The notes beneath the pieces are model-generated. The model was given only the letters and a program-made list of their open reading frames with translations. It did not search any database and was not told where the DNA came from. The position numbers and the translations under genes are program-made. From a virus, in UHGV virus genome UHGV-1578124: a DNA stretch of 16,995 nucleotides; one strand, 5' to 3'. Shown here one piece after another: positions 1 through 16,995 of the stretch. Positions within the stretch are counted from its first letter, which is position 1. Each line of letters starts with the position of its first letter.

Positions 1-50
1 ATCAAATCAACTAATATATAAGCCCATAACCCGAAAGGGAAGGGCAATCC

Positions 51-90
51 CTAAAACGCTCTATAACGCTCTATAACGCTCTATAACGGC
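51..90. repeat. four tandem 10-bp units CTA(A/T)AACG(C/G)(T/C)
   Basis: Read directly: ctaaaacgct ctataacgct ctataacgct ctataacggc, head to tail with 10-bp period. Confidence 0.75.
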
Positions 91-259
91 TTATCAACTC
101 AACTTAAGCAATCATATTAACCCACTCTTAAAAGCCCTTTATAGAGCTTACTATAGCCTTAAAAGAATCTTATAAGGGTATAAGCTTTATCATCTCGTTA
201 GTTATCTTGTGAACTACTAAAAAGGGCTTGATAGTGTCTATTAAGTATGTTATATGGGC

Positions 260-299
260 TATAAAGTTACGTAAAAGGAGTTATAAAGTTACGTAAAAG
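260..299. repeat. 18-bp direct repeat TATAAAGTTACGTAAAAG x2, each with the 8-bp palindrome TTACGTAA
   Basis: Identical copies at 260-277 and 282-299 (22-bp period); TTACGTAA is self-complementary. Confidence 0.75.
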
Positions 300-365
300 C
301 TAGCCCCCTTAACATTTCTTTAACAAAATCTTAACAATCCCTACATAGTTATGCTTATTAGCAAC

Positions 366-415
366 TTGTTAGCACCTTGTTAAATCTCTGTTAAGACTAC
401 GTTACAACCTTGTTA
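366..415. repeat. phased array of five (T/C)TGTTA-type hexamers at 11-bp spacing
   Basis: Hexamers start at 366, 377, 388, 399 (ACGTTA variant) and 410. Confidence 0.6.
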
Positions 416-608
416 GGCTCTTTGAAGTCCCTATATAAGCCCCTGTAAAGGTCTATAAAGAGCTATACAGACAGTTGGGGTATAGATACTGGGAAGAACC
501 TTAGAAGAGGCTACATAGAGCTATACAGGGCTTTTAAGAGGGCTGTTTAGAGAATCACTGAGAAAGGTAGGGAACTATAGACCAAGAGATAGTGACCATG
601 TTAATAGA

Positions 609-818
609 TTGTTAAACATGTTGAGAACTTAATAGACACTTGTTAATAATCTTAACAAAATAACTTTTAAATTTAACATGTTAGGGACTTGTTAGCATCT
701 TGTTATACCCTTGTAAGAACTGTTAAACTCTTGTTACATCCTTGTTAGAACTGTTAAGGGATTGTTAAGAACTATGGAGACTTGTTAGAGACTTGTTAGA
801 GTTGTAAAGAAATTGTTA
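609..818. repeat. helically phased array of at least 14 (T/C)TGTTA(R) hexamers, 9-11 bp apart
   Basis: Starts at 609, 619, 640, then 678, 689, 700, 711, 720, 731, 742, 751, 762, 782, 793, 802, 813 (TTGTTA, CTGTTA or TTGTAA variants). Confidence 0.7.
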
Positions 819-1416
819 ATGATATTTTAAGATTTTGCAAAGGGGATGTTACAGAGCTGTTAAGGGCTACCAAGCAGATATACACCCTTTGTAGATATTT
901 TTCAGATACTCCCAAGAACCTAAAAAGTGACCTACCTAGTCTATTTTATAAAAATTTTATAGAACTGAATAACTATCTATACACTATCTTCTATAAAACA
1001 GGTAATAACAGGCTTATAAGATATCTTGTTAGTAACGTGTTAGACCTTGTAGGATAAGCCTTTACAGGGAATACCTGTTTAGTGCTATATAACAGTCTAT
1101 ATAGAGGCTTAGTTGACCCTAGTGAACCATCTATAGAGGGTATCATCCTTAACATAGAGATTAAGATGGATATAGGGGCTTCTAAGGGGCTATGGAGGAG
1201 CTAGGAAGGTAATTGTATAGGTGTGGAAGAGGGCTTGTTAGAGAGCTTTATAGAGGGCTATTTAGAAGGAGCTATATAGTTTCACTAGATAGGGACTAAG
1301 AGGCTATATAGATACTATATAATACTATATAGAGAGTATGCTTAGATAGGTTGTTGAAGAGGGTATTGATATTTTATCACATGATATGGTGACCCAAGAT
1401 GAACGGAGTGAATCCA

Positions 1417-1453
1417 AATTTTATAAAAATTATAAAGCCCCAATTAAGGGGCT
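1417..1453 (-). terminator. intrinsic terminator for the minus-strand operon ending at 1463
   Basis: Hairpin AGCCCC (1436-1441) / GGGGCT (1448-1453), loop AATTAA; on the minus strand it is followed by a U-rich tract (plus 1417-1435 is A/T-rich). Confidence 0.55.
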
Positions 1454-1462
1454 GTGTAGTCC

Positions 1463-2134
1463 TTAGCAAAGGTTCTCTATAACAGCCTGAATAGCTGGTG
1501 TAGTTGTGTGAAAGAAGTGAGTGTCTCCGTTATGTGATTCTCGTATCTGTAACATGATAGCGTGACCCTTGATAGGGAAGCATTGAATGTGATAACGATT
1601 CCCGTTAAACACTGAACCAAACCCTGTACAGAAACTTTCCAAGTCAGCTTTAGAAAGAAACTCTTCTTTCCCTGTGATTTTTATACAGACACCTCTATTA
1701 ACTCGTGAAGGGTTTATATCTTCTGCAAAGAGCATCTGTTGACCACCTAAAGAGGCCATAGAGATTTCTTTACGGTTCTGCTGCTTAACATACATCTCAA
1801 GCTTCTTCAAAGTCTCTTCATAGAACGGATAAGATTTATTCACAAAGATACCTTCAAGTGGCTCTTTACCTGAGTCTTCTCGTTCCATCTTAAGTCGATT
1901 AACAAGTAATTCTAAAGACCACTTCTCACTTTCATCAAGATATGTATTGATATCATCTAGACTCAGTACCAGATACTTTCTTTCAAGTTCAAACTTTTTC
2001 ATCTCTACCAAATCCTTAAAACATTTCTTAGTAACTGCTTCCCATTCTTCGGAGTTCTTCCGCTTCCTCTTCAGATGGGGAACCATATCTGTTAAGTTCT
2101 TCCAACTCTTCTTCAGTAGGTGTCCCATAATCAC
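1463..2134 (-). CDS. hypothetical protein (223 aa)
   Basis: Long ORF. The annotated start is GTG overlapping the upstream stop; an ATG two codons in (2126-2128) is an alternative. Confidence 0.6.
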   Translation of the reverse strand: MIMGHLLKKSWKNLTDMVPHLKRKRKNSEEWEAVTKKCFKDLVEMKKFELERKYLVLSLDDINTYLDESEKWSLELLVNRLKMEREDSGKEPLEGIFVNKSYPFYEETLKKLEMYVKQQNRKEISMASLGGQQMLFAEDINPSRVNRGVCIKITGKEEFLSKADLESFCTGFGSVFNGNRYHIQCFPIKGHAIMLQIRESHNGDTHFFHTTTPAIQAVIENLC

Positions 2135-2565
2135 ATCTTAAGTTTGAAAGTATTTTTACCATTGACCTGAATATACCCATCATTTTCAACTATCCAGTGT
2201 GCGGTTGAGAATGCACTATATGCGTTTGCTTCACCATAACCAATAAACTTACCATTACACCCACTTTCAATAAGTATTGTACCTACTGGTTCACCTGTAC
2301 CAATGGTTTCTACAATATAGAGTGTGTTTAGCTTTATGGAGCTATCTTCAGTCTCTTCTTTGAATCGTTCAGGTAGAGACATATCAAGCCCTTCAGTTAT
2401 TACAGATTGCATGTAAGCTTCTGAACACTCCCAGATAAAGCTATGAAGAAGAACCTTTGCAGCATGTCTTGAACAACCAAATTCTGCAACGATATCTTTG
2501 TACATATCATCTTTAGTTCCATTGTTTAGTAAAGCTTTACGTACCACATCTTTAACATTCTTCAT
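2131..2565 (-). CDS. hypothetical protein
   Basis: The track ORF 2131-2616 begins with TTG. I place the start at the in-frame ATG (MKNVKDVV...) with an AGGA about 8 nt upstream, which cuts the overlap with the upstream gene to 14 nt. Confidence 0.55.
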   Translation of the reverse strand: MKNVKDVVRKALLNNGTKDDMYKDIVAEFGCSRHAAKVLLHSFIWECSEAYMQSVITEGLDMSLPERFKEETEDSSIKLNTLYIVETIGTGEPVGTILIESGCNGKFIGYGEANAYSAFSTAHWIVENDGYIQVNGKNTFKLKM

Positions 2566-2848
2566 CGTTCCAATCCTCATCTCTCTCGATTTGAAATTCT
2601 TCAGGTAACTCTGCAACTGCTTTCAAGTAATAAGCTTCTTGGATGCTGCAAAGGTCTTCGTAACCACCATTCATAAGCCAGTTATAACCTTGTGGCACAC
2701 CTTTTTCATCACAGAATCCAGTATAGAACATTGCTTTATGAATCATGTTAAGTGGTTTGTAAGCAACTTCCACAATATAGAAGGTATTGTCTTTCCAACC
2801 ACCTTCTGGTGGATGAATACCCTTCACGCCTCTACTTTCTGGTGTCAT
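2552..2848 (-). CDS. hypothetical protein (98 aa)
   Basis: ATG start with GAGGA 7 nt upstream on the minus strand. Confidence 0.6.
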   Translation of the reverse strand: MTPESRGVKGIHPPEGGWKDNTFYIVEVAYKPLNMIHKAMFYTGFCDEKGVPQGYNWLMNGGYEDLCSIQEAYYLKAVAELPEEFQIERDEDWNDEEC

Positions 2849-2889
2849 AAAATTTCCTCAATGAAAGGGGCTGTTACACCCCTTCGAAA

Positions 2890-3072
2890 TTACTCTTTAT
2901 CTTTCTTAGCAGATTTCTTCTTAGCCGTTGCTGCAATAGCAAGGTCTACAAGTTGTGCTAAGTCAGCTTTCAGAACCGTTACAGGTTGTTCGTTGTAGAA
3001 TCCTTTGTCAAGGTATTCTTTGAACTCTTCTAAGGTTTCAAATCCAAAAGGTTTGATAGGTGTTCTAATCAT
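2890..3072 (-). CDS. hypothetical small protein (60 aa), lysine-rich C-terminus
   Basis: ATG preceded by a strong GGAGGA Shine-Dalgarno. Confidence 0.55.
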   Translation of the reverse strand: MIRTPIKPFGFETLEEFKEYLDKGFYNEQPVTVLKADLAQLVDLAIAATAKKKSAKKDKE

Positions 3073-3142
3073 TTATCCTCCGAGATATCTTTTAAGATTT
3101 TCTGGTTAATCATTTCCGCAATAGCATAGCGGATACAAATTA

Positions 3143-3649
3143 CTAAAATTTTAGGTTGCATTCTTTACTTACCTCTCCAAACTTACTCTCAAACTCTACA
3201 ATCTTCTTCTTGTGAGTTATCATTCTCCAACATGAGAGGATGATACCAATTACAGGGATAACATACAAGAACCAAATCTCATAAATTTTCTTCTCAGCTT
3301 GGTTAAACGTTAAATCCTGCATGTACATGCCACTGAAGGATATTACACAAATCATGGCAAGGAATACAGATAACATAATTGCTATTCCTGCCCAACCTCT
3401 AGTATTATGTTCAGCATTTCTACGCTTATTTTCCAGATTGATAAGTTCGTTATAGTCGGCTGAGAAATCTCTGTAGAAAGCTTTCAGATACTCCCTGCTG
3501 TAACCTTCAAAGCATCCTGTACCAAACCAATTTTCACCACCGAAGTGTGAAATAGTTCCTTCGTCACCGTTTGCTTTCACAATCTTGAAAGATACATGGT
3601 GTCTTGACTTCTCATAAGAAATCTGGTCTCTTGAATCTTCATAACTCAT
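3143..3649 (-). CDS. predicted membrane protein (168 aa)
   Basis: ATG with AAGAGGA 7 nt upstream; two hydrophobic stretches (GWAGIAIMLSVFLAMICVISF and IWFLYVIPVIGIILSCW) look like transmembrane helices. Confidence 0.6.
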   Translation of the reverse strand: MSYEDSRDQISYEKSRHHVSFKIVKANGDEGTISHFGGENWFGTGCFEGYSREYLKAFYRDFSADYNELINLENKRRNAEHNTRGWAGIAIMLSVFLAMICVISFSGMYMQDLTFNQAEKKIYEIWFLYVIPVIGIILSCWRMITHKKKIVEFESKFGEVSKECNLKF

Positions 3650-3864
3650 TGTTTAGTCCTCTTTAATCGTGCATTCCACTCTCTGTCAATCATTCTCTGG
3701 AATGTCTTACCTCTTGGAGTAACGTTCTTAAGTGATTCTTCAGTACATACTAAGATATCACCTCTGGCAGACTTACCATAGCACTGTTTAATCTTCTTGG
3801 CTCGTCTGTACTGCTCAGAAATAGATAGCGTCCAGTATTCGCCTAGAGTTGTAAACTTTTTCAT
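3646..3864 (-). CDS. hypothetical protein (72 aa)
   Basis: ATGA start/stop overlap with both neighbours, consistent with translational coupling. Confidence 0.5.
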   Translation of the reverse strand: MKKFTTLGEYWTLSISEQYRRAKKIKQCYGKSARGDILVCTEESLKNVTPRGKTFQRMIDREWNARLKRTKQ

Positions 3865-4610
3865 TCTGTCACCATTGCGTTGTAGAATTGCCTTTGAATC
3901 TCTTCAGCAATCTGATAAGGTGTGAAACCAGCTTTTAACATCATCCTCACTGTGTACTCAATGTCATTCTTATTAACCACATGGTCTGTGACACTGATTG
4001 CTTCTTTTAACTCTTCCACATTCTTTTTAGCATCTTCACAAGCGCTGGTCAACATGGAGTTAAATTTCTTTTGTGGTGTAGTCCAAACATGGCTATGTGG
4101 ATTTGCATCACAGAAATACTTGAAGTAATCTCTGACATTATCTACAACCAGAGTTTGATGACCGACTTCTTTAGTTGTGTATCGAGACTCTTGCTCAGGT
4201 AAATCTGCAAGTCTGTGTGTAGGAGCCTCAATAGTAACATCAATCGCTCTAACCTTTGGAGTTACCTCTTTCTTCAGAGTCGGAGTTGCCTCAAAAGTTG
4301 CCTTTTCAGACTCTTCATAATCTTCATCTTTAACAATTCCAGTATCTACCAAAGCAATACCAAGGAGGTCTCTAAAGCTTCCTGTGAATACCAGATTTTC
4401 TATATCAGCAGTTGAATAAACTTTACCAGCCCACAAATGTCCTTCTGCAAGGTTTTGAGAATCTGGGTACAGCTTGAAGTGTATATTTTTCAAAGGTCTG
4501 AAGTACACCACACCACTATCAGAGACATGCGTGACCGTAGCTGCAACTCTACGCAATGGGTTTTCCTTGACATATATAAAAATTGTGTCTGATTCTTTAA
4601 CTTTGTTCAT
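3861..4610 (-). CDS. hypothetical protein (249 aa)
   Basis: ATG with GGAGA 6 nt upstream; first gene after the 4625-4654 terminator. Confidence 0.65.
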   Translation of the reverse strand: MNKVKESDTIFIYVKENPLRRVAATVTHVSDSGVVYFRPLKNIHFKLYPDSQNLAEGHLWAGKVYSTADIENLVFTGSFRDLLGIALVDTGIVKDEDYEESEKATFEATPTLKKEVTPKVRAIDVTIEAPTHRLADLPEQESRYTTKEVGHQTLVVDNVRDYFKYFCDANPHSHVWTTPQKKFNSMLTSACEDAKKNVEELKEAISVTDHVVNKNDIEYTVRMMLKAGFTPYQIAEEIQRQFYNAMVTE

Positions 4611-4624
4611 TTTATCTCTCCAAT

Positions 4625-4654
4625 AAAAAAGGGAACCACCTTTCGATAGCTCCC
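4625..4654 (-). terminator. intrinsic terminator (minus strand)
   Basis: Minus-strand hairpin GGGAGC...GGTTCCC followed by U6 (plus A-run 4625-4630), just downstream of the gene ending at 4681. Confidence 0.6.
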
Positions 4655-4680
4655 ATCATACAAAATTCTATATATTACTG

Positions 4681-5274
4681 TCAAGCATATCTTTTAGGCA
4701 GTAGTGTACTTTTTCTGCTTCGAACATCTTCAAGGATAGATATAAAGTCATCAGAAGCACCCTTCCAAGGGCTGAAGTTTGGGATGTGTTGACGAATAGC
4801 TTCAATAATCGTCTTCATACCTGTGTTCTTCATCCACCAATCTGAACTTGAGGCAGTCATAACAAAGAACTGCTCATCATCTGTTAAGATGACCTCTTTA
4901 GTGAATGGAGAAGTGTACGTAGTGATAATAGAACCACCATTCATATAATATGTACGCTTGTGAACTTTATCAAGCATATCATGCAGGTCACCAAACAGTT
5001 TCACAACCTCTTGGTGGTTAATGTCTTTCTCAAGGTCTAAACGGTACTTCAGAAGTGCTTCATCAACTTCTTTAGATGAGAACTTAAAGTACTGCACATC
5101 TTCAATGATACATGCAGAGATGTTGTTCACATCCATAGTCAATTTGGCAATTTTTGCTGGTGAGTTAATGTTTGGCTGGAACGCAGCAAGCACACCCTGA
5201 ACATTGCCGTAGTGTTGAACTAATGCAACTTGTGGAGAGTCAACTCCACCATTTTCTTTAATGTTTACACTCAT
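4681..5274 (-). CDS. hypothetical protein (197 aa)
   Basis: ATG with GAGGAA 8 nt upstream. Confidence 0.65.
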   Translation of the reverse strand: MSVNIKENGGVDSPQVALVQHYGNVQGVLAAFQPNINSPAKIAKLTMDVNNISACIIEDVQYFKFSSKEVDEALLKYRLDLEKDINHQEVVKLFGDLHDMLDKVHKRTYYMNGGSIITTYTSPFTKEVILTDDEQFFVMTASSSDWWMKNTGMKTIIEAIRQHIPNFSPWKGASDDFISILEDVRSRKSTLLPKRYA

Positions 5275-5275
5275 A

Positions 5276-5620
5276 CTATAGCTTCCTCACTAAATACTTT
5301 TTAAGTGGTGTCTTCGGTTTTTCAAAGACCTCAATAGAATTTATTTTAATACCCTCACCACGCATACCTGTGGATTGGTAGATATAGAACTCAAGCATCC
5401 CTATACTCTTAGCTGGCATATCATGCTTAACAAAAATGGTCACTGATTCTTTACTTTTCAGTATTACTGTACCATCTTTATACACAAGCTTATCAGGTTG
5501 TTTATAGTCAAGCATGTCGAACATCAGAAATAATCTTTGCTGACACATATCAAGTCTTGATGATAGGGATTCTTGTATATCTGCGAAATTCTTATAAACA
5601 ACTATGTGGAGCTTAAGCAT
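5276..5620 (-). CDS. hypothetical protein
   Basis: ORF 5276-5626; the second ATG (M3) has better Shine-Dalgarno spacing (AGAGA, 8 nt) than the first. Confidence 0.55.
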   Translation of the reverse strand: MLKLHIVVYKNFADIQESLSSRLDMCQQRLFLMFDMLDYKQPDKLVYKDGTVILKSKESVTIFVKHDMPAKSIGMLEFYIYQSTGMRGEGIKINSIEVFEKPKTPLKKYLVRKL

Positions 5621-5906
5621 CTGCATATTCTCTGACGAAGAAGTAGTTGATTTTGTTATCAGATATCAGAAGGTCATAGCAAGTAATCTCAAACTTACTC
5701 TTTTCAGCATCATAGCTTGTATATGGCTCAGAAACTTGCTTTATTGATACCTTCGGGTTATTAGGGTTTAAAAGGCCACCATAAAGTTTCTTAATGGCCT
5801 TTGTTACTACACCCCAGATAACATCATCAGTCAGTTCTTCGTACAGGTCAAAATCAGCTTCATAGCTGAAGTCATTAATTGGAAAGATAACCTGTACTCT
5901 ACTCAT
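5613..5906 (-). CDS. hypothetical protein (97 aa)
   Basis: ATG start; tightly packed in the operon. Confidence 0.55.
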   Translation of the reverse strand: MSRVQVIFPINDFSYEADFDLYEELTDDVIWGVVTKAIKKLYGGLLNPNNPKVSIKQVSEPYTSYDAEKSKFEITCYDLLISDNKINYFFVREYADA

Positions 5907-5907
5907 A

Positions 5908-6288
5908 TCAGATTACCTGTGTCACTTGCAGCGCTTCTGTTATAGAAATATCACCAACTTTCTCTTCTTTGATAAAGGTGAAGGTTAGTAAGGTATCTTG
6001 CAGTTCTTCTTCAAGTGGTACTCCGTTCAGTTCATCATAGATGGATTGGGTAGTCCAGCCTTCCTGACCATCTGGGTAGTAAATGGCATATTTCGGGAAG
6101 TCAATACCACACCAACCAAAGACAGGACAACCATCTTCATCGTTATATCGGTGATGTAGGACACTACCACTTTTCACAAAACGAAGTCGCAACTCACCGT
6201 TATGTTGGTACACAACTGCATTTGCTTCTTGCTCACCCATGTTTCCATGAGCAGAAACGTCAACAATTACTGGAATCTCTTTATTCAT
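5908..6288 (-). CDS. hypothetical protein (127 aa from the internal ATG)
   Basis: The track ORF extends to 6387, but ATG at 6286-6288 (MNKEIPV...) has AGAGG 6 nt upstream and makes an ATGAATAA overlap with the upstream stop. Confidence 0.6.
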   Translation of the reverse strand: MNKEIPVIVDVSAHGNMGEQEANAVVYQHNGELRLRFVKSGSVLHHRYNDEDGCPVFGWCGIDFPKYAIYYPDGQEGWTTQSIYDELNGVPLEEELQDTLLTFTFIKEEKVGDISITEALQVTQVI

Positions 6289-6679
6289 AATAACCTCTCT
6301 CAGCTTTCTCAATCTTATCCAGAAGTTTATTGCACTGGTCGTTGTGGTAAATAGCCTCACGATTGTGCATCGCTTTCTGTTTCTCAAGTAGAGTTTTATA
6401 GTAACCTGATAACTGTTCTCTTGTCAAGGGGTGTTCTGAAATAATATCTAAAGAACTTTCACCGAGAGAGCAGAAAAGGCCATCATCGTTCACGTCATAA
6501 AGTTCGTTTGTGTAGAACCCTTTGTTAGCCATTGTGATAGGTGAACGCTCAATGACCTCAACAATAAACTTGGTGACAACCTTACCTCCGTAAGTGATAA
6601 GTTTGCTTCCATAGACTCTGACCTTCATACCGCTTCTTGTGTACTTAAAAGTACCAACATCATCAGCCCAAAGTTTCAT
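6281..6679 (-). CDS. hypothetical protein (132 aa)
   Basis: ATG with AGGAGA 6 nt upstream. Confidence 0.65.
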   Translation of the reverse strand: MKLWADDVGTFKYTRSGMKVRVYGSKLITYGGKVVTKFIVEVIERSPITMANKGFYTNELYDVNDDGLFCSLGESSLDIISEHPLTREQLSGYYKTLLEKQKAMHNREAIYHNDQCNKLLDKIEKAERGYYE

Positions 6680-6696
6680 AGTTTTCTCCTTAGAAA

Positions 6697-6720
6697 ATAA
6701 AAAAGGCTCCCGAAGGAGCC
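6697..6720 (-). terminator. intrinsic terminator (minus strand)
   Basis: Hairpin GGCTCC-CGAA-GGAGCC; on the minus strand it is followed by a U-run (plus A-run 6697-6704), downstream of the lysozyme gene. Confidence 0.65.
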
Positions 6721-6730
6721 TATGAATATA

Positions 6731-7195
6731 TTACTTTGGATATACCGCGTCAAGATAAATCTTCGCTTCCATTCTACGTCTGTTTGTCAGACCTTTAGAA
6801 GCAACTTTCTGACCGTTGATGGTTACCTTATTCCACCACTGCATAGCTTCTGCACAGCCAACTTTGTTACCAGCATTGTGACGCTTCATGAAGGTTGATT
6901 CCTTCATAGCCCCAATACCGATGTTGTAGGTTTCAATAACCAGTGCGTCAAATTCATTCTGGGTAGTTGGAGCATTGATAGCTTTGTTCACAGCTACTAC
7001 AAACTTCTCAACATCAGCAAGTAGATAACTGTTAGCTTGGGCTTCAGTGATTTTCATACCCATCTTGACAGGTTGACCATTGATACGGATTGTACCATAA
7101 CCAATTGTAGGAATACCAGCAGAGTCTTTGTAGGCTTCTAAACGAAGCCCCTCAAAGAACTTGATAGCTTCCAATCCTTGAGGGGATAATTGCAT
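6731..7195 (-). CDS. endolysin, GH24 (T4/P22-type) lysozyme
   Basis: 154 aa; N-terminal FEGLRLEAYKDSAGIPTIGYGT block carries the E...D...T catalytic pattern and resembles P22 gp19-type lysozymes from memory; GGAGG 6 nt upstream of ATG. Confidence 0.85.
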   Translation of the reverse strand: MQLSPQGLEAIKFFEGLRLEAYKDSAGIPTIGYGTIRINGQPVKMGMKITEAQANSYLLADVEKFVVAVNKAINAPTTQNEFDALVIETYNIGIGAMKESTFMKRHNAGNKVGCAEAMQWWNKVTINGQKVASKGLTNRRRMEAKIYLDAVYPK

Positions 7196-7197
7196 TT

Positions 7198-8082
7198 TTA
7201 ACCTCCTACTGCGTTAACCACTACAGTAGCTGGGTTTGAAGTAACACTTCCACCTGCTCCAGTAACTACACATACATAGCTTCCTGCATCACCAGCAGTC
7301 GTAGTATTCTCTTTGGTGTAGGTTGCTGCTGTAGCACCAGAGATTTCTACATTATCTTTCTTCCACTGGTAACCTGTAGCTCCGGTTGCAACAATATCAA
7401 GAGTCAGTGTGTCACCTTCAGTGATTTCTTGGTTTGCTGGCTGTTTAGTGATTACTGGAAGTGCATTCACAGTAACTGTTGCAGCATCTGAAGTGACAGT
7501 TGCACCACCAGCACCAGTAACTACACAGGTGTAAGACCCAGCATCAGCAGGGGTTACGTTTGTTTTAGTGTATGTTGCAGAAGTTGCACCAGAGATGTTA
7601 GAAGCACCCTTCTTCCACTGGTAACCAGTTGCATTTGTAGCAACAACTGTCAAGGTTAGAGTACCACCCTCATTAACAGTTTGGTTAGTTGGCTGCGTAG
7701 TGATAGCTGGTGGCACAACTGCATCAATCAGTTTAGCATTCAGCATTGAGAAAGGTTTAACTCTTGCCAGCCATTCACAATAAACTGTATCAACGTCTTT
7801 ACCATTGATAATTGCATATTGTAAGTCCATGAAGAAGTCAGAAGTTCTCATTTGAGCACCTACAGAGTATAGGAGTTCTTCAGAGAATGGAACTGTGTAG
7901 CTTGGGGTGTAGTTGAAATCGGTAACCTCAGCAATGTCTGACTCAGGCCACGGAGAGCTATATGTCAGTGGTAGCACAGCTTCTTGATACGTTCTGAAGT
8001 CGTATCTCTTACCAGCTTTAACATTCGCAATAAAAACTTTTACGAACTCTTTAAAATCTGGATATGTTTTTGCTTTAATCAT
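7198..8082 (-). CDS. protein with ~120-aa N-terminal domain plus two tandem Ig-like domains
   Basis: Two ~90-aa repeats (TLTLTVVATNATGYQWKK...AGSYTCVVTGAGG and TLTLDIVATGATGYQWKK...AGSYVCVVTGAGG) typical of phage Ig-like domains; N-terminal domain is paralogous to 8079-8447. Confidence 0.7.
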   Translation of the reverse strand: MIKAKTYPDFKEFVKVFIANVKAGKRYDFRTYQEAVLPLTYSSPWPESDIAEVTDFNYTPSYTVPFSEELLYSVGAQMRTSDFFMDLQYAIINGKDVDTVYCEWLARVKPFSMLNAKLIDAVVPPAITTQPTNQTVNEGGTLTLTVVATNATGYQWKKGASNISGATSATYTKTNVTPADAGSYTCVVTGAGGATVTSDAATVTVNALPVITKQPANQEITEGDTLTLDIVATGATGYQWKKDNVEISGATAATYTKENTTTAGDAGSYVCVVTGAGGSVTSNPATVVVNAVGG

Positions 8083-8447
8083 TTATTAGCCTCTAATCTT
8101 GCGTTTAGTCTGAAATAACCTTTGTGTTGAGGTGATACATCACCAACTACAACACCTTCAATCTTATAACCCTTTCCCATTACATACTGAATGTCCATTA
8201 AGAACGTCCCTAGACCAACAATATGAAACATCGGATAAAGTAACTCTTCAGAATCTGGTAGGTCAGTTTTTGGGATGTATTTAACGGTAGCTGTAGTTGG
8301 GTTGATATCCTTCTCAGGCCATTTACTATCACGCCATGTTAAGGGTGTCGGAAGTACATCATCAAGATTATACCTTTCACCTTCTTGAACACTTTGGACA
8401 TAAGATTGTAGGAAGCAATAAAAGTCTTTTCTACTCTTTGCCTTCAT
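8079..8447 (-). CDS. hypothetical protein, paralog of the N-terminal domain of 7198-8082
   Basis: Shared blocks (M-KAK...DF, SEELLY, F-MD-QY); ATGA overlap with the downstream gene; AAGGA 7 nt upstream. Confidence 0.65.
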   Translation of the reverse strand: MKAKSRKDFYCFLQSYVQSVQEGERYNLDDVLPTPLTWRDSKWPEKDINPTTATVKYIPKTDLPDSEELLYPMFHIVGLGTFLMDIQYVMGKGYKIEGVVVGDVSPQHKGYFRLNARLEANK

Positions 8448-8463
8448 TATCTTTCCTTAACAA

Positions 8464-8484
8464 ATAAAAAGGGGCTTTCGCCCC
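8464..8484 (-). terminator. intrinsic terminator (minus strand)
   Basis: Hairpin GGGGC-TTTC-GCCCC; U-run on the minus strand (plus A-run 8466-8470). Confidence 0.6.
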
Positions 8485-8490
8485 AAAAAC

Positions 8491-9081
8491 TTAAGCCATC
8501 GTCTTAAGCATATTTTTAAGTTTTTTGAGATTCATTGTCTCGTCCAACTTAAATCCAAACCCATTGACGTAATCAATGAAATCAGATTTCTTACTCAGAG
8601 ATAAAGCATACGACATATCAAAGTCATTACTTGGGGTTGATTCTGGTGAAGTGTTCACATCAAAAGAAATCTCTGTAGCAATGCTTTCACGCTCTCTCAT
8701 ATTATCAATAAGATTACATGTGTAGTTTGCTGGATAGAATGATGTTGAGCCAGATACATAACTATACTTTGAGTTATGGATGAGGTTAGAGAACACTTTG
8801 AAGAATGTCTCTGAATCGTGACATACAAGCTTAAATTCACTATTAGCACCAAGAGCCATTAATGAATATGGGCTTTCACCATCAATTGTGTAGTCTGGAT
8901 TTCTGGATTGTACAGTCACGCGCATAAGGTTGTTTGCAATAGTCTTCTGCTTAAATGAGCTTGGAACATAGTGCATACCTCTTTCACACTGATTGACCAA
9001 TTCTTTTAGAAGGTCATCAGAATACGGTGAAGTAATTGATACAGAACCATCACCGTTGTAATTAAAACTCACGTTTAACAT
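8491..9081 (-). CDS. hypothetical protein (196 aa)
   Basis: Long ORF with ATG start, overlapping the upstream gene by 7 nt. Confidence 0.6.
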   Translation of the reverse strand: MLNVSFNYNGDGSVSITSPYSDDLLKELVNQCERGMHYVPSSFKQKTIANNLMRVTVQSRNPDYTIDGESPYSLMALGANSEFKLVCHDSETFFKVFSNLIHNSKYSYVSGSTSFYPANYTCNLIDNMRERESIATEISFDVNTSPESTPSNDFDMSYALSLSKKSDFIDYVNGFGFKLDETMNLKKLKNMLKTMA

Positions 9082-9308
9082 TTACCTGTTCTCCTGCGGT
9101 TAATAATCTTGCTGCAATAGAGAAATGAAGCAAATTCACTGGAAGAAACCATTAACACTTGTTCACTAGATTGAGCGATAGCTCTGAAATACATACCAGT
9201 TAAAGCATCATAGTGCTTATTCTTACCAATCGAAGCTATATACCCATGACTCTTTGCAGTTTGGTACAAATCAATAATATCTGTGATTTCTAATTGGGAG
9301 CTACACAT
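9075..9308 (-). CDS. hypothetical protein (77 aa), first gene of the minus-strand block
   Basis: ATG with AGAGGA 5 nt upstream; lies next to the divergent intergenic region. Confidence 0.55.
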   Translation of the reverse strand: MCSSQLEITDIIDLYQTAKSHGYIASIGKNKHYDALTGMYFRAIAQSSEQVLMVSSSEFASFLYCSKIINRRRTGKC

Positions 9309-9550
9309 AAGTAATCCTCTTGTCGTCTATAATTTTGAAAATATAGGTACAAACCAATTTCAGAGGATGTATAGTGGATTGCTTCCACACGTTTTGATTC
9401 CTTACAGTGATTGGTATTATTACCCTTTTTCTTCTTTGTTAGTTTTCTCATTTAGTCTCCTTTGTAGATAAAGCAGACCTACAGCTTTAAGTAAGATGGT
9501 ACAGTAATCCATACAACAAGTCAAGAACTATTGCAACCTAAAAATTTTAC

Positions 9551-9653
9551 TTGACAAGGGGATTGACAAGATGTAGTGTAATAAAACACTTAGAAGATAA
9601 CTTAAAAGACTCTTCTAAAAAGGCTATTTAAACAGATATCTTTCTGGATATCT
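9551..9653. promoter_or_regulatory. divergent control region with tandem TTGACA hexamers and a GATATC-containing inverted repeat
   Basis: TTGACA at 9551-9556 and 9563-9568; inverted repeat AGATATC (9634-9640) / GATATCT (9647-9653); sits between the minus-strand block and the plus-strand gene at 9703. Confidence 0.4.
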
Positions 9654-9702
9654 ATCTCTTATCTTAAAAGCCTTTTAAGAAGTCTTCATAGTAGGAGGTT
9701 GA

Positions 9703-10074
9703 ATGACCAAAAGAACAAACAAAGGCCAGTTTAAAAAAGGTCAATCTGGTAACCCTTCTGGGAGACCAAAAGGTTCACGTAACAAGAGTTCTCTTGTAAA
9801 AGCTCAACTAACCATTGACAACTCAGCAGAGTTTGCTGCAAAGTTATTTGAAGCAATTGTTACAAGGGATGCTACAAAGCTGGCAGAGTTTGGACTCAAG
9901 CCTGATGAAGTCAATTTGAAGTCGATGATGGAAGCTGGTAAAACTATCATGACTCACTCAGCAGGTGAGATGAAAGCAATTGCAGCAGATGTTAAAGGTG
10001 GTGGTGAAAAGGGTGGAGAGAAACCACAAGACAACAAACCAACGTTCTCTGCTGTAGCAACTCTGAAGAAATAA
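9703..10074 (+). CDS. phage protein with N-terminal GQSGNPSGRPKG motif
   Basis: GGAGG 6 nt upstream of ATG; the basic glycine-rich motif is one I associate with a conserved phage protein family (recalled as DUF5681), not verified. Confidence 0.7.
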   Translation: MTKRTNKGQFKKGQSGNPSGRPKGSRNKSSLVKAQLTIDNSAEFAAKLFEAIVTRDATKLAEFGLKPDEVNLKSMMEAGKTIMTHSAGEMKAIAADVKGGGEKGGEKPQDNKPTFSAVATLKK

Positions 10075-10085
10075 TTTAAAAAGGT

Positions 10086-10114
10086 GTTGACAGACTTTAT
10101 TGGTTACTTTAGAG
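10086..10114 (+). promoter_or_regulatory. sigma70-like promoter TTGACA-17-TAGAGT
   Basis: -35 TTGACA 10086-10091 and -10 TAGAGT 10109-10114; overlaps inverted repeat GACAGACT/AGTCTGTC (10089-10122). Confidence 0.45.
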
Positions 10115-10152
10115 TCTGTCTCATCAACAACAATGAGAGAAGAGAGAGTATT

Positions 10153-11568
10153 ATGAGCGAATTATTTAACCACGCAAAATTACATGCTGGTTTGACTGAA
10201 AATGGTGCTGTTAACCATCTGACCTCAATGTCTGCCTTGGTAGACTTTTATAAGGCTGCTGGTTCAAGCCGTAACTACCCAGAGACTCTACCAAATCTGT
10301 TTTACAAAGCTCTGCGAGAAGATATCGATGTAGCGGTTCGAATCTTACTTCATATGCGAGATGCACGAGAAGGTATGGGAGAACGTAAAGCATTCAGAAC
10401 TGTCCTCTCAGAATCTATCAGAACCAACATACTTGATGAGTTCCAAGTTCTGCGTATCATGGCTAAGATTTCTGAACTAGGTCGTTATGATGACTTCAAA
10501 ATCTTCGTAGGTACTCGTTACGAGACTGATGCTTTCAAGCACATTGAGCAAGGATTGTTAGACCCAAATACTTCAGCGTTAGCTGCTAAGTGGTTGCCAA
10601 GGGTTAAGAAGCGTCACATGAATTTTGTAAAGCGTTTCTGCAAGTTTGCAAATCTAAGCCAGAAAGAGTATCGTCTGATGTTATCAGCACTGTCAGATAC
10701 CGTAGAGCAAAAGATTTCTGCAAATGAGTTTGGTGAGATTGATTACAGCAAGCTTCCTTCACTGGCTGCTGCACGTTATCAGAAATTGTTCACACGAAAA
10801 GGTGGAGAACGTTATGCAGAGTATGTAAAAGCTCTGACAGAGGGTACTACCAAGATTAACGCTGGTGCTGTTTACCCATATGATATCACCAAAGCTGTGA
10901 AGTACGGTCGTAGTGAAGTGGCTAATGAGCAATGGAAAGCACTGCCAAACTGGATGAAGGATGGTGAAAACATTCTTTGCATGACTGACGTATCAGGCTC
11001 TATGACGTGTGAACGTCACGGTTCTGTAGACGCTCTTGATATTGGTGTATCTTTGGCGTTATACGTCGCAGAACGCAATACAGGGTGTTTTAAAGATGAG
11101 TTAATGGTTTACTCCACAAATCCATTCTTTATCACTCTAAGTGGCTCTCTGAAGAATCGTATGGCTCAGGTCATGTCACATGTAGAGTATGGTTCAACAA
11201 ACCTTCAAGCTGCTTTTGACAGGATTCTTGAAATTGGTAAAAGAAATAACTTGACTCAAGATGCAATGCCACGTAAGCTTATCATCTTCTCTGACATGCA
11301 GTTTAACTCTGTTGATGGTCAGCGTGGTAATACTAACTTCGAAGCAATTCGTCGTAAGTATGAAGAATCAGGTTATGAAATGCCTCAGTTGGTATTCTGG
11401 TATCTGGCAAATCGTGGTGGTAACTGCGAAGTGTCTATTAAGGATAACGGAGTAGCAATGGTTTCAGGGTTCTCTCCAGCTACATTAAAGGCTCTACTTG
11501 GTGGTGAGAAGTTTGACCCAATCAGCGTAATGCTAAAAGCAGTAATGTCTGAACGTTACGATTGGTAA
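10153..11568 (+). CDS. vWA-domain protein with ~270-aa N-terminal helical domain
   Basis: ATG (MSELFNH...) with GAGAGAG upstream; the track ORF starts earlier at 10084. MIDAS-like D-V-S-G-S-M near residue 280, then downstream T and D positions consistent with a vWA fold. Confidence 0.75.
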   Translation: MSELFNHAKLHAGLTENGAVNHLTSMSALVDFYKAAGSSRNYPETLPNLFYKALREDIDVAVRILLHMRDAREGMGERKAFRTVLSESIRTNILDEFQVLRIMAKISELGRYDDFKIFVGTRYETDAFKHIEQGLLDPNTSALAAKWLPRVKKRHMNFVKRFCKFANLSQKEYRLMLSALSDTVEQKISANEFGEIDYSKLPSLAAARYQKLFTRKGGERYAEYVKALTEGTTKINAGAVYPYDITKAVKYGRSEVANEQWKALPNWMKDGENILCMTDVSGSMTCERHGSVDALDIGVSLALYVAERNTGCFKDELMVYSTNPFFITLSGSLKNRMAQVMSHVEYGSTNLQAAFDRILEIGKRNNLTQDAMPRKLIIFSDMQFNSVDGQRGNTNFEAIRRKYEESGYEMPQLVFWYLANRGGNCEVSIKDNGVAMVSGFSPATLKALLGGEKFDPISVMLKAVMSERYDW

Positions 11569-11586
11569 AAAGTTTTAAAAAGGGTA

Positions 11587-11615
11587 TTGACAATGTTGTT
11601 GATACCCTGTAAGAT
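11587..11615 (+). promoter_or_regulatory. sigma70-like promoter TTGACA-17-TAAGAT
   Basis: Hexamers at 11587-11592 and 11610-11615; near-duplicate of the element at 13619. Confidence 0.5.
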
Positions 11616-11677
11616 GTTCTACATCGAAACGGAAAAGAGTTTTTCTAAAAGATTTTCAAAATGTTTTAAAAAACCTC

Positions 11678-11707
11678 TTGACAAACACTAAAAAATAATG
11701 TTATAGT
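11678..11707 (+). promoter_or_regulatory. sigma70-like promoter TTGACA-18-TATAGT, ~27 nt before the first tRNA
   Basis: Hexamers at 11678-11683 and 11702-11707. Confidence 0.55.
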
Positions 11708-11733
11708 GGTTTCATAGAGTTTAAAAAGATTAT

Positions 11734-11813
11734 CTCCGTTTAGCTCAGTTTGGTTTAGCAGCACTTGCTTTGGGAGCAAGGGGTCGAGGGTTCAAATCCT
11801 TCAACGGAGACCA
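11734..11813 (+). tRNA. tRNA-Pro (anticodon TGG)
   Basis: Acceptor CTCCGTT/AACGGAG; anticodon stem CTTGC/GCAAG, loop TTTGGGA; T-arm GAGGG-TTCAAAT-CCTTC; discriminator A; CCA encoded. Confidence 0.85.
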
Positions 11814-11819
11814 AATTAT

Positions 11820-11897
11820 GTTCCAGTAGACAAATTGGTAAAGTCACCACACTTTCAATGTGGAGTTTTGAGGGTTCAAGTCCCTTCTGGAACGCCA
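11820..11897 (+). tRNA. tRNA-Glu (anticodon TTC)
   Basis: Acceptor GTTCCAG/CTGGAAC; anticodon stem CCACA/TGTGG, loop CTTTCAA; T-loop TTCAAGT; discriminator G; CCA encoded. Confidence 0.8.
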
Positions 11898-11901
11898 AAT
11901 T

Positions 11902-11974
11902 TGACAGAAGACCAAATACAGCAAACAACTTTTACTTTTCGCGCATAGAAAACATAAAAAGCTTGGTCTGGTCA
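11902..11974 (+). ncRNA. structured spacer element E1 (bulged two-helix family)
   Basis: Outer helix TGAC (11902-05) / GTCA (11971-74); inner helix AGACCAA (11909-15) / TTGGTCT (11963-69); unpaired AGA opposite G. Confidence 0.55.
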
Positions 11975-11982
11975 TTAAGAAT

Positions 11983-12059
11983 CGCGGGTATAGAGAAAGG
12001 GCGTCTCACATGTCTCATTAGCATGGCAACGGTTGGTTCGACTCCAACACCCGCCTCCA
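11983..12059 (+). tRNA. tRNA with CAT anticodon (Met, Ile2 or initiator)
   Basis: Acceptor CGCGGGT/ACCCGCC with C1-C72 mismatch; D-stem GAGA/TCTC; anticodon stem CATGT/GCATG, loop CTCATTA; T-arm GTTGG-TTCGACT-CCAAC; discriminator U; CCA encoded. Confidence 0.65.
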
Positions 12060-12062
12060 AAT

Positions 12063-12130
12063 TTACAGAAGGCCGTTTACAGCAATTCAAACAATTTTAT
12101 CGGAAAATTAAAATGAATACGGTCTGGTAA
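12063..12130 (+). ncRNA. structured spacer element E2
   Basis: Outer TTAC (12063-66) / GTAA (12127-30); inner AGGCCGT (12070-76) / ACGGTCT (12119-25) with one G-U pair; AGA opposite G. Confidence 0.55.
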
Positions 12131-12140
12131 TGTTAAACAT

Positions 12141-12217
12141 GGTTAGGAAGCACATAAGGCATGTGCGGTCGGCTGTTAACCGAATGGCACAGGGTTCGAA
12201 TCCCTGACTAACCGCCA
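12141..12217 (+). tRNA. tRNA-Asn (anticodon GTT)
   Basis: Acceptor GGTTAGG/ACTAACC; D-stem GCAC/GTGC; anticodon loop CTGTTAA; T-arm CAGGG-TTCGAAT-CCCTG; discriminator G; CCA. Confidence 0.8.
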
Positions 12218-12284
12218 AATTTGGGAGAGAAGCGATTGCTCACCGATTTGTAAGGTGCAAGTCCTTAGCCTGAATAGAATAAAA

Positions 12285-12373
12285 TGCGTCGTTATCCCGT
12301 AGATGGAAGCGGTGGTGACTGTAAATCACTTGTCATTACGACTCGGTAGGTTCGACTCCTTCACGGCGCACCA
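12285..12373 (+). tRNA. tRNA-Tyr (anticodon GTA), type II
   Basis: Acceptor GCGTCGT/ACGGCGC; anticodon stem GGTGA/TCACT, loop CTGTAAA; long variable arm with GTC/GAC stem; T-loop TTCGACT; discriminator A; CCA. Confidence 0.8.
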
Positions 12374-12379
12374 AATAAA

Positions 12380-12456
12380 GGTTATGTAGTTTAACTGGTC
12401 AAAATACTCCCCTGTCACGGGAGATGATGAGGGTTCGAATCCCTTCGTAACCGCCA
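12380..12456 (+). tRNA. tRNA-Asp (anticodon GTC)
   Basis: Acceptor GGTTATG/CGTAACC; anticodon stem CTCCC/GGGAG, loop CTGTCAC; T-arm GAGGG-TTCGAAT-CCCTT; discriminator G; CCA. Confidence 0.85.
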
Positions 12457-12514
12457 AATTTGAGAGGGCTTTTTAGCCCCTCCCTTAAAGAGTTCTTTCG
12501 AGTATTCTTTAAAG

Positions 12515-12594
12515 GAGCAGAAGACCAAATTCAGCAAGCAACAAAAATATTTCAAGCCAATTTAATTTGAAAAATTTAAAACTTGGTCTGGTTC
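12515..12594 (+). ncRNA. structured spacer element E3
   Basis: Outer GAGC (12515-18) / GTTC (12591-94) with one G-U; inner AGACCAA (12522-28) / TTGGTCT (12583-89); AGA opposite G. Confidence 0.5.
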
Positions 12595-12602
12595 CAACAA
12601 TT

Positions 12603-12734
12603 TTACAGAAGACCGTTTACAGCAAACAATAAACAATCTATTTCTCTTATAAAGAAAAGGCGAAGGTTCGAATCCTTCACACGTTACGGCGTGTTGGTGT
12701 AATGGAAGCACTTAAGATAAATACGGTCTGGTAA
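12603..12734 (+). ncRNA. structured spacer element E4 with internal tRNA-like module
   Basis: Outer TTAC (12603-06) / GTAA (12731-34); inner AGACCGT (12610-16) / ACGGTCT (12723-29). Apical region 12662-12711 holds a canonical T-arm, an ACACG/CGTGT hairpin and a D-arm-like GTG-TAATGGAAG-CAC. Confidence 0.55.
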
Positions 12735-12738
12735 TCCT

Positions 12739-12871
12739 CTTTGCAGTGACTTATGGAGCTAATATGTCGTCCCATGAGTGCCGATGAGTTTCTTGAGCAT
12801 GATTCTAGATTAGCTTACTAAGAGACAACTCTACAAACCCTTTAGCAAGGTTTGCGTAGGTTACTGCAAAG
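12739..12871 (+). ncRNA. candidate structured RNA closed by a long-range helix
   Basis: CTTTGCAGTGAC (12739-50) pairs with GTTACTGCAAAG (12860-71). Interior holds two overlapping mini-ORFs (12764-12787 MSSHECR, 12784-12813 MSFLSMILD), the first with GGAG 6 nt upstream. Confidence 0.35.
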
Positions 12872-12881
12872 ATGATTTAAT

Positions 12882-12957
12882 GGAAGTGTAGCAGAATGGT
12901 GATGCGGCAGACTTTTAATCTGACAGGCGACGGGTTCGAATCCCTCCACTTCTACCA
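12882..12957 (+). tRNA. tRNA-Lys (anticodon TTT)
   Basis: Acceptor GGAAGTG/CACTTCT; anticodon stem CAGA/TCTG, loop CTTTTAA; weak T-arm (GACGG...CCCTC); discriminator A; CCA. Confidence 0.7.
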
Positions 12958-12962
12958 AATTC

Positions 12963-13029
12963 GCCCTTAACTGAAGAACACATGCGCGGCTGGAGACACC
13001 CACTCAATCAGTTCTTCTACAAAGGGCAA
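12963..13029 (+). ncRNA. large imperfect hairpin
   Basis: GCCCTT + GAAGAAC (12963-79) pair with GTTCTTC + AAGGGC (13011-29) around a 4x4 internal loop; ~31-nt apical loop; no U-tract follows. Confidence 0.4.
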
Positions 13030-13037
13030 CTTATTAC

Positions 13038-13114
13038 GGTTCAGTCGCAGATAAGGTAATGCAAGGGTTTCATAAGCCCTATGAATGTGGGTTCGATTCC
13101 CACTTGAACCTCCA
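13038..13114 (+). tRNA. tRNA-Met (anticodon CAT; could be Ile2 or initiator)
   Basis: Acceptor GGTTCAG/TTGAACC; anticodon stem AGGGT/GCCCT, loop TTCATAA; T-arm GTGGG-TTCGATT-CCCAC; discriminator U; CCA. Confidence 0.75.
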
Positions 13115-13116
13115 AT

Positions 13117-13191
13117 TGTGGGTTAGCATAAATGGTAATGCAAACGGCTGATAACCGTTAGAAGAGGGTTCGATACCCTCACCTACAACCA
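13117..13191 (+). tRNA. tRNA-Ile (anticodon GAT)
   Basis: Acceptor TGTGGGT/ACCTACA; D-stem GCAT/ATGC; anticodon stem AACGG/CCGTT, loop CTGATAA; T-arm GAGGG-TTCGATA-CCCTC; discriminator A; CCA. Confidence 0.8.
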
Positions 13192-13206
13192 AATTCAATA
13201 AAGTTG

Positions 13207-13235
13207 TTGATATTGAGATGTGACTACTTTATAGT
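13207..13235 (+). promoter_or_regulatory. sigma70-like promoter TTGATA-17-TATAGT
   Basis: Hexamers at 13207-13212 and 13230-13235; would drive the ~200-nt non-tRNA segment before tRNA-Arg(TCT). Confidence 0.5.
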
Positions 13236-13241
13236 AACCTT

Positions 13242-13403
13242 AGTTTTCGTTAGCGTAGCGTCTATTTTGCAAACTTAAAAATAAATGCAAACGATAATGT
13301 TTTTCTGGCAGTAGCTTAATAGGCTAAACACCAGTGAGGTCTTCCAACCCCTCATCAAAGAATTTGGCGTACTAGCCCACGGTATGATTAATAAGGTGGG
13401 CAT
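13242..13403 (+). ncRNA. candidate small RNA / transcribed spacer
   Basis: Lies downstream of the 13207 promoter; hairpins TAGC/GCTA (13312-26), TGAGG/CCTCA (13334-53), GCCCAC/GTGGGC (13375-13401); no tRNA fold and no ORF. Confidence 0.3.
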
Positions 13404-13440
13404 CTTTAAGGGCTTTCTAAGAGAGTCTTTAAAGATTAAT

Positions 13441-13517
13441 GCACCCTTAGTTCAATTGGATAGAGCAACGGTCTTCTAAATCGTTAGTTACAGGTTCGAA
13501 TCCTGTAGGGTGTGCCA
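13441..13517 (+). tRNA. tRNA-Arg (anticodon TCT)
   Basis: Acceptor GCACCCT/AGGGTGT; D-stem GTTC/GAGC; anticodon stem ACGGT/ATCGT, loop CTTCTAA; T-arm ACAGG-TTCGAAT-CCTGT; discriminator G; CCA. Confidence 0.85.
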
Positions 13518-13618
13518 ATTAGTTAGCAGATTACTTAGACGACCTTAGCGGGTCTTCCTGTAGGGAGGTGGTCTGTATCTCATGTTTTCCAGAACATGTA
13601 AATAATCTGAGAAGGGGC

Positions 13619-13647
13619 TTGACAGTGTTGTGATAATACGGTAAGCT
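13619..13647 (+). promoter_or_regulatory. sigma70-like promoter TTGACA-17-TAAGCT
   Basis: Hexamers at 13619-13624 and 13642-13647; the block TTGACAgTGTTGTGATA...TAAG matches the 11587 element. Confidence 0.45.
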
Positions 13648-13659
13648 TCGAATTATAGT

Positions 13660-13742
13660 ATGGGACGATGTTAAGACACTAAGGCATGTGCGTAAGCCTC
13701 CAAAACTTACTCAAAGGGGTTCGATTCCTCCGTCCCATGCCA
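13660..13742 (+). tRNA. tRNA-Trp (anticodon CCA), atypical 80 nt
   Basis: Acceptor ATGGGAC/GTCCCAT (perfect); anticodon loop CTCCAAA; T-loop TTCGATT; discriminator G; CCA. There are about 7 extra nt between the acceptor stem and the D-arm. Confidence 0.6.
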
Positions 13743-13755
13743 AAGTCTCATTAGG

Positions 13756-13843
13756 GGTAGGTAGCGGCTAATGGTAGCCAAACTGTCTTGAAAACAGTTG
13801 CCACTGTAGAGATACGGTGAGGGTTCGACTCCTTTACTTACCG
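13756..13843 (+). tRNA. tRNA-Ser (anticodon TGA), type II
   Basis: Acceptor GGTAGGT/ACTTACC; anticodon stem ACTGT/ACAGT, loop CTTGAAA; variable-arm hairpin CTGTA-GAGA-TACGG; T-loop TTCGACT; discriminator G; 3' tail reads CCT, not CCA. Confidence 0.75.
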
Positions 13844-13923
13844 CCTAATAAGATTTAATTCCCGCGCTCGTCGAACAAGCTCGGTTTTTACTCGTGTATT
13901 GGCGTACACGGCACGACTATAAA

Positions 13924-13938
13924 ACACCTAGTAGGTGT
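13924..13938. promoter_or_regulatory. 15-bp palindrome ACACCTA-g-TAGGTGT (candidate protein-binding site)
   Basis: Perfect 7-bp inverted arms around a central G, in the 250-nt tRNA-free spacer 13847-14093. Confidence 0.4.
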
Positions 13939-14093
13939 CACGGAGAAGAGATAGTATCAAGCTCTCCAAAGGTTCTAGTCACCGGATTGAATAAGACTAT
14001 ATAAAGACTGTTTAGGTCTTTTTAGAGAATTGCTGAGGCATTTGATACCATTGTTGCTTTGGCGTCTTAGCAGTTCTCTACAAAGATTTAATG

Positions 14094-14171
14094 GGAGATT
14101 GACGGTAATTGGTAAACCTACCATCCTTAGAAGTTGGTGTTTGAGGGTTCGAATCCCTTGTCTCCTACCAA
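14094..14171 (+). tRNA. tRNA with anticodon TAG (Leu codon CUA), type I
   Basis: Acceptor GGGAGAT/GTCTCCT (G-U pairs at both ends); anticodon stem CCATC/GTTGG, loop CTTAGAA; T-arm GAGGG-TTCGAAT-CCCTT; discriminator A; CCA; no long variable arm. Confidence 0.6.
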
Positions 14172-14178
14172 ATTAATG

Positions 14179-14254
14179 CAGGTGTAGCAAAATGGTTATG
14201 CGGCTGACTCTTAATCAGTAAGACGATGGGTTCAATTCCCTCCACCTGTACCAA
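14179..14254 (+). tRNA. tRNA-Lys (anticodon CTT)
   Basis: Acceptor GCAGGTG/CACCTGT; anticodon stem GCTGA/TCAGT, loop CTCTTAA; same weak T-arm as Lys(TTT); discriminator A; CCA. Confidence 0.7.
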
Positions 14255-14260
14255 ATATCG

Positions 14261-14336
14261 GGGATGTAGTTTACATGGTTAAAACATAAGTTTTGCAAAC
14301 TTAAGTACAGGGTTCAATTCCCTGCTTCTCCACCAA
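14261..14336 (+). tRNA. tRNA-Ala (anticodon TGC)
   Basis: Acceptor GGGGATG/CTTCTCC with a G3-U70 wobble (the known Ala identity pair); D-stem GTTT/AAAC; anticodon stem TAAGT/ACTTA, loop TTTGCAA; T-arm CAGGG-TTCAATT-CCCTG; discriminator A; CCA. Confidence 0.85.
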
Positions 14337-14342
14337 TTAGTG

Positions 14343-14417
14343 CATCCATAGTTTAAACGGGAAAATTACAGTCTTCCAAACTGAGGTTGAGGGTTCGATT
14401 CCCTCTGGATGCTCCAA
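14343..14417 (+). tRNA. tRNA-Gly (anticodon TCC)
   Basis: Acceptor GCATCCA/TGGATGC (perfect); anticodon loop CTTCCAA; T-arm GAGGG-TTCGATT-CCCTC; discriminator U (as in Gly tRNAs); CCA. Confidence 0.85.
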
Positions 14418-14423
14418 ATAATG

Positions 14424-14500
14424 CTGCTTTCGTATAATTGGCTATTACACATCCCTTGTAAGGATGGAGATGCGGGTTCAAGTCCTGTGAGCAGCACCAA
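14424..14500 (+). tRNA. tRNA-Thr (anticodon TGT)
   Basis: Acceptor GCTGCTT/GAGCAGC; anticodon stem CATCC/GGATG, loop CTTGTAA; T-loop TTCAAGT; discriminator A; CCA. Confidence 0.8.
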
Positions 14501-14504
14501 TTTG

Positions 14505-14588
14505 AGGTCAAGTGAAAGGCCGCTTGAGTCAACTGAGACCGTAGCAAATTCCACGGAGTTGAGTTAGCGGCACAACTTCAGACCTCTT
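14505..14588 (+). ncRNA. nested-helix structured element between tRNA-Thr and tRNA-Val
   Basis: Closing helix GAGGTC (14505-10) / GACCTC (14583-88), second helix GCCGC/GCGGC, internal direct repeat TTGAGT x2; followed by a CTTTTAAAG motif. Confidence 0.4.
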
Positions 14589-14594
14589 TTAAAG

Positions 14595-14669
14595 CTCGCT
14601 TAGTTTATACGGTAAAGCCCCATCCTTACAAGTTGGTGAAGAAGGTTCAAGTCCTTCAGCGAGTACCAA
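14595..14669 (+). tRNA. tRNA-Val (anticodon TAC)
   Basis: Acceptor GCTCGCT/AGCGAGT; D-stem GTTT/AAGC; anticodon stem CCATC/GTTGG, loop CTTACAA; T-arm GAAGG-TTCAAGT-CCTTC; discriminator A; CCA. Confidence 0.8.
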
Positions 14670-14670
14670 G

Positions 14671-14748
14671 TTCCAGTATCCCAATTGGCAGAGGATGCAA
14701 GCTCAAACCTTGTATTAGTGACGGTTCGAATCCGTCTTGGAACACCAA
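14671..14748 (+). tRNA. tRNA with anticodon CAA (Leu codon UUG), type I
   Basis: Acceptor GTTCCAG/TTGGAAC; anticodon stem GCAAG/CTTGT, loop CTCAAAC; T-arm GACGG-TTCGAAT-CCGTC; discriminator A; CCA; 75 nt. Confidence 0.6.
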
Positions 14749-14762
14749 ATTAGGAGATTCCT

Positions 14763-14975
14763 ATGAAGCCTTATGGTAGACATGGTAAAGTTGAAATTGC
14801 AAGTTGTGGTTGCTGTGCTTCTCACGATGGTGAAGAAGATTACTACAAGTGGCGTACAGACCATCGTAGACGCTTTCTCAGAAGAGATAAGAAGAAAGCT
14901 AGACAGGAATCTCAAAAGAATATTGCAGAATTAGTTCAAACGGATAGAGCAGCAGCCTACGAAGTTGTTTGTTAG
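14763..14975 (+). CDS. small basic cysteine-containing protein (70 aa)
   Basis: AGGAG 5 nt upstream of ATG; contains C-G-C-C; its last ~17 codons run through the 5' two-thirds of tRNA-Arg(ACG), so the true 3' end is uncertain. Confidence 0.45.
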   Translation: MKPYGRHGKVEIASCGCCASHDGEEDYYKWRTDHRRRFLRRDKKKARQESQKNIAELVQTDRAAAYEVVC

Positions 14976-15001
14976 GGGTTCGAATCCCTTATTCTGCACC
15001 A
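14925..15001 (+). tRNA. tRNA-Arg (anticodon ACG)
   Basis: Acceptor GCAGAAT/ATTCTGC (perfect); D-stem GTTC/GAGC; anticodon stem GCAGC/GTTGT, loop CTACGAA; T-arm AGGGG-TTCGAAT-CCCTT; discriminator A; CCA. Confidence 0.85.
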
Positions 15002-15019
15002 ATTTTAGAAGGTAATTAT

Positions 15020-15247
15020 ATGCGTAAACTCATTATTGAAAGGCATAAAGATGCTGACAAGATTGCAACAACACAAGTTGGGGACACTGACTTCATTCTT
15101 GTAGGTTGGAAATGTGACCCAATAGCAGTTATGAAGGTTGTTCATGGTTTTGCAGGAATTGAATTTAATCAAATCATATTTGAAACGCTATTACCAGAAA
15201 ATCAGGATACGTGTAATAACGCATATGTCCTGACAAGAGTTCGTTAG
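15020..15247 (+). CDS. small protein (75 aa), paralog of 15292-15519
   Basis: AGAAGG ~7 nt upstream of ATG (MRKLIIERH...); the track ORF starts earlier inside the tRNA. Shares blocks with the next gene (GDT-FI-VGWK-DP, FAG-E, QVIFET-LPEN-DTCNNAY-LTRV). Confidence 0.65.
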   Translation: MRKLIIERHKDADKIATTQVGDTDFILVGWKCDPIAVMKVVHGFAGIEFNQIIFETLLPENQDTCNNAYVLTRVR

Positions 15248-15273
15248 GGGTTCGAATCCCTTATTCTGCACCA
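15244..15273 (+). pseudogene. tRNA 3' fragment (T-arm + acceptor 3' strand + CCA)
   Basis: A 31-nt stretch (GTTAGGGGTTCGAATCCCTTATTCTGCACCA, from 15243) is identical to the 3' end of tRNA-Arg(ACG) at 14971-15001; no matching 5' acceptor strand, D-arm or anticodon arm upstream. Confidence 0.65.
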
Positions 15274-15291
15274 AATTTAAAAGGGTAACTT

Positions 15292-15519
15292 ATGTTTAAA
15301 CTCATAGTTGAAAAACACCCAGAAGATGACAAGCTTGAAACAGGGAGATTTGGAGATACTTTCTTTATCAGAGTTGGCTGGAAAGCTGACCCATTAGAAG
15401 TTAGAAAGATTGTCTACAACTTTGCTGGTTTGGAATTAAAGCAAGTCATCTTTGAAACAATGTTGCCAGAAAATAAAGATACATGCAATAACGCATATAT
15501 TCTTACAAGAGTTAGTTAG
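15292..15519 (+). CDS. small protein (75 aa), paralog of 15020-15247
   Basis: AAAGGG upstream of ATG; stop codon TAG (15517-19) overlaps the first nucleotides of tRNA-Gln(TTG). Confidence 0.65.
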   Translation: MFKLIVEKHPEDDKLETGRFGDTFFIRVGWKADPLEVRKIVYNFAGLELKQVIFETMLPENKDTCNNAYILTRVS

Positions 15520-15593
15520 GGGATTAGTTTACAAGGTTAAAACCTCGGTCTTTGAAATCGAAGAAGTTGGTTCAATTCCAACATCCCCCGCCA
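15518..15593 (+). tRNA. tRNA-Gln (anticodon TTG)
   Basis: Acceptor AGGGGAT/ATCCCCC with unpaired 1-72; D-stem GTTT/AAAC; anticodon stem TCGGT/ATCGA, loop CTTTGAA; T-arm GTTGG-TTCAATT-CCAAC; discriminator G; CCA. Confidence 0.75.
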
Positions 15594-15595
15594 AT

Positions 15596-15674
15596 GCTCC
15601 ATTACTCCAATTGGCAGAGAGGCCAGACTTAAAATCTGTGTTATGTATCGGTTCGAATCCGATATGGAGTACCA
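15596..15674 (+). tRNA. tRNA with anticodon TAA (Leu codon UUA), type I
   Basis: Acceptor GCTCCAT/ATGGAGT; anticodon stem CAGA/TCTG, loop CTTAAAA; T-arm ATCGG-TTCGAAT-CCGAT; discriminator A; CCA; 76 nt with a 7-nt variable region. Confidence 0.6.
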
Positions 15675-15680
15675 AATATT

Positions 15681-15756
15681 AGCAGTGTAGCATAACTGGC
15701 AATGCTCCAGCCTCTGAAGCTGAAAGATTAAGGTTCAAATCCTTACGCTGCTGCCA
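15681..15756 (+). tRNA. tRNA-Gln (anticodon CTG)
   Basis: Acceptor AGCAGTG/CGCTGCT; D-stem GCAT/ATGC; anticodon loop CTCTGAA; T-arm TAAGG-TTCAAAT-CCTTA; discriminator G; CCA. Confidence 0.75.
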
Positions 15757-15787
15757 CTTCTAAGGGTTCTTACGAGAGTCCTTAAAT

Positions 15788-15864
15788 GTGGCCTTATCAT
15801 AAACGGATAATGACCCATGCTGTGAACATGGTCTATACGGGTTCGATTCCCGTAGGTCACCCCA
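15788..15864 (+). tRNA. tRNA-His (anticodon GTG)
   Basis: Acceptor GTGGCCT/AGGTCAC; D-stem TCAT/ATGA; anticodon stem CCATG/CATGG, loop CTGTGAA; T-arm ACGGG-TTCGATT-CCCGT; discriminator C; CCA. Position -1 is T, not the usual encoded G. Confidence 0.8.
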
Positions 15865-15871
15865 ATTCAAT

Positions 15872-15947
15872 AGCTCAATTAGCTTATATGGTTAAAGCGC
15901 GTGTCTGAAAAACATGAGAACAGGGTTCAAATCCCGATGGGCTACCA
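15872..15947 (+). tRNA. tRNA-Phe (anticodon GAA)
   Basis: Acceptor AGCTCAA/ATGGGCT; anticodon stem CGTGT/ACATG, loop CTGAAAA; T-loop TTCAAAT with a weak 3-4 bp T-stem; discriminator A; CCA. Confidence 0.65.
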
Positions 15948-15963
15948 ATTTTATAGGTGCATA

Positions 15964-16698
15964 ATGAAAGAGATGACAGGACAAGGTAAAGAGATTTTCA
16001 GTCTCCTTAAATCCGGTAACGGGTTCTCTAACCCTCTTATTACTGGTGCAGCAGTTCTTGGTGGTACAGTTGCCGCTTCTCAGTCATTAGTAACTTCTAT
16101 TGGTTCTGTATCAGACCCAGCTACCCAGCAAATTCTTATTGCTGCTGGCTTGACAACTGCCTTACTAAGCAGCTTTACAACAAGCCTTGGTAGCACCACT
16201 TCAACGACAACCACTTTAACTGACTATGGACAGAAGTCTGTAGATGAGTTTTCACAACGTATGCAAGTAGCTAAAGGTTACTCTAACGTTATGGGAGCAG
16301 CAGGTGAACAAGTCGGTTGTACACCGTTTAGTGGAATCATGGGAGTTGCTACAGAGTACGGTAACAAAGCTATGGATTTGATTAATACATCCATAGACGC
16401 TGTAAATGGCGTTCTAAGCGATTTACAAGATGCGATTGATAAAGGACTAGACACCATCTCTGAACTCGCTACACAGGCTGTTACAGTGATTAATGAGGGT
16501 ATGGCAAAGATTACCGCCTACGCTAATGAAGTGGCTCAGATGATTGCAGATGAAGCAGCCCTGATTGCTGACTACCTTAAAACGAATATTAATGGTTTTC
16601 TTGCTAATGTCTTACCAGATTGGTTTGATGATGCTTGTAAAACTGGTGTGATTGATACAATCGCAACTCCAGAGATGAAAGATGCTCTAAACAAATAA
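15964..16698 (+). CDS. hypothetical Ser/Thr/Ala/Gly-rich protein (244 aa)
   Basis: The track ORF starts at 15901 inside tRNA-Phe. First ATG after the tRNA (MKEMTGQ...) has AGGTG 4 nt upstream. Confidence 0.6.
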   Translation: MKEMTGQGKEIFSLLKSGNGFSNPLITGAAVLGGTVAASQSLVTSIGSVSDPATQQILIAAGLTTALLSSFTTSLGSTTSTTTTLTDYGQKSVDEFSQRMQVAKGYSNVMGAAGEQVGCTPFSGIMGVATEYGNKAMDLINTSIDAVNGVLSDLQDAIDKGLDTISELATQAVTVINEGMAKITAYANEVAQMIADEAALIADYLKTNINGFLANVLPDWFDDACKTGVIDTIATPEMKDALNK

Positions 16699-16701
16699 TT
16701 T

Positions 16702-16794
16702 GGAAGATTAACCCTAAAAGGTAAGGGAGTAGTTTGCTAAACTGCCAGTAACCGAGAAATCGGCGTACCAGTTCAAGTCTGGTATCTTCCTCCA
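16702..16794 (+). tRNA. tRNA-Ser (anticodon GCT), type II
   Basis: Acceptor GGAAGAT/ATCTTCC (perfect); D-stem CCC/GGG; anticodon stem GTAGT/ACTGC, loop TTGCTAA; variable-arm hairpin CCGA-GAAA-TCGG; T-arm ACCAG-TTCAAGT-CTGGT; discriminator U; CCA. Confidence 0.8.
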
Positions 16795-16801
16795 AATTAA
16801 T

Positions 16802-16878
16802 GTGTCGGTGGCAGAAATGGATTATGCGCCTGTCTGCAAAACAGGTATATAAGGGTTCAAGTCCCTTCCGATACTCCA
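16802..16878 (+). tRNA. tRNA-Cys (anticodon GCA)
   Basis: Acceptor GTGTCGG/CCGATAC; anticodon stem CCTGT/ACAGG, loop CTGCAAA; T-arm AAGGG-TTCAAGT-CCCTT; discriminator U (as in Cys tRNAs); CCA. Confidence 0.8.
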
Positions 16879-16911
16879 ATTTAAATAATATCTCTCTCAA
16901 AGTTATTATAT

Positions 16912-16970
16912 GCCCTGCTATGAGTATTCTCCCTTTCGCTACCGGAGAGTATTTTTAGACAGGGCTTTTT
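16912..16970 (+). terminator. candidate intrinsic terminator closing the tRNA array
   Basis: Outer stem GCCCTG (16912-17) / CAGGGC (16959-64), inner stem TCTCC/GGAGA, followed by TTTTTT (16965-70). Confidence 0.5.
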
Positions 16971-16995
16971 TGTAGAGTTATACTTTATGGGAAGA

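Follow-up and report, generated by a model that had tools for sequence, protein, structure and literature searches.

The first 1.46 kb of the phage DNA analysed here (the window, 16,995 nucleotides in all) carries no genes and very probably represents the concatemer-junction, or genome-end, region of a Felix O1-like phage, in which positions 303–871 are predicted from homology to be the direct terminal repeat (DTR). The DTR is a known kind of element that is already known for this phage family, while its internal architecture of TGTTA boxes is apparently undescribed. The original prediction, made from the letters of the window, had named a genome end or packaging region, a replication origin and a regulatory hub among the possible functions of this stretch. 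A regulatory role may fit the ArcA-like box arrays described below, through a factor supplied by the host. The genome-end and packaging option is supported because positions 303–871 are orthologous both to the repeats at the record ends of related phages and to the mapped DTR of phage UAB_Phi87.

The gene-free region and its boundaries

The source phage is a Felix O1-like myophage (Ounavirinae, Mooglevirus) with 97% identity to Shigella phage ESh21. As had been predicted, positions 1–1462 contain no ORF of 60 codons or more on either strand, the longest overlapping ORF being 54 aa. This absence is not unusual for the composition of the region, as ORFs of ≥60 aa were likewise missing from 81% of first-order Markov shuffles and 39% of mononucleotide shuffles. 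Comparison with relatives is the better evidence for non-coding status: all six of the short ORFs tested are disrupted in related genomes by stops, frameshifts or lost starts. Short CDSs are annotated here in some GenBank records.

The region was gene-free throughout its predicted extent, but the gap reaches about 130 nt further left than position 1. In ESh21, 130 nt separate this position from the end of the last plus-strand CDS, which has a terminator hairpin of its own downstream, so that the full gap amounts to ~1.6 kb between convergent, terminated operons. The location 3' of a minus-strand operon and its terminator was also confirmed (Table 1), and a hairpin nearly identical to this intrinsic terminator closes the plus-strand operon to the left of the window in ESh21. 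Searches of PHROGs and Pfam gave no function for the neighbouring proteins.

Table 1. Features of the gene-free region and its right-hand boundary (window coordinates; a slash in a sequence marks the predicted DTR edge)
Position	Strand	Feature	Details
1–302		Left flank	Conserved, non-coding; would sit just inside the right-hand virion copy of the DTR
51–88		CTATAACGCT repeat	3.8 copies; left flank
158–179		Invariant block	22 nt; left flank
263–299		Two AAAGTTACGTAAAAG copies	Against the DTR edge; left flank
300–317		Invariant block across left DTR edge	18 nt, CTA/GCCCCCTTAACATTT; candidate terminase cut or nick site
303–871	+	Predicted DTR	569 bp; orthology to exact terminal repeats of relatives
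309–337	-	Three TGTTA boxes	11 nt apart, pointing at the left terminus
354–420	+	Left forward array	CTTGTTA(A/G) at 367, 378, 389 and 411; degenerate box at 400
424–598		Box-free DTR core	Two copies of GAGCTATACAG; block 484–507, related to 904–927
599–871	+	Right forward array	16 TGTTA boxes, ending at the right terminus
858–884		Invariant block across right DTR edge	27 nt, TGTTAAGGGCTACC/AAGCAGATATACA; candidate cut or nick site
872–1435		Right flank	Conserved, non-coding; would sit just inside the left-hand DTR copy
941–959		Invariant AT-rich 19-mer	Right flank
1228–1279		12-nt repeat array	Right flank
1272–1332		CTATATAG cluster	Right flank
1436–1453	-	Intrinsic terminator of the minus-strand operon	AGCCCCTTAATTGGGGCT then T-run
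1463–2134	-	Last gene of the minus-strand operon	223 aa, phrog_4330; bounds the non-coding region

Homology to the termini of related phages

Exact repeats, in which the start of the record is identical to its end, were observed in HP1 (570 bp), I14.1 (581 bp) and NBEco005 (651 bp). Their edge sequences are identical and are the same as those that bound the predicted DTR, GCCCCCTTAACA on the left and TGTTAAGGGCTACC on the right, each of which occurs once in the window (at 303 and 871). In HP1, the closest relative with annotated ends (about 85–87% identity in this region), a 570-bp repeat_region is annotated at both record ends and nucleotide 1 corresponds to window position 303. The edge motifs were found in 11 of the 11 junction sequences compared, which represent Felixounavirus, Mooglevirus and Suspvirus and include the window itself.

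Homology also extends to experimentally determined ends. The 608-bp DTR of UAB_Phi87, mapped via Bal31 digestion and run-off sequencing (PMC4837284), aligns to window positions 311–873, an offset between the sequencing-derived records and the run-off data of 8 nt at the left edge and 2 nt at the right. PhageTerm has provided a 581-bp DTR for Pr103Blw (PMC8303462) and the DTRs of I14.1 and its sister phages (PMC11737134). A TerL-based classification places relatives in a Felix O1 DTR clade for which DTR packaging is predicted (PMC4837284); the TerL gene itself would be located to the right of the window, as judged from position 17432 in HP1.

The DTR lies in the non-coding gap between a rightward early-gene block and a leftward operon, an arrangement that recurs in Felixounavirus, Mooglevirus, Suspvirus, Kolesnikvirus and phage Arno18. 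Between the DTRs of UAB_Phi87, Pr103Blw and HP1 and the repeat described here we find no essential difference: they are orthologous, with the same edge motifs, position and TGTTA arrays, and the gap is likewise ~1.5 kb, non-coding and between convergent operons. Their length ranges from 570 to 651 bp among relatives, compared with 569 bp here, because the box-free core varies in size. The published accounts of Felix O1-like DTRs that were consulted give length or sequence only, and we found no description of the box architecture in them. By the same homology, the DTR would be present at both ends of the virion genome and as a single copy in a concatemer or a circularised assembly.

The GenBank records of UAB_Phi87 and Felix O1 are opened away from this region, and a supposed DTR of KMM2, whose record starts at the equivalent of window position 798, was rejected as an assembly overlap flagged by a completeness tool rather than a true terminus.

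Conservation of the edges and flanks

Conservation is 80–83% for the whole region compared with 36% for the adjacent CDS. The two longest invariant blocks of the 11-genome alignment each span a DTR edge (300–317 and 858–884). The left block is 100% identical across the 11 genomes, which belong to three genera, and the right block is the longest of the region, its AAGCAGATATACA portion being kept also in Erwinia phage phiEa104.

The flanks are conserved to a similar degree, with mean column identities over the 11 genomes of 0.82 (left) and 0.81 (right), and these ~870 nt of conserved sequence outside the DTR are not accounted for by the DTR model. Several repeats reported in the original prediction were recovered at slightly refined positions. 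A dispersed repeat placed at about 460 and 515 is GAGCTATACAG, present at 460 and 518 only; a cluster placed at 1270–1330 consists of CTATATAG, with copies at 1097, 1272, 1304 and 1325; and the two related blocks placed at 481–510 and 900–930 align as 484–507 and 904–927 with 79% identity. CTATA boxes are enriched (19 against 5.8 ± 2.3 expected from shuffles) and were considered as a second protein-binding family. This candidate was rejected because, although over-represented, the boxes have no conservation footprint (0.83 against 0.81, p = 0.35).

Phased TGTTA boxes in the terminal repeat

The DTR contains 20 forward and five reverse TGTTA boxes, against 1.5 ± 1.2 forward boxes expected in 303–871 from shuffled sequences; for positions 1–1462 as a whole the forward count is 24 against 2.5 ± 1.6. 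The modal spacing is 11 nt, which accounts for 13 of the 23 successive spacings among the 24 forward boxes of 1–1462 and for 10 of 19 within the DTR. Other spacings preserve the helical register. In the right array they are 11, 9, 20, 31 and 33 nt (period 10.3 bp, R = 0.80), and the global period is 10.3–10.4 bp with R = 0.77–0.80, above the 99th percentile of the null (0.69). The outermost boxes at each end of the DTR point outward, towards the termini, and positions 306–325 and 847–866 form an imperfect terminal inverted repeat (85% complementary).

The TGTTA core columns are 95.5% conserved compared with 79.7% for the other DTR columns (permutation p < 0.0002), and the footprint is limited to the 5-bp core and position +1. 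Dense TGTTA clusters occur in the 89-kb HP1 genome in the DTRs only. The same arrays are present in the otherwise diverged Erwinia phage phiEa104, and the boxes are conserved across phage genera that infect Escherichia, Salmonella, Shigella, Citrobacter, Erwinia and Pectobacterium.

Resemblance of the boxes to ArcA sites

The arrays may bind the phosphorylated host response regulator ArcA-P, either instead of a phage protein or in addition to one. ArcA-P could then serve as an architectural factor at the genome ends, comparable to IHF at lambda cosB, or as a redox sensor, or the arrays could act as a sponge, with the hundreds of DTR copies made during infection titrating ArcA-P. We regard ArcA-P binding as possible, if on balance unlikely; it relates solely to the arrays and does not conflict with the DTR assignment.

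ArcA sites consist of direct repeats with a TGTTA core spaced 11 bp (or 22 bp) centre to centre, with 2–5 repeats per site (PMC3798270, PMC4173790). The DTR has this geometry, with TGTTA direct repeats at 11-nt spacing and half-site pairs that peak at 11, 20 and 22 nt. Using a matrix built from 115 ChIP-defined E. coli boxes, for which real sites score 9.6–21.5 bits, we detected 15 matches in the DTR at ≥10 bits and seven at ≥14 bits. The top scores are 23.4, 21.0, 20.5 and 20.5 bits, the first of which exceeds every real site, and the boxes at 309–337 hold the top two scores of the left end (23.4 and 20.5 bits). Match density is 26/kb in the DTR; outside it, the window has 0.7/kb and the HP1 genome 0.59/kb. 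The 15 matches observed compare with means of 0.71 for shuffled DTRs and 0.77 for column-permuted matrices. High scores are kept in 11 of 11 genomes and in Erwinia and Pectobacterium phages, the gap of Pectobacterium phage Arno18 also having matches. The narrow conservation footprint favours ArcA as well, as does the constancy of TGTTA while the motifs flanking the boxes vary between genera. A phmmer search of HP1 for an encoded ArcA homologue gave no significant match.

Against ArcA, roughly every second box has bases seldom found in its sites. The best DTR sites follow the flank preferences of ArcA (A/T at −2, A/C at +1 and an A/T-rich spacer), but a C occupies −2 in 52% of boxes and a G occupies +1 in 28%, each base being present in 3–4% of real ArcA sites. 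Spacers between boxes are often G+C-rich. Felix O1-like phages also plaque aerobically, when ArcA-P is low, and ArcA-P binding therefore cannot be essential. Furthermore, a scan of IMG/VR for four TGTTA boxes at 11-nt spacing returned at least 120 loci, and among the matches listed most are perfect tandem repeats of 11 nt from unrelated contigs. For three loci outside the Felix group, whose arrays are imperfect, megablast against the phage collection gave no match. Because such arrays occur in many unrelated environmental viral contigs among these matches, the 11-nt geometry may be generic for proteins that bind once per helical turn. A literature search for Felix O1 together with arcA found no paper linking the two.

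E. coli ArcA-P sites thus share with the DTR boxes their core, direct orientation, 11/22-bp spacing and range of matrix scores, which the DTR reaches or exceeds. They differ in that chromosomal sites have 2–5 repeats at promoters, whereas the DTR has ~25 repeats in promoterless DNA and its sites are putative only. It is a tentative and rather doubtful proposal that the terminal repeats form a super-array of ~25 host ArcA-P boxes by which ArcA-P would be recruited to the phage genome ends.

Other potential functions

Phased repeats in strongly conserved non-coding DNA could also be the iterons of a replication origin recognised by a phage initiator, a function which is improbable here. Iteron-like arrays are present and there are AT-rich invariant blocks at 941–959 and 1418–1437. 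However, positions 1–1462 contain neither DnaA boxes (allowing ≤1 mismatch) nor IHF sites, there is no initiator-like gene adjacent, and the replication genes of HP1 lie 40–60 kb away around a divergent intergenic region. The combination expected of an iteron-type origin, an AT-rich unwinding element with DnaA or IHF sites and/or an initiator gene beside the iterons, was not found. Skew analysis of the whole HP1 genome, which had been suggested as a check, indicated that GC/AT skew merely follows transcription direction, with turning points of GC skew only where this direction changes. The arrays also fill the terminal repeat exactly, from edge to edge. The origin option of the original prediction is hence unsupported.

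Equally improbable is a role of the repeats in DNA entry, as an injection pause signal or as protection of the ends against host exonucleases. Their location directly at both genome ends and the density of direct and inverted repeats would be consistent with such a role, and the repeats may resemble the first-step-transfer stop region of T5. Set against this, no two-step injection is known in Felix O1-like phages and the DTR has no pre-early genes, while the sequence offers nothing to tell a role in entry from one in packaging.

The presence of overlooked small-protein genes or of a non-coding RNA in the region is highly improbable. The annotation of short CDSs in some records and the high nucleotide conservation speak for it. 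Against it, none of the six short ORFs stays open across relatives, for which reason a protein-coding reading was rejected, an Rfam search of the region gave no match at E ≤ 1, promoter-like sites are at chance level (8 against 5.2 ± 2.6 expected), so that a promoter cluster was likewise rejected, and convergent terminators insulate the region on either side.

A model for the formation of genome ends

Homology to real termini, the positions and conservation of the edges, and the statistics and phasing of the boxes are demonstrated by the sequence comparisons above, and from them we infer the mode of cutting, the duplication of the repeat and the identity of the binding protein. In the concatemer or circular form, a single copy of the DTR would lie where the rightward early-gene block and the leftward operon both end. 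This junction is most probably the target recognised by terminase, which would cut or nick the DNA at the invariant edge blocks (302/303 and 871/872, ± about 8 nt), and the repeat would be duplicated during packaging in the manner of T7-type DTR phages. The ~25 TGTTA boxes, lying on one face of the helix, most likely support a cooperative protein–DNA scaffold, whose role would be to mark the junction and to guide where the cuts are made. The scaffold protein may be a winged-helix protein whose molecules bind head to tail, one for each turn of the helix. Candidates are host ArcA-P and a protein of the phage itself, for instance a small terminase subunit that has escaped recognition. The analysis identified neither a small terminase subunit nor any other DNA-binding protein.

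Elements of this model have parallels in other systems. Like the DTRs of T7 and SP6, the predicted repeat is short (hundreds of bp), exact and non-permuted, and lies at a non-coding junction flanked by short-repeat arrays; for both groups of phages, DTR packaging is what classification by TerL predicts (PMC4837284). It is unlike them in consisting largely of one phased 5-bp box and in belonging to an unrelated myovirus without a phage RNA polymerase, it is 3–4 times longer than the DTR of T7, and its processing is modelled by analogy only. Multi-box terminase recognition sites include the R-sites of lambda cosB with IHF, the hexamer repeats of P1 pac, and pacL/pacR of SPP1, in which short boxes lie on either side of the cleavage site with helical phasing or bending and a host architectural protein may take part. 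Compared with these, the DTR has many more boxes (~25) and two putative cut sites 569 bp apart. In plasmid centromere and iteron arrays such as the 11-bp iterons of R1 parC, tandem units of 11 bp likewise align protein along one helical face. The arrays described here differ in belonging to a lytic phage with no partition genes nearby and in being coextensive with the terminal repeat.

Implications for Felix O1-like phages

The searched collection contains ~275 GenBank records of this phage family, many of them opened arbitrarily, and several family records have spurious short CDSs annotated inside the region. The invariant edge blocks would allow true ends to be placed by sequence alone, which would be useful for annotation, phage engineering and quality control of therapeutic phages. 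A scaffold of phased, conserved TGTTA boxes, the outermost of which point outward at each terminus, provides a concrete model of concatemer recognition that is testable by mutation. If ArcA were the binding protein, the maturation of phage genomes would be tied to host redox state in an unusual way. An anaerobic, redox-responsive regulator may then have been adopted to assist architecturally in end formation and packaging or, alternatively, the arrays may act as a sponge that titrates this regulator and so reprogrammes host respiration while the phage infects cells in the gut.

Genomic context and coding capacity

The window derives from a Felix O1-like myophage (Ounavirinae, Mooglevirus) and matches Shigella phages ESh21 (97%) and ESh22 best; homologs of region 1-1462 are present in approximately 275 phage records. 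Convergent gene blocks flank an equivalent non-coding gap of about 1.4-1.7 kb in Felixounavirus, Mooglevirus, Suspvirus, Kolesnikvirus (Erwinia phages) and Pectobacterium phage Arno18; judged from the 97%-identical ESh21, the gap studied here reaches about 130 nt past the left edge of the window. The convergent operons bracketing the gap end in almost the same terminator hairpins, AGCCCCTTAATTGGGGCT and AGCCCCTTAAATGGGGCT. The original prediction had placed a minus-strand operon and its terminator beside the region, and this intrinsic terminator was recovered; its left counterpart was missed by the consensus scan. The repeats named beforehand were also present (see table).

Features of the non-coding gap (window coordinates unless stated)
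Feature	Position	Strand	Basis or remark
Intrinsic terminator of minus-strand operon	1436-1453	-	terminator scan
Hairpin ending plus-strand operon, left of window	4912-4929 of ESh21 (L001)	+	nearly identical to 1436-1453 hairpin
Three reverse TGTTA boxes	310, 321, 332	-	
Five forward TGTTA boxes, one degenerate	367-411	+	
Box-free core	424-598		
Sixteen forward TGTTA boxes	599-858	+	
GAGCTATACAG	460, 518		sequence search
CTATATAG	1097, 1272, 1304, 1325		sequence search
Related blocks, 79% identical	484-507 and 904-927		repeat search

As had been claimed, neither strand of 1-1462 holds an ORF of at least 60 aa, the longest being 54 aa. This absence is unremarkable by itself given the 35% G+C composition, since 81% of first-order Markov shuffles likewise lacked such an ORF. 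On the evidence of an alignment of 11 related genomes, in which all six short ORFs tested were broken by stops, frameshifts or lost starts, the region is judged to be truly non-coding. Short hypothetical CDSs are annotated within the homologous gap or terminal repeat of ESh21 (L001 5786-6407), UAB_Phi87 (L012 1472-2259) and I14.1 (L008 1033-1170); the three in ESh21 match tested window ORFs and are probably spurious calls because these ORFs are not conserved.

Elsewhere in the window, ARAGORN identified a plus-strand cluster of 25 tRNA genes (11734-16878), which accounts for an apparently ORF-free stretch at about 12130-14353. A 272-nt tandem duplication (two copies, 75% identical, 14967-15522) was also observed, each copy beginning in a tRNA 3' end and carrying a small ORF (14969-15247, 92 aa; 15292-15519, 75 aa). 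The divergent intergenic region at 9308-9703, between minus- and plus-strand blocks and with small tandem repeats at 9604-9657, is the equivalent of the Felix O1 40-41 intergenic promoter region (PMC3185647).

A predicted direct terminal repeat at the genome junction

The linear record of Citrobacter phage HP1 carries an annotated 570-bp repeat_region at both ends, and its first nucleotide corresponds to window position 303. Direct checks of record ends gave exact prefix-suffix repeats of 570 bp in HP1, 581 bp in I14.1 and 651 bp in NBEco005, with common edges lying between ...CTA and GCCCCCTTAACA on the left and between TGTTAAGGGCTACC and AAGCAGATATACA on the right. Each edge motif is single-copy in the window, at 303 and 871, and in 11 of the 11 junction sequences compared (window included). 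The I14.1 record (PP892526.1) is filed under Tequintavirus though its sequence is Felix O1-like, and that of NBEco005 (MN994499.1) is flagged circular yet has the 651-bp exact repeat at both ends.

For UAB_Phi87, published work that combined Bal31 digestion with run-off sequencing (PMC4837284) mapped a direct terminal repeat (DTR) of 608 bp, whose sequence aligns to window 311-873, 8 nt and 2 nt off the record-derived edges. PhageTerm gave 581-bp repeats for Pr103Blw (PMC8303462) and DTRs for Philippine coliphages including I14.1 (PMC11737134), and short terminal repeats were inferred for Felix O1 (PMC3185647). The two longest invariant blocks of the 11-genome alignment, 300-317 (18 nt) and 858-884 (27 nt), fall exactly at both DTR edges. 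From the record ends, published termini and invariant edge blocks we therefore predict a 569-bp DTR at 303-871. Among the roles originally proposed, that of a genome end or packaging region was thus the right one, and by homology to the terminal repeats of relatives the whole region is assigned as the concatemer-junction, or genome-end, region.

Conservation extends beyond the repeat. Column identity in the flanks (0.82 at 1-302; 0.81 at 872-1435) equals the DTR level of about 0.8, versus 0.36 in the adjoining gene (1463-2134, minus strand, 223 aa, phrog_4330, function unknown). The left flank contains CTCTATAACG three times and AAGTTACGTAAAA twice and the right flank GCTATATAG(AG) and a 12-nt array, with families oppositely oriented in the two flanks; no conservation footprint was found at the CTATA-type flank boxes. 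Erwinia phage phiEa104 uses another family, TTCTAA, with a dense (C)TTCTAA(A/G)C array of period 11-12 nt (approximately) in its left flank (L016 608-1170) in place of CTCTATAACG. The repeat families of the flanks thus vary from genus to genus, and those TGTTA boxes that lie within the DTR are constant: phiEa104, otherwise diverged here, has the same TGTTAA arrays and retains AAGCAGATATACA at the right edge.

Helically phased TGTTA boxes within the repeat

The DTR contains 20 forward and five reverse TGTTA boxes (forward expectation from shuffles, 1.5 +/- 1.2) with the consensus CTTGTTA(A/G)(A/G). Successive spacings are mostly 11 nt and otherwise 9, 20, 22, 31 or 33 nt; because 11-nt steps are mixed with 9- and 20-nt steps, the boxes stay in helix register over almost 500 bp (best-fit period 10.3-10.4 bp; resultant length 0.77-0.80, against a 99th percentile of 0.69 for random placements). 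The outermost boxes point outward at both ends, making the DTR ends an imperfect inverted repeat, and the DTR sizes of 570-651 bp differ because the box-free core varies in length. Conservation is 95.5% in the box columns and 79.7% in the remaining columns of the DTR (permutation p < 0.0002), with the footprint confined to the 5-bp core and position +1. Across the whole 89-kb genome of HP1, the two DTRs are the only places where TGTTA boxes cluster densely.

A possible binder of these arrays is phosphorylated host ArcA, whose sites are defined as two to five direct repeats with a TGTTA core and 11-bp (or 22-bp) centre-to-centre spacing (PMC3798270, PMC4173790). With an information matrix from 115 ChIP-defined Escherichia coli ArcA boxes (real sites 9.6-21.5 bits, median 15.7), 15 DTR 18-mers scored at least 10 bits and seven at least 14 bits, the best reaching 23.4, 21.0, 20.5 and 20.5 bits, within or above the real-site range. 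Match density was 26/kb in the DTR versus 0.7/kb in the rest of the window and 0.59/kb in the rest of HP1; shuffled DTRs gave a mean of 0.71 matches and column-permuted matrices 0.77. High scores were kept by every relative as well as by the Erwinia and Pectobacterium phages. However, half of the boxes have C at -2 and a quarter G at +1, both rare in real ArcA sites, the phages grow aerobically, and a literature search gave no link between Felix O1 and arcA. Furthermore, many unrelated viral contigs of unassigned host among the IMG/VR matches listed carry TGTTA arrays spaced at 11 nt; imperfect examples occur in environmental contigs L094 (inverted at both ends, 14-51 and 14055-14092), L095, L100 and L123, for which no relatives were found in the phage collection. 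A phmmer search detected no significant ArcA homolog in HP1. Involvement of ArcA, suggested by these motif matches, is a tentative reading that we consider rather unlikely.

Discussion

As a class the element is not novel: the Felix O1-type DTR is a known element that GenBank records already annotate and that has been mapped by experiment in a relative. What appears to be undescribed is the internal architecture, in which approximately 25 conserved TGTTA boxes in helical phase fill the DTR from one edge to the other and agree with the ArcA-P site definition. By analogy with T7-type DTR phages, our model for terminal-repeat duplication, concatemers would hold one copy of 303-871 per junction, and terminase would cut or nick both edges with the repeat duplicated during packaging. 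Head-to-tail winged-helix binders use this geometry, in which a directly repeated 5-bp core recurs once per turn on a single face of the helix, and the array most likely seeds a cooperative protein-DNA scaffold that would mark the junction. No small terminase subunit was recognizable, and neighbouring proteins are without known function.

A role in DNA entry or end protection, which sequence alone does not separate from packaging, seems improbable. There is similarly little likelihood of an alternative or additional role as a replication origin, another of the original proposals, as the region lacks DnaA or IHF sites, replication genes lie far away and skew follows the direction of transcription. 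That the region encodes a non-coding RNA or small proteins is very improbable, there being no Rfam match, promoter excess or conserved ORF in it. For the junction-marking scaffold, the box architecture provides a specific model that is testable at the bench.

What the first reader, a model, noticed from the sequence alone, without database searches (positions are those of the whole stretch)
51..299. Tandem decamers and a duplicated TTACGTAA palindrome
Four head-to-tail decamers CTA(A/T)AACG(C/G)(T/C) at 51-90 also follow a 10-bp period. About 170 bp downstream, two exact copies of TATAAAGTTACGTAAAAG (260-277, 282-299) each contain the perfect 8-bp palindrome TTACGTAA, a typical half-site pair for a dimeric DNA-binding protein. 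These are distinct repeat families from the TTGTTA array.
Basis: seen in the sequence. Interest (0 to 1): 0.5.

Follow-up and report, generated by a model that had tools for sequence, protein, structure and literature searches.

The report
Phased repeats flanking a phage genome end
Both repeat sets are real, and the TTACGTAA pair belongs to an 11-base phased array that ends six bases before the point where Felix O1-type phages cut their DNA to form the genome end, so it is most likely a docking signal for the DNA-packaging or end-forming machinery, not a classical palindromic operator.

Summary
The window is a Felix O1-like phage (Ounavirinae, Mooglevirus-like), and bases 1-1460 form an ORF-free zone between convergent gene blocks.

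Termini deposited for relatives (HP1, CRP22, E9, H12, Ro111lw, UAB_69) place the direct terminal repeat (DTR) at window 303-871. A 608-bp DTR was shown experimentally in phage UAB_Phi87.

The two TATAAAGTTACGTAAAAG copies are units of an 11-nt array (242-302) that runs up to the left DTR edge (AAGCTA|GCCCCC). In 33 distinct relatives:
- A CGTAA core lies exactly 11 nt before the first DTR base in all 33, and 33 nt before it in 21.
- 61 of 62 cores lie at multiples of 11 nt.
- T(A/T)ACA repeats continue the 11-nt spacing inside the DTR.

The perfect palindrome is not conserved (GTAACGTAA and GTATCGTAA variants), and copy number ranges from 1 to 4.

The decamer array has three units in all 30 aligned relatives. 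The fourth unit is unique to this window. One relative lacks the whole block.

Best reading (confidence about 0.55): these are cis-acting concatemer-junction elements. The 11-mer array is a bent, one-faced platform for terminase or an accessory protein, which sets the left DTR nick. Nobody has tested this. Novelty: a new member of a known kind.

The parts
22..47 (.). Small hairpin GCCC-ATAA-CCC-GAAA-GGG-AA-GGGC directly left of the decamers. It is context for the finding, and whether it belongs to the same element is uncertain.
   Evidence: DNA fold -5.3 kcal/mol, z -1.5. A second haplotype in relatives, GCCA..CCCC-AGAAA-GGGG..TGGC, keeps the pairing. No run of T follows it on the + strand.
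51..90 (+). Four tandem decamers with consensus CTATAACGCT. Three units are conserved, and one extra unit (about 78-87 in the alignment) is unique to this window.
   Evidence: All 30 aligned relatives have 3 units. The core AACGCTCTATAAMGC occurs once in 20 of 27 loci. The block is absent from phage OPT-SAL01.
242..302 (+). 11-nt phased array ending at the DTR edge: TAAGTATGTTA (242-252), TATGGGCTATA (253-263), AAGTTACGTAA (264-274), AAGGAGTTATA (275-285), AAGTTACGTAA (286-296), then the linker AAGCTA (297-302).
   Evidence: Register view of 33 distinct relatives. CGTAA cores lie at -11 in 33/33, at -33 in 21/33, and 61 of 62 lie at multiples of 11 nt from DTR base 1. A-tracts start at 263, 273, 285 and 295; AAA periodicity peaks at 11 nt, matched by 0.8% of shuffles. 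In the whole 89-kb HP1 genome the exact 11-mer occurs only at this junction.
297..308 (+). Inferred left DTR boundary and nick site, AAGCTA|GCCCCC, cut between 302 and 303 with an uncertainty of 2 nt.
   Evidence: The HP1 repeat_region starts at GCCCCCTTAACA, which aligns to window 303. Records CRP22 and E9 start at the same base. Record H12 ends at ...GCTA. H12 and E9 termini came from PhageTerm. The UAB_69 DTR annotation starts 2 nt earlier.
303..871 (.). Direct terminal repeat (569 bp), present once here because assemblies collapse the two copies.
   Evidence: Homology to the HP1 DTR 1-570, whose two copies are identical in that record. UAB_69 annotates a 618-bp DTR. The 608-bp DTR of UAB_Phi87 was shown by Bal31 digestion and run-off sequencing (PMC4837284).
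310..336 (+). Three TAACA repeats (310, 321, 332) that continue the 11-nt spacing just inside the DTR. Further in, the orientation flips to about 20 TGTTA repeats (367-858).
   Evidence: T[AT]ACA lies at +7, +18 and +29 from DTR base 1 in 33, 33 and 32 of 33 relatives.
858..884 (+). Inferred right DTR boundary, TGTTAAGGGCTACC|AAGCAGATATACA, cut between 871 and 872. Its reverse complement, TGCTT|GGTAGCCCTTAACA, mirrors the left edge, TGCTA|GCCCCCTTAACA in most relatives (AGCTA in this window).
   Evidence: Invariant in every relative examined. It matches the end of the HP1 DTR and the end of the Ro111lw record. Inverted repeat I14, arms 306-325 and 847-866, 85% complementary.

Best explanation
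The finding lies in the last 300 bp of unique sequence at the right end of a Felix O1-type phage genome, directly against the left edge of the 569-bp direct terminal repeat (DTR, 303-871). In replicating concatemers this is the junction between two successive genomes.

The two TTACGTAA-containing 18-mers are the best-kept units of an 11-nt phased array (242-302). Its last unit always ends 6 nt before the first DTR base. The array carries four A-tracts in helical phase, so it should be intrinsically bent and should present its sites on one face of the helix.

Most likely mechanism: an oligomeric phage protein, either the small terminase subunit or an accessory end-forming factor, binds this array together with the three TAACA repeats just inside the DTR. 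This places the nuclease so that it nicks the top strand at GCTA|GCCCCC. A mirror-image site at the other DTR edge (TGCTT|GGTAGCCC on the bottom strand) receives the second nick, and strand-displacement synthesis duplicates the DTR, as proposed for T7-type phages.

The decamer array, 210 bp further left, probably belongs to the same conserved junction region as an auxiliary binding array. It is dispensable in at least one natural isolate, and its fourth unit is a recent slippage product.

What is shown: the position relative to deposited termini, the phase, the conservation, the uniqueness in the genome, and the absence of coding or promoter signals. What is inferred: the binding protein, the nick chemistry and the role in packaging.
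For: 1. The window is a Felix O1-like phage. 243 phage records match 1-1500, and the best is Shigella phage ESh22 at 94.9%. The region lies between convergent gene blocks, each ending in a terminator.
2. Six independent deposits agree on the DTR edges at window 302|303 and 871|872, within 2 nt. A DTR of this size was shown experimentally in UAB_Phi87.
3. In 33 distinct junctions the proximal unit AAGT[TA][AT]CGTAA and the 6-nt linker have fixed length and position in all 33. 61 of 62 CGTAA cores lie at multiples of 11 nt from the terminus. TAACA repeats follow at +7, +18 and +29.
4. OPT-SAL01 has lost everything left of about window 250, including the decamers, but keeps the 11-mer array and the boundary.
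5. In the complete HP1 genome the exact 11-mer occurs only at the junction.
6. The non-coding 1-340 is 84.5% identical to Felix O1, while the adjacent protein is only about 54% identical. This suggests purifying selection on the DNA itself.
7. A-tract periodicity of 11 nt in 245-305 is matched by only 0.8% of shuffles.
8. The two DTR edges are inverted repeats and are invariant, consistent with one enzyme nicking opposite strands.
9. Established background: T7-type concatemers carry one DTR copy per junction, and the second copy is synthesised (PMC10438801). T3/T7 packaging specificity maps to the genome termini (PMC3276506). Insertions near the end of the T7 left repeat are among the few essential intergenic positions.
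Against: - No experiment links these motifs to terminase.
- The termini of this particular phage are inferred by homology, not from reads.
- Two annotation sets differ by 2 nt at both edges.
- The whole 1-299 stretch is about 82% conserved, and the motifs are not islands of extra conservation: 0.84-0.89 against 0.85 for 91-256. Motif-specific constraint therefore cannot be separated from general conservation among close relatives.
- Distances that are multiples of 11 would also arise from unit duplication alone.
- In the more distant genus Kolesnikvirus (phiEa21-4) the syntenic region has no ACGTAA motif. It has TTCTAA arrays instead. This shows the motif is clade-specific, which fits co-evolution with a protein but is not proof of it.
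- No repeat of the same family flanks the right DTR edge.
- No small terminase subunit has been identified for this group.
Confidence: 0.55

Rival explanations
1. Iterons of a replication origin. The decamers, the 11-mers and the TGTTA array would be binding sites for a phage or host initiator in the gene-free terminal region, and closeness to the DTR edge would be incidental.
For: - Dense phased direct repeats fill an AT-rich (30-39% GC), ORF-free 1.46-kb zone.
- Such arrays are typical of origins (general knowledge).
- GC skew changes sign across the region.
Against: - The skew change coincides with the switch between convergent transcription units, which explains it by itself.
- No initiator gene is adjacent. 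Neighbouring genes belong to families of unknown function, and the replication genes lie tens of kb away in HP1.
- The exact, invariant 6-nt distance of the last unit to the terminal nucleotide is unexplained by an origin role.
Confidence: 0.12
2. A platform for a host DNA-binding protein. An OmpR/PhoB-type response regulator such as ArcA-P, or a nucleoid protein, would bind the 11-nt direct repeats and organise or regulate the genome end.
For: - ArcA-P binds 10-bp direct repeats with core TGTTA at 11-bp centre-to-centre spacing, with extra repeats at 11 or 22 bp (PMC4173790).
- The DTR holds about 20 TGTTA, many 11 nt apart.
- phiEa21-4 keeps TGTTA arrays although its outer repeats differ.
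- The units in this finding share the 11/22-nt spacing.
Against: - The units in this finding read AGTTA and CGTAA, not TGTTA, so the defining core is not met for 260-299.
- The decamers have a 10-nt period and no TGTTA.
- No binding data exist.
- A host factor does not explain why the outer-left repeat word differs between phage genera whose hosts have similar ArcA (inference).
Confidence: 0.1
3. Functionless minisatellites. The repeats arise by replication slippage in slack non-coding DNA and are conserved only because the relatives are close.
For: - The fourth decamer is unique to this window.
- ACGTAA copy number ranges from 1 to 4, with a large expansion in phage Si3.
- OPT-SAL01 is viable without the decamers.
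- The motifs are no more conserved than their flanks.
Against: - The non-coding region is far better conserved than the adjacent protein-coding gene.
- The proximal unit, linker and boundary are fixed in 33/33, while indels are common further left.
- The array survives the OPT-SAL01 deletion.
- The exact 11-mer occurs nowhere else in an 89-kb genome.
Confidence: 0.1
4. Hairpin or cruciform element. The two self-complementary TTACGTAA copies, with GGGCTA (256-261) and TAGCCC (300-305), would pair in single-stranded DNA to prime DTR duplication, as proposed for a hairpin intermediate left of the T7 terminal repeat (recalled from Chung, Nardone & Hinkle 1990, not re-read here).
For: - Window 255-305 folds as DNA into a 5-bp plus 8-bp hairpin, -6.7 kcal/mol, z -2.3. 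The opposite strand gives -6.2 kcal/mol, z -3.0.
- The position immediately left of the DTR matches the T7 model.
Against: - The stem is weak.
- Relatives with GTAACGTAA or GTATCGTAA units, or with a single ACGTAA copy, cannot form the 8-bp stem. The structure is therefore not conserved while the direct repeat is.
Confidence: 0.05
5. Palindromic operators for a dimeric repressor that control a promoter.
For: Two perfect 8-bp palindromes lie two helical turns apart, which is a classic operator geometry.
Against: - Promoter-like sites are not in excess in 1-1600 (8 found against 5.0 +/- 2.2 expected), and none overlaps 240-300.
- Both flanking gene blocks are transcribed towards this region and end in terminators, so there is nothing to control.
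- Dyad symmetry is lost in 6 of 33 proximal units.
Confidence: 0.04

Closest known systems
Bacteriophage T7/T3 concatemer junction (short exact DTR, site-specific end formation, repeat arrays flanking the terminal repeat)
   Same: - A short exact DTR of hundreds of bp is present once per concatemer junction, and the second copy has to be synthesised.
- Packaging specificity resides near the termini.
- Positions at the DTR edge are essential in T7.
- Arrays of short repeats lie directly beside the terminal repeat (T7 SRL/SRR, recalled from Dunn & Studier 1983).
   Different: - There is no sequence similarity.
- This is a myovirus that uses host RNA polymerase, so T7's RNA-polymerase pausing at the junction cannot apply.
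- The repeats here are 11-nt phased and locked to the terminal nucleotide.
- The DTR is bounded by inverted-repeat edges and is itself filled with TGTTA repeats.
SPP1 pac region (pacL-pacC-pacR) bound by the small terminase subunit
   Same: Phased repeat boxes lie on both sides of the cut. The non-encapsidated side is intrinsically bent, and an oligomeric TerS is thought to bind both sides (recalled from Chai, Lurz & Alonso 1995).
   Different: SPP1 packages by the headful mechanism and yields permuted ends. This phage group has exact, non-permuted DTR ends, so two precise cuts 569 bp apart are needed.
Phage lambda cos (cosQ-cosN-cosB with R sites and an IHF bend)
   Same: A nicking site is flanked by repeated terminase-binding sites and bent DNA. 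An upstream element (cosQ) is met at the end of the packaged chromosome, as the 11-mer array would be if packaging runs left to right.
   Different: Lambda makes 12-nt cohesive ends. A heat test found no cohesive ends in UAB_Phi87. Here the two nicks would be 569 bp apart.
ArcA-P / OmpR-PhoB family direct-repeat sites
   Same: Direct repeats at 11-bp centre-to-centre spacing, with additional repeats at 11 or 22 bp.
   Different: The conserved core TGTTA is found in the neighbouring DTR array, not in the units of this finding (AGTTA, CGTAA). The decamers have a 10-nt period.

Membership tests
Terminus-associated (concatemer-junction) cis element of a short-DTR phage | Lies at a boundary of the direct terminal repeat | tested here: met
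   The last unit ends 6 nt before DTR base 1. The boundary was mapped from six deposited records.
Terminus-associated (concatemer-junction) cis element of a short-DTR phage | Fixed position and conservation across phages that share the packaging system | tested here: met
   The proximal unit and linker are fixed in 33/33 junctions. They are retained in the OPT-SAL01 deletion variant. The motif is absent from genus Kolesnikvirus, which has a different array at the same place.
Terminus-associated (concatemer-junction) cis element of a short-DTR phage | Bound by terminase and required for cutting or packaging | not testable with these tools
   Needs EMSA or footprinting and mutant phages.
Headful pac site (SPP1/P22 type) | Terminally redundant, circularly permuted ends from headful cuts | tested here: not met
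   Relatives have exact DTRs. The two HP1 copies are identical in that record, Bal31 digestion gave defined end fragments in UAB_Phi87, and PhageTerm reported DTRs.
Lambda-type cos site | Single-stranded cohesive ends | tested here: not met
   From the literature only: heating did not change the restriction pattern of UAB_Phi87 DNA (PMC4837284).
Palindromic operator of a dimeric repressor | Dyad symmetry conserved among relatives | tested here: not met
   The proximal unit is non-palindromic in 6 of 33 junctions, and 4 junctions have no TTACGTAA at all.
Palindromic operator of a dimeric repressor | Overlaps or adjoins a promoter | tested here: not met
   No promoter-like site lies in 240-300, there is no excess over shuffles, and the flanking transcription is convergent.
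Replication-origin iterons | Repeats next to an initiator gene or an unwinding element, with initiation mapped there | tested here: inconclusive
   The region is AT-rich and dense in repeats, but no initiator gene is nearby.
ArcA-P direct-repeat site | TGTTA core in each 10-bp repeat | tested here: not met
   The units read AAGTTACGTAA, whereas the ArcA consensus is ATGTTAAAAA. The neighbouring DTR array does have the core.
ArcA-P direct-repeat site | 11-bp (or 22-bp) centre-to-centre spacing | tested here: met
   CGTAA cores lie at -11, -22, -33 and so on.
Known structured RNA | Match to an Rfam covariance model | tested here: not met
   No match at E <= 1 in 1-1600 on either strand.

The most novel reading that the evidence does not exclude
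The 11-nt phase-locked arrays on both sides of the DTR nick (AAGTTACGTAA outside, TAACA/TGTTA inside) could form one continuous platform for a winged-helix, response-regulator-type protein. The host redox regulator ArcA-P is the obvious candidate for the TGTTA part. A strictly lytic phage would then couple genome-end processing, replication or packaging to the physiological state of its host. This would be a new kind of packaging control, and it would explain why the whole 1.4-kb gene-free terminus is conserved better than the genes beside it.
Probability: 0.06. Interest if true: 0.8.

Novelty: new member of a known kind. Interest (0 to 1): 0.4.

Why it matters
Felix O1-type phages are widely used for Salmonella typing, biocontrol and therapy, yet their packaging signal and end-forming mechanism are undescribed. 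Papers report only the existence and length of the DTR.

Pinning a conserved, phase-locked repeat array and mirror-image nick sites to the exact termini gives a concrete, testable candidate for the recognition site. That would help in several ways:
- orienting and finishing the roughly 250 deposited genomes, most of which are opened arbitrarily;
- engineering these phages or building packageable vectors;
- judging their potential for transduction.

It also offers a myovirus counterpart to the T7 model of DTR duplication.

Tried and rejected
- Rfam scan of 1-1600 at E <= 1: no hit.
- Sigma-70 promoter and terminator scan: no excess. The only terminator belongs to the leftward gene block at 1436-1453.
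- blastn of 230-345 against 5,426 E. coli genomes: no match, so the element is not host- or prophage-derived.
- Protein-anchored retrieval from IMG/VR gave only 7 loci. A DNA pattern anchored on the DTR start, not on the motifs, gave 35 stretches, of which 11 were unrelated chance hits and were excluded.
- Hairpin or cruciform reading: the fold is weak and not conserved.
- PHROGs on ten neighbouring proteins: eight have unknown function, and none suggests a DNA-binding partner.
- Literature: nothing on TTACGTAA in phages, nothing on an Ounavirinae packaging site, and the PhageMaP paper on the Felixounavirus Bas63 reports no intergenic data for that phage.
- The first conservation profile wrongly included two unrelated sequences and one non-homologous sequence. 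It was recomputed without them.
- IHF and DnaA consensus sites were looked for by eye near the decamers. No convincing match was found, and this was not pursued.

Full report
**1. The observation**

Positions 51-90 read CTAAAACGCT CTATAACGCT CTATAACGCT CTATAACGGC, and TATAAAGTTACGTAAAAG occurs exactly at 260-277 and 282-299. Tandem Repeats Finder reports 51-88 with period 10, 3.8 copies and 96% matches. It also reports period 11 for 263-299.

TTACGTAA occurs only at these two places in the 16,995-base window. Shuffles expect 0.23 matches, and 6 of 200 reach two. The decamer with up to one mismatch has 4 hits against 0.63 expected, three of them tandem. The only ORF of 20 aa or more overlapping 1-420 is a 22-aa TTG ORF.

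**2. Where this is**

Bases 1-1500 match 243 phage records, all Felix O1-like myoviruses (Ounavirinae). The best is Shigella phage ESh22, a Mooglevirus, at 94.9%.

In annotated relatives the 1.4-kb stretch has no credible gene. It lies between a block of small rightward genes and a block of leftward genes that includes the lysozyme gene. A terminator closes the leftward block at 1436-1453. The rest of the window holds phage genes of unknown function, a tail protein and 25 tRNA genes.

**3. The key fact: the genome end lies here**

- Citrobacter phage HP1 is deposited with a 570-bp repeat at both ends, and the two copies are identical. Its first base, in GCCCCCTTAACA, aligns to window 303, and its last DTR base aligns to 871.
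- Records CRP22 and E9 start at the same base.
- Record H12 ends at ...AAAGTTACGTAAATGCTA, directly before that base, and record Ro111lw ends at ...GGGCTACC, which matches window 871.
- H12 and E9 termini came from PhageTerm.
- Salmonella phage UAB_69 carries a DTR annotation that is shifted 2 nt at both edges.
- A 608-bp DTR was demonstrated in UAB_Phi87 by Bal31 digestion and run-off sequencing, and no cohesive ends were found (PMC4837284).

By homology, the DTR of this phage is 303-871.

**4. Anatomy of the left junction**

I collected junctions with a pattern anchored on the DTR start, not on the motifs, and added loci from the phage collection. After removing unrelated chance hits, 33 distinct Ounavirinae junctions remained.

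Read in an 11-nt register back from the terminus, the sequence is an array of units of the form AAGnnnCnTwA. In the window these are:
- TAAGTATGTTA
- TATGGGCTATA
- AAGTTACGTAA
- AAGGAGTTATA
- AAGTTACGTAA
- AAGCTA | GCCCCC

Across the 33 junctions:
- The unit next to the terminus is AAGTTACGTAA in 27, AAGTAACGTAA in 4 and AAGTATCGTAA in 2.
- The 6-nt linker always ends in TA.
- A CGTAA core lies 11 nt before DTR base 1 in 33/33 and 33 nt before it in 21/33.
- 61 of 62 cores lie at exact multiples of 11 nt.
- Inside the DTR, T(A/T)ACA follows at +7, +18 and +29 in 33, 33 and 32 junctions.

Perfect TTACGTAA copies number 0 in 4 junctions, 1 in 11, 2 in 17 and 3 in 1 (after removing the two unrelated rows). 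Phage Si3 has a large expansion.

A-tracts start at 263, 273, 285 and 295. AAA periodicity in 245-305 peaks at 11 nt, and only 0.8% of shuffles match it. By established knowledge of phased A-tracts, this predicts a bend.

In the complete HP1 genome the exact 11-mer occurs only twice, both at this junction.

**5. The right DTR edge**

TGTTAAGGGCTACC|AAGCAGATATACA is invariant in all relatives. Its reverse complement, TGCTT|GGTAGCCCTTAACA, mirrors the left edge, which reads TGCTA|GCCCCCTTAACA in most relatives. The same inverted repeat was found mechanically as I14. This is what one would expect if one enzyme nicks opposite strands 569 bp apart. That reading is my inference.

No AAGTTACGTAA-type array flanks the right edge. 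CAGATAT repeats stand there instead.

**6. The decamers**

All 30 aligned relatives have three units, and the ten extra columns of the window are gaps in every one of them. Without those columns the block is about as well conserved as its surroundings.

Phage OPT-SAL01 matches the query only from 250 onward. A gene and its terminator replace everything to the left, and the 11-mer array and the boundary are kept. The decamers are therefore dispensable in at least one isolate.

In Erwinia phage phiEa21-4 (genus Kolesnikvirus) the syntenic ORF-free region has recognisable homologues of both DTR edges and 17 TGTTA repeats. It has no ACGTAA. Left of the putative DTR it has 14 TTCTA(A/T) repeats at 10-12 nt spacings, with consensus CTTCTAAACCG. 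This loosely resembles GCTCTATAACG. The resemblance is only suggestive.

**7. Strength and limits of the conservation argument**

Bases 1-340 are 84.5% identical to Felix O1, while the adjacent 222-aa protein is about 54% identical over 78% of its length. The DNA itself seems to be under selection.

Within 1-299, however, conservation is uniform: mean 0.82, 18-mers 0.84 and 0.89, and 91-256 at 0.85. The motifs do not stand out.

Multiples of 11 nt would also follow from unit duplication alone. The stronger points are the invariance of the proximal unit and linker while indels accumulate further left, the survival of the array in the natural deletion, and its uniqueness in the genome.

**8. Mechanism**

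In T7-type phages each concatemer junction holds one DTR copy, and the second copy is synthesised. Packaging specificity maps to the termini, and positions at the DTR edge are essential.

By analogy, I propose that the 11-mer array and the TAACA triplet form a bent, one-faced binding platform. A small terminase subunit or an accessory protein would bind it and place the nuclease at GCTA|G. The mirror site would be nicked on the other strand, and strand displacement would duplicate the DTR. If packaging runs left to right, the array is also the last thing the motor meets before the terminal DTR, so a cosQ-like termination role is equally possible. I put this family of readings at 0.55.

**9. 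Rivals**

- **Origin iterons (0.12).** The repeats and AT-richness fit. No initiator gene is near, and the skew change is explained by convergent transcription.
- **Host-factor platform (0.10).** ArcA-P binds TGTTA direct repeats at 11 bp, which matches the DTR array very closely. The units of this finding lack that core.
- **Neutral minisatellite (0.10).** This is true for the fourth decamer and for copy-number noise, but not for the proximal unit.
- **Hairpin primer as in T7 (0.05).** The window folds weakly, and relatives cannot form the stem.
- **Palindromic operator (0.04).** There is no promoter and nothing to regulate, and the dyad is not conserved.

**10. Comparison and novelty**

The closest systems are the T7/T3 concatemer junction, the SPP1 pac region and lambda cos. 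The resemblance is architectural only. There is no sequence similarity, and the headful and cos membership tests fail.

The literature I could search describes only the presence and length of the DTR in this group. It says nothing on these motifs.

I rate this a new member of a known kind: a terminus-flanking recognition array. It is of moderate interest because it turns the unknown packaging signal of a widely used phage group into a precise, testable hypothesis.

Noticed in passing
window 303-871: The direct terminal repeat begins with three TAACA (310, 321, 332) and then holds about 20 TGTTA in the opposite orientation up to 858, many 11 nt apart. TGTTA direct repeats at 11-bp centre-to-centre spacing are the defined binding architecture of the host redox regulator ArcA-P (PMC4173790). 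TGTTA arrays are also kept in the Erwinia phage phiEa21-4.
   Followed up: partly
window 297-314 and 858-876: The two DTR edges are inverted repeats. The left edge reads TGCTA|GCCCCCTTAACA in most relatives (AGCTA in the window). The right edge, reverse-complemented, reads TGCTT|GGTAGCCCTTAACA. Both are invariant in relatives. This suggests a nick consensus GCTW^G on opposite strands.
   Followed up: partly
window 22-47: Hairpin GCCC-ATAA-CCC-GAAA-GGG-AA-GGGC just left of the decamers. A second haplotype in relatives (GCCA...CCCC-AGAAA-GGGG...TGGC) keeps the pairing through changes on both sides. No T-run follows it on the + strand, so it is not an obvious terminator.
   Followed up: partly
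window 872-910: Just outside the right DTR edge there are two or three CAGATAT-type repeats (876, 893, 904). Several relatives carry an extra 26-30 nt insertion there that contains the palindrome GGTAGATTCTACC.
   Followed up: no
window 1085-1340: Further repeat families lie in the left unique non-coding part: a 12-nt tandem AGAGGGCTATAT (1228-1279) and CTATATAG palindromes (1097, 1272, 1304, 1325). The stretch 1237-1261 is 84% complementary to the decamer array (63-87). CTATA[AT]AG occurs 6 times in 1-1460 and never in the other 15.5 kb.
   Followed up: no
L023 (Salmonella phage OPT-SAL01) 1160-1560: Natural variant in which everything homologous to window 1-250 (hairpin, decamers and more) is replaced by a 97-aa gene plus a terminator. 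The 11-mer array and the DTR edge are intact.
   Followed up: yes
L064 (Erwinia phage phiEa21-4) 10473-11660: The syntenic ORF-free region in a different genus has likely DTR edges GGTTA|GCCAC... and ...ACCACT|AAGCAGATATACA, implying a DTR of about 440 bp. It has 14 TTCTA(A/T) repeats at 10-12 nt spacings to the left, 17 TGTTA and no ACGTAA. The small annotated ORF gp32 inside it lies in a TGTTAAG repeat array and may be spurious.
   Followed up: partly
window 11734-16878: 25 tRNA genes in a cluster on the + strand, as is usual for Felix O1-like phages.
   Followed up: no
phage collection records: Most of the roughly 250 deposited relatives are opened at arbitrary points, with the DTR collapsed in the middle of the record. 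ESh22 has several tiny phanotate-called ORFs inside the repeat region that are probably not genes.
   Followed up: no

Follow-up and report, generated by a model that had tools for sequence, protein, structure and literature searches.

Helically phased TGTTA sites of a Felix O1-like phage lie in its inferred direct terminal repeat

Introduction

What is a short word doing when it recurs at nearly every turn of the helix along a non-coding part of a phage genome? The question was raised by a 16,995-bp stretch of viral DNA (UHGV virus genome UHGV-1578124, referred to here as the window), for which a sequence-only reading had drawn attention to arrays of a TTGTTA-type hexamer spaced at 9-11 bp. 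An iteron-type replication origin, a partition centromere, a packaging signal and an array for cooperatively binding proteins had been listed as possible functions. The phage is of the Felix O1-like type (Ounavirinae), closest to Mooglevirus. In Salmonella typing, Felix O1-like phages are the classic tools, and biocontrol and therapy cocktails make wide use of them. That they carry a terminal repeat is already known; the literature we searched gave no description of their cis-acting packaging signals or small terminase, nor of a phased array.

Results

A five-base core recurs in phase with the helix

The strict word YTGTTAR was found 34 times in the window compared with 17.6 ± 4.4 in shuffled sequences, none of 200 shuffles reaching 34, and 17 of the 26 plus-strand copies fell within positions 1-1460. 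The informative unit is the 5-bp core TGT(T/A)A rather than strict YTGTTAR. On the plus strand of 1-1460 this core was present 27 times, against 4.9 ± 2.0 (maximum 13) in 2,000 dinucleotide-preserving shuffles, and on either count the motif, present where it had been described, occurs far above chance. The region is non-coding, again as described for some 1.4 kb, with a single ORF of 54 aa, and in most relatives nothing is annotated there.

Cores of the main array start at 679, 690, 701, 712, 721, 732, 743, 752, 763, 773 (a degenerate slot), 783, 794, 803 and 814. The steps between intact cores are 11, 11, 11, 9, 11, 11, 9, 11, 20, 11, 9 and 11 bp. They keep to an 11-11-9 rhythm, the cores lying 10.3-10.4 bp apart on average, and the same 11+11+9 pattern was returned by Tandem Repeats Finder as a super-period of 31 bp. 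At least 14 copies of (T/C)TGTTA(R) had been counted here between 678 and 818; only 8 match that strict form, 13 match the 5-bp core, and the remaining slot is degenerate. Smaller sets of cores were located on the plus strand at 367-411, 599-641 and 847-858. Phased copies had been proposed at 609-645, where we recovered a cluster (598-646), and of five more placed at 366-415 four are good copies, the remaining slot reading CGTTA. A minus-strand set of three copies at 309-336, 11 bp apart, had been overlooked.

Neighbouring cores lay exactly 11 bp apart in 13 pairs, where shuffles gave 0.017 (maximum 2). Fourier analysis of the core positions peaked at 10.3 bp with a power of 8.7, compared with 3.0 ± 0.9 in shuffles (maximum 8.4), and the main array taken alone reached 11.3 of a possible 13. 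The proposed period of about 10.5 bp, which would place the sites on one face of the helix, is therefore significant against shuffled controls. A further claim, that words of the array recur near 9440-9470, was not borne out. A lone copy was found at 9436, with no phased partner and inside a minus-strand ORF (9290-9451), and we rejected it as a chance match that does not belong to the system.

Intrinsic curvature was estimated with a wedge model with approximate parameters, so that the values are approximate. The array gave 12.8 degrees per 31 bp compared with 17.9 ± 10 in coding DNA, and its end-to-end bend was not above that of shuffles; within this approximate model, static curvature is thus not the reason for the phasing. 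A structured RNA or a cluster of promoters was also considered and rejected: an Rfam scan of 1-1600 returned no match at E up to 1, and promoter-like sites were not in excess (8 found, 5.0 ± 2.2 expected), none of them being overlapped by the array. The only terminator found in the region was that of the minus-strand genes, and no IHF consensus was found within the window. When viral contigs were scanned for four TGTTA words at 11-bp steps, at least 120 loci were obtained; the matches listed comprised 9 Felix O1-like loci with chains of 5-12 and 111 unrelated loci, all but one with chains of 4-8, a scan that says nothing on other enteric phages.

The array lies in an inferred direct terminal repeat

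The 1.4-kb gap matched 243 phage records, all of them Felix O1-like (Ounavirinae), the closest being Shigella phage ESh22 at 95%. Absence from relatives had been named as grounds for dismissing the array; the region is conserved in more than 240 of them. Two convergent gene blocks, each closed by a terminator, flank the gap in relatives, and in Michonne the plus-strand genes upstream of the gap end in such a terminator. Several of the relatives' records start exactly 37 bp before the position that matches window position 340 and carry the match twice, and one of these annotates the matching stretch as a terminal repeat.

The boundaries of the repeat were taken from three relatives. In Pr103Blw a 581-bp repeat, defined by PhageTerm, is annotated at either end, and it aligns end to end with window positions 303 (GCCCCCTTAACATTT) to 871 (GTTAAGGGCTACC). 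The record of Erwinia phage M7 begins and ends with an exact 444-bp repeat, whose boundaries are homologous to those of 303-871. For UAB_Phi87 a repeat of 608 bp has been demonstrated by Bal31 digestion and run-off sequencing; our boundary mapping gives 614 bp for the same repeat, which indicates that boundaries obtained in this way are good to a few bp. By homology to the ends of these three relatives, that is, to a stretch present at both ends of their virion DNA, 303-871 is inferred to be a direct terminal repeat of the Ounavirinae type, 569 bp long, of which the window contains one copy. The whole of the array region (366-818) would therefore lie inside the direct terminal repeat. Judging from the alignment to the right end of Pr103Blw, positions 1-302 would in the virion be the final unique sequence ahead of the right-end repeat copy.

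The features of the region are collected in Table 1. Sites of the five-slot array are opposite in orientation to those of the left-terminal block. The centre of the repeat carries a second word family (CTATAAAG, CTATACAG, CTTTTAAGAG) that is conserved in the alignment. Within the AT-rich spacer, TTAACA occurs at 652-657 (minus-strand match 652-658) and again at 674-679, where it overlaps the first TGTTA of the main array (679-683) by one base.

Table 1. Features of positions 1-1460 of the window, and the gene of the candidate small terminase subunit
Feature	Position	Strand	Basis
Non-coding flank outside the left repeat boundary	1..302	.	Tandem Repeats Finder; alignment to Pr103Blw right end
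CTATAACGCT, 3.8 copies	51-88	.	Tandem Repeats Finder
Two copies of TATAAAGTTACGTAAAAG, abutting the repeat boundary	259-299	.	Tandem Repeats Finder
Inferred direct terminal repeat, GCCCCCTTAACATTT to GTTAAGGGCTACC, 569 bp	303..871	.	Homology to Pr103Blw, M7
Left-terminal block, three TGTTAA 11 bp apart, outward-pointing	309..337	-	Begins 7 bp from inferred end
Five-slot array, 11-bp steps: 367, 378, 389, 400 (CGTTA), 411	366..416	+	Motif scan
Repeat centre, nearly TGTTA-free; single TGTAA at 444	417..597	.	Sequence
Short cluster: ATGTTAAT 598, TTGTTAAA 609, TGTTG slot 619, TTGTTAAT 640	598..646	+	Motif scan
AT-rich spacer with opposite-orientation copies	647..677	.	Sequence
Main array: 13 TGT(T/A)A cores and 1 degenerate slot, 31-bp super-period	678..819	+	Motif scan, Tandem Repeats Finder, Fourier
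Right-terminal pair ATGTTACAGAGCTGTTAAGGG, outward-pointing	846..866	+	Inverted-repeat partner of 306-325
Non-coding flank internal to the left genome end	872..1460	.	Sequence, alignment
Conserved word AAGCAGATATACA	872-884	.	Alignment
Additional TGTTAG copies	1026-1050	.	Sequence
CTATATAG-type word family	1085-1335	.	Sequence
Terminator of minus-strand genes	1436-1453	-	Terminator scan
DUF5681 protein gene, 123 aa, candidate small terminase subunit	9703..10074	+	Pfam PF18932

Cores, phase and ends of the repeat are conserved

Repeats were extracted from 14 phages belonging to Mooglevirus, Felixounavirus, Suspvirus and Kolesnikvirus, together with a Pectobacterium phage not assigned to a genus. 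A peak at 10.3-10.5 bp was present in all 11 Felixounavirus, Mooglevirus and Suspvirus sequences (10 relatives and the window). In an alignment of 11 repeats that are 73-96% identical overall, the five positions of the core were conserved at 0.97, 0.93, 0.95, 0.84 and 0.98, compared with 0.43-0.73 for the six spacer positions and an average of 0.80 for the repeat. All indels longer than 1 bp among the repeats measured 11 bp (three cases), 21-22 bp, 22 bp or 23 bp, and repeat lengths fit 569 + 11n with n = 0, 1, 2, 4 and 5. Two of the insertions, of 22-23 bp, are small, unrelated palindromes, and phase is still kept across them, so the phase rule is not mere slippage of the unit.

Tandem structure and length steps of 11 bp are what slippage yields, and the array might in principle be a by-product of slippage of an 11- or 31-bp unit that has no binding role, only repeat identity being of consequence. 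Such an origin would however leave unexplained why conservation across genera is confined to 5 bases in every 11, why unrelated palindromic insertions keep phase and why terminal copies persist in Erwinia repeats that are otherwise unalignable, and we regard it as extremely improbable.

Minus-strand cores at repeat positions 8 and 19 were found in 14 of 14 phages and a third at position 30 in 13 of 14, and the Erwinia and Pectobacterium phages retain the copies at 8 and 19 although most of the repeat can no longer be aligned. An inverted repeat of 20 nt, 85% complementary, joins the two ends (306-325 with 847-866), so that each physical end would carry an outward-pointing TGTTA-N6-TGTTAAGGG. 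The array fills the inferred repeat and its terminal copies begin 7-10 bp from both boundaries; they are thus positioned at or beside the putative cut sites, as are small-terminase sites of the pac or cosB type. The motif and its phasing, a position in sequence homologous to mapped repeats, selection on the core and indels of whole helical turns are observed, and together they suggest that the phased words are short protein-binding sites on one face of the helix. The earlier proposal that such phasing points to cooperative binding of a protein is one that we share.

Several of the functions first listed can be weighed against these observations. Direct repeats in helical phase, with an AT-rich stretch at about 641-678 between two clusters, recall an iteron-type replication origin, in which an initiator would bind the phased repeats beside an AT-rich unwinding element. 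The units, however, are 11 bp with a 5-bp core compared with 17-22 bp for iterons, DnaA boxes are not enriched (20 in the window, 22.5 expected, one weak match in the region) and no initiator gene or domain was found among the neighbouring genes. Duplication of the region at both genome ends would also be unusual for an origin. We therefore did not class the region with iteron origins and consider an origin of this kind very improbable. A partition centromere was likewise set aside: no par domains were found in the genes of the window, relatives are described as virulent phages, and a centromere is unlikely for a virulent phage. Among the functions listed, then, an iteron origin and a centromere find no support and a packaging signal fits best, the array lying inside the inferred direct terminal repeat of the phage.

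A different phage protein could occupy the sites for a purpose other than packaging, either protecting the ends against host exonucleases or acting as a roadblock between convergent transcription units. Outward-pointing sites that begin 7-10 bp from both inferred ends would suit end protection, as would the statement, in a study of a relative, that this phage lacks a RecBCD inhibitor, and the location of the repeat between convergent gene blocks with terminators on either side would suit a roadblock. For neither role was a candidate protein found, Pfam detecting no DNA-binding domain in the flanking genes, and end protection would not require some 25 sites over 550 bp. We judge these roles improbable.

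A DUF5681 protein is a candidate small terminase subunit

According to a published study, only the large terminase could be identified in Felix O1-like phages, a small terminase not being recognisable. The window encodes a DUF5681 protein (Table 1), and the gene context of this family was examined. In two unrelated metagenomic phages, distant DUF5681 homologues overlap the start of the large-terminase gene; this is the classic position of a small terminase, and it points to DUF5681 as such a subunit. A marine contig and Rheinheimera phages carry a DUF5681 homologue 1.5-2.5 kb upstream of the large-terminase gene. The order on one strand in Michonne is DUF5681, a Ro60-like gene, a tRNA island, one small ORF, the large terminase and the portal, so that the tRNA island appears to separate a terS-like gene from terL. 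On this context we propose the DUF5681 protein as a candidate small terminase subunit.

The invariant element of the DUF5681 family is an N-terminal arm, KKGQSGNPSGRPKGSRN, which gave a short alignment with the AT-hook peptide of HMGA1, PRGRPKGSKNKG (E = 0.11). Structure prediction for the protein of the window yielded a disordered arm and then a helical hairpin, with low confidence (pLDDT 65). A Foldseek search of this model against the PDB gave nothing at E up to 0.001, and the second-ranked entry was a small terminase at E = 2.8. A ring of subunits, each touching one helical turn, would be a reasonable model. No phased array was found within a few kb of the DUF5681 genes at six metagenomic loci and in a Rheinheimera phage. 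An arm of AT-hook type reads AT-rich minor grooves; alone it would not account for the near-invariant G of TGTTA.

The array resembles operators of the host regulator ArcA-P

In core, spacing and direction the sites fit ArcA-P, a redox response regulator of the host, at least as well as they fit any phage protein. In the published ArcA-P site, TGTTA cores are repeated in direct orientation at a centre-to-centre distance of 11 bp, often in threes, with extras at 11 or 22 bp. This is exactly the geometry of the array, in which the 27 plus-strand cores are the sole conserved part and 13 pairs are spaced at 11 bp, with three 9-bp steps interrupting the main array. A matrix was made from 115 ChIP-seq ArcA boxes, on which real boxes score 9.6-21.5 bits. 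In the 569-bp repeat 16 boxes reached 9 bits or more and 6 reached 15 bits or more, compared with 1.0 and 0.055 in shuffles, and no box of at least 15 bits was found in the remaining 16.4 kb of the window. Scores of 23.4 bits, the window maximum, and 20.5 bits were obtained in the left-terminal block, and the box at 598 scored 21.0 bits; the top real E. coli box in the set scored 21.5. Each of 14 relatives has 6-9 boxes of at least 15 bits, always including the terminal ones; the background in other Ounavirinae DNA was 3 in about 40 kb. TGTAA is the commonest core variant in both the phage sites and ArcA sites.

The sites could accordingly be read as operators for ArcA-P. Sitting at genome ends and concatemer junctions, it would tie end protection, replication or packaging to the respiratory state of the host; in a variant of this explanation ArcA-P would be a host accessory factor for terminase, like IHF at lambda cos. 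All the hosts are Enterobacterales, which carry ArcA. Disruption of arcB gave resistance to FelixO1 in a Salmonella transposon screen, but the effect was common to an unrelated phage and the authors of the screen ascribe this group of cross-resistant mutants to RpoS activity. Outside the core the resemblance fails: the non-core positions of plus-strand boxes score -2.7 bits compared with -2.1 for random sequence and +3.7 for real boxes, and the AT-rich non-core positions of ArcA sites are seen in a minority of the phage boxes (309 and 320 on the minus strand, 598 and 802 on the plus strand). The base after the core is G in 37% of phage sites and in 3% of ArcA sites, and the base before it is C in 22% and 3%, respectively. 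Real ArcA sites have 2-5 repeats, not 13-14 slots. ArcA-P failed to use a repeat displaced by one extra bp, whereas the array takes 9-bp steps regularly and copies at 12-13 bp occur in Erwinia phages outside the repeat. Isolation and growth of these phages are moreover routine on standard laboratory cultures of E. coli, Salmonella and related hosts. In aerated culture little ArcA-P would be expected. We hold the operator explanation to be rather unlikely.

A phage-encoded ArcA-like protein was sought by tblastn with an ArcA query that matched a Salmonella response regulator at 99.6% identity; the best 30 of 270 records included no Ounavirinae and seemed mostly to be host contamination. Our literature search found no paper connecting Felix O1 with ArcA. 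Binding of ArcA-P at the few best boxes is a fair biochemical prediction, and is a separate claim from the array having evolved for ArcA.

Discussion

The best reading of the phased words, which we put forward tentatively, is that they would serve on a single helix face as a platform where a protein docks cooperatively, and by which terminase would recognise the ends of the genome. About 25 short binding sites, one per helical turn, would make up the inner architecture of the repeat of about 569 bp, and a cooperative or ring-shaped protein could line one side of the DNA or wrap it. That protein is most likely encoded by the phage, with the small-terminase-like DUF5681 protein as the candidate. 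As the outermost sites point outward, the same complex could be placed symmetrically at both boundaries of the repeat, where terminase would nick opposite strands of the concatemer. Staggered nicks followed by strand-displacement synthesis would then restore a full repeat on each packaged genome. The nick-and-resynthesis scheme is modelled on T7-type packaging from concatemers.

A bolder proposal, and in our estimate a doubtful one, is that virulent enterobacterial phages of this family have built their genome ends from ArcA sites, and that in the anaerobic gut ArcA-P loads on the ends and on concatemer junctions and controls or assists end protection, replication or packaging. If so, the repeat would be the densest and highest-scoring cluster of ArcA boxes known, and a host two-component regulator would be a structural cofactor of a phage chromosome end.

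Several features appear to be new: the helical phasing of the array, the rule of 11-bp length steps, the inverted repeat ends, the resemblance to ArcA operators and the candidate for a small terminase. The likely packaging signal of these phages is narrowed to a defined set of sites and a candidate for their small terminase is nominated. For phage engineering a working rule would be to keep the cores and to make insertions in multiples of 11 bp. A prediction also follows for the host, namely that its oxygen-sensing regulator ArcA-P binds the genome ends; if true, such binding would tie the processing of phage DNA to host respiration and would be relevant to phages intended for use in the anaerobic gut.

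Among known systems the closest are the repeats of other Felix O1-like phages (UAB_Phi87, 608 bp; Pr103Blw, 581 bp; M7, 444 bp), which share the sequence, the boundaries and the convergent gene blocks; the published accounts consulted give their existence and length, but not the phased TGTTA words, the 11-bp steps or the inverted ends. Iteron origins of plasmids and phages also have helically phased direct repeats beside AT-rich DNA, whereas the unit here is half the usual length and there are neither DnaA boxes in excess nor an adjacent initiator gene. The operators of ArcA-P (icdA, astC, acs, paaA, phoH) share the direct TGTTA cores at 11 bp, the arrangement in threes and the TGTAA variant, and the phage boxes score within and above the range of real sites. 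They differ in that the phage array has 13-14 consecutive slots, a G after or a C before the core and 9-bp steps, and in that it overlaps no promoter and sits in a genome end.

With regard to packaging, lambda cosB (the R sites of gpNu1 and an IHF site) and SPP1 pac present several sites for an oligomeric small terminase beside the cut site, and at cosB a DNA-bending protein of the host assists. The sites of both are few, longer and irregular and serve cohesive-end or headful packaging; here there is no IHF consensus and the ends would be exact terminal repeats. T7, the nearest analogue, resembles the present phage in its exact repeats, its packaging from concatemers and a short word, ACCTAAAG, that occurs within the terminal repeat and again, densely arrayed, next to it. 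The T7 array, however, has a period of 13 bp and is not helically phased, and it consists of an unrelated word lying mostly outside the 160-bp repeat, whereas the array described here has a mean spacing of 10.4 bp and lies inside the repeat.

Sequences at the boundaries of the terminal repeat

Short sequences of note lie at both boundaries of the terminal repeat (Table). At the left boundary, each copy of the TATAAAGTTACGTAAAAG pair contains the palindrome TTACGTAA; the pair was kept in the alignment with Pr103Blw and absent from Erwinia phage M7, and may contribute to a signal for the cut site. On the right, a near-match to AAGCAGATATACA was observed at the equivalent position in 12 of the 13 relatives searched, GE_vB_BS being the only one with no near-match there, and in the Erwinia phages the counterpart reads GTAGATATACA. 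AAGCAGATATACA is a second candidate for a boundary signal.

Table. Features located in the window and in related phages (window coordinates unless stated).
Feature	Position	Strand	Remark
Tandem repeat CTATAACGCT, 3.8 copies	51-88		96% matches; flank left of terminal repeat
TATAAAGTTACGTAAAAG, two copies 22 bp apart	259-299		Abuts left boundary of terminal repeat
AAGCAGATATACA	872-884		Directly outside right boundary
Word family CTATAAAG, CTATACAG, GCTATATAG, TATAGAG	431-545 and 1085-1335		Second word family
Phage lysozyme gene	6731-7195	-	
Gene for 294-aa protein	7198-8082	-	Two immunoglobulin-like domains
DUF5681 protein gene	9703-10074	+	123 aa
Ro60/TROVE-like RNA-binding protein gene	10084-11568	+	DUF2828 + DUF7788
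25 tRNA genes	11734-16878	+	
Palindromic insertions, 21-23 bp	Repeat alignment columns 298-319, 411-432, 489-511		In relatives' repeats
Runs of 8-mer TGTTAAGA, 12-13-bp spacing	L006 (Erwinia phage M7) 624-650 and 784-830		Outside terminal repeat

A candidate small terminase and neighboring genes

The DUF5681 protein carries an AT-hook-like arm, KKGQSGNPSGRPKGSRN, that is invariant, and gene context in distant phages suggests that this protein is the small terminase hitherto missing from Felix O1-like phages. Between its gene and that of the large terminase stand the Ro60-like gene and the tRNA island, with the tRNA genes directly downstream of the Ro60-like gene (whole block, 10084-16878). A preprint on a relative suggests that some genes of the island could encode Y-RNA-like partners. 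Elsewhere in the window, the lysozyme gene adjoins that of the immunoglobulin-like protein, which PHROGs labels as a tail or Hoc-like decoration protein.

Repeated words and inserted palindromes

The second word family occupies the repeat's central part as well as the right flank, with 10- to 40-fold enrichment relative to the remaining window, and may be where a second protein binds. Among the repeats of UAB_Phi87, SUSP2, pinkbiff, JLBYU32 and Sf19 there are inserted palindromes, AATTGGTATTGTTACCAATCCC and TAGTTGTGTTTGTAAACAACCAC, the former at either of two places depending on the phage; the length of every insertion is approximately two helical turns. The TGTTAAGA runs of Erwinia phage M7 have a 12-13-bp period that resembles the 13-bp array of T7 and is unlike the helical phase found within the repeat.

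Follow-up and report, generated by a model that had tools for sequence, protein, structure and literature searches.

The decoration protein Hoc of phage T4 is a non-essential monomer that occupies hexamer centres and displays a string of Ig-like domains; its Ig-like domains are N-terminal and its capsid-binding domain is C-terminal. Phage T5 decorates its T=13 shell with pb10, which binds all 120 hexamers and, to our knowledge, has no paralog. Closest to the locus considered here are Sf14 gp20 and Bas63 Hex-Dec, the hexamer-centre decoration proteins of two Ounavirinae, which were described by cryo-EM and mass spectrometry and solved as chain S of PDB 9C2D, 9C3A, and 9NCF. In the cryo-EM structures, the head is a T=9 shell in which 60 hexamers, those adjacent to pentons, each have their centre plugged by a capsid-binding domain (CapBD), from which the Ig domains point outward as in T4 Hoc. 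In Sf14 gp20, the CapBD comprises the N-terminal 118 aa (PMC11821841). Hex-Dec is thus present on 60 of the 80 hexamers.

The window analysed here, a 16,995-nucleotide stretch of DNA, comes from a Mooglevirus-like Ounavirinae phage with 99.4% identity to Shigella phage ESh22. It carries two adjacent genes whose products share this CapBD (Table 1). The long protein is orthologous to Sf14 gp20, Bas63 Hex-Dec, and Felix O1 gp36, and the short protein is orthologous to Sf14 gp21, bas63_0125, Felix O1 ORF37, and SUSP1 agp126. Taken as a whole, the evidence makes it quite probable that the pair is an accessory hexamer-centre decoration locus of a Mooglevirus-like Ounavirinae myophage with a T=9 head.

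Table 1. Features of the decoration locus, with coordinates in the window
Feature	Position	Strand	Remarks
Intrinsic terminator	8471..8484	-	GGGGC-GAAA-GCCCC, then TTTTTATTTG; 3' of the upstream 196-aa gene
Shine-Dalgarno-like AAGGAAAG	8451..8458	-	3 nt before the short-gene ATG; read from sequence
Short paralog	8079..8447	-	122 aa; CapBD alone, no Ig domain; phrog_4463
Gly78 codon, short protein	8214..8216	-	In the alignment column of Arg79, a capsid anchor in the long protein and Sf14 gp20
Gln107 codon, short protein	8127..8129	-	In the alignment column of Arg107, a capsid anchor in the long protein and Sf14 gp20
Shine-Dalgarno GAGG, long gene	8090..8093	-	Within the short-gene 3' end; 7 nt 5' of the ATG
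ATGA stop/start overlap	8079..8082	-	Translational coupling; read from sequence
Long paralog	7198..8082	-	294 aa; Hoc-like head decoration protein, hexamer-centre by orthology; phrog_3995
CapBD, long protein	7729..8082	-	aa 1-118; domain common to the short paralog
Arg79 codon AGA, long protein	7846..7848	-	In Sf14, salt bridge with major capsid protein Asp221 (PMC11821841)
Arg107 codon AGA, long protein	7762..7764	-	Second salt-bridge anchor (PMC11821841)
Ig-like domain 1, long protein	7465..7713	-	~aa 124-206; Pfam Ig_3, ig, V-set
Ig-like domain 2, long protein	7210..7458	-	~aa 209-291; Pfam Ig_2, I-set
GH24 endolysin	6731..7195	-	PF00959, E=1.3e-39; phrog_7
Intrinsic terminator	6704..6721	-	Past the endolysin

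Layout of the locus and proximity to the endolysin

The short gene, the long gene, and the endolysin gene form a unit whose upstream and downstream edges are the two terminators of Table 1, the second of which is annotated in Mijalis too. The first-pass annotation had described the pair as translationally coupled and as lying directly upstream of a GH24 lysozyme, and both statements hold: the short-gene stop codon (TGA, 8079-8081) overlaps the long-gene ATG (8080-8082) on the minus strand, and the endolysin gene starts 2 nt past the long-gene stop. Annotations of Felix O1, Sf14, Bas63, KPS64, Mijalis, and VpaE1 show this 4-nt overlap too, and the overlap in SUSP1 is 8 nt. The order of the locus, from the 196-aa gene through the short gene (where present) and Hex-Dec to the GH24 lysin, is conserved and lies outside the structural module. 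No sequence between the short gene and its upstream terminator fits a sigma70-like promoter. Fusion of the short and long proteins by frameshifting was considered and rejected as impossible, because TAA TAA stands in the long frame directly 5' of its ATG.

One reading offered for the pair was that the shared domain is a cell-wall or surface-binding module and that the pair helps the endolysin in lysis. The argument for such a role is one of position, the pair sitting directly upstream of the lysozyme between the same two terminators, and we consider it exceedingly improbable. Because the CapBD of the orthologues plugs hexamers in the cryo-EM structures, the shared domain is a structurally defined capsid binder and not a cell-wall binder. 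No cell-wall-binding domain (LysM, SH3, PG_binding, and others) was matched in Pfam at E<=1, nor was a cell-wall-binding fold matched in the PDB or BFVD. Transmembrane segments are likewise missing from both proteins: the highest 19-residue Kyte-Doolittle averages, 1.22 (short) and 1.12 (long), stay below the customary cut-off of 1.6. With no hydrophobic segment in either protein, a function as a holin or in the membrane was rejected. In Felix O1, ORF36 and ORF37 are both maximal at 60 min, late in infection, whereas the lysin peaks in the middle period, and the long protein is abundant in virions. Of the two functions first entertained for the pair, virion decoration stands for the long protein, and lysis is unsupported, the link to the endolysin being positional. 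The pair lies beside the endolysin through common placement between two terminators rather than through involvement in lysis.

The long protein as a head decoration protein

The long protein matches the solved decoration chains from residue 1 onward (phmmer E=5e-256 to 9ncf_S and 6e-170 to 9c2d_S), it retains both anchor residues, Arg79 and Arg107, and its Felix O1 orthologue gp36, also of 294 aa, was found in virions. It is a head decoration protein of a known, Hoc-like type, neither a lysis protein nor a tail protein. To judge from the orthologues, it is predicted to occupy hexamer centres in the virion of this phage as well. A single monomer would be lodged centrally in every one of the 60 penton-adjacent hexamers, held by salt bridges from Arg79 and Arg107 to Asp221 of the major capsid protein, and the two C-terminal I-set Ig-like domains would project outward as a Hoc-like fibre. 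By analogy with T4 Hoc, the fibre would presumably serve adhesion to surfaces, mucus, or cells, as the authors of the structures propose.

Labels in GenBank, UniRef, and PHROGs would instead make both members of the pair tail proteins. The label "tail protein" stands on phrog_3995 and on many records, and it dates back at least to the description of Felix O1 gp36 as "major tail protein" from virion mass spectrometry. Two cryo-EM studies (PDB 9C2D and 9NCF), however, put the orthologue on capsid hexamers, and the Bas63 authors explicitly reject the tail label as inaccurate; a tail assignment is hardly credible. For the long gene, then, only the annotation needs correcting, from tail protein to head decoration protein.

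Comparison with other decoration proteins shows which parts of the long protein are shared. The number of Ig domains is two here, three in Sf14, and four in Bas63, a copy-number variation among Ounavirinae Hex-Dec proteins that was already known. With respect to T4 Hoc, the order of the capsid-binding and Ig-like parts is reversed, and the PHROG families labelled "Hoc-like head decoration" match only the Ig part (aa 111-291). The Ig region also matches "Decoration protein" chains (5lxk_A, E=1.7e-8, and 8zvi_a), which we take to be T5 pb10, but the capsid-binding domain of pb10 has no detectable similarity to CapBD. For the CapBD itself, no structural match was found beyond the Sf14 chain, and the Bas63 authors describe a topology distinct from that of Hoc. 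Because the Ig columns of four sequences counted as profile positions, one profile search gave giant Ig-repeat proteins as its best 150 matches, with only two CapBD-containing proteins; remote CapBD relatives were instead sought with a word-indexed profile search and a BFVD fold search.

Origin and conservation of the short paralog

That the 122-aa protein and the first ~120 aa of the 294-aa protein are paralogs had been proposed at first pass, and the alignment is significant: in BLASTP, residues 1-118 of the two proteins align at E=6e-16, and 35% of positions are identical and 54% positive. Each protein matches the PHROG family of the other at ~4e-15, and an alignment of both families (14 sequences) has 32 invariant columns. 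The short protein matches the same two PDB chains as the long protein (E=5e-12 and 1e-8, residues 3-119). Its AF2 model is of moderate quality (pLDDT 71), with residues 30-70 poorly defined; a Foldseek search with the short protein, the check suggested for the shared domain, matched only the 9C2D and 9NCF decoration chains, with probability 1.00 and TM 0.66-0.68. The earlier observation that only the long protein carries two tandem Ig-like domains agrees with the Pfam assignments, as the short protein has no Pfam match, Ig or other, and its 122 aa end with the CapBD. These comparisons mark the short gene as a tandem duplicate that comprises only the CapBD.

Phages related to phiEa104 and phiEa21-4 (Kolesnikvirus) give a view of the locus with a single copy. 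They encode a homologous CapBD protein in the syntenic position before the lysozyme, with a basic residue at the 107 column, but the displayed domain is Big_2 (PF02368) rather than an I-set Ig domain, and the short paralog is missing. At this locus, a single CapBD+Big_2 gene stands without a short gene in phiEa104 and in metagenomic relatives. CapBD identity to phiEa104 is 38% for the long protein and 27-30% for the short protein. From this distribution, the duplication postdates the split from the Kolesnikvirus-like phages. The short copy evolves at roughly twice the rate of the long CapBD: in comparison with Felix O1, the short protein of this window is 76% identical and the long CapBD 89%.

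The faster evolution of the short protein could be that of a functionless, decaying duplicate. The short gene is dispensable: it was lost in the SP116-like clade, where 19 records share one common deletion scar that removes most of the gene and retains the segment bearing the GAGG of the long gene. A knockdown phenotype is lacking as well: CRISPRi-ART, in which genes were knocked down genome-wide, scored both SUSP1 agp125 and agp126 as "Not Fit". The screen gives false negatives, however, because the endolysin was scored "Not Fit" too. Against decay, the short gene is found in ~233 of 253 related phage records, its ORF is intact at 122-124 aa in these ~233 records across three genera, and invariant sequence blocks are present. 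Its dN/dS against four relatives is 0.10-0.15, similar to that of the endolysin, and the gene thus remains under purifying selection. We regard decay as very unlikely.

Possible roles of the short protein

Compared with Hex-Dec, the short protein has no Ig domain, it has not been reported in virions, and both anchor arginines of gp20 are replaced (R79 to G78 and R107 to Q107). At position 107, the Felix O1 and VpaE1 orthologues of the short protein have His, whereas R or K is kept at this column in the Ig-bearing forms inspected. We found no paper that mentions the short paralog. The structural papers on Sf14 and Bas63 do not mention it, and papers on Sf14 tRNAs and on gastrointestinal survival mention neither gp20 nor gp21; the phage set of the HIDEN-SEQ essentiality preprint is without Ounavirinae.

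We tentatively favour a reading in which the short protein may still target capsomer centres, weakly or transiently, as a dispensable morphogenetic accessory and not as a stable virion component. Candidate targets would be immature capsids or sites free of Hex-Dec. The loss of the anchor arginines could equally mean that the short protein does not bind capsids at all.

An alternative is that the short protein is a stable second decoration protein, an Ig-less "blank cap" placed where Hex-Dec cannot bind, either on the 20 hexamers that coincide with icosahedral 3-fold axes or on pentons. If the sites were the 3-fold hexamers, the two paralogs together would cap all hexamers of the T=9 shell, dividing the quasi-equivalent sites between them. 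The exchanged anchor residues would then be tuned to a shifted Asp221 geometry, and averaging and small size would have hidden the protein. The restriction of Hex-Dec/gp20 to penton-adjacent hexamers fits such a division, as does the finding that the short paralog differs at exactly the two anchor positions. The block YPMFHIVGLG around position 78 is invariant among the short-family sequences aligned, and late expression, coupling to Hex-Dec, and purifying selection of the short gene also speak for a second cap. A precedent in concept is offered by the paralogous capsid proteins gp23 and gp24 of T4, which have specialised in hexamer and penton positions, the copies of a duplicated gene being tuned to different lattice positions. 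Those proteins, however, are shell subunits and not decoration proteins, they have no sequence relation to the pair, and a lattice site for the short paralog is purely hypothetical.

Structural and proteomic data weigh against a stable second cap. The short gene is present in Sf14 as well as in Bas63, yet neither paper reports density on the remaining hexamers; this negative is not absolute, because after icosahedral averaging a monomer at a 3-fold axis would appear blurred. In the asymmetric map of Sf14, protrusions are confined to the quasi-3-fold hexamers. Felix O1 gp37 is not in the published virion list (the top 17 proteins, each covered to 25% or more), and VpaE1 gp40, judging by the main text, is not among the extra virion proteins, while smaller and rarer proteins were detected in these virions. 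The mass-spectrometry negatives are soft, and the Sf14 table covers pre-selected structural genes only. The SP116-like clade, moreover, lost the short gene with no replacement. A stable second cap is, on balance, unlikely.

A different possibility is that the short protein is a chaperone or assembly partner of Hex-Dec that, for example, masks the new CapBD until the capsid is mature. The short gene lies upstream with a conserved ATGA overlap and would therefore be co-produced with Hex-Dec, the common fold of the two proteins could allow them to pair, and late expression together with absence from the published virion lists would also fit. Phage mio of the SP116-like clade, however, keeps Hex-Dec intact and under strong purifying selection (dN/dS 0.01-0.12) without a short gene, and in Kolesnikvirus-like phages the CapBD decoration gene lacks any short partner. 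The analogous decoration proteins T4 Hoc and T5 pb10 are not known to require a chaperone. A chaperone function seems to us quite unlikely, and a weak or transient association of the short protein with capsomer centres is the reading that we carry forward.

Overall, the short gene is a conserved, late, and translationally coupled CapBD-only copy that went undiscussed in two recent cryo-EM studies of this group of phages. If the short protein binds capsids, it would bear on how decoration proteins distinguish quasi-equivalent hexamers and on how they evolve through duplication and domain loss, and it could serve as a minimal capsid-anchoring tag or as a competitor in display on Felix O1-like therapeutic phages. 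If it does not, it would be a case in which a structural domain has taken on a new role outside the virion.

Paralogous genes upstream of the lysozyme

Shigella phage ESh22 shares 99.4% identity with region 6700–9400 of the window, Mooglevirus and Suspvirus phages share 81–86%, and about 200 Felix O1-like (Ounavirinae) records match it. The minus strand of this region carries a gene pair encoding a short and a long protein, a lysozyme gene, and an upstream 196-aa gene. The first-pass annotation had described the pair as paralogs with an ATGA overlap, tandem Ig-like domains in the longer product only, and a GH24 lysozyme next door, and all of this holds. BLASTP aligns the two proteins over ~120 residues from residue 1 in both (35% identity, E = 6e-16), each finds the other's PHROG family (~4e-15), and 32 columns are invariant in a 14-sequence alignment of both families. 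Pfam places two Ig-like domains in the long protein only and a GH24 lysozyme in the gene after it (PF00959, E = 1.3e-39). The overlap is also annotated in Felix O1, Sf14, Bas63, KPS64, Mijalis, and VpaE1. A frameshift fusion of the two genes was ruled out by TAA TAA in the long-gene frame directly 5' of its ATG.

Features of the gene pair and its surroundings (window coordinates, except for phiEa104)
Feature	Coordinates	Strand	Remark
Short ORF	8079-8447	-	122 aa
Long ORF	7198-8082	-	294 aa
ATGA overlap, short/long	8079-8082	-	read in sequence
Gly78 codon, short protein	8214-8216	-	column of long R79
Gln107 codon, short protein	8127-8129	-	column of long R107
Arg79 codon AGA, long protein	7846-7848	-	read in sequence
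Arg107 codon AGA, long protein	7762-7764	-	read in sequence
Intrinsic terminator, short/long/lysin unit	8484-8471	-	upstream boundary
Intrinsic terminator, short/long/lysin unit	6721-6704	-	downstream boundary
DUF5681 protein	9703-10074	+	divergent from decoration operon
DUF2828+DUF7788 protein	10084-11568	+	494 aa; directly upstream of tRNA array
25-tRNA-gene array	11734-16878	+	typical of Felix O1-like phages
First small ORF in array	14969-15247	+	start probably internal Met18
Second small ORF in array	15292-15519	+	
tRNA-Phe	15872-15947		
DUF7217 ORF	15901-16698	+	between tRNA-Phe and tRNA-Ser
CapBD+Big_2 gene, Erwinia phage phiEa104	19339-19953		

Elsewhere in the window, the DUF5681 protein has an orthologue in SUSP1, agp130, which CRISPRi-ART scored 'Fit' (fitness 2.43, p = 0.008), as it did few other genes whose function is unknown. 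The DUF2828+DUF7788 protein is labelled vWA-like in other annotations and 'RNA-binding protein' in RefSeq Felix O1, and it may be connected with tRNA biology. The two small ORFs inside the tRNA array are paralogous (64% identity over 74 aa, E = 1e-37), with no Pfam family found for either. The listed GTG start of the DUF7217 ORF overlaps tRNA-Phe, which makes a start site downstream of it probable.

The long protein and the shared capsid-binding domain

We assign the long protein with high confidence to the known Hex-Dec/gp20 family of Hoc-like hexamer-centre decoration proteins. It matches, nearly end to end, chain S of 9NCF (Bas63 'immunoglobulin-like domain protein', E = 5e-256) and chain S of 9C2D/9C3A (Sf14 'putative tail protein', E = 6e-170). 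Sf14 gp20 is a decoration protein resembling Hoc and was found by mass spectrometry; it binds in monomeric form, always oriented the same way, at the centres of penton-adjacent (quasi-3-fold) hexamers in a T=9 capsid (PMC11821841). Its capsid-binding domain (CapBD) is the N-terminal 118 aa, from which Arg79 and Arg107 form salt bridges to Asp221 of three capsid-protein subunits; true 3-fold hexamers are unoccupied, reportedly because two Asp221 there are shifted away (PMC11821841). The Bas63 study reached the same conclusion independently, naming the protein Hex-Dec, describing a pseudo-C2-symmetric CapBD, and reporting no density at other hexamers; the gene lies >10 kb outside the structural module (PMC12609058). 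Both anchor arginines are kept in the window's long protein, which has two Ig domains in a family that ranges from one to four.

In its mode of action the long protein resembles T4 Hoc and T5 pb10, yet it falls outside both families, and its domain order is opposite to that of Hoc. Its Ig region alone matches Hoc-like PHROGs and 'Decoration protein' PDB chains, which we take to be T5 pb10. The 'tail protein' label, a misannotation according to the Bas63 authors (PMC12609058), traces at least to Felix O1 gp36 (294 aa, 31.6 kDa), which was found in virions and termed 'major tail protein'. It has spread widely to entries for both paralogs across GenBank, UniRef, and PHROGs (phrog_3995), and the correct term should be head decoration protein.

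From the long protein's match to solved decoration chains it follows that the domain common to both proteins is the CapBD. The short protein alone matches the same PDB chains over residues 3–119 (E = 5e-12 and 1e-8). When its AlphaFold2 model (pLDDT 71, weak in residues 30–70) was submitted to Foldseek, only those same chains were matched (TM 0.66–0.68, probability 1.00), and a structure search found no CapBD relative outside the Hex-Dec/gp20 family. Neither Pfam nor fold searches turned up a domain or fold that binds cell wall, and hydrophobic segments are absent from both proteins. The first-pass interpretation was thus partly right: virion decoration stands for the long protein, given its cryo-EM orthologues, whereas a cell-wall or surface-binding module acting in lysis is unsupported.

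The short paralog

The short paralog consists of a CapBD alone. It is real, expressed late, under selection, and dispensable, and both residues that anchor its sister to the capsid are exchanged in it. Column 107 is His in the Felix O1 and VpaE1 short proteins, and Arg or Lys is kept there in the Ig- or Big_2-bearing forms inspected. The segment YPMFHIVGLG around position 78 is invariant in aligned short-family sequences, which, with the anchors exchanged, indicates a surface that has changed yet is still constrained. The short family, phrog_4463, is narrow: every member found measures 122–124 aa and shares 75% identity or more with the others, against 85% or more among long-protein CapBDs. 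By tblastn, the CapBD occurs in 253 phage records, ~233 with both genes and 20 with the long gene only. Where the short gene is retained, purifying selection acts on it, with a dN/dS of 0.10–0.15 (against KPS64, Mijalis, Felix O1, and VpaE1) compared with 0.03–0.065 for the long CapBD, 0.16–0.19 for the Ig region, and 0.08–0.11 for the lysozyme.

RT-PCR in Felix O1 puts the expression peak of ORF36 (long) and ORF37 (short) late (60 min), in one class with the portal and tail-fibre genes; the flanking genes, ORF35 (lysin) and ORF38, have theirs in the middle period. In the window, intrinsic terminators bracket the short/long/lysin unit, and the stretch ahead of the short gene (8448–8484) contains no fitting sigma70-like promoter.

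The short protein is apparently not a stable virion component. Felix O1 gp37 is missing from the virion proteins listed (top 17, at least 25% coverage), although proteins of 9.7–13.7 kDa were detected. Only gp54, gp58, and gp68 extend the Felix O1 set in VpaE1 virions, from which we infer, on the paper's text, that the short orthologue gp40 went undetected. Because Sf14 gp21 and bas63_0125 are the short paralog, both cryo-EM-solved phages encode it; the two papers (PMC11821841 and PMC12609058) neither mention it nor report density at the remaining hexamers. A stable 'blank cap', with the short protein putatively capping the 20 three-fold hexamers, is the second-ranked reading and an unlikely one.

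Genome-wide CRISPRi-ART in SUSP1 gave no fitness effect for knockdown of agp125 (long; −0.39, p = 0.72) or agp126 (short; −0.91, p = 0.74), in a screen that has false negatives, since the endolysin also scored 'Not Fit'. That the short protein is a putative Hex-Dec chaperone seems more doubtful still than the cap, an idea weakened because Hex-Dec persists intact and under selection after loss of the short gene, as in mio of the SP116-like clade (dN/dS 0.01–0.12), and because Kolesnikvirus-like phages lack the short gene. The reading we rank first, and hold tentatively, is that the short protein may interact weakly or transiently with capsomer centres; immature capsids or sites unused by Hex-Dec would be candidate targets. 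What probability remains we leave to an unrelated new function. A literature search found no publication describing the short paralog, which a few genome annotators term 'putative tail protein' by similarity.

Origin of the pair

In the Kolesnikvirus phiEa104, an Erwinia phage, and in metagenomic relatives, a single gene of 204–206 aa occupies the same locus, between the 196-aa-gene homologue and the lysozyme, and its product is a CapBD fused to a Big_2 domain. The short gene is absent there, neighbouring genes being just 3–10 nt apart. Profile search of 5.8 billion proteins returned three architectures only: CapBD with I-set Ig, CapBD alone, and CapBD with Big_2. Against the phiEa104 CapBD, the long CapBD shows 38% identity and the short protein 27–30%; the short protein and long CapBD are 34–38% identical and have in common the motifs KAK, PLT, WPExDI, and EELLY, which are missing in phiEa104. 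Identity between the window and Felix O1 is 76% for the short protein and 89% for the long CapBD. These comparisons fit a history in which an ancestor shared by Felixounavirus, Mooglevirus, and Suspvirus duplicated the CapBD in tandem; the long copy would then have retained the original function, and the short one would have changed more quickly.

In Kolesnikvirus-like phages, the capsid anchor is conserved and the display module on it is swapped, with Big_2 in place of I-set Ig. The 2025 structural work already accounts for most of the finding; the new point left over is an overlooked Ig-less CapBD paralog.

What the first reader, a model, noticed from the sequence alone, without database searches (positions are those of the whole stretch)
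11734..16878. Very dense phage tRNA super-array with encoded CCA
By hand-folding I find 27 tRNA genes in about 5.1 kb covering 18 amino acids, often separated by only 2-10 nt, and almost all with CCA encoded followed by A/T. Acceptor, anticodon and T-arm pairings are listed per gene in the features. Two identity elements support the calls independently of the anticodon: G3-U70 in tRNA-Ala and C73 in tRNA-His. The array is interrupted by promoters, small ORFs and non-tRNA RNA elements, so it is more than a simple tRNA operon.
Basis: seen in the sequence. Interest (0 to 1): 0.5.

Follow-up and report, generated by a model that had tools for sequence, protein, structure and literature searches.

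The report
Felix O1-type phage tRNA gene cluster
This is the well-known tRNA gene cluster of a Felix O1-like (Mooglevirus) phage of enterobacteria, correctly read by hand; the parts worth a closer look are the non-tRNA RNAs inside it, namely four Y-RNA-like elements next to a Ro60-like gene and a tmRNA-like tag module.

Summary
ARAGORN finds 25 tRNA genes at 11734-16878, all on the + strand and none elsewhere in the window. Rfam's tRNA model reaches its gathering score for 24 of them. Two more are real but atypical: tRNA-Tyr(GUA) at 12286-12373 and a tRNA-Trp-like gene (CCA) at 13660-13742. CCA is encoded in 26 of 27. G3-U70 in tRNA-Ala and C73 in tRNA-His are present.

The array itself is not new. 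The DNA is 90-95% identical to annotated Mooglevirus/Ounavirinae phages such as Shigella phage ESh21, Sf17 and Mijalis, where the same cluster lies between the same flanking genes.

The interruptions could be identified:
- **Y-RNA-like repeats.** Four repeats (11899-12740) resemble Y RNAs. The fourth has the V-T-acceptor-D layout of YrlA. They lie just downstream of an ORF (10153-11568) whose predicted fold matches Ro60.
- **tmRNA-like module.** A module at 13239-13404 has its own promoter, encodes the tag ANDNVFLAVA, and is followed by two pseudoknots. It has no tRNA-like domain in cis. Similar modules occur in over 600 phage records from unrelated families.
- **Other elements.** There are structured spacers and four ORFs.

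Earlier ARAGORN reports of a "permuted tmRNA" in this phage group appear to merge the first two elements.

The parts
10153..11568 (+). Ro60-like (TROVE + vWA fold) protein gene, 471 aa, directly upstream of the array
   Evidence: Pfam DUF2828 + DUF7788 and PHROG 850 'RNA-binding protein'. AlphaFold2 model has pLDDT 89.8. The top 9 Foldseek PDB hits are all Ro60/TROVE structures, E 7e-10 to 3e-6, TM 0.53-0.64 for six of them and 0.36 for D. radiodurans Rsr and human Ro60. The syntenic Bas63 gp130 was reported as Ro60-like (10.1101/2024.10.10.617714).
11587..11707 (+). Two sigma-70-type promoter-like sites upstream of the first tRNA (11587-11615 and 11678-11707)
   Evidence: Matches of 10/12 and 11/12, the second with an extended -10 TG. 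The total number of sites in the region is no more than chance, so function is inferred from strength and position only.
11734..11813 (+). tRNA-Pro(UGG)
   Evidence: ARAGORN; Rfam 54.1 bits
11820..11897 (+). tRNA-Glu(UUC)
   Evidence: ARAGORN; Rfam 62.5 bits
11899..11980 (+). Y-RNA-like element E1: bulged terminal stem, UACAGCAA motif, AU-rich loop, no tRNA-like module
   Evidence: Motif search; model R1 31 bits; fold
11983..12059 (+). Atypical tRNA with anticodon CAU: C1xC72 mismatch, U73, U37
   Evidence: ARAGORN. MFE is a clean cloverleaf. Never found by Rfam. Called at the same place in relatives.
12060..12136 (+). Y-RNA-like element E2
   Evidence: R1 54.1 bits; weak Rfam Dicty_Class_I_RNA hit of 25.8 bits; fold
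12141..12217 (+). tRNA-Asn(GUU)
   Evidence: ARAGORN; Rfam 45.5 bits
12286..12373 (+). tRNA-Tyr(GUA), long variable arm, U50-U64 mismatch in the T stem
   Evidence: Relaxed ARAGORN; Rfam 22.8 bits. Called as Tyr in relatives. Compensatory changes in acceptor and anticodon stems.
12380..12456 (+). tRNA-Asp(GUC)
   Evidence: ARAGORN; Rfam 66 bits
12512..12598 (+). Y-RNA-like element E3
   Evidence: Motif search; R1 18.4 bits with filters off; fold
12600..12740 (+). Y-RNA-like element E4 (YrlA-like): terminal stem AGACCGU/ACGGUCU enclosing V, T, capped acceptor-like and D stem-loops
   Evidence: Fold; alignments; R1 174.7 bits; covariation. Its V and T arms produce the Rfam 'tRNA' hit at 12612-12686, 30.9 bits.
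12741..12881 (+). Conserved structured spacer RNA, function unknown
   Evidence: MFE -40.7 kcal/mol, z -3.6; nearly invariant in Mooglevirus relatives
12882..12957 (+). tRNA-Lys(UUU)
   Evidence: ARAGORN; Rfam 54.2 bits
13038..13114 (+). tRNA with anticodon CAU (elongator Met or lysidine-modified Ile2; not distinguished)
   Evidence: ARAGORN; Rfam 53.5 bits
13117..13191 (+). tRNA-Ile(GAU)
   Evidence: ARAGORN; Rfam 63.4 bits
13207..13235 (+). Promoter-like site TTGATA-17-TATAGT directly upstream of the tmRNA-like module
   Evidence: Scan, 10/12. A promoter-like site sits at the same relative position in ZX4, pYD38-A, Akira and Kolesnikvirus.
13239..13404 (+). tmRNA-like mRNA module: resume codon GCA at 13287, tag ANDNVFLAVA (13287-13316), stops TAA TAG (13317-13322), stop-codon hairpin, two pseudoknot-type helices; no tRNA-like domain in cis
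   Evidence: Rfam tmRNA_permuted 33.8 bits and tmRNA 16.3 bits, both below the gathering score of 47; nhmmer; tag variants; pair counts; no acceptor partner found
13441..13517 (+). tRNA-Arg(UCU)
   Evidence: ARAGORN; Rfam 62.8 bits
13660..13742 (+). tRNA-Trp-like gene: loop CCUCCAAAA containing CCA, G73, encoded CCA, oversized D region
   Evidence: Relaxed ARAGORN 'tRNA-???'; Rfam tRNA-Sec model 20.1 bits; fold; compensatory changes in anticodon, D and T stems across relatives
13756..13845 (+). tRNA-Ser(UGA); the only gene without a full encoded CCA (GCC then U)
   Evidence: ARAGORN; Rfam 33.2 bits; sequence
14093..14170 (+). tRNA-Leu(UAG)
   Evidence: ARAGORN; Rfam 40 bits
14178..14253 (+). 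tRNA-Lys(CUU)
   Evidence: ARAGORN; Rfam 56.9 bits
14260..14335 (+). tRNA-Ala(UGC) with G3-U70 and A73
   Evidence: ARAGORN; Rfam 62.7 bits; sequence
14342..14416 (+). tRNA-Gly(UCC)
   Evidence: ARAGORN; Rfam 59.6 bits
14423..14499 (+). tRNA-Thr(UGU)
   Evidence: ARAGORN; Rfam 51.5 bits
14594..14668 (+). tRNA-Val(UAC)
   Evidence: ARAGORN; Rfam 55.8 bits
14670..14747 (+). tRNA-Leu(CAA)
   Evidence: ARAGORN; Rfam 44 bits
14763..14975 (+). Small ORF (70 aa) with a Shine-Dalgarno sequence; its last 51 nt overlap tRNA-Arg(ACG)
   Evidence: ORF list; PHROG 10765, E 8e-50; annotated with the same overlap in ESh21 and SUSP1
14925..15001 (+). tRNA-Arg(ACG)
   Evidence: ARAGORN; Rfam 58.3 bits
15020..15519 (+). 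Tandem duplication: two paralogous 75-aa ORFs (15020-15247 and 15292-15519) separated by a copy of the 3' half of tRNA-Arg(ACG) at about 15245-15275. The stop codon of the second ORF overlaps the first 2 nt of tRNA-Gln.
   Evidence: Both ORFs match PHROG 14202; weak Rfam tRNA hit at 15202-15270, 19.6 bits; sequence
15518..15593 (+). tRNA-Gln(UUG), A1xC72 mismatch
   Evidence: ARAGORN; Rfam 56.6 bits; sequence
15596..15674 (+). tRNA-Leu(UAA)
   Evidence: ARAGORN; Rfam 47.5 bits
15681..15756 (+). tRNA-Gln(CUG)
   Evidence: ARAGORN; Rfam 60.7 bits
15788..15864 (+). tRNA-His(GUG): C73 present, T at position -1
   Evidence: ARAGORN; Rfam 49.3 bits; sequence
15872..15947 (+). tRNA-Phe(GAA)
   Evidence: ARAGORN; Rfam 39.2 bits
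15964..16698 (+). 244-aa ORF inside the array (DUF7217), function unknown
   Evidence: Pfam DUF7217, E 6.5e-82; PHROG 2114; same position in relatives
16702..16794 (+). tRNA-Ser(GCU)
   Evidence: ARAGORN; Rfam 42.8 bits
16802..16878 (+). tRNA-Cys(GCA)
   Evidence: ARAGORN; Rfam 56.7 bits
16912..16971 (+). Intrinsic terminator closing the array: long hairpin followed by U6
   Evidence: Fold -28.1 kcal/mol, z -5.6; a terminator is annotated between tRNA-Cys and the next gene in Mijalis, which I take to be the equivalent site

Best explanation
The region is the tRNA gene cluster of a Mooglevirus (subfamily Ounavirinae, Felix O1-like) myophage.

**What is shown.**
- There are 27 co-oriented tRNA genes covering all 20 amino acids: 25 canonical, plus tRNA-Tyr, plus an atypical tRNA-Trp-like gene.
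- They lie between a Ro60-like gene and the terminase genes, as in relatives.

**What is inferred about expression.**
- The genes are transcribed as long precursors from sigma-70-type promoters at about 11.6 kb and 13.2 kb and end at a terminator at 16.9 kb.
- Host RNase P cuts the 5' ends.
- Host 3' exonucleases trim back to the encoded CCA, so no CCA addition is needed except for tRNA-Ser(UGA).

**What is inferred about function.**
- The main role is to supply decoders for the A/U-rich codons of a 39% G+C phage translated in a roughly 51% G+C host.
- The phage ORFs in this window use AGA, ACA, UCA, CCA, CUA, GUA and AAG heavily, and the array carries the cognate tRNAs. One is tRNA-Lys(CUU), which E. 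coli lacks.
- A complete set also keeps translation going if host tRNAs are depleted or cleaved.

**The interruptions are separate functional modules.**
- Four Y-RNA-like elements, one with a YrlA-type tRNA-like domain, most likely bind the adjacent Ro60-like protein.
- A separately promoted tmRNA-derived tag module has an unknown mode of action.
- There are also structured spacers and four conserved ORFs.
For: **tRNA calls:**

**Conservation and covariation of the two atypical genes:**

**Identity with annotated Mooglevirus clusters and synteny:** 299 phage records match, the best at 95.3%.

**Literature:** tRNA clusters of 21-26 genes are reported for Felix O1, wV8, Moogle and C600M2 (PMC2674420, PMC4319497, PMC8759396).

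**Promoters and terminator:**

**Encoded CCA and spacing:**

**Codon usage of 3316 codons from the window's ORFs, per 1000:**

| Codon | Frequency |
|---|---|
| AGA | 18.4 |
| ACA | 26.8 |
| UCA | 18.7 |
| CCA | 18.1 |
| CUA | 10.0 |
| GUA | 20.2 |
| AAG | 41.3 |

Window G+C is 39.3%. That these codons are rare or much less used in E. coli K-12 is established knowledge recalled from standard codon tables, not computed here.

**Ro60-like fold:**

**Y-like RNA family next to homologues of that gene, with covariation:**
Against: - Bas63 (Felixounavirus) tRNA genes were mostly non-essential on four laboratory E. coli strains, so codon supply is not limiting under those conditions.
- The array also carries tRNAs for codons the host decodes well, which a pure rare-codon model does not require.
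- Several genes are atypical, and their charging is untested: the Met-like gene with C1xC72 and U37, tRNA-His without an encoded G-1, the Trp-like gene with a 9-nt loop, and tRNA-Tyr with a T-stem mismatch.
- Promoter-like sites in the region are not more numerous than in shuffled sequence.
- No expression data were available.
Confidence: 0.9

Rival explanations
1. The array exists mainly as a counter-defence. A full private set of tRNAs would replace host tRNAs that anticodon nucleases or other tRNA-targeting immune systems destroy. Codon matching would then be secondary.
For: - The set covers all 20 amino acids, not only rare codons.
- Bas63 tRNAs are dispensable on laboratory strains, and the authors suggest conditional use against tRNA nucleases.
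- The neighbouring Ro60-like gene of Bas63 counters the Ppl defence system.
- RNA-repair and RNA-surveillance-type modules (Y-like RNAs, the tmRNA-like module) are embedded in the array.
Against: - Codon usage of the phage ORFs fits the anticodon set well.
- No comparison of anticodon loops with host tRNAs was made here.
- The two roles are not mutually exclusive.
Confidence: 0.35
2. The four repeats E1-E4 are not Y RNAs. They would be processing or termination signals of the tRNA precursor (for example RNase III or RNase E sites), or recombination sites that shuffle tRNA cassettes. E4 would be a decayed, rearranged tRNA gene.
For: - They sit directly after tRNA 3' ends, following CCAAAUUU.
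- Rfam's YrlA model does not hit them in this window.
- The YrlA 5' motif GNCGAAN0-1G is absent.
- The fold z-scores of E1-E4 are weak, -0.7 to -1.8.
- tRNA content differs between relatives around these elements.
Against: - Model R1 finds the same architecture beside about 40%-identical homologues of the Ro60-like gene in unrelated IMG/VR contigs. Hits are always on the gene's strand and often 16-450 nt from the gene.
- All five helices covary: 93.5% of cells paired against 36-43% in slid controls, and 26 of 28 pairs show double changes.
- Rfam YrlA hits two of those distant sites, at 39.2 and 24.7 bits.
- The acceptor-like stem-loop is kept by compensatory changes while its loop varies.
Confidence: 0.25
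3. The tag-encoding element at 13239-13404 together with E4 forms a genuine two-piece (permuted) tmRNA, as ARAGORN reports for Moogle, Mijalis and Felix O1. It would carry out trans-translation with a phage-specific tag.
For: - ARAGORN calls a permuted tmRNA at 3471-4219 in Mijalis with tag ANDNVFLAVA.
- tmRNA is reported for Moogle and Felix O1 (PMC4319497, PMC4392139).
- In Mijalis the acceptor-like stem of E4 has 7 bp followed by G-CCA.
- The tag is conserved at the protein level with synonymous changes.
- The pseudoknot helices covary.
Against: - The two parts are about 600 nt apart, with tRNA-Lys, a second CAU-anticodon tRNA and tRNA-Ile between them, so RNase P would sever them.
- The tag module has its own promoter.
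- In this window and in most relatives the acceptor-like stem is capped by a loop with no CCA.
- No G3-U70 is present in any version.
- No acceptor partner for the 5' end of the tag RNA was found in cis in 12 phages.
- The tag module occurs without E4-like elements in ViI-like, N4-like and sipho-type phages.
- Rfam scores are below the gathering score.
- Relaxed ARAGORN pairs the same tag with the T-arm of whichever tRNA is nearby.
Confidence: 0.1

Closest known systems
tRNA clusters of Felix O1-like phages (Ounavirinae: Felix O1, wV8, Moogle, Mijalis, Sf17, ESh21)
   Same: - Same genes in the same order and on the same strand.
- Same flanking genes: the Ro60-like gene upstream, and the DUF7217 ORF and terminase downstream.
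- 90-95% DNA identity.
- Gene counts of 21-26 are reported in the literature.
   Different: - Only strain-level differences.
- There is a tandem duplication of a small ORF plus a tRNA-Arg 3' fragment at 15020-15519. The duplication is absent from Mijalis, where tRNA-Gln follows tRNA-Arg after 7 nt.
- Annotations in relatives miss Tyr, the Trp-like gene or the Met-like gene, depending on the tool used.
YrlA-type bacterial and phage Y RNAs partnered with Ro60/Rsr (Chen et al. 2014, PMC4201824; Thermus phage phiLo Ro60-Yrl, PMC12135203)
   Same: - Encoded next to a Ro60-fold protein.
- A terminal stem formed by the 5' and 3' ends.
- The internal order V, T, acceptor-like stem-loop, D.
- In Mijalis a 7-bp acceptor-like stem with CCA, like M. 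smegmatis YrlA, which RNase P cleaves.
- Shorter paralogues lacking the tRNA-like module, as with YrlB.
   Different: - The protein belongs to the DUF2828 branch, not the branch annotated as TROVE.
- The conserved motif beside the stem is UU(U/A)CAGCAA, not GNCGAAN0-1G or CGAA.
- Rfam RF02553 does not reach threshold.
- There are four copies, interleaved with genuine tRNA genes.
- Binding has not been tested.
tmRNA (SsrA), standard and permuted forms
   Same: - The context AUAAAU before a GCA resume codon.
- A 10-residue tag of the ANDxxxLAxA type, with double stop codons.
- The stop codon lies in a hairpin.
- Two H-type pseudoknot helices follow.
- Partial Rfam alignments to the mRNA-like region.
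   Different: - No acceptor stem, no G3-U70 and no CCA joined to it.
- It has its own promoter a few nucleotides before the conserved GUUUUCGU.
- It is about 170 nt instead of about 360 nt.
- The tag ends in LAVA or LMAA rather than ALAA.
- It is found in lytic phages of several families.
tRNA clusters of T4, T5 and other large lytic phages
   Same: - Dense co-oriented tRNA genes with short spacers.
- Non-tRNA stable RNAs and small ORFs inside the cluster.
- Processing by host RNase P.

These points are established knowledge, not tested here.
   Different: No sequence relationship was examined. This array is larger than T4's, which has 8 tRNAs.
Dictyostelium Class I RNAs (Rfam RF01414; PMC7919456)
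   Same: - The same terminal signature: AAG, a short covarying stem joining the 5' and 3' ends, the motif UUACAGCAA next to the 5' strand, a variable AU-rich interior, and CUG(U/G) after the 3' strand.
   Different: - Scores of 21-26 bits against a gathering score of 41.5.
- No hits in six distant phage loci.
- The Dictyostelium RNAs are eukaryotic nuclear genes with their own promoter element.
- No link to a Ro60-like protein is known for them.
- The resemblance may be coincidence.

Membership tests
Bacterial-type tRNA genes | Cloverleaf scored by an independent covariance model at or above the curated threshold | tested here: met
   24 of 25 ARAGORN genes score 33-66 bits against a gathering score of 29. 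The Met-like gene at 11983-12059, tRNA-Tyr (22.8 bits) and the Trp-like gene do not reach it.
Bacterial-type tRNA genes | Stems maintained by compensatory changes in relatives (checked for the two sub-threshold genes) | tested here: met
   - Tyr: anticodon stem U-A, C-G and G-C at one pair; acceptor pair 2-71 C-G or U-A.
- Trp-like: anticodon stem GUAAG/CUUAC against AACGG/CCGUU; D stem CAC/GUG against CUC/GAG.
Bacterial-type tRNA genes | Aminoacylation and use in translation | not testable with these tools
   Only identity elements could be read. G3-U70 and A73 are present in Ala. C73 is present in His but G-1 is not encoded. G73 and the CCA anticodon are present in the Trp-like gene.
Ounavirinae (Felix O1-like) tRNA cluster | Nucleotide similarity and conserved gene order with annotated members | tested here: met
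   299 phage records match, and 182 cover at least 80% of the 5.3 kb query. The best is 95.3%, to Shigella phage ESh21. The same order of tRNAs and flanking genes is seen.
YrlA-type Y RNA | Encoded adjacent to a Ro60 orthologue | tested here: met
   The ORF at 10153-11568 has a Ro60 fold. E1 begins 331 nt downstream of its stop codon. In distant contigs the RNA lies 16-450 nt from the gene.
YrlA-type Y RNA | 5'/3' terminal stem enclosing V, T, acceptor-like and D stem-loops in that order | tested here: met
   Fold. Pair counts on 37 distinct sequences: 93.5% paired, and 26 of 28 pairs have changes on both sides. Because the alignment was fitted to the model, the percentage paired leans towards the structure.
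YrlA-type Y RNA | Conserved 5' motif GNCGAAN0-1G (the proposed Ro60 contact) | tested here: not met
   The conserved motif next to the stem is UU(U/A)CAGCAA. No GNCGAAG is present in E1-E4.
YrlA-type Y RNA | Rfam RF02553 at or above the gathering score (69 bits) | tested here: not met
   No hit on E4. Sub-threshold hits occur at two R1-positive sites in distant loci: 39.2 bits (E 3.9e-5) and 24.7 bits.
YrlA-type Y RNA | Binding to the Ro60 protein | not testable with these tools
   Needs immunoprecipitation or gel-shift assays.
tmRNA | Tag reading frame with resume codon and stop, conserved as a coding sequence | tested here: met
   Tags found: ANDNVFLAVA, ANDAQFLAVA, ANDNTFLAVA, ANEEMYLAVA, ANDDVVLMAA and ANDDVILMAA. 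They show synonymous third-position changes and interchangeable stop codons. The overlapping AUG frame loses its stop in Kolesnikvirus.
tmRNA | Pseudoknots flanking the tag | tested here: met
   The stop hairpin plus three pseudoknot helices are 99.5% paired, with 8 of 18 pairs changed on both sides and none changed on one side only. Slid controls give 31-46%.
tmRNA | tRNA-like domain: acceptor stem with G3-U70, T-arm and CCA, joined to the mRNA part covalently or by pairing | tested here: not met
   No acceptor partner was found in cis in 12 phages. E4 lies 600 nt away, is capped by a loop in this window, and lacks G3-U70.
tmRNA | Rfam RF00023 or RF04321 at or above the gathering score (47 bits) | tested here: not met
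   33.8 and 16.3 bits. The RF04321 alignment borrows the T-arm of tRNA-Ile.
Dictyostelium Class I RNA | Rfam RF01414 at or above the gathering score (41.5 bits) | tested here: not met
   E2 scores 25.8 bits and E4 21.2 bits. There were no hits in six distant loci.

The most novel reading that the evidence does not exclude
The 'non-tRNA elements' at the head of the array would be a previously undescribed subfamily of Y RNAs that load the neighbouring Ro60-like (DUF2828) protein.

- The subfamily is defined by a bulged terminal stem plus the motif UU(U/A)CAGCAA.
- It has one long member with a complete tRNA-like module and three short members.
- It is conserved beside this protein family across very different phages.
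- It would explain the ARAGORN 'permuted tmRNA' calls in Felix O1-type genomes.

Two further leads are less certain.

- The same terminal signature in Dictyostelium Class I RNAs could mean that those orphan RNAs are Y RNAs too.
- The tmRNA-like tag RNA without a tRNA domain, shared by over 600 phage records from unrelated families, could be a new way for phages to interfere with or exploit ribosome rescue.
Probability: 0.5. Interest if true: 0.7.

Novelty: already known. Interest (0 to 1): 0.35.

Why it matters
The tRNA array itself adds nothing new. It is a strain-level variant of a cluster annotated in hundreds of Felix O1-like genomes.

What matters is what sits inside it.

- **Y RNA candidates for Bas63 gp130.** A 2024 preprint showed that the Ro60-like protein of the related phage Bas63 counters the Ppl defence system, and guessed that some of the neighbouring 'tRNAs' might be Y RNAs. 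This analysis names concrete candidates (E1-E4). It also shows that the same RNA architecture accompanies the protein family in distant phages. The RNP can therefore be tested directly.
- **Correction of an annotation.** The analysis indicates that the 'tmRNA' reported for Felix O1 and Moogle is a merger of two separate elements.
- **A widespread unannotated RNA.** The tmRNA-like tag module is conserved across Ounavirinae, Ackermannviridae, Schitoviridae and several siphophage genera, and has no described function.

Tried and rejected
1. **A true permuted tmRNA spanning E4 to the tag.** Rejected. Three tRNAs and a promoter lie between the parts. There is no CCA in this window and no G3-U70. 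Relaxed ARAGORN pairs the tag with any nearby T-arm.
2. **An acceptor partner for the tag RNA in cis.** None was found in 12 phages.
3. **Linkage of the tag module to the Ro60-like gene.** nhmmer found the module only in Ounavirinae among 80 Ro60-like loci, so the two are independent modules.
4. **Rfam YrlA on E4.** No hit.
5. **Sequence search of the Ro60-like protein against PDB and NCBIfam.** Nothing was found. Only the fold search worked.
6. **Foldseek against afdb50, to ask whether Dictyostelium has a DUF2828 protein.** The library was not available, and the literature searches did not answer the question.
7. **Supplements of the tmRNA database paper and of Chen et al. 2014.** They are not held or contain no phage list.
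8. **Felix O1 record, positions 8000-20000.** It does not contain the tRNA region, so Felix O1 itself was not examined.
9. **The Rfam GA-level 'tRNA' at 12612-12686.** Rejected as a tRNA gene. It is the V and T arms of E4, with a poorly paired acceptor.
10. **The weak Rfam tRNA hit at 15202-15270.** It is a duplicated 3' fragment of tRNA-Arg(ACG), not a gene.

Full report
**1. Observation**

ARAGORN with default settings reports 25 tRNA genes between 11734 and 16878. All are on the + strand, and it reports none in the remaining 11.7 kb of the window. Rfam's tRNA model reaches its gathering score for 23 of them in a whole-window scan. It also does so for tRNA-His (49.3 bits) when only the array is searched, so that miss was caused by the speed filters. 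The single ARAGORN gene that Rfam never finds is the CAU-anticodon gene at 11983-12059. That gene nevertheless folds as a clean cloverleaf with an unpaired C1, and ARAGORN calls it at the same place in all relatives examined.

- **tRNA-Tyr(GUA), 12286-12373.** It appears with relaxed ARAGORN thresholds and scores 22.8 bits with Rfam. It has a U50-U64 mismatch in the T stem. In relatives the anticodon stem and acceptor pair 2-71 change in a compensatory way.
- **tRNA-Trp-like gene, 13660-13742.** It has a loop CCUCCAAAA containing the anticodon CCA, followed by G73 and an encoded CCA, as in E. coli tRNA-Trp (recalled from knowledge, not computed). Its D region is oversized. Its anticodon, D and T stems all covary across Mooglevirus and Felixounavirus.

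With these two the set covers 20 amino acids rather than 18.

- Eleven of 24 gaps are 1-7 nt.
- 26 of 27 genes encode CCA; tRNA-Ser(UGA) has GCC followed by U. The next base is A in 25 of 26.
- tRNA-Ala has G3-U70 and A73.
- tRNA-His has C73, but the base at -1 is T, so the usual G-1 is not encoded.

**2. What it is**

The 5.3 kb region matches 299 phage records. Of these, 182 cover at least 80% of the query, and the best is 95.3% identical (Shigella phage ESh21, genus Mooglevirus, subfamily Ounavirinae). Annotated relatives carry the same tRNAs in the same order between the same flanking genes: ESh21, 3HA14, Mijalis, VSe102 and SUSP1, and more distantly the Kolesnikvirus phi63_307.

The literature describes 21-26 tRNAs for Felix O1, wV8, Moogle and others. 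The array is therefore already known. Differences in gene counts between annotations reflect which tool was used and whether the atypical genes were caught.

**3. How it most likely works**

The strongest + strand promoter-like sites are at 11587-11615 and 11678-11707, ahead of tRNA-Pro, and at 13207-13235. The overall number of such sites is not above chance. A long hairpin followed by U6 at 16912-16971 closes the array (a terminator is annotated between tRNA-Cys and the next gene in Mijalis).

Transcription into long precursors, 5' cleavage by host RNase P and 3' trimming back to the encoded CCA are inferred from general knowledge of bacterial and phage tRNA operons.

The window is 39.3% G+C. 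Its ORFs use the following codons heavily, per 1000 codons:

| Codon | Frequency |
|---|---|
| AGA | 18.4 |
| ACA | 26.8 |
| UCA | 18.7 |
| CCA | 18.1 |
| CUA | 10.0 |
| GUA | 20.2 |
| AAG | 41.3 |

The array supplies the cognate tRNAs, including tRNA-Lys(CUU). These codons are rare or much less frequent in E. coli, and E. coli has no tRNA-Lys(CUU); both statements are recalled from standard tables, not computed here.

Codon supply is therefore the best-supported role. A counter-defence role is a live, non-exclusive rival. Bas63 tRNAs are mostly dispensable on laboratory strains, and the authors point to tRNA nucleases.

**4. The interruptions: Y-RNA-like elements**

*Four repeats.* Four repeats share the pattern ACAGAAGRCC(AAA/GUU)U(A/U)CAGCAA ... 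(UUGG/ACGG)UCUGGU. They are E1 (11899-11980), E2 (12060-12136), E3 (12512-12598) and E4 (12600-12740). The inner 7-bp stem covaries between copies (AGACCAA/UUGGUCU against AGACCGU/ACGGUCU). An outer stem beyond an AGA/G bulge also covaries (UGAC/GUCA, UUAC/GUAA, GGAGC/GUUCC).

*E4 has an internal tRNA-like module.* E1-E3 have AU-rich interiors. E4 encloses four stem-loops in this order:

- V (UUUCU/AGAAA).
- T (GAAGG-UUCGAAU-CCUUC).
- An acceptor-like stem capped by a loop (ACACG/CGUGU).
- D (GUGU-AAUGGAA-GCAC).

The acceptor-like stem is maintained by compensatory changes. It reads ACUCG/CGAGU in VSe102 and ACCCUUC/GAAGGGU in Mijalis, where the loop happens to read GCCAAACA.

*This matches YrlA.* The layout is that of YrlA-type Y RNAs (V, T, acceptor-like stem-loop, D inside a 5'/3' stem). 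The Mijalis form parallels M. smegmatis YrlA, whose 7-bp stem is cut by RNase P and receives CCA (PMC4201824).

*The neighbouring protein has a Ro60 fold.* The ORF just upstream (10153-11568; DUF2828 + DUF7788; PHROG 'RNA-binding protein') gives a confident AlphaFold2 model (pLDDT 89.8). Its nine best PDB matches are all Ro60/TROVE structures (Xenopus, human, D. radiodurans, Thermus phage phiLo), with E from 7e-10 to 3e-6. The same family is annotated 'Ro-like RNA binding protein' in mycobacteriophages and occurs in 710 phage records. For the related phage Bas63, gp130 was reported as Ro60-like and as a counter to the Ppl defence. The authors speculated that some neighbouring 'tRNAs' are Y RNAs but named none.

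*The RNA accompanies the protein in distant phages.* I built a covariance model from E4 of six Ounavirinae (R1). I searched it against 80 IMG/VR loci that encode homologues of the protein, mostly about 40% identical.

- All but the weakest of the 70 matches fall on the strand of the gene.
- In non-Ounavirinae contigs many matches lie 16-450 nt from the gene: L084, L031, L045, L020, L083, L078, L086, L038 and L073.
- The aligned matches keep AAG, then a stem, then UU(U/A)CAGCA(A), then V, T, acceptor-like stem-loop and D, then the stem and CUG.
- On 37 distinct sequences, 93.5% of cells pair against 36-43% when partners are slid. Twenty-six of 28 pairs show changes on both sides. The alignment was fitted to the model, which favours the percentage paired.
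- Independently, Rfam's YrlA model hits two of these distant sites below threshold, at 39.2 bits (E 3.9e-5) and 24.7 bits.

*Assessment.* I conclude that E1-E4 are Y-RNA-like partners of the Ro60-like protein. Binding is untested, the published YrlA motif GNCGAAN0-1G is absent, and RF02553 does not reach threshold here. I therefore do not file them as YrlA members. They work like YrlA/YrlB but form a distinct subfamily.

**5. The interruptions: a tmRNA-like tag module**

*What it contains.* Downstream of the promoter-like site at 13207-13235 lies AUAAAU-GCA AAC GAU AAU GUU UUU CUG GCA GUA GCU-UAA UAG. This encodes the tag ANDNVFLAVA. Rfam aligns this stretch to the mRNA-like region of tmRNA_permuted (33.8 bits) and tmRNA (16.3 bits), both below the gathering score of 47. 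The first alignment borrows the T-arm of tRNA-Ile.

*It is widespread and unannotated.* blastn finds the module in 618 phage records, almost always unannotated. Besides Ounavirinae it occurs in:

- Ackermannviridae (Det7, KpS110).
- Schitoviridae (IME11, UTK0001).
- Roufvirus, Akiravirus, Carvajevirus and others.

*The tag is under coding selection.* The tags vary as a coding sequence would: ANDAQFLAVA, ANDNTFLAVA, ANEEMYLAVA, ANDDVVLMAA and ANDDVILMAA. They show synonymous third-position changes and interchangeable stop codons. The overlapping AUG frame is not conserved.

*The structure covaries.* The stop-codon hairpin and three helices of two H-type pseudoknots are 99.5% paired in 12 diverse sequences. 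Eight of 18 pairs are changed on both sides and none on one side only. Slid controls give 31-46%.

*No tRNA-like domain is attached.* In several phages a promoter sits only a few nucleotides before the conserved GUUUUCGU. No acceptor partner exists in cis. Among the Ro60-like loci the module is confined to Ounavirinae.

*ARAGORN's tmRNA calls.* ARAGORN's permuted 'tmRNA' in Mijalis (3471-4219) spans E4, three tRNAs and this tag. The same kind of call probably underlies the one-line reports for Moogle and Felix O1, though I could not check that. With relaxed settings ARAGORN pairs the same tag with any nearby T-arm. I therefore read the published tmRNA as a merger of two separate elements. How a tag RNA without a tRNA domain acts is unknown.

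**6. Other contents of the array**

- **Structured spacers.** They fold far better than shuffles: 12457-12515 (z -3.9), 12741-12881 (z -3.6), 12958-13037 (z -5.1), 13991-14092 (z -4.9) and 14500-14593 (z -4.2).
- **ORF 14763-14975** (PHROG 10765). It has a Shine-Dalgarno sequence and runs 51 nt into tRNA-Arg(ACG).
- **Two paralogous 75-aa ORFs** (PHROG 14202). They form a tandem duplication that also copies the 3' half of tRNA-Arg. The stop codon of the second overlaps the first 2 nt of tRNA-Gln.
- **A 244-aa DUF7217 protein** at 15964-16698, in a conserved position.

**7. A resemblance noted but not established**

Rfam's Dictyostelium Class I RNA model weakly hits E2 (25.8 bits) and E4 (21.2 bits), against a gathering score of 41.5. 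The published features of those RNAs are an AAG start, a short covarying terminal stem, an 11-nt motif CCUUACAGCAA next to the 5' strand, a variable interior and a CUGU end (PMC7919456). These match the terminal signature of the phage elements closely. The model gave no hits in six distant phage loci. I could not determine whether dictyostelids have a DUF2828 protein. This remains a lead only.

**8. Verdict**

The array itself is already known and ordinary for this phage group. The added value lies in three points:

- Identification of the embedded Y-RNA-like family next to a Ro60-fold protein.
- Reinterpretation of the ARAGORN 'tmRNA' calls in this phage group.
- Recognition of a widespread, unannotated tmRNA-like tag RNA.

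Noticed in passing
window 13239-13404 (promoter-like site 13207-13235; tag 13287-13322): A tmRNA-like tag module encoding ANDNVFLAVA, with a stop-codon hairpin and two covarying pseudoknots but no tRNA-like domain. It occurs in 618 phage records from unrelated families, almost always unannotated. Rfam scores are below threshold.
   Followed up: partly
window 11899-12740, with ORF 10153-11568: Four Y-RNA-like repeats, the fourth with a YrlA-type V-T-acceptor-D module, lie just downstream of a protein with a Ro60 fold. The same RNA architecture lies beside homologues of the protein in distant IMG/VR contigs, with strong covariation.
   Followed up: yes
window 12060-12136 and 12600-12740; Rfam RF01414: The terminal signature of the Y-like elements is AAG, stem, UUACAGCAA, stem, CUG. 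It matches the defining features of Dictyostelium Class I RNAs, which were reported as unique to dictyostelids. Rfam scores are only 21-26 bits, and it is unknown whether dictyostelids have a DUF2828 protein.
   Followed up: partly
window 14763-15001 and 15020-15593: Small conserved ORFs end inside tRNA sequence. One runs 51 nt into tRNA-Arg(ACG). Another has its stop codon across the 5' end of tRNA-Gln. RNase P cleavage would therefore leave these messages without a stop codon. A tandem duplication carries a copy of the tRNA-Arg 3' half.
   Followed up: partly
window 15787-15864: tRNA-His has C73 but T at position -1, so the G-1 that bacterial HisRS normally needs is not encoded.
   Followed up: no
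window 11983-12059: This CAU-anticodon tRNA has a C1xC72 mismatch (reminiscent of initiator tRNA), U73 and U37. It is conserved in relatives but invisible to Rfam's tRNA model. Its identity (initiator, elongator Met or Ile2) is unresolved, as is that of the second CAU gene at 13038-13114.
   Followed up: partly
window 12457-12515, 12741-12881, 12958-13037, 13991-14092, 14500-14593: The spacers between tRNAs fold into long hairpins whose ends pair (z -3.6 to -5.1). The closing stem of 12741-12881 covaries with VSe102. Their function is unknown.
   Followed up: partly
L012 3795-3964 (Kolesnikvirus phi63_307) and L005 1255-1335 (Det7): Just upstream of the tag module these phages carry tRNA-like genes with no anticodon arm. 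In phi63_307 it has a 7-bp acceptor stem, a T-arm and G-CCA around a roughly 100-nt insert. In Det7 it is a mini tRNA-like element ending in ACA. Neither pairs with the tag RNA.
   Followed up: no
L038 1293-1616; L020 10720-10946: An IMG/VR contig carrying the Ro60-like gene also has a genuine permuted tmRNA (RF04321 71.7 bits, above the gathering score). Another contig has a group I intron (71.5 bits).
   Followed up: no
window 15964-16698: A 244-aa DUF7217 protein is encoded inside the array at a conserved position. It is annotated as a putative membrane protein in Mijalis. It also matches the C-terminal part of PHROG 289.
   Followed up: no
loci L013-L092: About a third of 80 phage contigs encoding the Ro60-like protein have two or more tRNA genes within 5 kb, on the same strand. 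The pairing of this gene with tRNA arrays is therefore common beyond Ounavirinae.
   Followed up: partly

Follow-up and report, generated by a model that had tools for sequence, protein, structure and literature searches.

The window analysed here is a 16,995-nucleotide stretch of the virus genome UHGV-1578124. Positions 10153–11568 of its plus strand carry a gene for a 471-aa protein that matches Pfam DUF2828 and DUF7788 and PHROG 850 ('RNA-binding protein'); the listed open reading frame starts with a GTG at 10084, and the homologues, also of 471 aa, start at the position of Met24, which is 10153. Downstream, on the same strand, lies an array of tRNA genes in which four elements, E1–E4, occupy the exact intervals between tRNAs, 334–1166 nt beyond the gene. 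Stable hairpins are also found in other spacers of this array. Two sigma-70-like promoter candidates, recognized as consensus matches only, stand between the gene and the array: TTGACA-17-TAAGAT at 11587–11615 (10 of 12 consensus matches) and TTGACA-18-TATAGT at 11678–11707 (11 of 12, with an extended TG), the latter 27 nt upstream of the first tRNA. Between the gene and E1 lie these two sites and two tRNAs. A mechanically called 121-aa reading frame with a TTG start (11765–12130) was rejected because it crosses three tRNA genes.

The AlphaFold2 model of the protein (pLDDT 88.8, pTM 0.88) consists of an N-terminal helical ring of HEAT repeats and a C-terminal vWA domain. When this model was compared with the PDB by Foldseek, the ten best matches were all Ro60/TROVE chains, aligned full-length and drawn from eight entries (9kop, 1yvr, 2i91, 9nfa, 9l5y, 1yvp, 2nvo and 9nep; E 1.5e-9 to 1.9e-7, probability 1.00, TM 0.37–0.68, or 0.55–0.68 without 2nvo); the matches that followed were isolated vWA domains only. 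The MIDAS motif (DxSxS...T...D) is intact, with D279, S281, S283, T349 and D381 invariant in a 42-sequence alignment. Pfam matches to the protein were confined to DUF2828 and DUF7788, with none to TROVE (PF05731); phmmer against the PDB found nothing, and a profile search reached Ro60 at a non-significant E of about 1, confined to the MIDAS region. Since sequence searches against the PDB gave nothing significant, it is the fold comparison that carries the kinship with Ro60, and on the strength of the model we confidently assign the protein a Ro60 fold. The first-pass annotation had noted a vWA protein gene immediately upstream of the elements; the ring as well as the vWA domain of Ro60 is thus predicted there. 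An identical protein is encoded by Shigella phage ESh21. The gene is widespread, with 710 phage records and more than 3,000 protein clusters, and is found repeatedly beside tRNA clusters and genes for RtcB, RNA ligase and CCA-adding enzyme.

Anatomy of E1–E4

In each of the four elements an outer helix and a 7-bp inner helix are separated by an asymmetric internal loop in which AGA on the 5' side lies opposite a single G on the 3' side. E1 (11902–11974, between tRNA-Glu and tRNA-Met) is of the short form, with an outer helix TGAC/GTCA (11902–11905/11971–11974), the AGA loop at 11906–11908 opposite G 11970, and an inner helix, which we call the handle helix, AGACCAA/TTGGTCT (11909–11915/11963–11969). 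A linker, ATA, leads from the 5' strand of this helix to the hexamer CAGCAA at 11919–11924. E2 (12063–12130, between tRNA-Met and tRNA-Asn), likewise short, has an outer helix TTAC/GTAA (12063–12066/12127–12130), a handle helix AGGCCGT/ACGGTCT (12070–12076/12119–12125) and CAGCAA at 12080–12085. In the short-form E3 (12514–12595), which lies 3' of two hairpins after tRNA-Asp, the outer helix is 5 bp long, GGAGC/GTTCC (12514–12518/12591–12595), its outermost G/C pair falling outside the earlier boundaries of 12515–12594; the handle helix is AGACCAA/TTGGTCT (12522–12528/12583–12589) and CAGCAA is at 12532–12537. E4 (12603–12734) is a long form that encloses a circularly permuted tRNA-like domain; its outer helix is TTAC/GTAA (12603–12606/12731–12734), its handle helix AGACCGT/ACGGTCT (12610–12616/12723–12729), and CAGCAA is at 12620–12625. 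The covariance model R1, described below, scored E1, E2 and E3 at 46.2 (E 7e-9), 40.8 and 47.0 bits. All four are on the plus strand.

The shared architecture had been proposed from these four copies alone, and its coordinates and pairings proved exact in each of them, as did the G-U intermediate in E2, whose handle helix holds one such pair. The compensatory changes reported between the copies also held: the helices covary among the paralogues and, in addition, across more than 100 related loci. A feature that the first-pass annotation did not record is an N-T-W-CAGCAA segment, unpaired and common to E1–E4, directly 3' of the 5' strand of the inner helix; CAGCAA is predicted to be single-stranded in E2–E4. 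The 5' motif ACAGAAGRCCRWW occurs four times in the window, always at E1–E4, as against an expectation of 0.39, and a count of four was reached in none of 200 shuffles. The 5' strands read ACAGAAGACC or ACAGAAGGCC, E3 having GCAGAAGACC. The apical module enclosed by E1–E3 is 33–45 nt long, A/U-rich and poorly structured.

Folding, which had been put forward as a check on the elements, recovered both the outer and the inner helix in the minimum-free-energy structures of the plus strand of all four. The folding z-scores, at −1.25 to −1.97, were modest and thermodynamic stability was unremarkable, so that the case beyond chance rests on comparison with other genomes. The elements were rejected as terminators because no U run follows the helix.

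The handle family and its linkage to the Ro-like gene

E1–E4 belong to a large, previously undescribed family of phage RNAs encoded beside a Ro60-shaped protein. What is common to the family is the handle, namely the 7-bp inner helix and CAGCAA, adjoining homologues of the upstream gene and on the strand of that gene. Of about 86 gene-bearing loci of viruses and phages, some two-thirds have it, as do 34 of 80 loci from a genome collection; among the hosts are enterobacteria, Listeria, Staphylococcus, Bacillus, Enterococcus, Campylobacter and Mycobacterium. The covariance model R1 was built from 33 short forms and run against three independent collections. Among viral contigs and isolated phages, all 61 matches at E≤1e-3 were on the gene's strand, as were 90 of 94 at the looser E≤1; in GTDB genome contigs, all 51 matches at E≤0.01 were on that strand, nearly all of them no more than ~700 nt away from it. 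Matches of 35–41 bits, often in tandem, lay directly beside the gene in isolated phages of Bacillus, Listeria, Staphylococcus, Campylobacter, Mycobacterium and Enterococcus. A function on the minus strand was rejected, given that family matches fall on the gene's strand. No description of the handle RNAs was found in literature on DUF2828, PF11443, the UACAGCAA motif or Ro-like RNA-binding proteins.

Selection on pairing was evident in several ways. A first count of paired positions was circular because its sequences had been picked for pairing, and a swap control and matches outside the training set were used instead. For the former, N7-NTN-CAGCAA sites were collected on the gene's strand regardless of pairing and a perfectly complementary 7-mer was sought 12–200 nt downstream: 79 of 180 sites had such a partner, while about 10 were expected when helix sequences were swapped among sites (largest value 19), and on the opposite strand the figure was 9 of 102. 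Among the 30 non-training matches of R1, all seven helix positions were paired in 27 and six of seven in the other 3. Together with one clean compensatory switch in the E2 orthologues of Ounavirinae, from TTAC/GTAA to TTGC/GCAA, these results bear out the original proposal of a selected RNA fold.

The closing role given to the outer helix in that proposal held for E1–E4 and did not extend to the family. Among 35 Ounavirinae copies from nine genomes the outer helix always had at least four contiguous pairs, and it is an addition specific to that group; the family signature is the inner helix, the unpaired UWCAGCAA and the flanking A...G. At positions left unconstrained by the search, 101 unique matches had A at helix position 1 in 74, G at position 2 in 88, U in the middle of the linker in 89 and G after the 3' strand in 87. 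The invariant spacing between helix and motif, with the conserved bases at the helix ends, points to recognition by a protein.

There are 39 distinct sequences of the handle helix, nearly all fully paired. This diversity bears on whether the elements might be footprints of mobile inverted repeats, such as MITE-like cassettes or homing-endonuclease scars, that have spread in the tRNA region. Short inverted repeats do surround a variable cargo, and HNH endonuclease genes interrupt the region in some relatives. Terminal repeats, however, should keep their sequence, whereas the arms here differ and stay complementary; the strand bias is absolute and no target-site duplications were seen, and we give this origin hardly any credence.

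CAGCAA is the most conserved sequence of the family, as might be expected if the elements were regulatory RNAs that use it as a seed against UUGCUG in host or phage RNAs, the helix being a mere clamp; its predicted single-strandedness in E2–E4 would also suit such a role. A six-nucleotide seed conserved across several host phyla would nevertheless call for a single target present in all of them, and no such target is evident. Base pairing would also leave the strict linkage to one protein gene without explanation, and the fixed spacing and helix-end bases favour a protein as the reader of the motif. We regard a seed function as very improbable.

Many copies of the element lie 23–34 nt 3' of the stop codon or 56–400 nt 5' of the start codon of the Ro-like gene, on the same strand. 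Such adjacency would be equally expected of a site that acts in cis on the mRNA of that gene, bound by the protein and serving as an autoregulatory hairpin, a stabilizer or a processing signal in the untranslated region, and is typical of autoregulation. Several features fit this poorly. In the window, the two promoter-like sites and two tRNAs intervene between the gene and E1; at some loci the elements form tandem arrays of three to five copies, and the array of mycobacteriophage Samty ends in a terminator-like hairpin of its own; the elements have no U run 3' of the helix; and the long forms enclose complete tRNA-like modules, with T arm, closed acceptor stem and D arm, inside the handle. 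It is unlikely, in our judgement, that the elements are cis-acting sites.

The position of E1–E4 exactly between tRNAs, the tRNA-like arms of E4 and the hairpins in other spacers of the array could alternatively mean that the elements are structural spacers or decayed tRNA remnants, which only help the polycistronic tRNA precursor to be processed and are unrelated to the upstream protein. The same handle, however, stands beside the gene at loci without any tRNA, several of which carry it 23–34 nt past the stop codon, and its unpaired CAGCAA and covarying helix recur in phages whose named hosts span at least five phyla. A natural negative control is provided by Pectobacterium phage Wc4-1, a member of the Ounavirinae that has kept the tRNA cluster and the neighbouring DUF5681 gene. 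No Ro-like gene was found across its 92-kb genome (best tblastn E 4.3), and its tRNA cluster contains no element detectable with R1, whose sole match in this phage is 28 nt long (19.8 bits, E 0.013) and lies outside the cluster; R2 found none either. Gene and elements are therefore jointly absent, and a spacer function unconnected with the protein seems quite unlikely.

Between one-quarter and one-third of the gene-bearing viral and phage loci, for example that of Cronobacter phage GAP32, had no element detectable with two models. A k-mer search of these loci found no alternative motif, and a relaxed descriptor recovered three long forms and no more. Some of them may be accounted for by contig ends, by diverged handles or by elements elsewhere in the genome.

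Y RNAs, the tRNA-like domain of E4 and a proposed function

Ro60–Y RNA particles are a textbook machine for RNA surveillance that is still poorly understood, and Y RNAs are known to tether PNPase in Ro–Y RNA–PNPase complexes. To our knowledge, the bacterial and phage versions have been sought only beside TROVE-annotated proteins and only by the canonical motif. A likeness of E1–E4 to Y RNAs had been suggested from their layout, and the constant closing helix around a variable apical module bears this out, whereas the canonical Ro-binding motifs (GGUCCGA in animals, GNCGAAN0-1G in bacteria) are absent from their 5' strands. The comparison with Rfam that the first-pass annotation called for was negative: the Y RNA models RF02553 (threshold 69 bits) and RF00019 gave no match on E1–E4 at E≤10, nor did the YrlA model on E4 in a 150-nt search. 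The lack of the canonical motifs and of any Rfam Y RNA match indicates a parallel system and not a member of a curated Y RNA family.

YrlA and YrlB, encoded with Rsr, are the bacterial and phage Y RNAs (Rfam RF02553; Chen et al., 2014, PMC4201824). Like them, the elements lie beside the gene for a Ro60-type protein, on its strand, often several per locus and in a neighbourhood of RNA-repair genes, and their 5' and 3' parts pair into a closing stem around a variable module. As with YrlA, a single RNA at each locus has a V hairpin, T arm, closed acceptor stem and D arm, in exactly this order in E4; E1–E3, which lack the tRNA-like domain, are the shorter companions and recall YrlB. They also differ: the protein, a Ro60-fold paralogue, is of another sequence family than Rsr (DUF2828/DUF7788, unmatched by Pfam TROVE), the motif proposed to bind it is the A-G-R helix with UWCAGCAA instead of GNCGAAN0-1G, E4 escapes the Rfam YrlA model, and the RNAs of the window are embedded in a tRNA array.

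The domain within E4 comprises an anticodon- or V-like hairpin with the loop CUUAUAA (12641–12657), a T arm with the loop UUCGAAU (12662–12678), a closed acceptor-like stem (12679–12694) and a D arm with GG in its loop (12696–12712), all on the plus strand. In the consensus structure of nine E4 orthologues, 8 of 31 pairs showed compensatory changes. ARAGORN called no tRNA gene in E1–E4, so that the earlier statement that these are not tRNAs stands for the genes as called and needs qualifying for E4, with its permuted domain. The Rfam tRNA model did score 30.9 bits on part of E4 (12612–12686), only through pairing with a false 5' strand; a cloverleaf tRNA with a contiguous acceptor stem was rejected there because the real arms are circularly permuted. 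This permuted domain strengthens the parallel with YrlA. Among relatives, the YrlA model gave 45.2 bits in Enterococcus phage EfV12-phi1 (E 6e-7), 37.9 in Samty (E 8e-5) and 34.3 in a third, values with significant E-values that lie below the 69-bit threshold; the matches are tRNA-like modules inside handles, and in one relative the alignment covers the tRNA-like part only. At gathering thresholds Rfam found nothing but tRNAs in the window, and tRNAs with one tmRNA in 13 related loci.

A close precedent is Thermus phage phiLo, in which a Ro60-fold protein is encoded next to the Y-like RNAs Yrl1 and Yrl2, and its binding to these RNAs and to host PNPase was demonstrated experimentally (PMC12135203). 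The phiLo protein ranks among the best structural matches to the protein of the window (9kop, E 1.5e-9; 9l5y_A, E 2.8e-8), at only 16–18% identity; the phiLo RNAs, by contrast, were chosen through the canonical CGAA motif in a bulge (PMC12135203). In Felixounavirus Bas63, gp130 is Ro60-like by structure, is encoded directly upstream of tRNA genes and, when deleted, leaves the phage sensitive to the ppl defence system (PhageMaP preprint, bioRxiv 10.1101/2024.10.10.617714). Judging from this description, gp130 is apparently the orthologue of the gene studied here. The authors identified no partner RNA and only speculated that some annotated tRNA genes might be Y RNAs (bioRxiv 10.1101/2024.10.10.617714); our candidates are the unannotated spacers.

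We think it likely that E1–E4 are four paralogous small non-coding RNA genes whose products are the dedicated partners, and hence functional Y RNA analogues, of the protein encoded at 10153–11568. On this reading the locus would be a Ro–Y RNA system in a new variant form, parallel to the curated Y RNA families. In the predicted RNAs the 7-bp helix joins the 5' and 3' parts, its 5' strand beginning A-G-R and its 3' strand ending Y-C-U, with unpaired A residues on its 5' side, a G on its 3' side and an unpaired N-U-W-C-A-G-C-A-A after the 5' strand; in Felix-O1-like phages an additional outer helix of 4–5 bp clamps this handle. Computation, and no other method, shows this anatomy, the covariation, the strict positional and strand linkage to the gene, the joint absence from Wc4-1 and the Ro60 fold, whereas expression as discrete RNAs, binding to the protein and function are inferred. 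Transcription would proceed together with the tRNAs from the promoter-like sites at 11587–11707, and discrete RNA species might then be excised by RNase P and 3'-end processing, as for the neighbouring tRNAs. The handle may dock on the Ro-like ring, the helix probably serving as a 7-bp ruler between two recognized sites, namely the helix base (A-G-R/Y-C-U-G) and the unpaired CAGCAA, while the variable module could gate the ring or tether other factors, for instance enzymes that handle tRNA or an exoribonuclease such as PNPase. The likely task of the system during infection is to survey, repair or protect RNA, tRNA above all, and thereby to counter host defence.

Small stable RNAs of unknown function are encoded among the tRNA genes of T4 as well (species 1 and 2, from rnaC and rnaD), where processing of the tRNA precursor frees them. 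Their likeness to E1–E4 is that of small RNAs within a phage tRNA cluster, and we know of no Ro-like protein associated with them.

RNAs of the E1–E4 type are concrete candidates for the partners of the counter-defence gene gp130. More generally, our results point to a second phage system, much wider in distribution, in which RNA recognition follows a code of its own and effector modules can be exchanged. Therapeutic and model phages are among the carriers of the gene, including Felix O1-like, Listeria, Staphylococcus and Campylobacter phages and the cluster L mycobacteriophages. Handle RNAs would explain unannotated 'spacers', and probably spurious small reading frames, beside Ro-like genes.

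Resemblance to Dictyostelium Class I RNAs

For the handle RNAs, no Rfam family reached threshold, and the only recurring match below threshold was to Dicty_Class_I_RNA. Class I RNAs have been known since 2004, their mechanism is unknown and they are reported to be unique to Dictyostelia. The DUF2828/DUF7788 branch also has uncharacterized members in plants and other eukaryotes, for which the helix with CAGCAA is a defined candidate ligand. We entertain, as a speculative and rather doubtful idea, that phage handle RNAs and Class I RNAs form one family, the cognate ligand of this Ro60-like branch. Were this so, a second Ro lineage, common to viruses and eukaryotes, would have Class I RNAs as its 'Y RNAs', and it might have passed between bacterivorous amoebae and phages of the bacteria on which they feed; if the likeness stems from a protein partner held in common, experiments could address a question about these RNAs that has stood for 20 years.

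Class I RNAs (RF01414) are ~60 nt long, with a short, covarying 6-bp stem that joins the ends, a fixed motif, (CC)UUACAGCAA, left unpaired directly after the 5' strand of the stem, and an otherwise variable sequence; the stem starts with a conserved G preceded by A and ends in C-U-G(U) (Kjellin et al., 2021, PMC7919456). The phage helix, of 7 bp, likewise joins the ends and covaries, with G at position 2 in 88 of 101 matches, and its 3' strand ends in C-U followed by G in 87 of 101; the window copies read AG(A/G)CC...GGUCU-G. The two differ in setting and in detail. Class I genes are dispersed, each with its own DUSE promoter ~60 nt upstream, and the RRM protein Rnp1A is known to bind the RNAs directly (PMC7919456), whereas the handle RNAs belong to phages and the promoter-like sites of the window are of bacterial type; in the cmscan alignments of E2 and E4, the helix also lies one nucleotide closer to the motif. 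These alignments, like those of relatives, span the full model, with scores (E2 25.8, E4 21.2, the relative L062 26.9, a Listeria phage 23.1 and a Staphylococcus phage 22.9 bits) that all lie below the 41.5-bit gathering threshold. Set against the 11-nt Class I motif CCUUACAGCAA, E2 and E4 read CCGUUUACAGCAA, E1 CCAAAUACAGCAA and E3 CCAAAUUCAGCAA, and two relatives, L016 and L018, carry CCUUACAGCAA exactly.

The handle elements as an RNA family

The window derives from a Felix-O1-like myovirus (Ounavirinae), and its tRNA region is 93.7% identical to that of Citrobacter phage BSwM KMM2. ARAGORN predicts 25 tRNA genes spanning 11734 to 16878, all on the + strand, and confirms that the four candidate small-RNA elements, also on the + strand, occupy tRNA spacers: E1 (11902–11974) lies between Glu and Met, E2 (12063–12130) between Met and Asn, and E3 (12514–12595) and E4 (12603–12734) share the long Asp–Lys spacer. 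The coordinates and pairings proposed for them in the first-pass annotation were each correct on re-checking, and RNAfold predictions for the + strand include both helices in each element. The window contains four copies of their common 5′ motif, one per element and none elsewhere, as compared with 0.39 expected. Overlooked previously was an unpaired N-T-W-CAGCAA that follows immediately 3′ of the 5′ strand of the 7-bp inner helix in every copy; we refer to helix and motif together as the handle. The thermodynamic z-scores of E1–E4 are unimpressive (−1.25 to −1.97); selection is therefore not provable from the sequence of a single genome, while comparison across genomes can show it.

Relatives of the Ro-like protein, the product of a 471-aa ORF (10153..11568, + strand) upstream of the tRNA array, are encoded on the 80 viral contigs that we examined. 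A descriptor comprising a 7-bp helix, a 3-nt linker and CAGCAA found 1–5 elements in most of these loci, adjoining the gene and on its strand, with helix sequences that were wholly different among loci (for example AGGATCG, TGGTTCC, AGGCTTC, AGGAAGG and AGAGCAC). At positions that the descriptor leaves free, the 101 unique hits had A as the first helix base in 74 cases, G as the second in 88, U as the central linker base in 89 and G after the 3′ strand in 87. Because counting pairs in sequences selected for pairing is circular, that count was set aside and a test that does not presuppose pairing was run, in which a partner was sought within 12–200 nt of N7-NTN-CAGCAA sites on the gene's strand. 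A perfect partner was present at 79 of 180 sites, as compared with ∼10 expected when helices were swapped among sites (largest value 19); the opposite-strand control gave 9/102. R1, a covariance model built from 33 short forms, was run over 823 kb and made 61 matches at E ≤ 1e-3, every one on the gene's strand; 27 of the 30 matches outside the training set paired at 7/7 positions and three at 6/7. In total, 39 distinct helices were found. These data uphold the earlier reading of covariation as the mark of a selected fold, and E1–E4 very probably belong to a genuine RNA family that is under selection and linked to the Ro-like protein gene.

The shared architecture first described for E1–E4, an outer helix, an internal loop (5′ AGA opposite 3′ G) and the inner helix, is complete in all four, but its outer helix is not a family-wide feature. 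At least four contiguous outer pairs surround the AGA/G loop in 35/35 copies from nine Ounavirinae genomes, in six sequence versions and with one clean compensatory switch, among E2 orthologues (TTAC/GTAA to TTGC/GCAA). Outside this set the outer helix is missing, already in a distant relative (locus L007), leaving unpaired A-A 5′ of the inner helix and G(U) 3′ of it. As these flanking bases remain where the outer helix is missing, the ‘asymmetric internal loop’ is the family's conserved helix flank, shut by a lineage-specific clamp.

The Ro60-fold protein and its linkage to the handle RNAs

The ORF listed from 10084 truly begins at Met24 (10153), since its homologues are 471 aa long. The protein is 100% identical to one of Shigella phage ESh21, carries Pfam DUF2828 and DUF7788 and falls in PHROGs family 850, ‘RNA-binding protein’; a sequence search against solved structures returned nothing significant. 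An AlphaFold2 model from a 42-sequence alignment was confident (pLDDT 88.8, pTM 0.88), and its best 10 PDB matches were Ro60 proteins, full-length, from Xenopus, human, Deinococcus and Thermus phage phiLo (E 1.5e-9 to 1.9e-7, TM up to 0.68), followed by isolated vWA domains only. MIDAS residues are invariant in the homologue alignment. Given these full-length matches and the invariant MIDAS, the modelled protein is a Ro60 fold in a sequence family distinct from Pfam TROVE; the upstream ‘vWA protein gene’ of the first-pass annotation does lie there and does encode a vWA domain, but as part of a full Ro60-fold protein. In the Felixounavirus Bas63, the Ro60-like gp130 is encoded directly upstream of tRNA genes, and phage lacking it becomes sensitive to the ppl defence system. 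As to Y RNAs, the authors only guessed that some might be among the genes annotated as tRNAs (bioRxiv 10.1101/2024.10.10.617714). Going by that preprint's description, gp130 would be the orthologue of the window's protein.

The Ro-like protein is present in 710 phage records. R1 matched at 35–41 bits in isolated phages of Bacillus, Listeria, Staphylococcus, Campylobacter, Mycobacterium and Enterococcus, usually as 2–4 tandem copies immediately upstream or downstream of the gene, and in GTDB genome contigs with the gene 51/51 matches lay close by on its strand. With R1, a second model (R2) and a relaxed descriptor, about two-thirds of ∼86 viral and phage loci have an element; none was detected in the remaining third, as near the gene of Cronobacter phage GAP32. 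Several loci carry an element 23–34 nt past the gene and have no tRNA anywhere. Pectobacterium phage Wc4-1 (Ounavirinae) has the upstream DUF5681 gene and a large tRNA cluster arranged as in the window, but a Ro-like gene is absent from the entire 92-kb genome (best tblastn E 4.3) and the cluster has no element by R1 or R2; the sole R1 match (28 nt, 19.8 bits, E 0.013) lies outside the cluster, and R2 gave none. Erwinia phage Coenus likewise keeps the DUF5681 gene and tRNA cluster, with neither Ro-like gene nor handle RNA at the locus. The tRNA spacers of both phages are mostly only 7–15 nt. Since elements are absent where Ounavirinae relatives keep the tRNA cluster without the gene, we conclude that they track the protein gene and not the tRNAs.

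E1–E4 probably act as the bound partner RNAs of the Ro-like protein. They would be co-transcribed with the tRNAs from promoter-like sites at 11587–11707 and released by tRNA processing; the handle would dock the RNA on the Ro-like ring, and the cargo it encloses would gate the ring or recruit partners. Recurrent neighbours of the gene include tRNA clusters, RtcB, RNA ligase and CCA-adding enzyme: it lies beside RtcB ligase and an HD phosphohydrolase in Listeria phage LP-048, beside RNA ligase and CCA-adding enzyme in GAP32, and with 22 tRNAs and a YlaK ribonuclease in Bacillus phage Thrax4. Together with the ppl phenotype, these neighbours point to a possible role in surveillance or repair of RNA, especially tRNA, as counter-defence.

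Several individual loci deserve mention. [quoted passage not shown] In its relative LeBron, gp54, by its number the gene after the Ro-like gp53, has been listed among severely toxic genes. Enterococcus phage EfV12-phi1 (L089, 3190–3850) has four tandem handle RNAs upstream of the gene, one with CAGCGA in place of CAGCAA; each unit is preceded by a conserved ∼50-nt segment (GGTTTTG..CATAG.TCC/TTC....GCCGGAACAT-like) that could be a repeated promoter or processing signal. Pairs of gene and handle RNA (29–37.7 bits) also occur on two DPANN-binned MAG contigs labelled Pacearchaeota (L116, L149), and a weak match (23.6 bits) lies just upstream of the gene in Prevotella megaphage Lak-B2; these contigs may be viral sequence in the wrong bin.

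Cargo modules and known RNA families

The cargo of E1–E3 is 33–45 nt long, A/U-rich and weakly structured. That of E4 combines an anticodon-arm-like hairpin, whose loop is CUUAUAA, with a canonical T arm (UUCGAAU loop), an acceptor-like stem that is closed, and a D arm containing GG; it is a circularly permuted tRNA-like domain, as supported by compensatory changes in 8 of 31 pairs of the consensus structure of nine orthologues. The first-pass statement that the elements are not tRNAs holds, ARAGORN calling no gene in any of them, with the refinement that E4 contains this tRNA-like domain. The order T arm, closed stem, D arm recurs inside handles of unrelated phages, where the Rfam YrlA model scores 45.2 bits (E 6e-7) in EfV12-phi1 and 37.9 bits (E 8e-5) in Samty, the alignment covering the tRNA-like part and not the 5′ Rsr-binding motif of YrlA. 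Further long forms hold other conserved modules, and at L042 4728–4833 the handle surrounds a normal-order, non-permuted tRNA (Rfam tRNA model, 52.9 bits), so that what seems to be an ordinary tRNA can also be the cargo of a handle. Because weak A/U-rich, tRNA-like and other modules all occur inside handles, the architecture is a constant handle with exchangeable cargo, in agreement with the layout of conserved closing helix and variable domain originally noted.

As proposed, this system would work like that of Ro and Y RNA, and bacterial YrlA is defined by the same T arm, closed stem, D arm order as E4 (Chen et al. 2014, PMC4201824). The Y-RNA-like reading is thus favoured by the Ro60-fold neighbour and by a closing helix with variable cargo, but the canonical binding motif is absent, Rfam scores fall short of threshold and the protein does not belong to Pfam TROVE, so that the elements are not members of a curated Y RNA family. 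Our search of the literature and Rfam found no paper or family describing handle RNAs, the nearest being the Bas63 speculation. We take them to be the likely RNA half of a second Ro-like protein/Y-like RNA system, one that is widespread and has a recognition handle of its own.

Apart from tRNA, Dictyostelium Class I RNA alone among Rfam families aligned with the elements repeatedly, each time over the full model (25.8 bits on E2, 21.2 on E4 and 22.9–26.9 on elements of three other phages; threshold 41.5). Class I RNAs, reported as unique to Dictyostelia, start with A-A-G, have a 6-bp covarying terminal stem with an unpaired CCUUACAGCAA after its 5′ strand, end in C-U-G-U and vary in the remainder (Kjellin et al. 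2021, PMC7919456). This definition resembles the phage consensus, although in their alignments E2 and E4 are 1 nt shorter between helix and motif. Plants have DUF2828 proteins. Common descent, or a protein partner of the same type, is a lead to pursue rather than a result.

Other structured RNAs in the tRNA array

The 147-nt spacer between E4 and tRNA-Lys (12735–12881) forms a long irregular hairpin with ∼20 closing base pairs and no CAGCAA handle (−47.1 kcal/mol, z −4.1, 0/200 shuffles equally stable), and is another unannotated structured RNA of the array. The 80-nt spacer between tRNA-Lys and tRNA-Met (12958–13037), also without a handle, forms a two-tier hairpin, GCCCUU...AAGGGC around GAAGAAC...GUUCUUC (z −5.1, 0/200 shuffles equally stable). 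Two adjoining hairpins between tRNA-Asp and E3 (12457–12514, z −3.95) were flagged as terminator-like in the scan, and E3 and E4 may therefore form a separate processing or transcription unit. At 12218–12379, where relatives annotate tRNA-Tyr and ARAGORN makes no call, a degenerate tRNA (12288–12368; Rfam 22.8 bits, below threshold) may be a tRNA-Tyr gene in decay or of unusual form, after ∼70 nt of extra sequence. Finally, the Rfam permuted tmRNA model gave a sub-threshold match at 13134–13319 (33.8 bits, threshold 47, E 1.4e-4) that begins within tRNA-Ile and extends into the next spacer.

Follow-up and report, generated by a model that had tools for sequence, protein, structure and literature searches.

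The closest described counterparts of the elements reported here are the C(UUCG)G stabiliser hairpins that Tuerk et al. reportedly described in 1988 in intercistronic regions of phage T4, where UNCG hairpins stabilise the RNA and are thought to act as exonuclease barriers. Dunn and Studier are said to have described RNase III processing sites in the early and late transcripts of phage T7, where the upstream RNA keeps a protective 3' hairpin after cleavage. Spacers of bacterial tRNA operons can also yield functional RNAs, reportedly including the 3'ETS-leuZ and the metZ-metW internal spacer studied by Lalaouna et al. in 2015, and REP/BIME and MITE-like palindromes are short, imperfect, repeated intergenic elements that are transcribed and can stabilise upstream mRNA.

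Here we describe exactly three paralogous stem-loops, H1, H2 and H3, on the + strand of the tRNA array of a Felix O1-like (Ounavirinae) phage, within a window of 16,995 nucleotides, the whole stretch of DNA analysed (Table 1). Like the T4 hairpins, they are short, UUCG- or UACG-capped stem-loops in transcribed non-coding spacers of a virulent coliphage, in sense orientation and without a U-tract; unlike them, they are AU-rich with several G·U pairs, close the tetraloop with U-A rather than C-G, include a UAA triloop in H2, share sequence beyond the loop, and occur three times within a tRNA array. With the T7 sites they have in common that similar hairpins recur at the junctions of a polycistronic phage transcript, but the T7 sites are longer, with about two helical turns and an internal loop, and are not UNCG-capped, whereas the core of H3 measures 10 bp. 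The bacterial spacer RNAs are likewise structured pieces, which RNase P or RNase E cuts out of tRNA precursors, but they act by base-pairing with sRNAs, and the phage hairpins occur also away from tRNAs. In contrast to REP/BIME and MITE-like palindromes, there are only three copies here (eight in a related genome), all in sense orientation, and neither insertion polymorphism nor duplicated target sites were seen.

Table 1 Features in and around the three stem-loops (positions in the window)
Feature	Position	Strand	Description	Evidence or remark
GC hairpin	12466..12479	+	GGGCU-UUUU-AGCCC, between tRNA-Asp and H1	fold; conserved in relatives
H1	12480..12517	+	stem-loop of ~15 bp, UUCG cap	fold; model R1
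L-R unit	12518..12596	+		repeat family D10, fold, motif counts
Promoter, sigma-70-type	13207..13235	+	TTGATA-17-TATAGT	10/12 matches; most likely drives tmRNA-like RNA
tmRNA-like RNA core	13243..13401	+	mRNA-like domain only	three conserved hairpins
H2	13402..13436	+	16-bp stem, UAA loop	fold; R1 49.0 bits; R2 26.1 bits
tRNA-Arg(UCU)	13441..13517	+	directly 3' of H2	
tRNA-Gln(CUG)	15681..15756	+	encoded CCA end abuts H3	
H3	15755..15791	+	10-bp core stem 15761-15784, UACG cap	fold; R1 45.8 bits
tRNA-His(GUG)	15788..15864	+	begins 3 nt past H3 stem	

Three related stem-loops at module junctions

A preliminary description of this DNA had listed three related copies of a hairpin motif, and their relatedness is borne out by covariance modelling, local alignment and conserved positions. 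When a covariance model (R2) is built from H3 orthologs and one Erwinia-phage copy alone, its two highest-scoring non-self matches on the + strand of the whole 17-kb window are H2 (26.1 bits, E=1.5e-5) and H1 (14.3 bits, E=0.054). By sequence alone, the local matches to H3 in the window exceed shuffled controls clearly for H2, whose score of 29 lies above all 100 shuffles, and marginally for H1, the second-best match (score 25, z about 2.3). All three fold below dinucleotide shuffles (z = -2.4, -4.0 and -2.3 for H1, H2 and H3), with + strand energies of -21.7 (H1, with the neighbouring GC hairpin), -17.4 (H2) and -10.0 kcal/mol (H3). H2 folds to -5.7 kcal/mol on the - strand; thermodynamics alone gives no + preference for H1 or H3, and model R1 scores H1 at 47.3 bits on the + and 26.8 bits on the - strand. 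A supposed partial fourth copy at 14586-14596 does not hold up, its fold energy being 0 and the model not matching it, and a filters-off model scan found no further copies in the window. Nor is GAGAG/CGAG the core of the inverted repeats: their centre is the tetraloop or triloop (UUCG, UAA, UACG), and GAGAG forms the upper stem's 3' strand.

The inner part of H1 (ccttaaagag...ctttaaagg) occupies 12483-12515, 2 nt later than the start of 12481 previously given for this otherwise real copy, and the outer CUCC/GGAG pairs extend it to its full length; inwards from these follow a 1x1 loop, a 9-bp stem, a U·U mismatch and 2 bp. The inner part of H2 is 13404-13434. That of H3 (15757-15787) takes up the whole 31-nt Gln-His spacer, and its possible outer CAC/GUG pairs overlap both neighbouring tRNAs. 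A position directly next to a tRNA end, claimed for every copy, applies to H2 (4-6 nt to tRNA-Arg) and H3 (3 nt to tRNA-His) but not to H1, which starts 23 nt past tRNA-Asp behind another hairpin, with the next tRNA 365 nt downstream. H1 instead lies 1 nt from the L-R unit, CAGAAGACCAA ... UUGGUCUGGU, a stem around an AU-rich insert. A GC-rich hairpin precedes not only H1 but also H2 and the Erwinia copy. The hairpins are placed at junctions between modules.

The window has strong sigma-70-like promoters at 11587, 11678 and 13207, and no terminator was found between them and the hairpins. H1-H3, which belong to a small family of RNA stem-loops that are AU-rich and mostly capped by UNCG, are most likely transcribed within a long untranslated tRNA/ncRNA precursor.

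Conservation and selection for pairing

In Felixounavirus and Mooglevirus the positions of H1-H3 are kept wherever the fetched sequence covers them, and the sequences are nearly invariant across covering loci. H3 is present in 32 of 37 loci, with an identical sequence in 26 and single- or double-base variants in 4. A diverged copy is found in Erwinia Kolesnikviruses, from whose loci H1 and H3 are absent; tRNA-Leu follows 7 nt after the core stem of this copy, or 1-2 nt after its outer pairs. The whole genome of the related phage Sf17 holds five additional copies, in sense orientation and in non-coding gaps of an early operon; since these lie away from any tRNA, the motif is not tRNA-specific.

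Pairing holds in 94.5% of cells across orthologs and paralogs (22 distinct sequences), compared with 39-65% when the partners are slid, and 7 of the 14 pairs have changed on both sides; one H1 pair appears among orthologs as A-U, G·U, A·C and G-C. In six representatives, 16 G·U stand against 2 A·C on the sense strand (binomial p = 0.0013). That pairs are kept and wobbles are in excess on the sense strand indicates selection on a single-stranded sense-strand element, most simply RNA. Single-stranded DNA hairpins that tolerate G·T would yield an equal strand asymmetry. The loops of H1 orthologs (UACG, UUCG, UGCG, UGUG) vary mostly within the UNCG class, which suggests that a stable cap has been selected and not any particular loop sequence.

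H2 as the 3' end of a tmRNA-like RNA

H2 is the 3'-terminal hairpin of a tmRNA-like RNA, its stem ending 4 nt upstream of tRNA-Arg(UCU), a tRNA gene that is interrupted or replaced in relatives with HNH endonuclease genes. This RNA is most likely promoter-driven and about 195 nt long including the H2 cap. It shares with tmRNA (ssrA) an A-rich resume context, a GCA resume codon, a tag frame (GCA..GCU UAA UAG, 13287-13322) reading ANDNVFLAVA before two stop codons that lie inside a helix, and hairpins downstream; its core has a fold z of -3.55 and compensatory pairs in a six-lineage alignment. In contrast to tmRNA, we found no tRNA-like domain, with no acceptor stem, T-arm or CCA of its own; the transcript is predicted to start at GUUUUCG, 7 nt past its own -10 box; matches to Rfam (RF04321, 33.8 bits; RF00023, 12.6-16.3 bits) are below gathering thresholds; and ARAGORN makes no call at its default settings. 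The promoter keeps an equal distance from GTTTTCG in the Erwinia phage and in lineage L050, and P45 of FelixO1, TTGACA(17)TATAGT, is listed in PMC3185647. Since H2 belongs to this ncRNA rather than to the adjoining tRNA, describing the hairpins as flanking tRNAs is too narrow, although all three do lie in the tRNA array; the tRNA-distant Sf17 copies lead to the same view.

The slot after the tmRNA-like core is filled differently elsewhere: in FelixO1 by an unrelated 61-nt hairpin (-22 kcal/mol) with flanks exactly equal to those of H2, in lineage L145 by a long hairpin (-35 kcal/mol) and in L050 by GGUGGC-UACG-GCCACC, while one lineage, L083, has no hairpin there.

Possible roles of the hairpins

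Of the roles proposed previously, an RNA processing signal comes closest, in that an RNA-level function best fits the tRNA strand, the kept pairing and the mostly UNCG-type loops of H1, while cleavage itself is putative. Our preferred reading, to which we tentatively assign a probability of roughly 40%, is that H1-H3 are punctuation hairpins that block exonucleases and insulate folding at module junctions. Processing would cut the 5' end of the downstream module, with RNase P acting where a tRNA follows (H2 and H3), and the upstream piece would then carry the hairpin 3-7 nt short of its newly made 3' end. A hairpin so placed would block 3'-to-5' exonucleases, of which RNase II and PNPase stop at stable stem-loops and require ~6-10 nt of unpaired RNA as a 3' toehold; the hairpin would also keep adjacent modules from mispairing. 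The hairpins would then decide where the precursor is cut and which pieces survive, the clearest case being H2, which would cap the tmRNA-like RNA and let transcription continue into tRNA-Arg. Here we infer where the RNA ends lie, which nucleases act and any stabilisation; the literature searched yielded no RNA-end or half-life data for this phage group. The hairpin slot kept despite differing sequences speaks in favour of such a role, as do the sense-strand selection for pairing, the loop pattern of H1, the short distances from the stems to the next module and the upstream promoters with no terminator in between.

One could instead suppose, by analogy with the T7 early region, that the hairpins are RNase III-type sites, the double-stranded stem being cut, the modules separated and the short trailers trimmed by exonucleases. 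Like the T7 sites, these sequence-related hairpins lie in sense orientation at intergenic junctions of polycistronic transcripts, five Sf17 copies occupy non-coding gaps of the early operon, and the stems are AU-rich and, in H2 and H1, 16 and ~15 bp long. This reading would also solve a problem posed by H3: a protective hairpin there would stay attached to tRNA-Gln(CUG) as a 3' trailer and, short of removal by an endonuclease, should impede maturation of this tRNA, so that a cleavage site fits better; excision would release tRNA-Gln at its CCA end and tRNA-His at its 5' end. We nevertheless consider it unlikely, given the 10-bp core of H3 (13 bp if one counts the outer pairs, which compete with the tRNA acceptor stems), UNCG caps that are typical of stabiliser hairpins and not of T7 RNase III sites, and slot hairpins that differ greatly in length and composition between lineages. 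A recognition tag by which a phage or host RNA-binding protein marks phage ncRNAs seems to us decidedly unlikely. The apical 16 nt, GGUUCUUACGAGAGUC, are identical (16/16) in H3 and the Erwinia copy while the lower stems differ with compensatory changes, and copies accompany ncRNA-like modules (the tmRNA-like RNA, L-R units, NNGGT pentamer arrays of Sf17); yet the loop bases of H1 orthologs vary freely within UNCG, the apical part of H2 differs (CUUUCUAAGAGAG), and unrelated hairpins substitute in FelixO1 and other lineages. One candidate protein, encoded directly upstream of the tRNA array (10153-11568), carries Pfam DUF2828 and DUF7788 and matches PHROG 850, "RNA-binding protein", a label that is annotation only; no sequence similarity to Ro60 or other solved RNA-binding proteins was found, and Erwinia loci keep one hairpin without a DUF2828 gene at the corresponding place upstream of the array.

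It is improbable that the copies merely stem from the spread, neutral or selfish, of a self-complementary, AU-rich palindromic mini-element through non-coding DNA and lack any function of their own, although every hairpin also reads as a self-complementary unit repeated directly two or three times in tandem (UCUUUAAAAGGG in Sf17 early copy B; TRF period 11-12), the absence of H1 and H3 from Kolesnikvirus loci indicates that copy number grew in one lineage, and H1 was lost in PMBT20 and ESCO49 without obvious harm. Fixed positions, nearly invariant sequences, substitutions biased towards keeping pairs and towards the sense strand, and a uniform sense orientation speak against it; the mobile mini-element suggested earlier is not supported, as relatives show neither target-site duplications nor insertion polymorphism at the boundaries, and losses occur only via larger deletions or whole-hairpin replacement. 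We find very improbable a DNA-level element, be it a single-stranded hairpin or cruciform or paired CTTTAAAG protein sites, with a part in replication, priming or recombination or the function of an operator. As DNA, CTTTAAAG is perfectly palindromic and the two arms are spaced 22-24 bp apart, single-stranded DNA hairpins tolerate G·T pairs too, and homology breakpoints coincide with the edges of H2 in relatives carrying HNH endonuclease genes; Sf17 copies adjoin promoters and NNGGT arrays containing (G/T)GGTC, pentamers that resemble T7-type primase sites, and FelixO1 encodes a T7 gp4-like primase/helicase. However, the arms covary with each other without keeping the palindrome consensus (UAAGG/CCUUA in H3), UNCG-type loop stability is RNA-specific, all copies follow transcription, a tRNA array is an unlikely place for an operator or origin, and no binding protein is known. 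Least probable is a co-transcriptional pause or antitermination signal that lets RNA polymerase cross ~5 kb of untranslated RNA without Rho-dependent termination, Rho targets including long untranslated operons. Weak relatives of the motif do occur just downstream of strong promoters (9659-9682 and 11640-11675 in the window; 28629-28592, about 25 nt past a promoter, in Sf17, locus L151), but those in the window score only 11-13 bits, H1 and H3 are far from any promoter, the hairpin is unlike boxB, nut or put, no boxA was found, and no N- or Q-like gene is associated.

Punctuation hairpins, the reading we prefer, face difficulties of their own: the tetraloop is closed by a U-A pair and not by the extra-stable C-G, the loop of H2 is a UAA triloop, and the apical identity of H3 and the Erwinia copy suggests that recognition may be sequence-specific beyond structure. 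The hairpins are real, but of a familiar kind if this reading holds. We further note that position -1 of tRNA-His(GUG), just downstream of H3, is U, and G-1 is therefore not encoded.

Three related hairpins in the tRNA array

Bases 11700-16995 of the window match 299 phage records, Felix O1 among them, with Shigella phage ESh21 as the best match (95% identity); judged by these sequence matches, the phage belongs to the Ounavirinae (Mooglevirus/Felixounavirus). ARAGORN places 25 tRNAs on the plus strand in an array spanning 11734-16878, and predicted strong sigma-70-like promoters at 11587 and 11678 would drive it, a further one lying inside it at 13207. The preliminary description had pointed to three related hairpin copies in this array, and all three (H1, H2 and H3, see table) are found where they were reported, folded, recovered by model and conserved in position. 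A partial fourth copy, suggested at 14586-14596, has to be dropped, as it folds with 0 kcal/mol and is matched by no model. Evaluated as plus-strand RNA, H1-H3 beat dinucleotide-shuffled controls in fold energy by 2.3-4.0 standard deviations. The stem of H1 includes two mismatches, and that of H3 reaches 13 bp only with pairs invading the flanking tRNAs. H1 lies after tRNA-Asp and a GC hairpin and ends 1 nt before an L-R unit (a repeated stem module), H3 occupies the whole Gln(CUG)-His spacer, and at three of four lineage-positions the stem ends 3-7 nt ahead of the next tRNA.

Coordinates of the hairpins and associated features in the window
Feature	Position	Strand	Description
H1	12483-12515, full stem 12480-12517	+	~15-bp stem, UUCG cap
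H2	13404-13434, full stem 13402-13436	+	16-bp stem, UAA cap
H3	15757-15787, core stem 15761-15784	+	10-bp stem, UACG cap
tmRNA-like RNA	promoter 13207-13235, RNA ~13243-13440, tag frame 13287-13322	+	predicted
L-R units	11898-11975, 12059-12133, 12511-12596, 12599-12737		AAUUU(U)ACAGAAGRCCNN ... NNGGUCUGGU
471-aa protein gene	10153-11568	+	Pfam DUF2828 + DUF7788, PHROG 850 ("RNA-binding protein" by annotation)

Even with filters off, a covariance model of the hairpin family (R1) detects these three copies in the window and no others (46-49 bits on the plus strand, 17-27 bits on the minus strand), although these scores are circular, the model having been trained on the same copies. We therefore built a leave-out model (R2) from only the H3 orthologs and a diverged copy in Erwinia Kolesnikviruses (the Erwinia copy), and its top non-self matches on the plus strand are H2 (26.1 bits, E=1.5e-5) and H1 (14.3 bits, E=0.054). 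Direct alignment within the window bears out the relatedness as well: among the local matches to H3, H2 ranks first with a score of 29 and H1 second with 25, compared with a best local score of 20.3 ± 2.0 on average, and 27 at most, in 100 shuffled windows. The kinship of H2 and H3 is thus solid, while the membership of H1 is marginal by sequence alone and draws support from register, structure and context. A search of the window against Rfam at gathering thresholds returned tRNAs only, and the hairpins are covered by no known family.

Conservation and selection for pairing

Orthologs were extracted from relative loci by BLAST, and in all fetched Felixounavirus and Mooglevirus loci covering them the three hairpins sit at the same positions (H3 in 32 loci, H1 in 24, H2 at full length in 13, with four further loci in which homology stops at the 3' edge of H2). 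H3 is identical in 26 of its 32 loci. Among H1 orthologs the loop is mostly UACG, otherwise UUCG, UGCG or UGUG; a single pair of the stem varies between A-U, G·U, A·C and G-C, and a C·A mismatch has become C-G in two loci. This constancy of position speaks against the proposal of a mobile mini-element (MITE/REP-like), as do the losses, which occur only via larger deletions or cassette replacement; all copies of the motif, moreover, are in sense orientation, and neither the insertion polymorphism nor the target-site duplications expected of such an element, along with copies in both orientations, are seen.

To measure selection on pairing, orthologs were aligned with the Erwinia copy and with three copies found elsewhere in a related genome, 22 distinct sequences in all. 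Of the cells in this alignment 94.5% pair, whereas the figure drops to 39-65% when partners are slid and to 82% when they are shuffled, and 7 of the 14 pairs have changed on both sides. There are 47 wobble pairs against 5 A·C mismatches overall, or 16 against 2 when only six representatives are counted (p = 0.0013), an excess which indicates that the selected pairing is that of the strand transcribed with the tRNAs. Since fold energy is decisive for H2 only, H1 and H3 being near-equal on both strands, our strand call rests on these counts together with loop type and direction of transcription. The sense-strand bias also means that the main constraint cannot come from independent protein sites in double-stranded form. 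Pairing and wobble data fit an RNA hairpin and a same-strand ssDNA hairpin alike, and it is the UNCG loops and the transcription-wise orientation that favour RNA. At the level of comparative sequence, the spacers of Felix O1-like tRNA arrays show conservation and selection for RNA structure.

A tmRNA-like RNA ending in H2

Of the three copies H2 tells us most. The context of the hairpins is more surprising than the hairpins themselves, above all the predicted RNA of which H2 forms the 3'-terminal hairpin and which resembles a tmRNA without a tRNA-like domain. The ~190 nt upstream of H2, behind their own promoter, are conserved as far as the Erwinia Kolesnikviruses and carry compensatory changes (GUGAGG/CCCUCA vs GUAGGG/CCCUA; GCCCAC/GUGGGC vs UCCCGU/ACGGGG). 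The RNA matches RF04321 with 33.8 bits in a permissive Rfam search and RF00023 with 12.6-16.3 bits over model positions 56-294 of 374, both below the gathering score of 47. Its tag region, AAAAAUAAAU GCA AAC GAU AAU GUU UUU CUG GCA GUA GCU UAA UAG, reads ANDNVFLAVA followed by two stops, closely resembling that of E. coli ssrA; the tag frame has its GCA resume codon, the sequence ahead of it is rich in A, and a stop codon falls within a helix. The tags of five other lineages are ANDAQFLAVA, ANDTQYLAVA, ANDDQFLAVA and ANDDTILMVA, the last three from further IMG/VR phage lineages carrying the same RNA, of which there are at least three (L050/L087/L147, L145 and L083). Aligned across six lineages, the helices are conserved with compensatory pairs, and in three lineages a transcript start, GUUUUCG, is predicted 7-8 nt past the -10 box.

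Default ARAGORN finds no tRNA-like domain in this RNA, for which an acceptor stem with G3·U70, a T-arm and a CCA end would be expected; relaxed ARAGORN and RF04321 each give an alignment, but the T-arm in it is that of the neighbouring tRNA-Ile, and a BLAST search with E. coli ssrA hits tRNA T-arms only. In the literature searched, ARAGORN "ssrA" calls for Felix O1 and Moogle appear only as remarks in genome announcements, a tmRNA census lists neither phage, and none of the papers describes a tmRNA-like phage RNA lacking the tRNA-like domain.

The position after the tmRNA-like core is filled differently from lineage to lineage: by the motif hairpin in Felixounavirus, Mooglevirus and Kolesnikvirus, by an unrelated 61-nt hairpin with exactly the same flanks in Felix O1 itself, by a GC-rich UACG hairpin in L050, by a long hairpin in L145, and by no hairpin in L083. 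The motif thus behaves as a replaceable 3' terminal add-on that stands outside the RNA core.

Two further RNAs with tmRNA features occur in other phage sequences. Erwinia phage Hena2 has at positions 4861-5027, directly upstream of its tmRNA-like RNA, a 167-nt tRNA-like RNA with a tmRNA-like 5' end (GGGUGAUUCUG...) and a T-arm and acceptor at the 3' end (...GGUUCGAAUCCUUAAUCACUCGCCA), a homolog of which is absent from the window. In a large phage contig from IMG/VR (140 kb), a permuted tmRNA in two pieces, which looks genuine, is encoded at ~11300-11600, its acceptor piece (...GGACGCGGGTTCGACTCCCGCCAGCTCCACCA) upstream of the coding piece (GGGGCTGTATTGGAATTCGAC...), with the tag ANDNVYMVRAAA.

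Hairpins and repeated modules beyond the tRNAs

The motif had been described as flanking tRNAs, which holds for the three copies in the array and fails for five more in Shigella phage Sf17, whose whole 90-kb genome we scanned. These five, scoring 16-30 bits, lie outside the array. They occupy two non-coding gaps close to the DNA ligase gene, within an early operon read from the minus strand, and all have the sense orientation of that operon; 10-14 NNGGT pentamers follow each of them. On the minus strand at 26884-27240 and 28272-28851 there are four modules, in each of which a hairpin of the motif family and its 10-14 NNGGT pentamers are accompanied by a small GGUAGU..GCUAC hairpin; one further motif hairpin is located just upstream of gp66. 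The modules could be protein-sponge RNAs, or they could be priming or origin elements at the DNA level, an idea that derives from (G/T)GGTC being a T7-type primase site.

The spacers near H1 are filled by four L-R units (CAGAAGACCNN...NNGGUCUGGU), which are found in Felixounavirus and Mooglevirus and are absent from the Kolesnikvirus loci. Their 7-bp stem occurs in matched variants (AGACCAA/UUGGUCU vs AGACCGU/ACGGUCU) and is accompanied by an outer stem and an AGA bulge, enclosing inserts of 50-120 nt, the fourth of which holds a weak tRNA-like match (12612-12686). Directly upstream of the array lies the gene for the 471-aa protein, whose product has a DVSGSM MIDAS-like motif. Compared with PDB sequences, this protein, conceivably of the Ro60/TROVE type, matches neither Ro60 nor any other solved structure, and Pfam gives only its two DUF assignments.

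Function of the hairpins

The closest known elements are the intercistronic UNCG hairpins of T4 and the RNase III site family of T7, with which the motif shares its logic. T4-type stabilisers, whose presumed role is to shield upstream RNA from 3' exonucleases, have a UNCG tetraloop closed by a C-G pair, C(UNCG)G. The UUCG of H1 and the UACG of H3 and the Erwinia copy resemble these, but their loops are closed by U-A, and H2 has a UAA triloop. Several other identities were discarded. An intrinsic terminator does not fit, the stems being AU-rich with no T-run after them; the sole terminator-scan call nearby, 12458-12503, is an artefact merging two hairpins, and a true terminator in the window looks like AGGCUCC-UUCG-GGAGCCU followed by a U-run (6700-6722, minus strand). 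Lambda boxB/nut antitermination hairpins have a 5-bp stem and a GNRA-like pentaloop and stand beside boxA downstream of a promoter, unlike the 10-16 bp stems and UNCG/UAA loops found here, with H1 and H3 far from promoters. Nor is H3 a degenerate tRNA anticodon arm, since its register gives a 4-nt loop in place of the 7-nt anticodon loop and ARAGORN calls no tRNA there; the record of phage CL1 annotates a "tRNA-Val(tac)" across it.

Tentatively, with a probability of about 0.4, we read the motif hairpins as structural punctuation of polycistronic RNA. The 5' end of the downstream module would be made first, leaving the hairpin close to the newly created 3' end, at a distance of a few nucleotides, where it could block the presumed nucleases, RNase II and PNPase, with a presumably stabilising effect; it may also insulate the folding of neighbouring modules. 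The positions of the hairpins, the mostly UNCG loop pattern and the H2 slot, at which any hairpin seems to do, argue for punctuation. Its main weakness is H3, where a barrier 3' of tRNA-Gln should impede maturation of this tRNA. Excision by an endonuclease such as RNase III would solve this problem, and for that reason we keep cleavage of the hairpins as the first rival. RNase III sites have at least ~20 bp of nearly uninterrupted dsRNA, in many cases including an internal loop; the motif stems (16 bp in H2, ~15 in H1, 10-13 in H3) stay under two helical turns. H3 and the Erwinia copy are identical over 16 nt at the apex, which suggests a tag for a protein. Less probable are a role at the level of DNA, an origin as neutral duplicates and a co-transcriptional signal. 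More speculatively still, and in our view improbably, the hairpin could be a common recognition tag in a phage-encoded ncRNA system comprising the tmRNA-like RNA, Y-RNA-like L-R modules by the DUF2828 gene and early-region GGU-pentamer-repeat RNAs, one phage or host factor processing or binding them all.

Neither the literature searched nor, within it, the Felix O1 genome paper describes these hairpins, and neither a Felixounavirus transcriptome nor data on transcript ends were found there. Structured punctuation in polycistronic phage transcripts is a well known class. Felix O1-like phages are used in Salmonella typing and biocontrol, and the annotation of phage tRNA arrays usually consists of bare tRNA lists. 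If the hairpins set RNA ends, the output of each phage tRNA and small RNA would be under their control, and they offer concrete targets for end mapping. They also led us to other ncRNA modules, namely the tmRNA-like RNA, the L-R stems beside a putative RNA-binding gene and the hairpin-pentamer arrays; should the shared-tag idea be true, these phages would possess a programme of small RNAs, so far unrecognised, that targets translation or the quality control of RNA.

Other features of the window

As an insertion/deletion mini-element, the long hairpin in the 80-nt spacer between tRNA-Lys and tRNA-Met (12958-13037; GCCCUU..GAAGAAC / GUUCUUC..AAGGGC, -23.2 kcal/mol, z = -3.6) makes a better candidate than the motif hairpins; it is missing in several relatives, TP1 and tootiki for example, where the spacer measures 4-5 nt. 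Two genes, at 12287-12375 and ~13660-13742, were missed by ARAGORN: a tRNA-Tyr(GUA) (22.8 bits with Rfam), annotated in relatives as Tyr or pseudo, and what may be a tRNA resembling Trp(CCA), preceded near 13620-13659 by a promoter-like site. Bacterial tRNA-His usually carries G-1; in tRNA-His(GUG), 15787-15864, position -1 is U, with C73, so that G-1 is not genome-encoded, and the Felix O1 copy bears a pseudo-tRNA annotation.

A Cys-rich, basic 70-aa ORF (14763-14975, PHROG 10765), kept and annotated in relatives, extends into the gene for tRNA-Arg(ACG) (14925-15001), overlapping its 5' half. A 272-nt tandem duplication covers 14967-15510, its copies sharing 74-75% identity; each begins with a tRNA 3' half (GGGGTTCGAATCCCTTATTCTGCACCAA), that of the first being part of tRNA-Arg(ACG), and continues with a small ORF (PHROG 14202, unknown function). 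Finally, the non-coding region 1-1440 is dense in short repeats (CTATAACGCT x3.8, TGTTAGAGACT-like x11.7, a 31-nt repeat x2 and CTATATAG-type units), with weak matches to the hairpin model at 135-180.

Follow-up and report, generated by a model that had tools for sequence, protein, structure and literature searches.

A tRNA-like module in permuted order inside a candidate Y RNA of Felix O1-like phages

What is a tRNA-like structure doing inside a phage RNA when its arms stand in the reverse of the usual order? The question is raised by a 16,995-nt stretch of phage DNA (UHGV virus genome UHGV-1578124; the window), in which an element called E4 carries a T-arm, a closed acceptor-like stem (AS) and a D-arm between positions 12662 and 12711 of the plus strand. 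A sequence-only reading had left two explanations side by side, a circularly permuted tRNA remnant and a domain that mimics tRNA within a ribonucleoprotein RNA, Y-RNA-like or other. The second agrees with an order of arms shared with YrlA Y RNAs, with a Ro60-fold gene 1 kb upstream and with compensatory changes among related phages, while the first largely fails as a description of the element's present state.

Anatomy of the module and of the RNA that carries it

Read from the sequence, the T-arm, the AS, U8-G9 and the D-arm follow one another without a gap, in the order of a tRNA that has been cut open at the anticodon and sealed at the acceptor end. The parts of E4 are as follows.

12603-12734, plus strand: the whole E4 RNA, delimited by folds and by covariation of the outer stems
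12603-12606 with 12731-12734, plus strand: lower stem, UUAC/GUAA
12607-12609 opposite 12730, plus strand: internal loop, AGA opposite G
12610-12616 with 12723-12729, plus strand: upper stem of 7 bp, AGACCGU/ACGGUCU
12617-12625, plus strand: the UUACAGCAA motif
12641-12657, plus strand: V hairpin, UUUCU/CUUAUAA/AGAAA, in the YrlA variable-arm position and equivalent to the central hairpin of E1-E3
12662-12678, plus strand: T-arm mimic, GAAGG/UUCGAAU/CCUUC, read directly and folded
12679-12694, plus strand: AS, ACACG(U)/UACG loop/(G)CGUGU, read directly and folded
12695-12696, plus strand: linker UG, occupying the tRNA U8/R9 place
12697-12711, plus strand: D-arm mimic, GUGU/AAUGGAA/GCAC, read directly

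The letters given for the three hairpins by the sequence-only reading are exact, and folding returns all three. They appear in the minimum free energy fold of both the isolated 57-nt stretch and the whole of E4, and the folding energy by itself is unremarkable (z about -1.25). The T-arm has a G53-C61-type closing pair and the loop UUCGAAU, is placed at 12662-12678 by the Rfam tRNA model and by a YrlA-core model alike, and has a stem that in relatives is either unchanged or shifted to G-U. For the AS, read as ACACG-TTACGG-CGTGT, RNAfold favours 6 bp (ACACGU/GCGUGU) under a UACG tetraloop. The D-arm-like hairpin with its conserved GG is likewise present, but its stem is better taken as 4 bp (GTGT/GCAC, with one U-G pair) than as GTG/CAC, which leaves a 7-nt loop, AATGGAA, holding A14, R15, G18, G19 and A21. 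The V hairpin has a loop of 6-7 nt and variable sequence, and its stem is degenerate in phages of the Moogle type.

Among the nucleotides that make tertiary contacts in tRNA, those of the T-loop (UUCRA) and D-loop (GG), U8, A14 and A21 are present. The Levitt pair 15:48 is not standard here, with A15 against C48 in the window and A15 against A48 in Felix O1 and Moogle. Linkers of 25 and about 11 (11-15) nt, rich in A and U, join this core to the outer stems, and no anticodon-stem analogue with clear covariation is seen in them. A strict descriptor asks for a T-arm directly abutting a closed hairpin, then a linker of 2 nt and a GG-bearing D-arm. With both strands of the window scanned (16,995 nt), its single match is the module itself, and about 1 Mb of DNA from related phages gives no match on the minus strands.

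E4 has three shorter relatives in the window.

11902-11974, plus strand: E1, lower stem UGAC/GUCA, upper stem AGACCAA/UUGGUCU
12063-12130, plus strand: E2, lower stem UUAC/GUAA, upper stem AGGCCGU/ACGGUCU
12514-12595, plus strand: E3, lower stem GGAGC/GUUCC, upper stem AGACCAA/UUGGUCU

Common to all four are a lower stem, an upper stem of 7 bp, the AGA/G internal loop between them and the motif UWCAGCAA. The outer stems covary across the paralogs, across orthologs and in distant phages; the E2 lower stem of SUSP-type phages, for example, reads UUGC/GCAA, a compensatory change. Judged by sequence, E1-E4 are four paralogous putative small RNAs within the tRNA cluster of Felix O1-like (Ounavirinae) phages, and the module is, as had been proposed, an insert in a repeated element, present in E4 and missing from E1-E3. 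A minus-strand frame of 49 codons with a GTG start (12562-12711) was rejected as a coding reading because close relatives carry indels of 1, 2 and 4 nt in the loops and linkers, together with compensatory changes in the stems.

Conservation and the tRNA alternatives

The module is widely kept. E4 is retained at a coverage of at least 80% in 246 of 253 matching phage records. The sequence-only reading had held that its proposal would fall if covariance models gave nothing above noise and relatives lacked the insert or showed it decaying. Phages both near and far have retained the module, altering it by compensatory changes and not letting it decay. Among 15 Ounavirinae variants, three of the six AS pairs are altered on both sides, giving the versions ACACG/CGTGT, ACTCG/CGAGT and ACCCTTC-GCCAAACA-GAAGGGT, and 96.6% of the AS alignment cells are paired in register versus 41-52% when the strands are slid. 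The D-arm is invariant in this subfamily apart from loop position 20. The Moogle-type AS has 7 bp and a hairpin loop that reads G-CCA-AACA; two versions from distant phages (L376 and L387b) similarly have an AS of 7-8 bp followed by (G)CCA. From these alignments the AS helix covaries between phage groups.

The absence of a standard tRNA, another point of the sequence-only reading, is borne out by ARAGORN, which finds nothing at E4 in either its tRNA or its tmRNA search. The Rfam tRNA model (RF00005) does match 12612-12686 (30.9 bits against a cut-off of 29) in another register, in which the V hairpin serves as the anticodon arm. This match has two mismatches among its seven acceptor pairs and 15 unstructured nucleotides where the D-arm belongs, and its register is not conserved, the match being gone in Felix O1, Moogle and HP1 and partial in SUSP2. 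Rfam models of the tmRNA family, the permuted ones included, do not match E4. Past the D-arm come A/U-rich nucleotides and then the outer stem, with no anticodon arm. The reported lack of CCA is also correct for the window, where the AS loop is UUACGG; CCA occurs only in the Moogle-type, L376 and L387b versions. On these searches and alignments, the module is neither a tRNA, nor a tmRNA, nor a decaying pair of tRNAs.

Two readings would nevertheless tie it to ordinary tRNA genes. According to one, the module is the neutral wreck of two adjacent tRNA genes and is under no selection, the T-arm and acceptor 3' strand being what is left of a dead upstream tRNA (12612-12686) and the acceptor 5' strand and D-arm what is left of a dead downstream one. 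The setting inside a dense tRNA cluster, the RF00005 score slightly over its cut-off and the resemblance of the Moogle-type loop G-CCA-AACA to a tRNA end plus spacer all speak for it. So does the caution of Chen et al. that dimeric tRNAs can mimic YrlA (PMC4201824). Our own covariance model R1, built on 21 bacterial YrlA-like cores, aligns all three E4 helices (26.1 bits in the window, at 12654-12712, and 32.2 in Felix O1, the top match of the search) but does not discriminate, because tRNA-tRNA junctions, at 22-30 bits, score as high as E4.

Against a wreck stand the AS strands, which are complementary in the three Ounavirinae versions and in about ten unrelated distant ones; this counts because unrelated neighbouring tRNAs need not pair with each other. 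The missing tRNA halves are absent everywhere, the tRNA-model match is flawed and not conserved, as described, the module is retained in the 246 records, and wherever it occurs the same scaffold surrounds it. As an account of the present state the wreck is largely refuted, and we regard it as highly improbable. The word remnant is probably right only for the evolutionary origin, as a truncated tandem tRNA duplication.

The other reading takes the module for a circularly permuted tRNA gene, of the kind found in the red alga Cyanidioschyzon, or for a two-piece tRNA- or tmRNA-like molecule that is aminoacylated and active in translation after a cut in the acceptor loop and the gain or exposure of CCA. 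E4 does share with permuted tRNA and two-piece tmRNA genes the succession of T-arm, acceptor 3' strand, loop, acceptor 5' strand and D-arm, and with them the likely origin in tandem duplication followed by truncation. Some bacterial loci have the T-arm, AS and D-arm followed by a genuine anticodon arm, and the Moogle-type, L376 and L387b versions, with an AS of 7-8 bp and (G)CCA, recall the YrlA of Mycobacterium smegmatis, whose 7-bp stem is cut by RNase P and given a CCA (PMC4201824). In E4, however, the D-arm leads to A/U-rich nucleotides and the outer stem, and the lone hairpin with a 7-nt loop lies on the wrong, variable-arm side and varies in loop length and sequence. The window copy has an AS of only 5-6 bp, a UACG loop and no CCA; it also has no G3:U70 and no tag reading frame, and neither ARAGORN nor the permuted-tmRNA models report a tmRNA at E4. 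We find this reading scarcely credible.

A Ro60-like gene beside the same scaffold

The gene upstream of the cluster offers another lead.

10153-11568, plus strand: gene for a Ro60-like protein (Pfam DUF2828+DUF7788; PHROG 850, 'RNA-binding protein')
11587-11707, plus strand: two sigma-70-like promoters, TTGACA-17-TAAGAT and TTGACA-18-TATAGT, from a consensus scan; the pair is also a direct repeat

The list of open reading frames starts this gene at a GTG (10084); the homologues' start corresponds to the ATG at 10153. E4 begins 1,035 nt past its stop, on the same strand. The protein has no match to Pfam TROVE, and searches of PDB sequences gave nothing significant, with profile-to-PDB E-values of about 1-2, so a comparison of folds was needed. 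An AlphaFold model made with a 50-sequence alignment (a single-sequence version reached a pLDDT of 39) combines a helical TROVE-like ring with a vWA domain carrying a MIDAS DxSxS motif and matches Ro60 by fold at 12-18% identity. By this predicted structure the upstream neighbour probably encodes a divergent Ro60-fold protein.

The promoter pair sits between the Ro-like gene and the cluster of tRNAs and E elements. A further promoter-like sequence over the 5' end of E4 (TTTACA-17-AACAAT, 12602-12630) is weak (9/12) and is not common to E1 or E3, and was set aside. The plus strand around E4 holds no convincing intrinsic terminator.

The association of gene and scaffold extends far beyond the Ounavirinae. 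The gene family is very large: the DUF2828 homologues scored number more than 3,000 and come from Ounavirinae, from T4-like phages and from many that are uncultured. Across 75 distant phage loci that carry a homologue of the Ro60-like gene (37-49% identity), a scaffold descriptor found, within 700 nt of the gene, 63 elements on the gene strand versus 5 on the other, in 45 loci; under the same strict descriptor 30 of the 75 loci have no scaffold near the gene. The scaffold is present at 23 of 44 distant loci that have no tRNA at all. Its family-wide consensus is A-A-G-G ... U-W-CAGCAA ... C-C-U-G. A looser pattern (AGAAGRCC-N(95-125)-GGTCTGG) run over viral contigs gave chance matches only (L001-L120) and was discarded.

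Nine modules with the T-arm, AS and D-arm that are not tRNAs, picked by explicit descriptors and ARAGORN filtering, lie in distant loci; all are on the gene strand, and every one is enclosed by the scaffold, each time with a different stem sequence. Their AS has 5-8 bp, and its sequences are wholly different yet paired, the pairing of T-arm, AS and D-arm being partly guaranteed by the descriptor. All 14 modules parsed in diverse phages have U8, under a descriptor that accepted any two linker bases, and the Levitt pair is standard in 10 of 11 modules outside the Ounavirinae (G:C in six, A:U in four). The inserts are interchangeable: the same scaffold holds the permuted tRNA mimic, a tRNA core in normal order without an acceptor stem, or other classes of hairpin.

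These loci bear on the idea that the module is a tRNA-like processing signal, one that draws RNase P, RNase Z or RNase E in the manner of tRNA punctuation and has no part in a Ro-like ribonucleoprotein. tRNA-like structures act as cleavage signals elsewhere, in mascRNA and in mitochondrial transcripts. The cluster is polycistronic and is preceded by just two promoter-like sites, and the variants with 7 bp and GCCA resemble RNase P substrates. There is, however, nothing obvious to liberate at E4, which is flanked by E3 and another hairpin and by no mRNA. The module also stands beside the Ro-like gene in phages without a nearby tRNA cluster, always in the CAGCAA scaffold, and short paralogs without the mimic have the same scaffold. 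RNase P, moreover, acts poorly on a closed stem of 5-6 bp such as that of the window copy (Chen et al. 2014, PMC4201824). We consider a pure processing signal very unlikely.

Somewhat less improbable, though still unlikely, is that the E RNAs are functional with a partner other than the Ro-like protein, as a sponge or regulator of a host RNA-binding protein or as a stabiliser of mRNA in cis. E4 and the Ro-like protein are linked only by gene neighbourhood, which is guilt by association; the E RNAs lack the canonical Ro-binding motif; and many elements adjoin the gene on its 3' or 5' side, where they could act in cis. The closest look-alike of the scaffold, the Class I RNA, binds an RRM protein, for which a sponge or regulator relation has been proposed (Kjellin et al. 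2021, PMC7919456). The strand bias of 63 to 5 close to the gene, which holds in very diverse phages with or without tRNAs, weighs on the other side. Several copies are present, upstream or downstream, and in Ounavirinae up to 1 kb off among the tRNAs; this copy number and scattered placement fit separate RNAs better than a UTR element. Interchangeable inserts are also the behaviour of Y RNAs, which combine a Ro-binding module with an effector module (bioRxiv 10.1101/312249).

Likeness to known RNAs and a proposed function

The nearest architecture is that of YrlA, in which a V hairpin, a T-arm, a closed acceptor-like stem and a D-arm follow one another (PMC4201824; bioRxiv 10.1101/312249), and whose tRNA-like domain from Salmonella Typhimurium has a crystal structure (PDB 6CU1; bioRxiv 10.1101/312249). 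RNAs of this type are bound by Ro60 and modified by TruB and DusA. E4 runs in the same order, through V hairpin, T-arm, closed AS, U-R linker and D-arm, and like YrlA has paired 5' and 3' ends, in its case a stem with the AGA/G internal loop. The T- and D-arms of YrlA are conserved in sequence (bioRxiv 10.1101/312249); so are those of E4, with the AS free in length and sequence. The D-loop of Felix O1-type E4, AAUGGUA, is that of S. Typhimurium YrlA, some E4-type relatives have the 7-bp AS and CCA of the M. smegmatis RNA, and E4 lies on the same strand as a Ro60-fold gene and less than 4 kb from it.

The differences are also clear. The neighbouring protein is a very divergent Ro60 relative (DUF2828/DUF7788, with no Pfam TROVE match), and the GNCGAAN0-1G motif is replaced by a scaffold of AAG, stem and UWCAGCAA, closed by stem and CUG. 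None of E1-E4 has that motif in its 5' region; the lone literal GGCGAAG (12659-12665) belongs to the variable loop and T-stem and is lost in Felix O1 and Moogle. E4 further has long A/U-rich linkers where YrlA has a kinked anticodon-like stem, a Levitt pair that is non-standard in the Ounavirinae copies, and a place in a tRNA cluster beside three paralogs that lack the mimic. The Infernal search suggested by the sequence-only reading brought up no YrlA or Y RNA family on E4 in an Rfam scan at E-values up to 10.

Taken with the phage distribution, these likenesses make it likely that E4 is a phage Y RNA of the YrlA type, with a tRNA mimic that brings a tRNA-binding factor to the Ro-like protein of the phage. 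E4 would be part of a transcript that starts at the promoters near 11.6 kb and includes the tRNAs; processing of the flanking tRNAs would free it, and its closed terminal stems would protect it. Gene linkage suggests that the scaffold shared by E1-E4 is the handle by which the Ro60-like ring protein of the phage would hold them. This handle would consist of the lower stem with the AGA/G loop, the upper stem (7 bp, closed by AG...CU, with G next) and the single-stranded UWCAGCAA. By analogy with the S. Typhimurium domain, the insert (12641-12711) may fold as the top half of a tRNA, with the T-arm stacked on the AS and U54-U55-C56 of the T-loop contacting G18-G19 of the D-loop to form an elbow. 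Such a look-alike, without anticodon or CCA, could tether or titrate away an elbow-recognising factor of the host or the phage, the candidates being PNPase or some other exoribonuclease, RNase P, a modification enzyme, or a defence nuclease directed at tRNA. During infection the Ro-like ribonucleoprotein would then act on RNA metabolism or on defence. For Moogle-type versions, with their 7-bp AS and G-CCA, the prediction is RNase P cleavage that yields a two-piece RNA, as in M. smegmatis; the UACG-capped AS of 5-6 bp in the window is predicted to remain closed, as in Salmonella YrlA.

There is phage precedent for such a partnership. The Ro60 of the Thermus phage phiLo binds two phage Y-like RNAs, Yrl1 and Yrl2, and host PNPase (NAR 2025, PMC12135203), and has been proposed to hijack PNPase and to help against defence (PMC12135203). 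Both phages have a Ro60-fold protein, that of phiLo being a structural match of the window protein, and at least two stem-bulge-stem RNAs beside its gene. The phiLo protein differs in being a recognisable TROVE protein, and its Yrls have a CGAA motif, sit upstream of the gene and have no described tRNA-like domain. Closer to the window is the Felixounavirus Bas63, whose gp130 is a Ro60-like homologue that counters the Ppl defence (PhageMaP preprint, bioRxiv 10.1101/2024.10.10.617714). The authors guessed that Y RNAs lie in the tRNA cluster and suspected annotated tRNA genes, with no RNA identified (bioRxiv 10.1101/2024.10.10.617714). The record of this phage (JohannRWettstein) is among those that match E4 and carries it; the candidates here differ from theirs in being the unannotated spacers E1-E4 and not annotated tRNAs.

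An unexpected likeness links the scaffold to the Class I RNAs (Rfam RF01414), which have been reported only from dictyostelids and which bind Rnp1A, an RRM protein (Kjellin et al. 2021, PMC7919456). Every defining feature listed for them is shown by E1-E3 and by E4 once its insert is taken out: an AAG start with its G paired to the C of the closing CUG(U), a terminal stem of 6-7 bp kept in structure and not in sequence, the motif (C/U)UUACAGCAA right after the 5' strand, and a variable A/U-rich interior. The phage short forms have 46-75 nt, and several paralogs occur per genome. The RF01414 description, namely an AAG start, a covarying 6-bp stem, the 11-nt motif CCUUACAGCAA and a CUGU end, is found in full apart from the end of the window copy, which is CUGG; E4 reads ...AAG-ACCGU-UUACAGCAA ... 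ACGGU-CUG-G. The model scores 21.2 bits on E4, 25.8 on E2 and 16.9 on E1, with 26.9 and 26.1 for the best relatives, against a gathering score of 41.5. Nothing reaches that threshold in nine related loci (125 kb), and full-length matches (1-56) below it, at 16.9-26.9 bits, recur on such elements in unrelated phages. At 120-132 nt E4 differs in size from Class I RNAs (42-65 nt), which have their own DUSE promoter and no described tRNA-like inserts, and the literature yielded no link between Class I RNAs and Ro60.

We raise as a speculative idea, doubtful on present evidence, that E1-E4 and about 50 further elements beside DUF2828 genes in unrelated phages, all built on the stem and UUACAGCAA scaffold, may be of one kind with the Class I RNAs, both being ligands of a second, divergent Ro60-like branch (DUF2828/vWA) that also occurs in eukaryotes. 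If this were true, the Class I RNAs would count as that branch's Y RNAs, and the modular logic would be visible in the phage RNAs, one handle with swappable heads such as the tRNA mimic. A real kinship would give a protein partner and a mechanism to an orphan class of eukaryotic RNAs that is abundant and whose function has been a puzzle since 2004.

For the phages themselves, E1-E4 are candidate RNA partners of an anti-defence Ro60-like protein, with exact coordinates and a shared handle. Being concrete candidates, they therefore allow binding, deletion and structural experiments to be designed. The pairing of Ro60 with Y RNAs would reach beyond one Thermus phage and a few mycobacteriophages into a very large family of phage proteins, with a recognition motif unlike the classical CGAA and one handle carrying interchangeable inserts, that is, a modular RNA. 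Annotation is affected as well: the Rfam tRNA model barely passes its threshold at E4, and 'hypothetical protein' calls run across E3/E4 in several GenBank records.

Structure of E4 and its paralogs

The window belongs to a Felix O1-like (Ounavirinae) phage whose nearest relatives are the Shigella phages Henu11, ESh19 and Sf13-Sf19. ARAGORN places 25 tRNA genes on its + strand (11734-16878). Within this cluster, repeat analysis and alignment identified four paralogous small RNA elements:

11902-11974 (+), E1
12063-12130 (+), E2
12514-12595 (+), E3
12603-12734 (+), E4, which carries the tRNA-like module

All four share a scaffold with a lower stem of 4-5 bp, an asymmetric internal loop (AGA facing G), a 7-bp upper stem (AGACCNN/NNGGUCU) with the motif UWCAGCAA immediately 3' of its 5' strand, and a central U-rich/A-rich hairpin. 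The outer stems covary. The upper stem reads ..AA/UU.. in E1 and E3 and ..GU/AC.. in E2 and E4, and the lower stem occurs as UGAC/GUCA, UUAC/GUAA or GGAGC/GUUCC among the paralogs and as UUGC/GCAA in E2 of the SUSP-type phages. E4 combines this scaffold with an insert 3' of the central hairpin, made up of a T-arm, a closed acceptor-like stem (AS) and a D-arm in that order (T-AS-D). The module lies in a 425-nt gap between tRNA-Asp and tRNA-Lys.

Computation shows this anatomy. The bases at 12662-12711 (GAAGG-TTCGAAT-CCTTC, ACACG-TTACGG-CGTGT, TG, GTG-TAATGGAAG-CAC) are identical to those in which the sequence-only reading had seen a T-arm, a closed hairpin and a D-arm-like hairpin, and RNAfold returns three adjacent hairpins in the isolated 57 nt and in whole E4 alike. 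The middle hairpin has 6 bp and a UACG tetraloop, and the last has a 4-bp stem, including one U-G pair, and the 7-nt loop AAUGGAA. In tRNA numbering, the module has G53-C61, U54-U55-C56, A58, U8, A14, R15, G18-G19 and A21. The folding energy is unexceptional (z about -1.25), so the case for the module rests on comparison rather than thermodynamics. A strict T-AS-D descriptor (T-arm, immediately abutting closed hairpin, 2-nt linker and D-arm with GG) matched only the E4 site on both strands of the window and, in about 1 Mb of DNA from related phages, had no match on the minus strands.

Several other features of the cluster were seen. Directly 3' of E4, before tRNA-Lys, a 145-nt long hairpin (12733-12877, +; MFE -48.6 kcal/mol, z = -5.08, with 0 of 200 shuffles folding as well) is probably a further unannotated structured RNA; its roughly 23-bp basal stem is retained in Felix O1 (with four compensatory pairs), Moogle, HP1 and SUSP2, and its interior is divergent. 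The gene at 12288-12368 (+) resembles a class-II tRNA-Tyr(GUA), having a long variable arm and CCA. ARAGORN missed it, and it scores 22.8 bits, under the Rfam cut-off; its counterpart is labelled tRNA-Tyr in some relatives and 'Pseudo-GTA' in HP1. A 272-nt tandem duplication (14967-15510, 74% identity) takes in the 3' part of tRNA-Arg(ACG), with the result that an orphan copy of T-arm, acceptor and CCA stands at about 15245-15277. In two contigs (L122 1359-1545 and L124 1213-1552, equivalent to the window gap 13192-13440), Rfam tmRNA_permuted matches of 29.8 and 24.9 bits (cut-off 47) begin in tRNA-Ile and extend into the next spacer, and probably owe their scores to the tRNA portion.

Conservation of E4 and other annotations of the site

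The view that E4 is not a standard tRNA gene held up. ARAGORN found neither a tRNA nor a tmRNA there, and CCA is absent from the AS loop of the window's copy. The Rfam tRNA model does give 30.9 bits on 12612-12686 (cut-off 29), with the central hairpin taken as the anticodon arm and the T-arm as T-arm, two acceptor mismatches and the D-arm missing; this match is absent in Felix O1, Moogle and HP1 and only partial in SUSP2. The sequence 3' of the D-arm contains no anticodon arm and no tag reading frame. A minus-strand ORF over E4, annotated in some records, is ruled out by 1-4-nt indels between close relatives.

The sequence-only reading had named loss or decay of the insert in related phages as a sign against it. 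Instead, E4 is kept at a coverage of at least 80% in 246 of 253 matching phage records, spanning Felixounavirus, Suspvirus and Mooglevirus on Escherichia, Salmonella, Shigella and Citrobacter hosts and including JohannRWettstein (= Bas63). The T and D arms are nearly invariant among 15 distinct variants, and the AS occurs in three versions:

ACACG/CGTGT, in the window and SUSP types
ACTCG/CGAGT, in the Felix O1 type
ACCCTTC/GAAGGGT (7 bp), loop G-CCA-AACA, in the Moogle type

The AS covaries, with pairing in 96.6% of alignment cells (41-52% with the partner slid) and both-sided changes in three of its six pairs across the 15-variant alignment. Only about three independent events lie beneath these changes, so AS covariation alone is modest evidence.

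Related RNAs beside Ro-like genes

Upstream of the elements on the same strand lies a gene for a Ro60-like (Ro-like) protein of 471 aa (10153-11568, +), separated from E1 by 334 nt and from E4 by 1,035 nt. The protein matches Pfam DUF2828 and DUF7788 and PHROG 850 'RNA-binding protein'. Scoring of candidates yielded more than 3,000 homologues, virtually all of which lie on phage contigs. A D-x-S-x-S MIDAS motif is invariant in the family. Sequence searches of the PDB gave no significant match; four of the six weak profile matches there are Ro60/TROVE proteins, and computation predicts a Ro60 fold. The homologue in the Felixounavirus Bas63, gp130, was called Ro60-like and counters the Ppl defence system (PhageMaP preprint, bioRxiv 10.1101/2024.10.10.617714). 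The Ro60 of phage phiLo binds host PNPase and two phage Y-like RNAs (PMC12135203).

The strongest evidence comes from the wider family. Eighty loci encoding Ro-like relatives were taken from IMG/VR, 75 of them outside the Felix O1 group, with proteins 37-49% identical to the window's. There the T-AS-D descriptor found nine modules to which ARAGORN assigns no tRNA; each lies on the gene strand, and several (L317, L387, L389) abut the Ro-like gene directly. Part of the base pairing in these distant modules follows from the descriptors themselves; the E scaffold around them is a feature outside the T-AS-D requirements. All nine are enclosed by a 6-8-bp stem, each of different sequence, with U[AUG]C[AC]GCA(A) immediately 3' of its 5' strand. 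Also outside those requirements are U8, present in 14 of 14 parsed modules, and a Levitt pair (tRNA positions 15:48) of G15:C48 or A15:U48 in 10 of 11 non-Ounavirinae modules.

Within 700 nt of the gene, a separate scaffold descriptor (7-bp stem plus motif) picked up 63 elements on the gene strand versus 5 on the opposite one. Such elements lie near the gene in 45 of the 75 loci; in the other 30, the strict descriptors found nothing near it. A scaffold element is present in 23 of 44 loci without any tRNA, so the association follows the gene rather than tRNA clusters. When elements must also start with AG, end with C[UA]G and contain CAGCAA exactly, the gene strand retains 53, with 39 distinct stems, and the opposite strand has none left. 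This gene-RNA linkage is strand-specific across diverse phages. The lengths of the 53 are bimodal (46-75 nt and 89-183 nt), and the long forms carry varied inserts:

permuted tRNA mimic
normal-order D-anticodon-T core, with the scaffold in place of the acceptor stem
recurrent CCUUUCUGGAGGGGAAAG hairpin
other, larger domains

The normal-order cores (D-arm, anticodon-like arm, T-arm; L350 6731-6830, L387 6739-6836 and 6848-6942) represent a second tRNA-mimic topology in the same RNA family. The third class, with a conserved CCUUUCUGGAGGGGAAAG(C/U)AAAAACUCGCCAA segment, lies beside the Ro-like gene in several unrelated phages (L319 6276-6370; L321 3133-3232; L323 149-280; L330 1265-1373; L359 6734-6828).

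Yersinia phage P778, with a Ro-like protein 53% identical, has scaffold copies with the stems GGACUGU/ACAGUCC, GGAUUC/GAAUCC and GGACUC/GAGUCC, one copy bearing a T-arm only. The same phage (vB_YenM_P778, L187) has a tRNA-like gene at 8996-9150 with a 7-bp acceptor stem including G3:U70, D and T arms and an insertion of about 80 nt in the place of the anticodon arm, and further orphan T-arms at about 9100 and 9365. In another locus (L339 8605-9054), a phage tmRNA (Rfam 75.4 bits) within a tRNA cluster adjoins the Ro-like gene and several scaffold elements.

Apart from tRNA, the one family that Rfam proposes for these elements is the Dictyostelium Class I RNA (RF01414), always in full-length alignments. 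Two of the matches (L329, L373) coincide exactly with scaffold elements of unrelated phages.

RF01414 scores in bits, all under the 41.5-bit threshold, which nothing reached in 125 kb
E2, window: 25.8
E4, window: 21.2
E1, window: 16.9
E2, SUSP2: 26.9
E2, Moogle and HP1: 24.6
L329 (8402-8459): 26.1
L373 (3960-4017): 23.4

Class I RNAs are 42-65 nt long with many paralogs, and are defined by an AAG start, a CUGU end, a terminal stem of 6 bp rich in compensatory changes, an 11-nt motif CCUUACAGCAA adjoining its 5' strand and a variable interior (PMC7919456). The phage short forms match these published features point for point: E1-E3, L329 and L373 have an AAG start, a covarying 6-7-bp stem, UUACAGCAA, a CUG end and about 60 nt. 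That the two are the same kind of RNA is nonetheless a tentative idea, and we think it rather unlikely.

Comparison with YrlA and proposed function

YrlA, a bacterial form of the Y RNAs that partner Ro60, has a 5'/3' stem bearing a GNCGAAN0-1G motif, an optional hairpin at the variable-arm position, and nearly invariant T and D stem-loops with a variable closed acceptor-like stem between them; it is encoded on the same strand as Ro60, at most 4 kb away (Chen et al., PMC4201824). Its crystal structure is a genuine tRNA L-shape (bioRxiv 10.1101/312249). E4 is like YrlA in arm order and conservation pattern, and the D-loop of the Felix O1 type, AAUGGUA, is identical. The window's E4 differs in missing the GNCGAA motif (a literal GGCGAAG at 12659-12665 is misplaced and unconserved) and a standard Levitt pair, with A15 opposite C48; the Ounavirinae copies depart from the standard at this position.

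A covariance model was built from 21 bacterial YrlA-like cores, gathered by a pattern scan of bacterial genomes from which tRNA dimers were removed with ARAGORN. It aligns all three E4 helices, with Felix O1 the top match (32.2 bits), followed by SUSP2 (30.4), Moogle (27.1) and the window (26.1), and is supportive but not discriminating because tRNA-tRNA junctions also reach 22-30 bits, with the middle helix skipped.

Arm order, conservation pattern and linkage to the Ro-like gene favor the second option of the sequence-only reading, a tRNA-mimic domain of a Y-RNA-like RNA. E4 is probably a Y RNA of the YrlA type that partners the Ro-like protein and has a tRNA mimic as its effector domain; we have much less confidence in any particular effector. 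Y RNAs combine a Ro-binding module with an effector module (bioRxiv 10.1101/312249). In YrlA the latter is a tRNA mimic, recognized by TruB and DusA and, when the stem is 7 bp, by RNase P, and a phage Ro60 with its own Y-like RNAs engages PNPase (PMC12135203). On this view, E4 would be excised from the tRNA-cluster transcript, its scaffold would bind the phage Ro-like ring, and its head would present a tRNA elbow by which a tRNA-recognizing factor is tethered or decoyed. E1-E3 would be forms without a head, which may serve to gate or titrate the Ro-like protein. RNase P might split the Moogle-type E4, with the window's E4 staying closed.

In bacterial genomes, three Bacteroidota-like contigs (L244, L288, L298) also show T-AS-D units in tandem that run on into a genuine-looking anticodon stem-loop and so form complete circularly permuted tRNA-like arrays.
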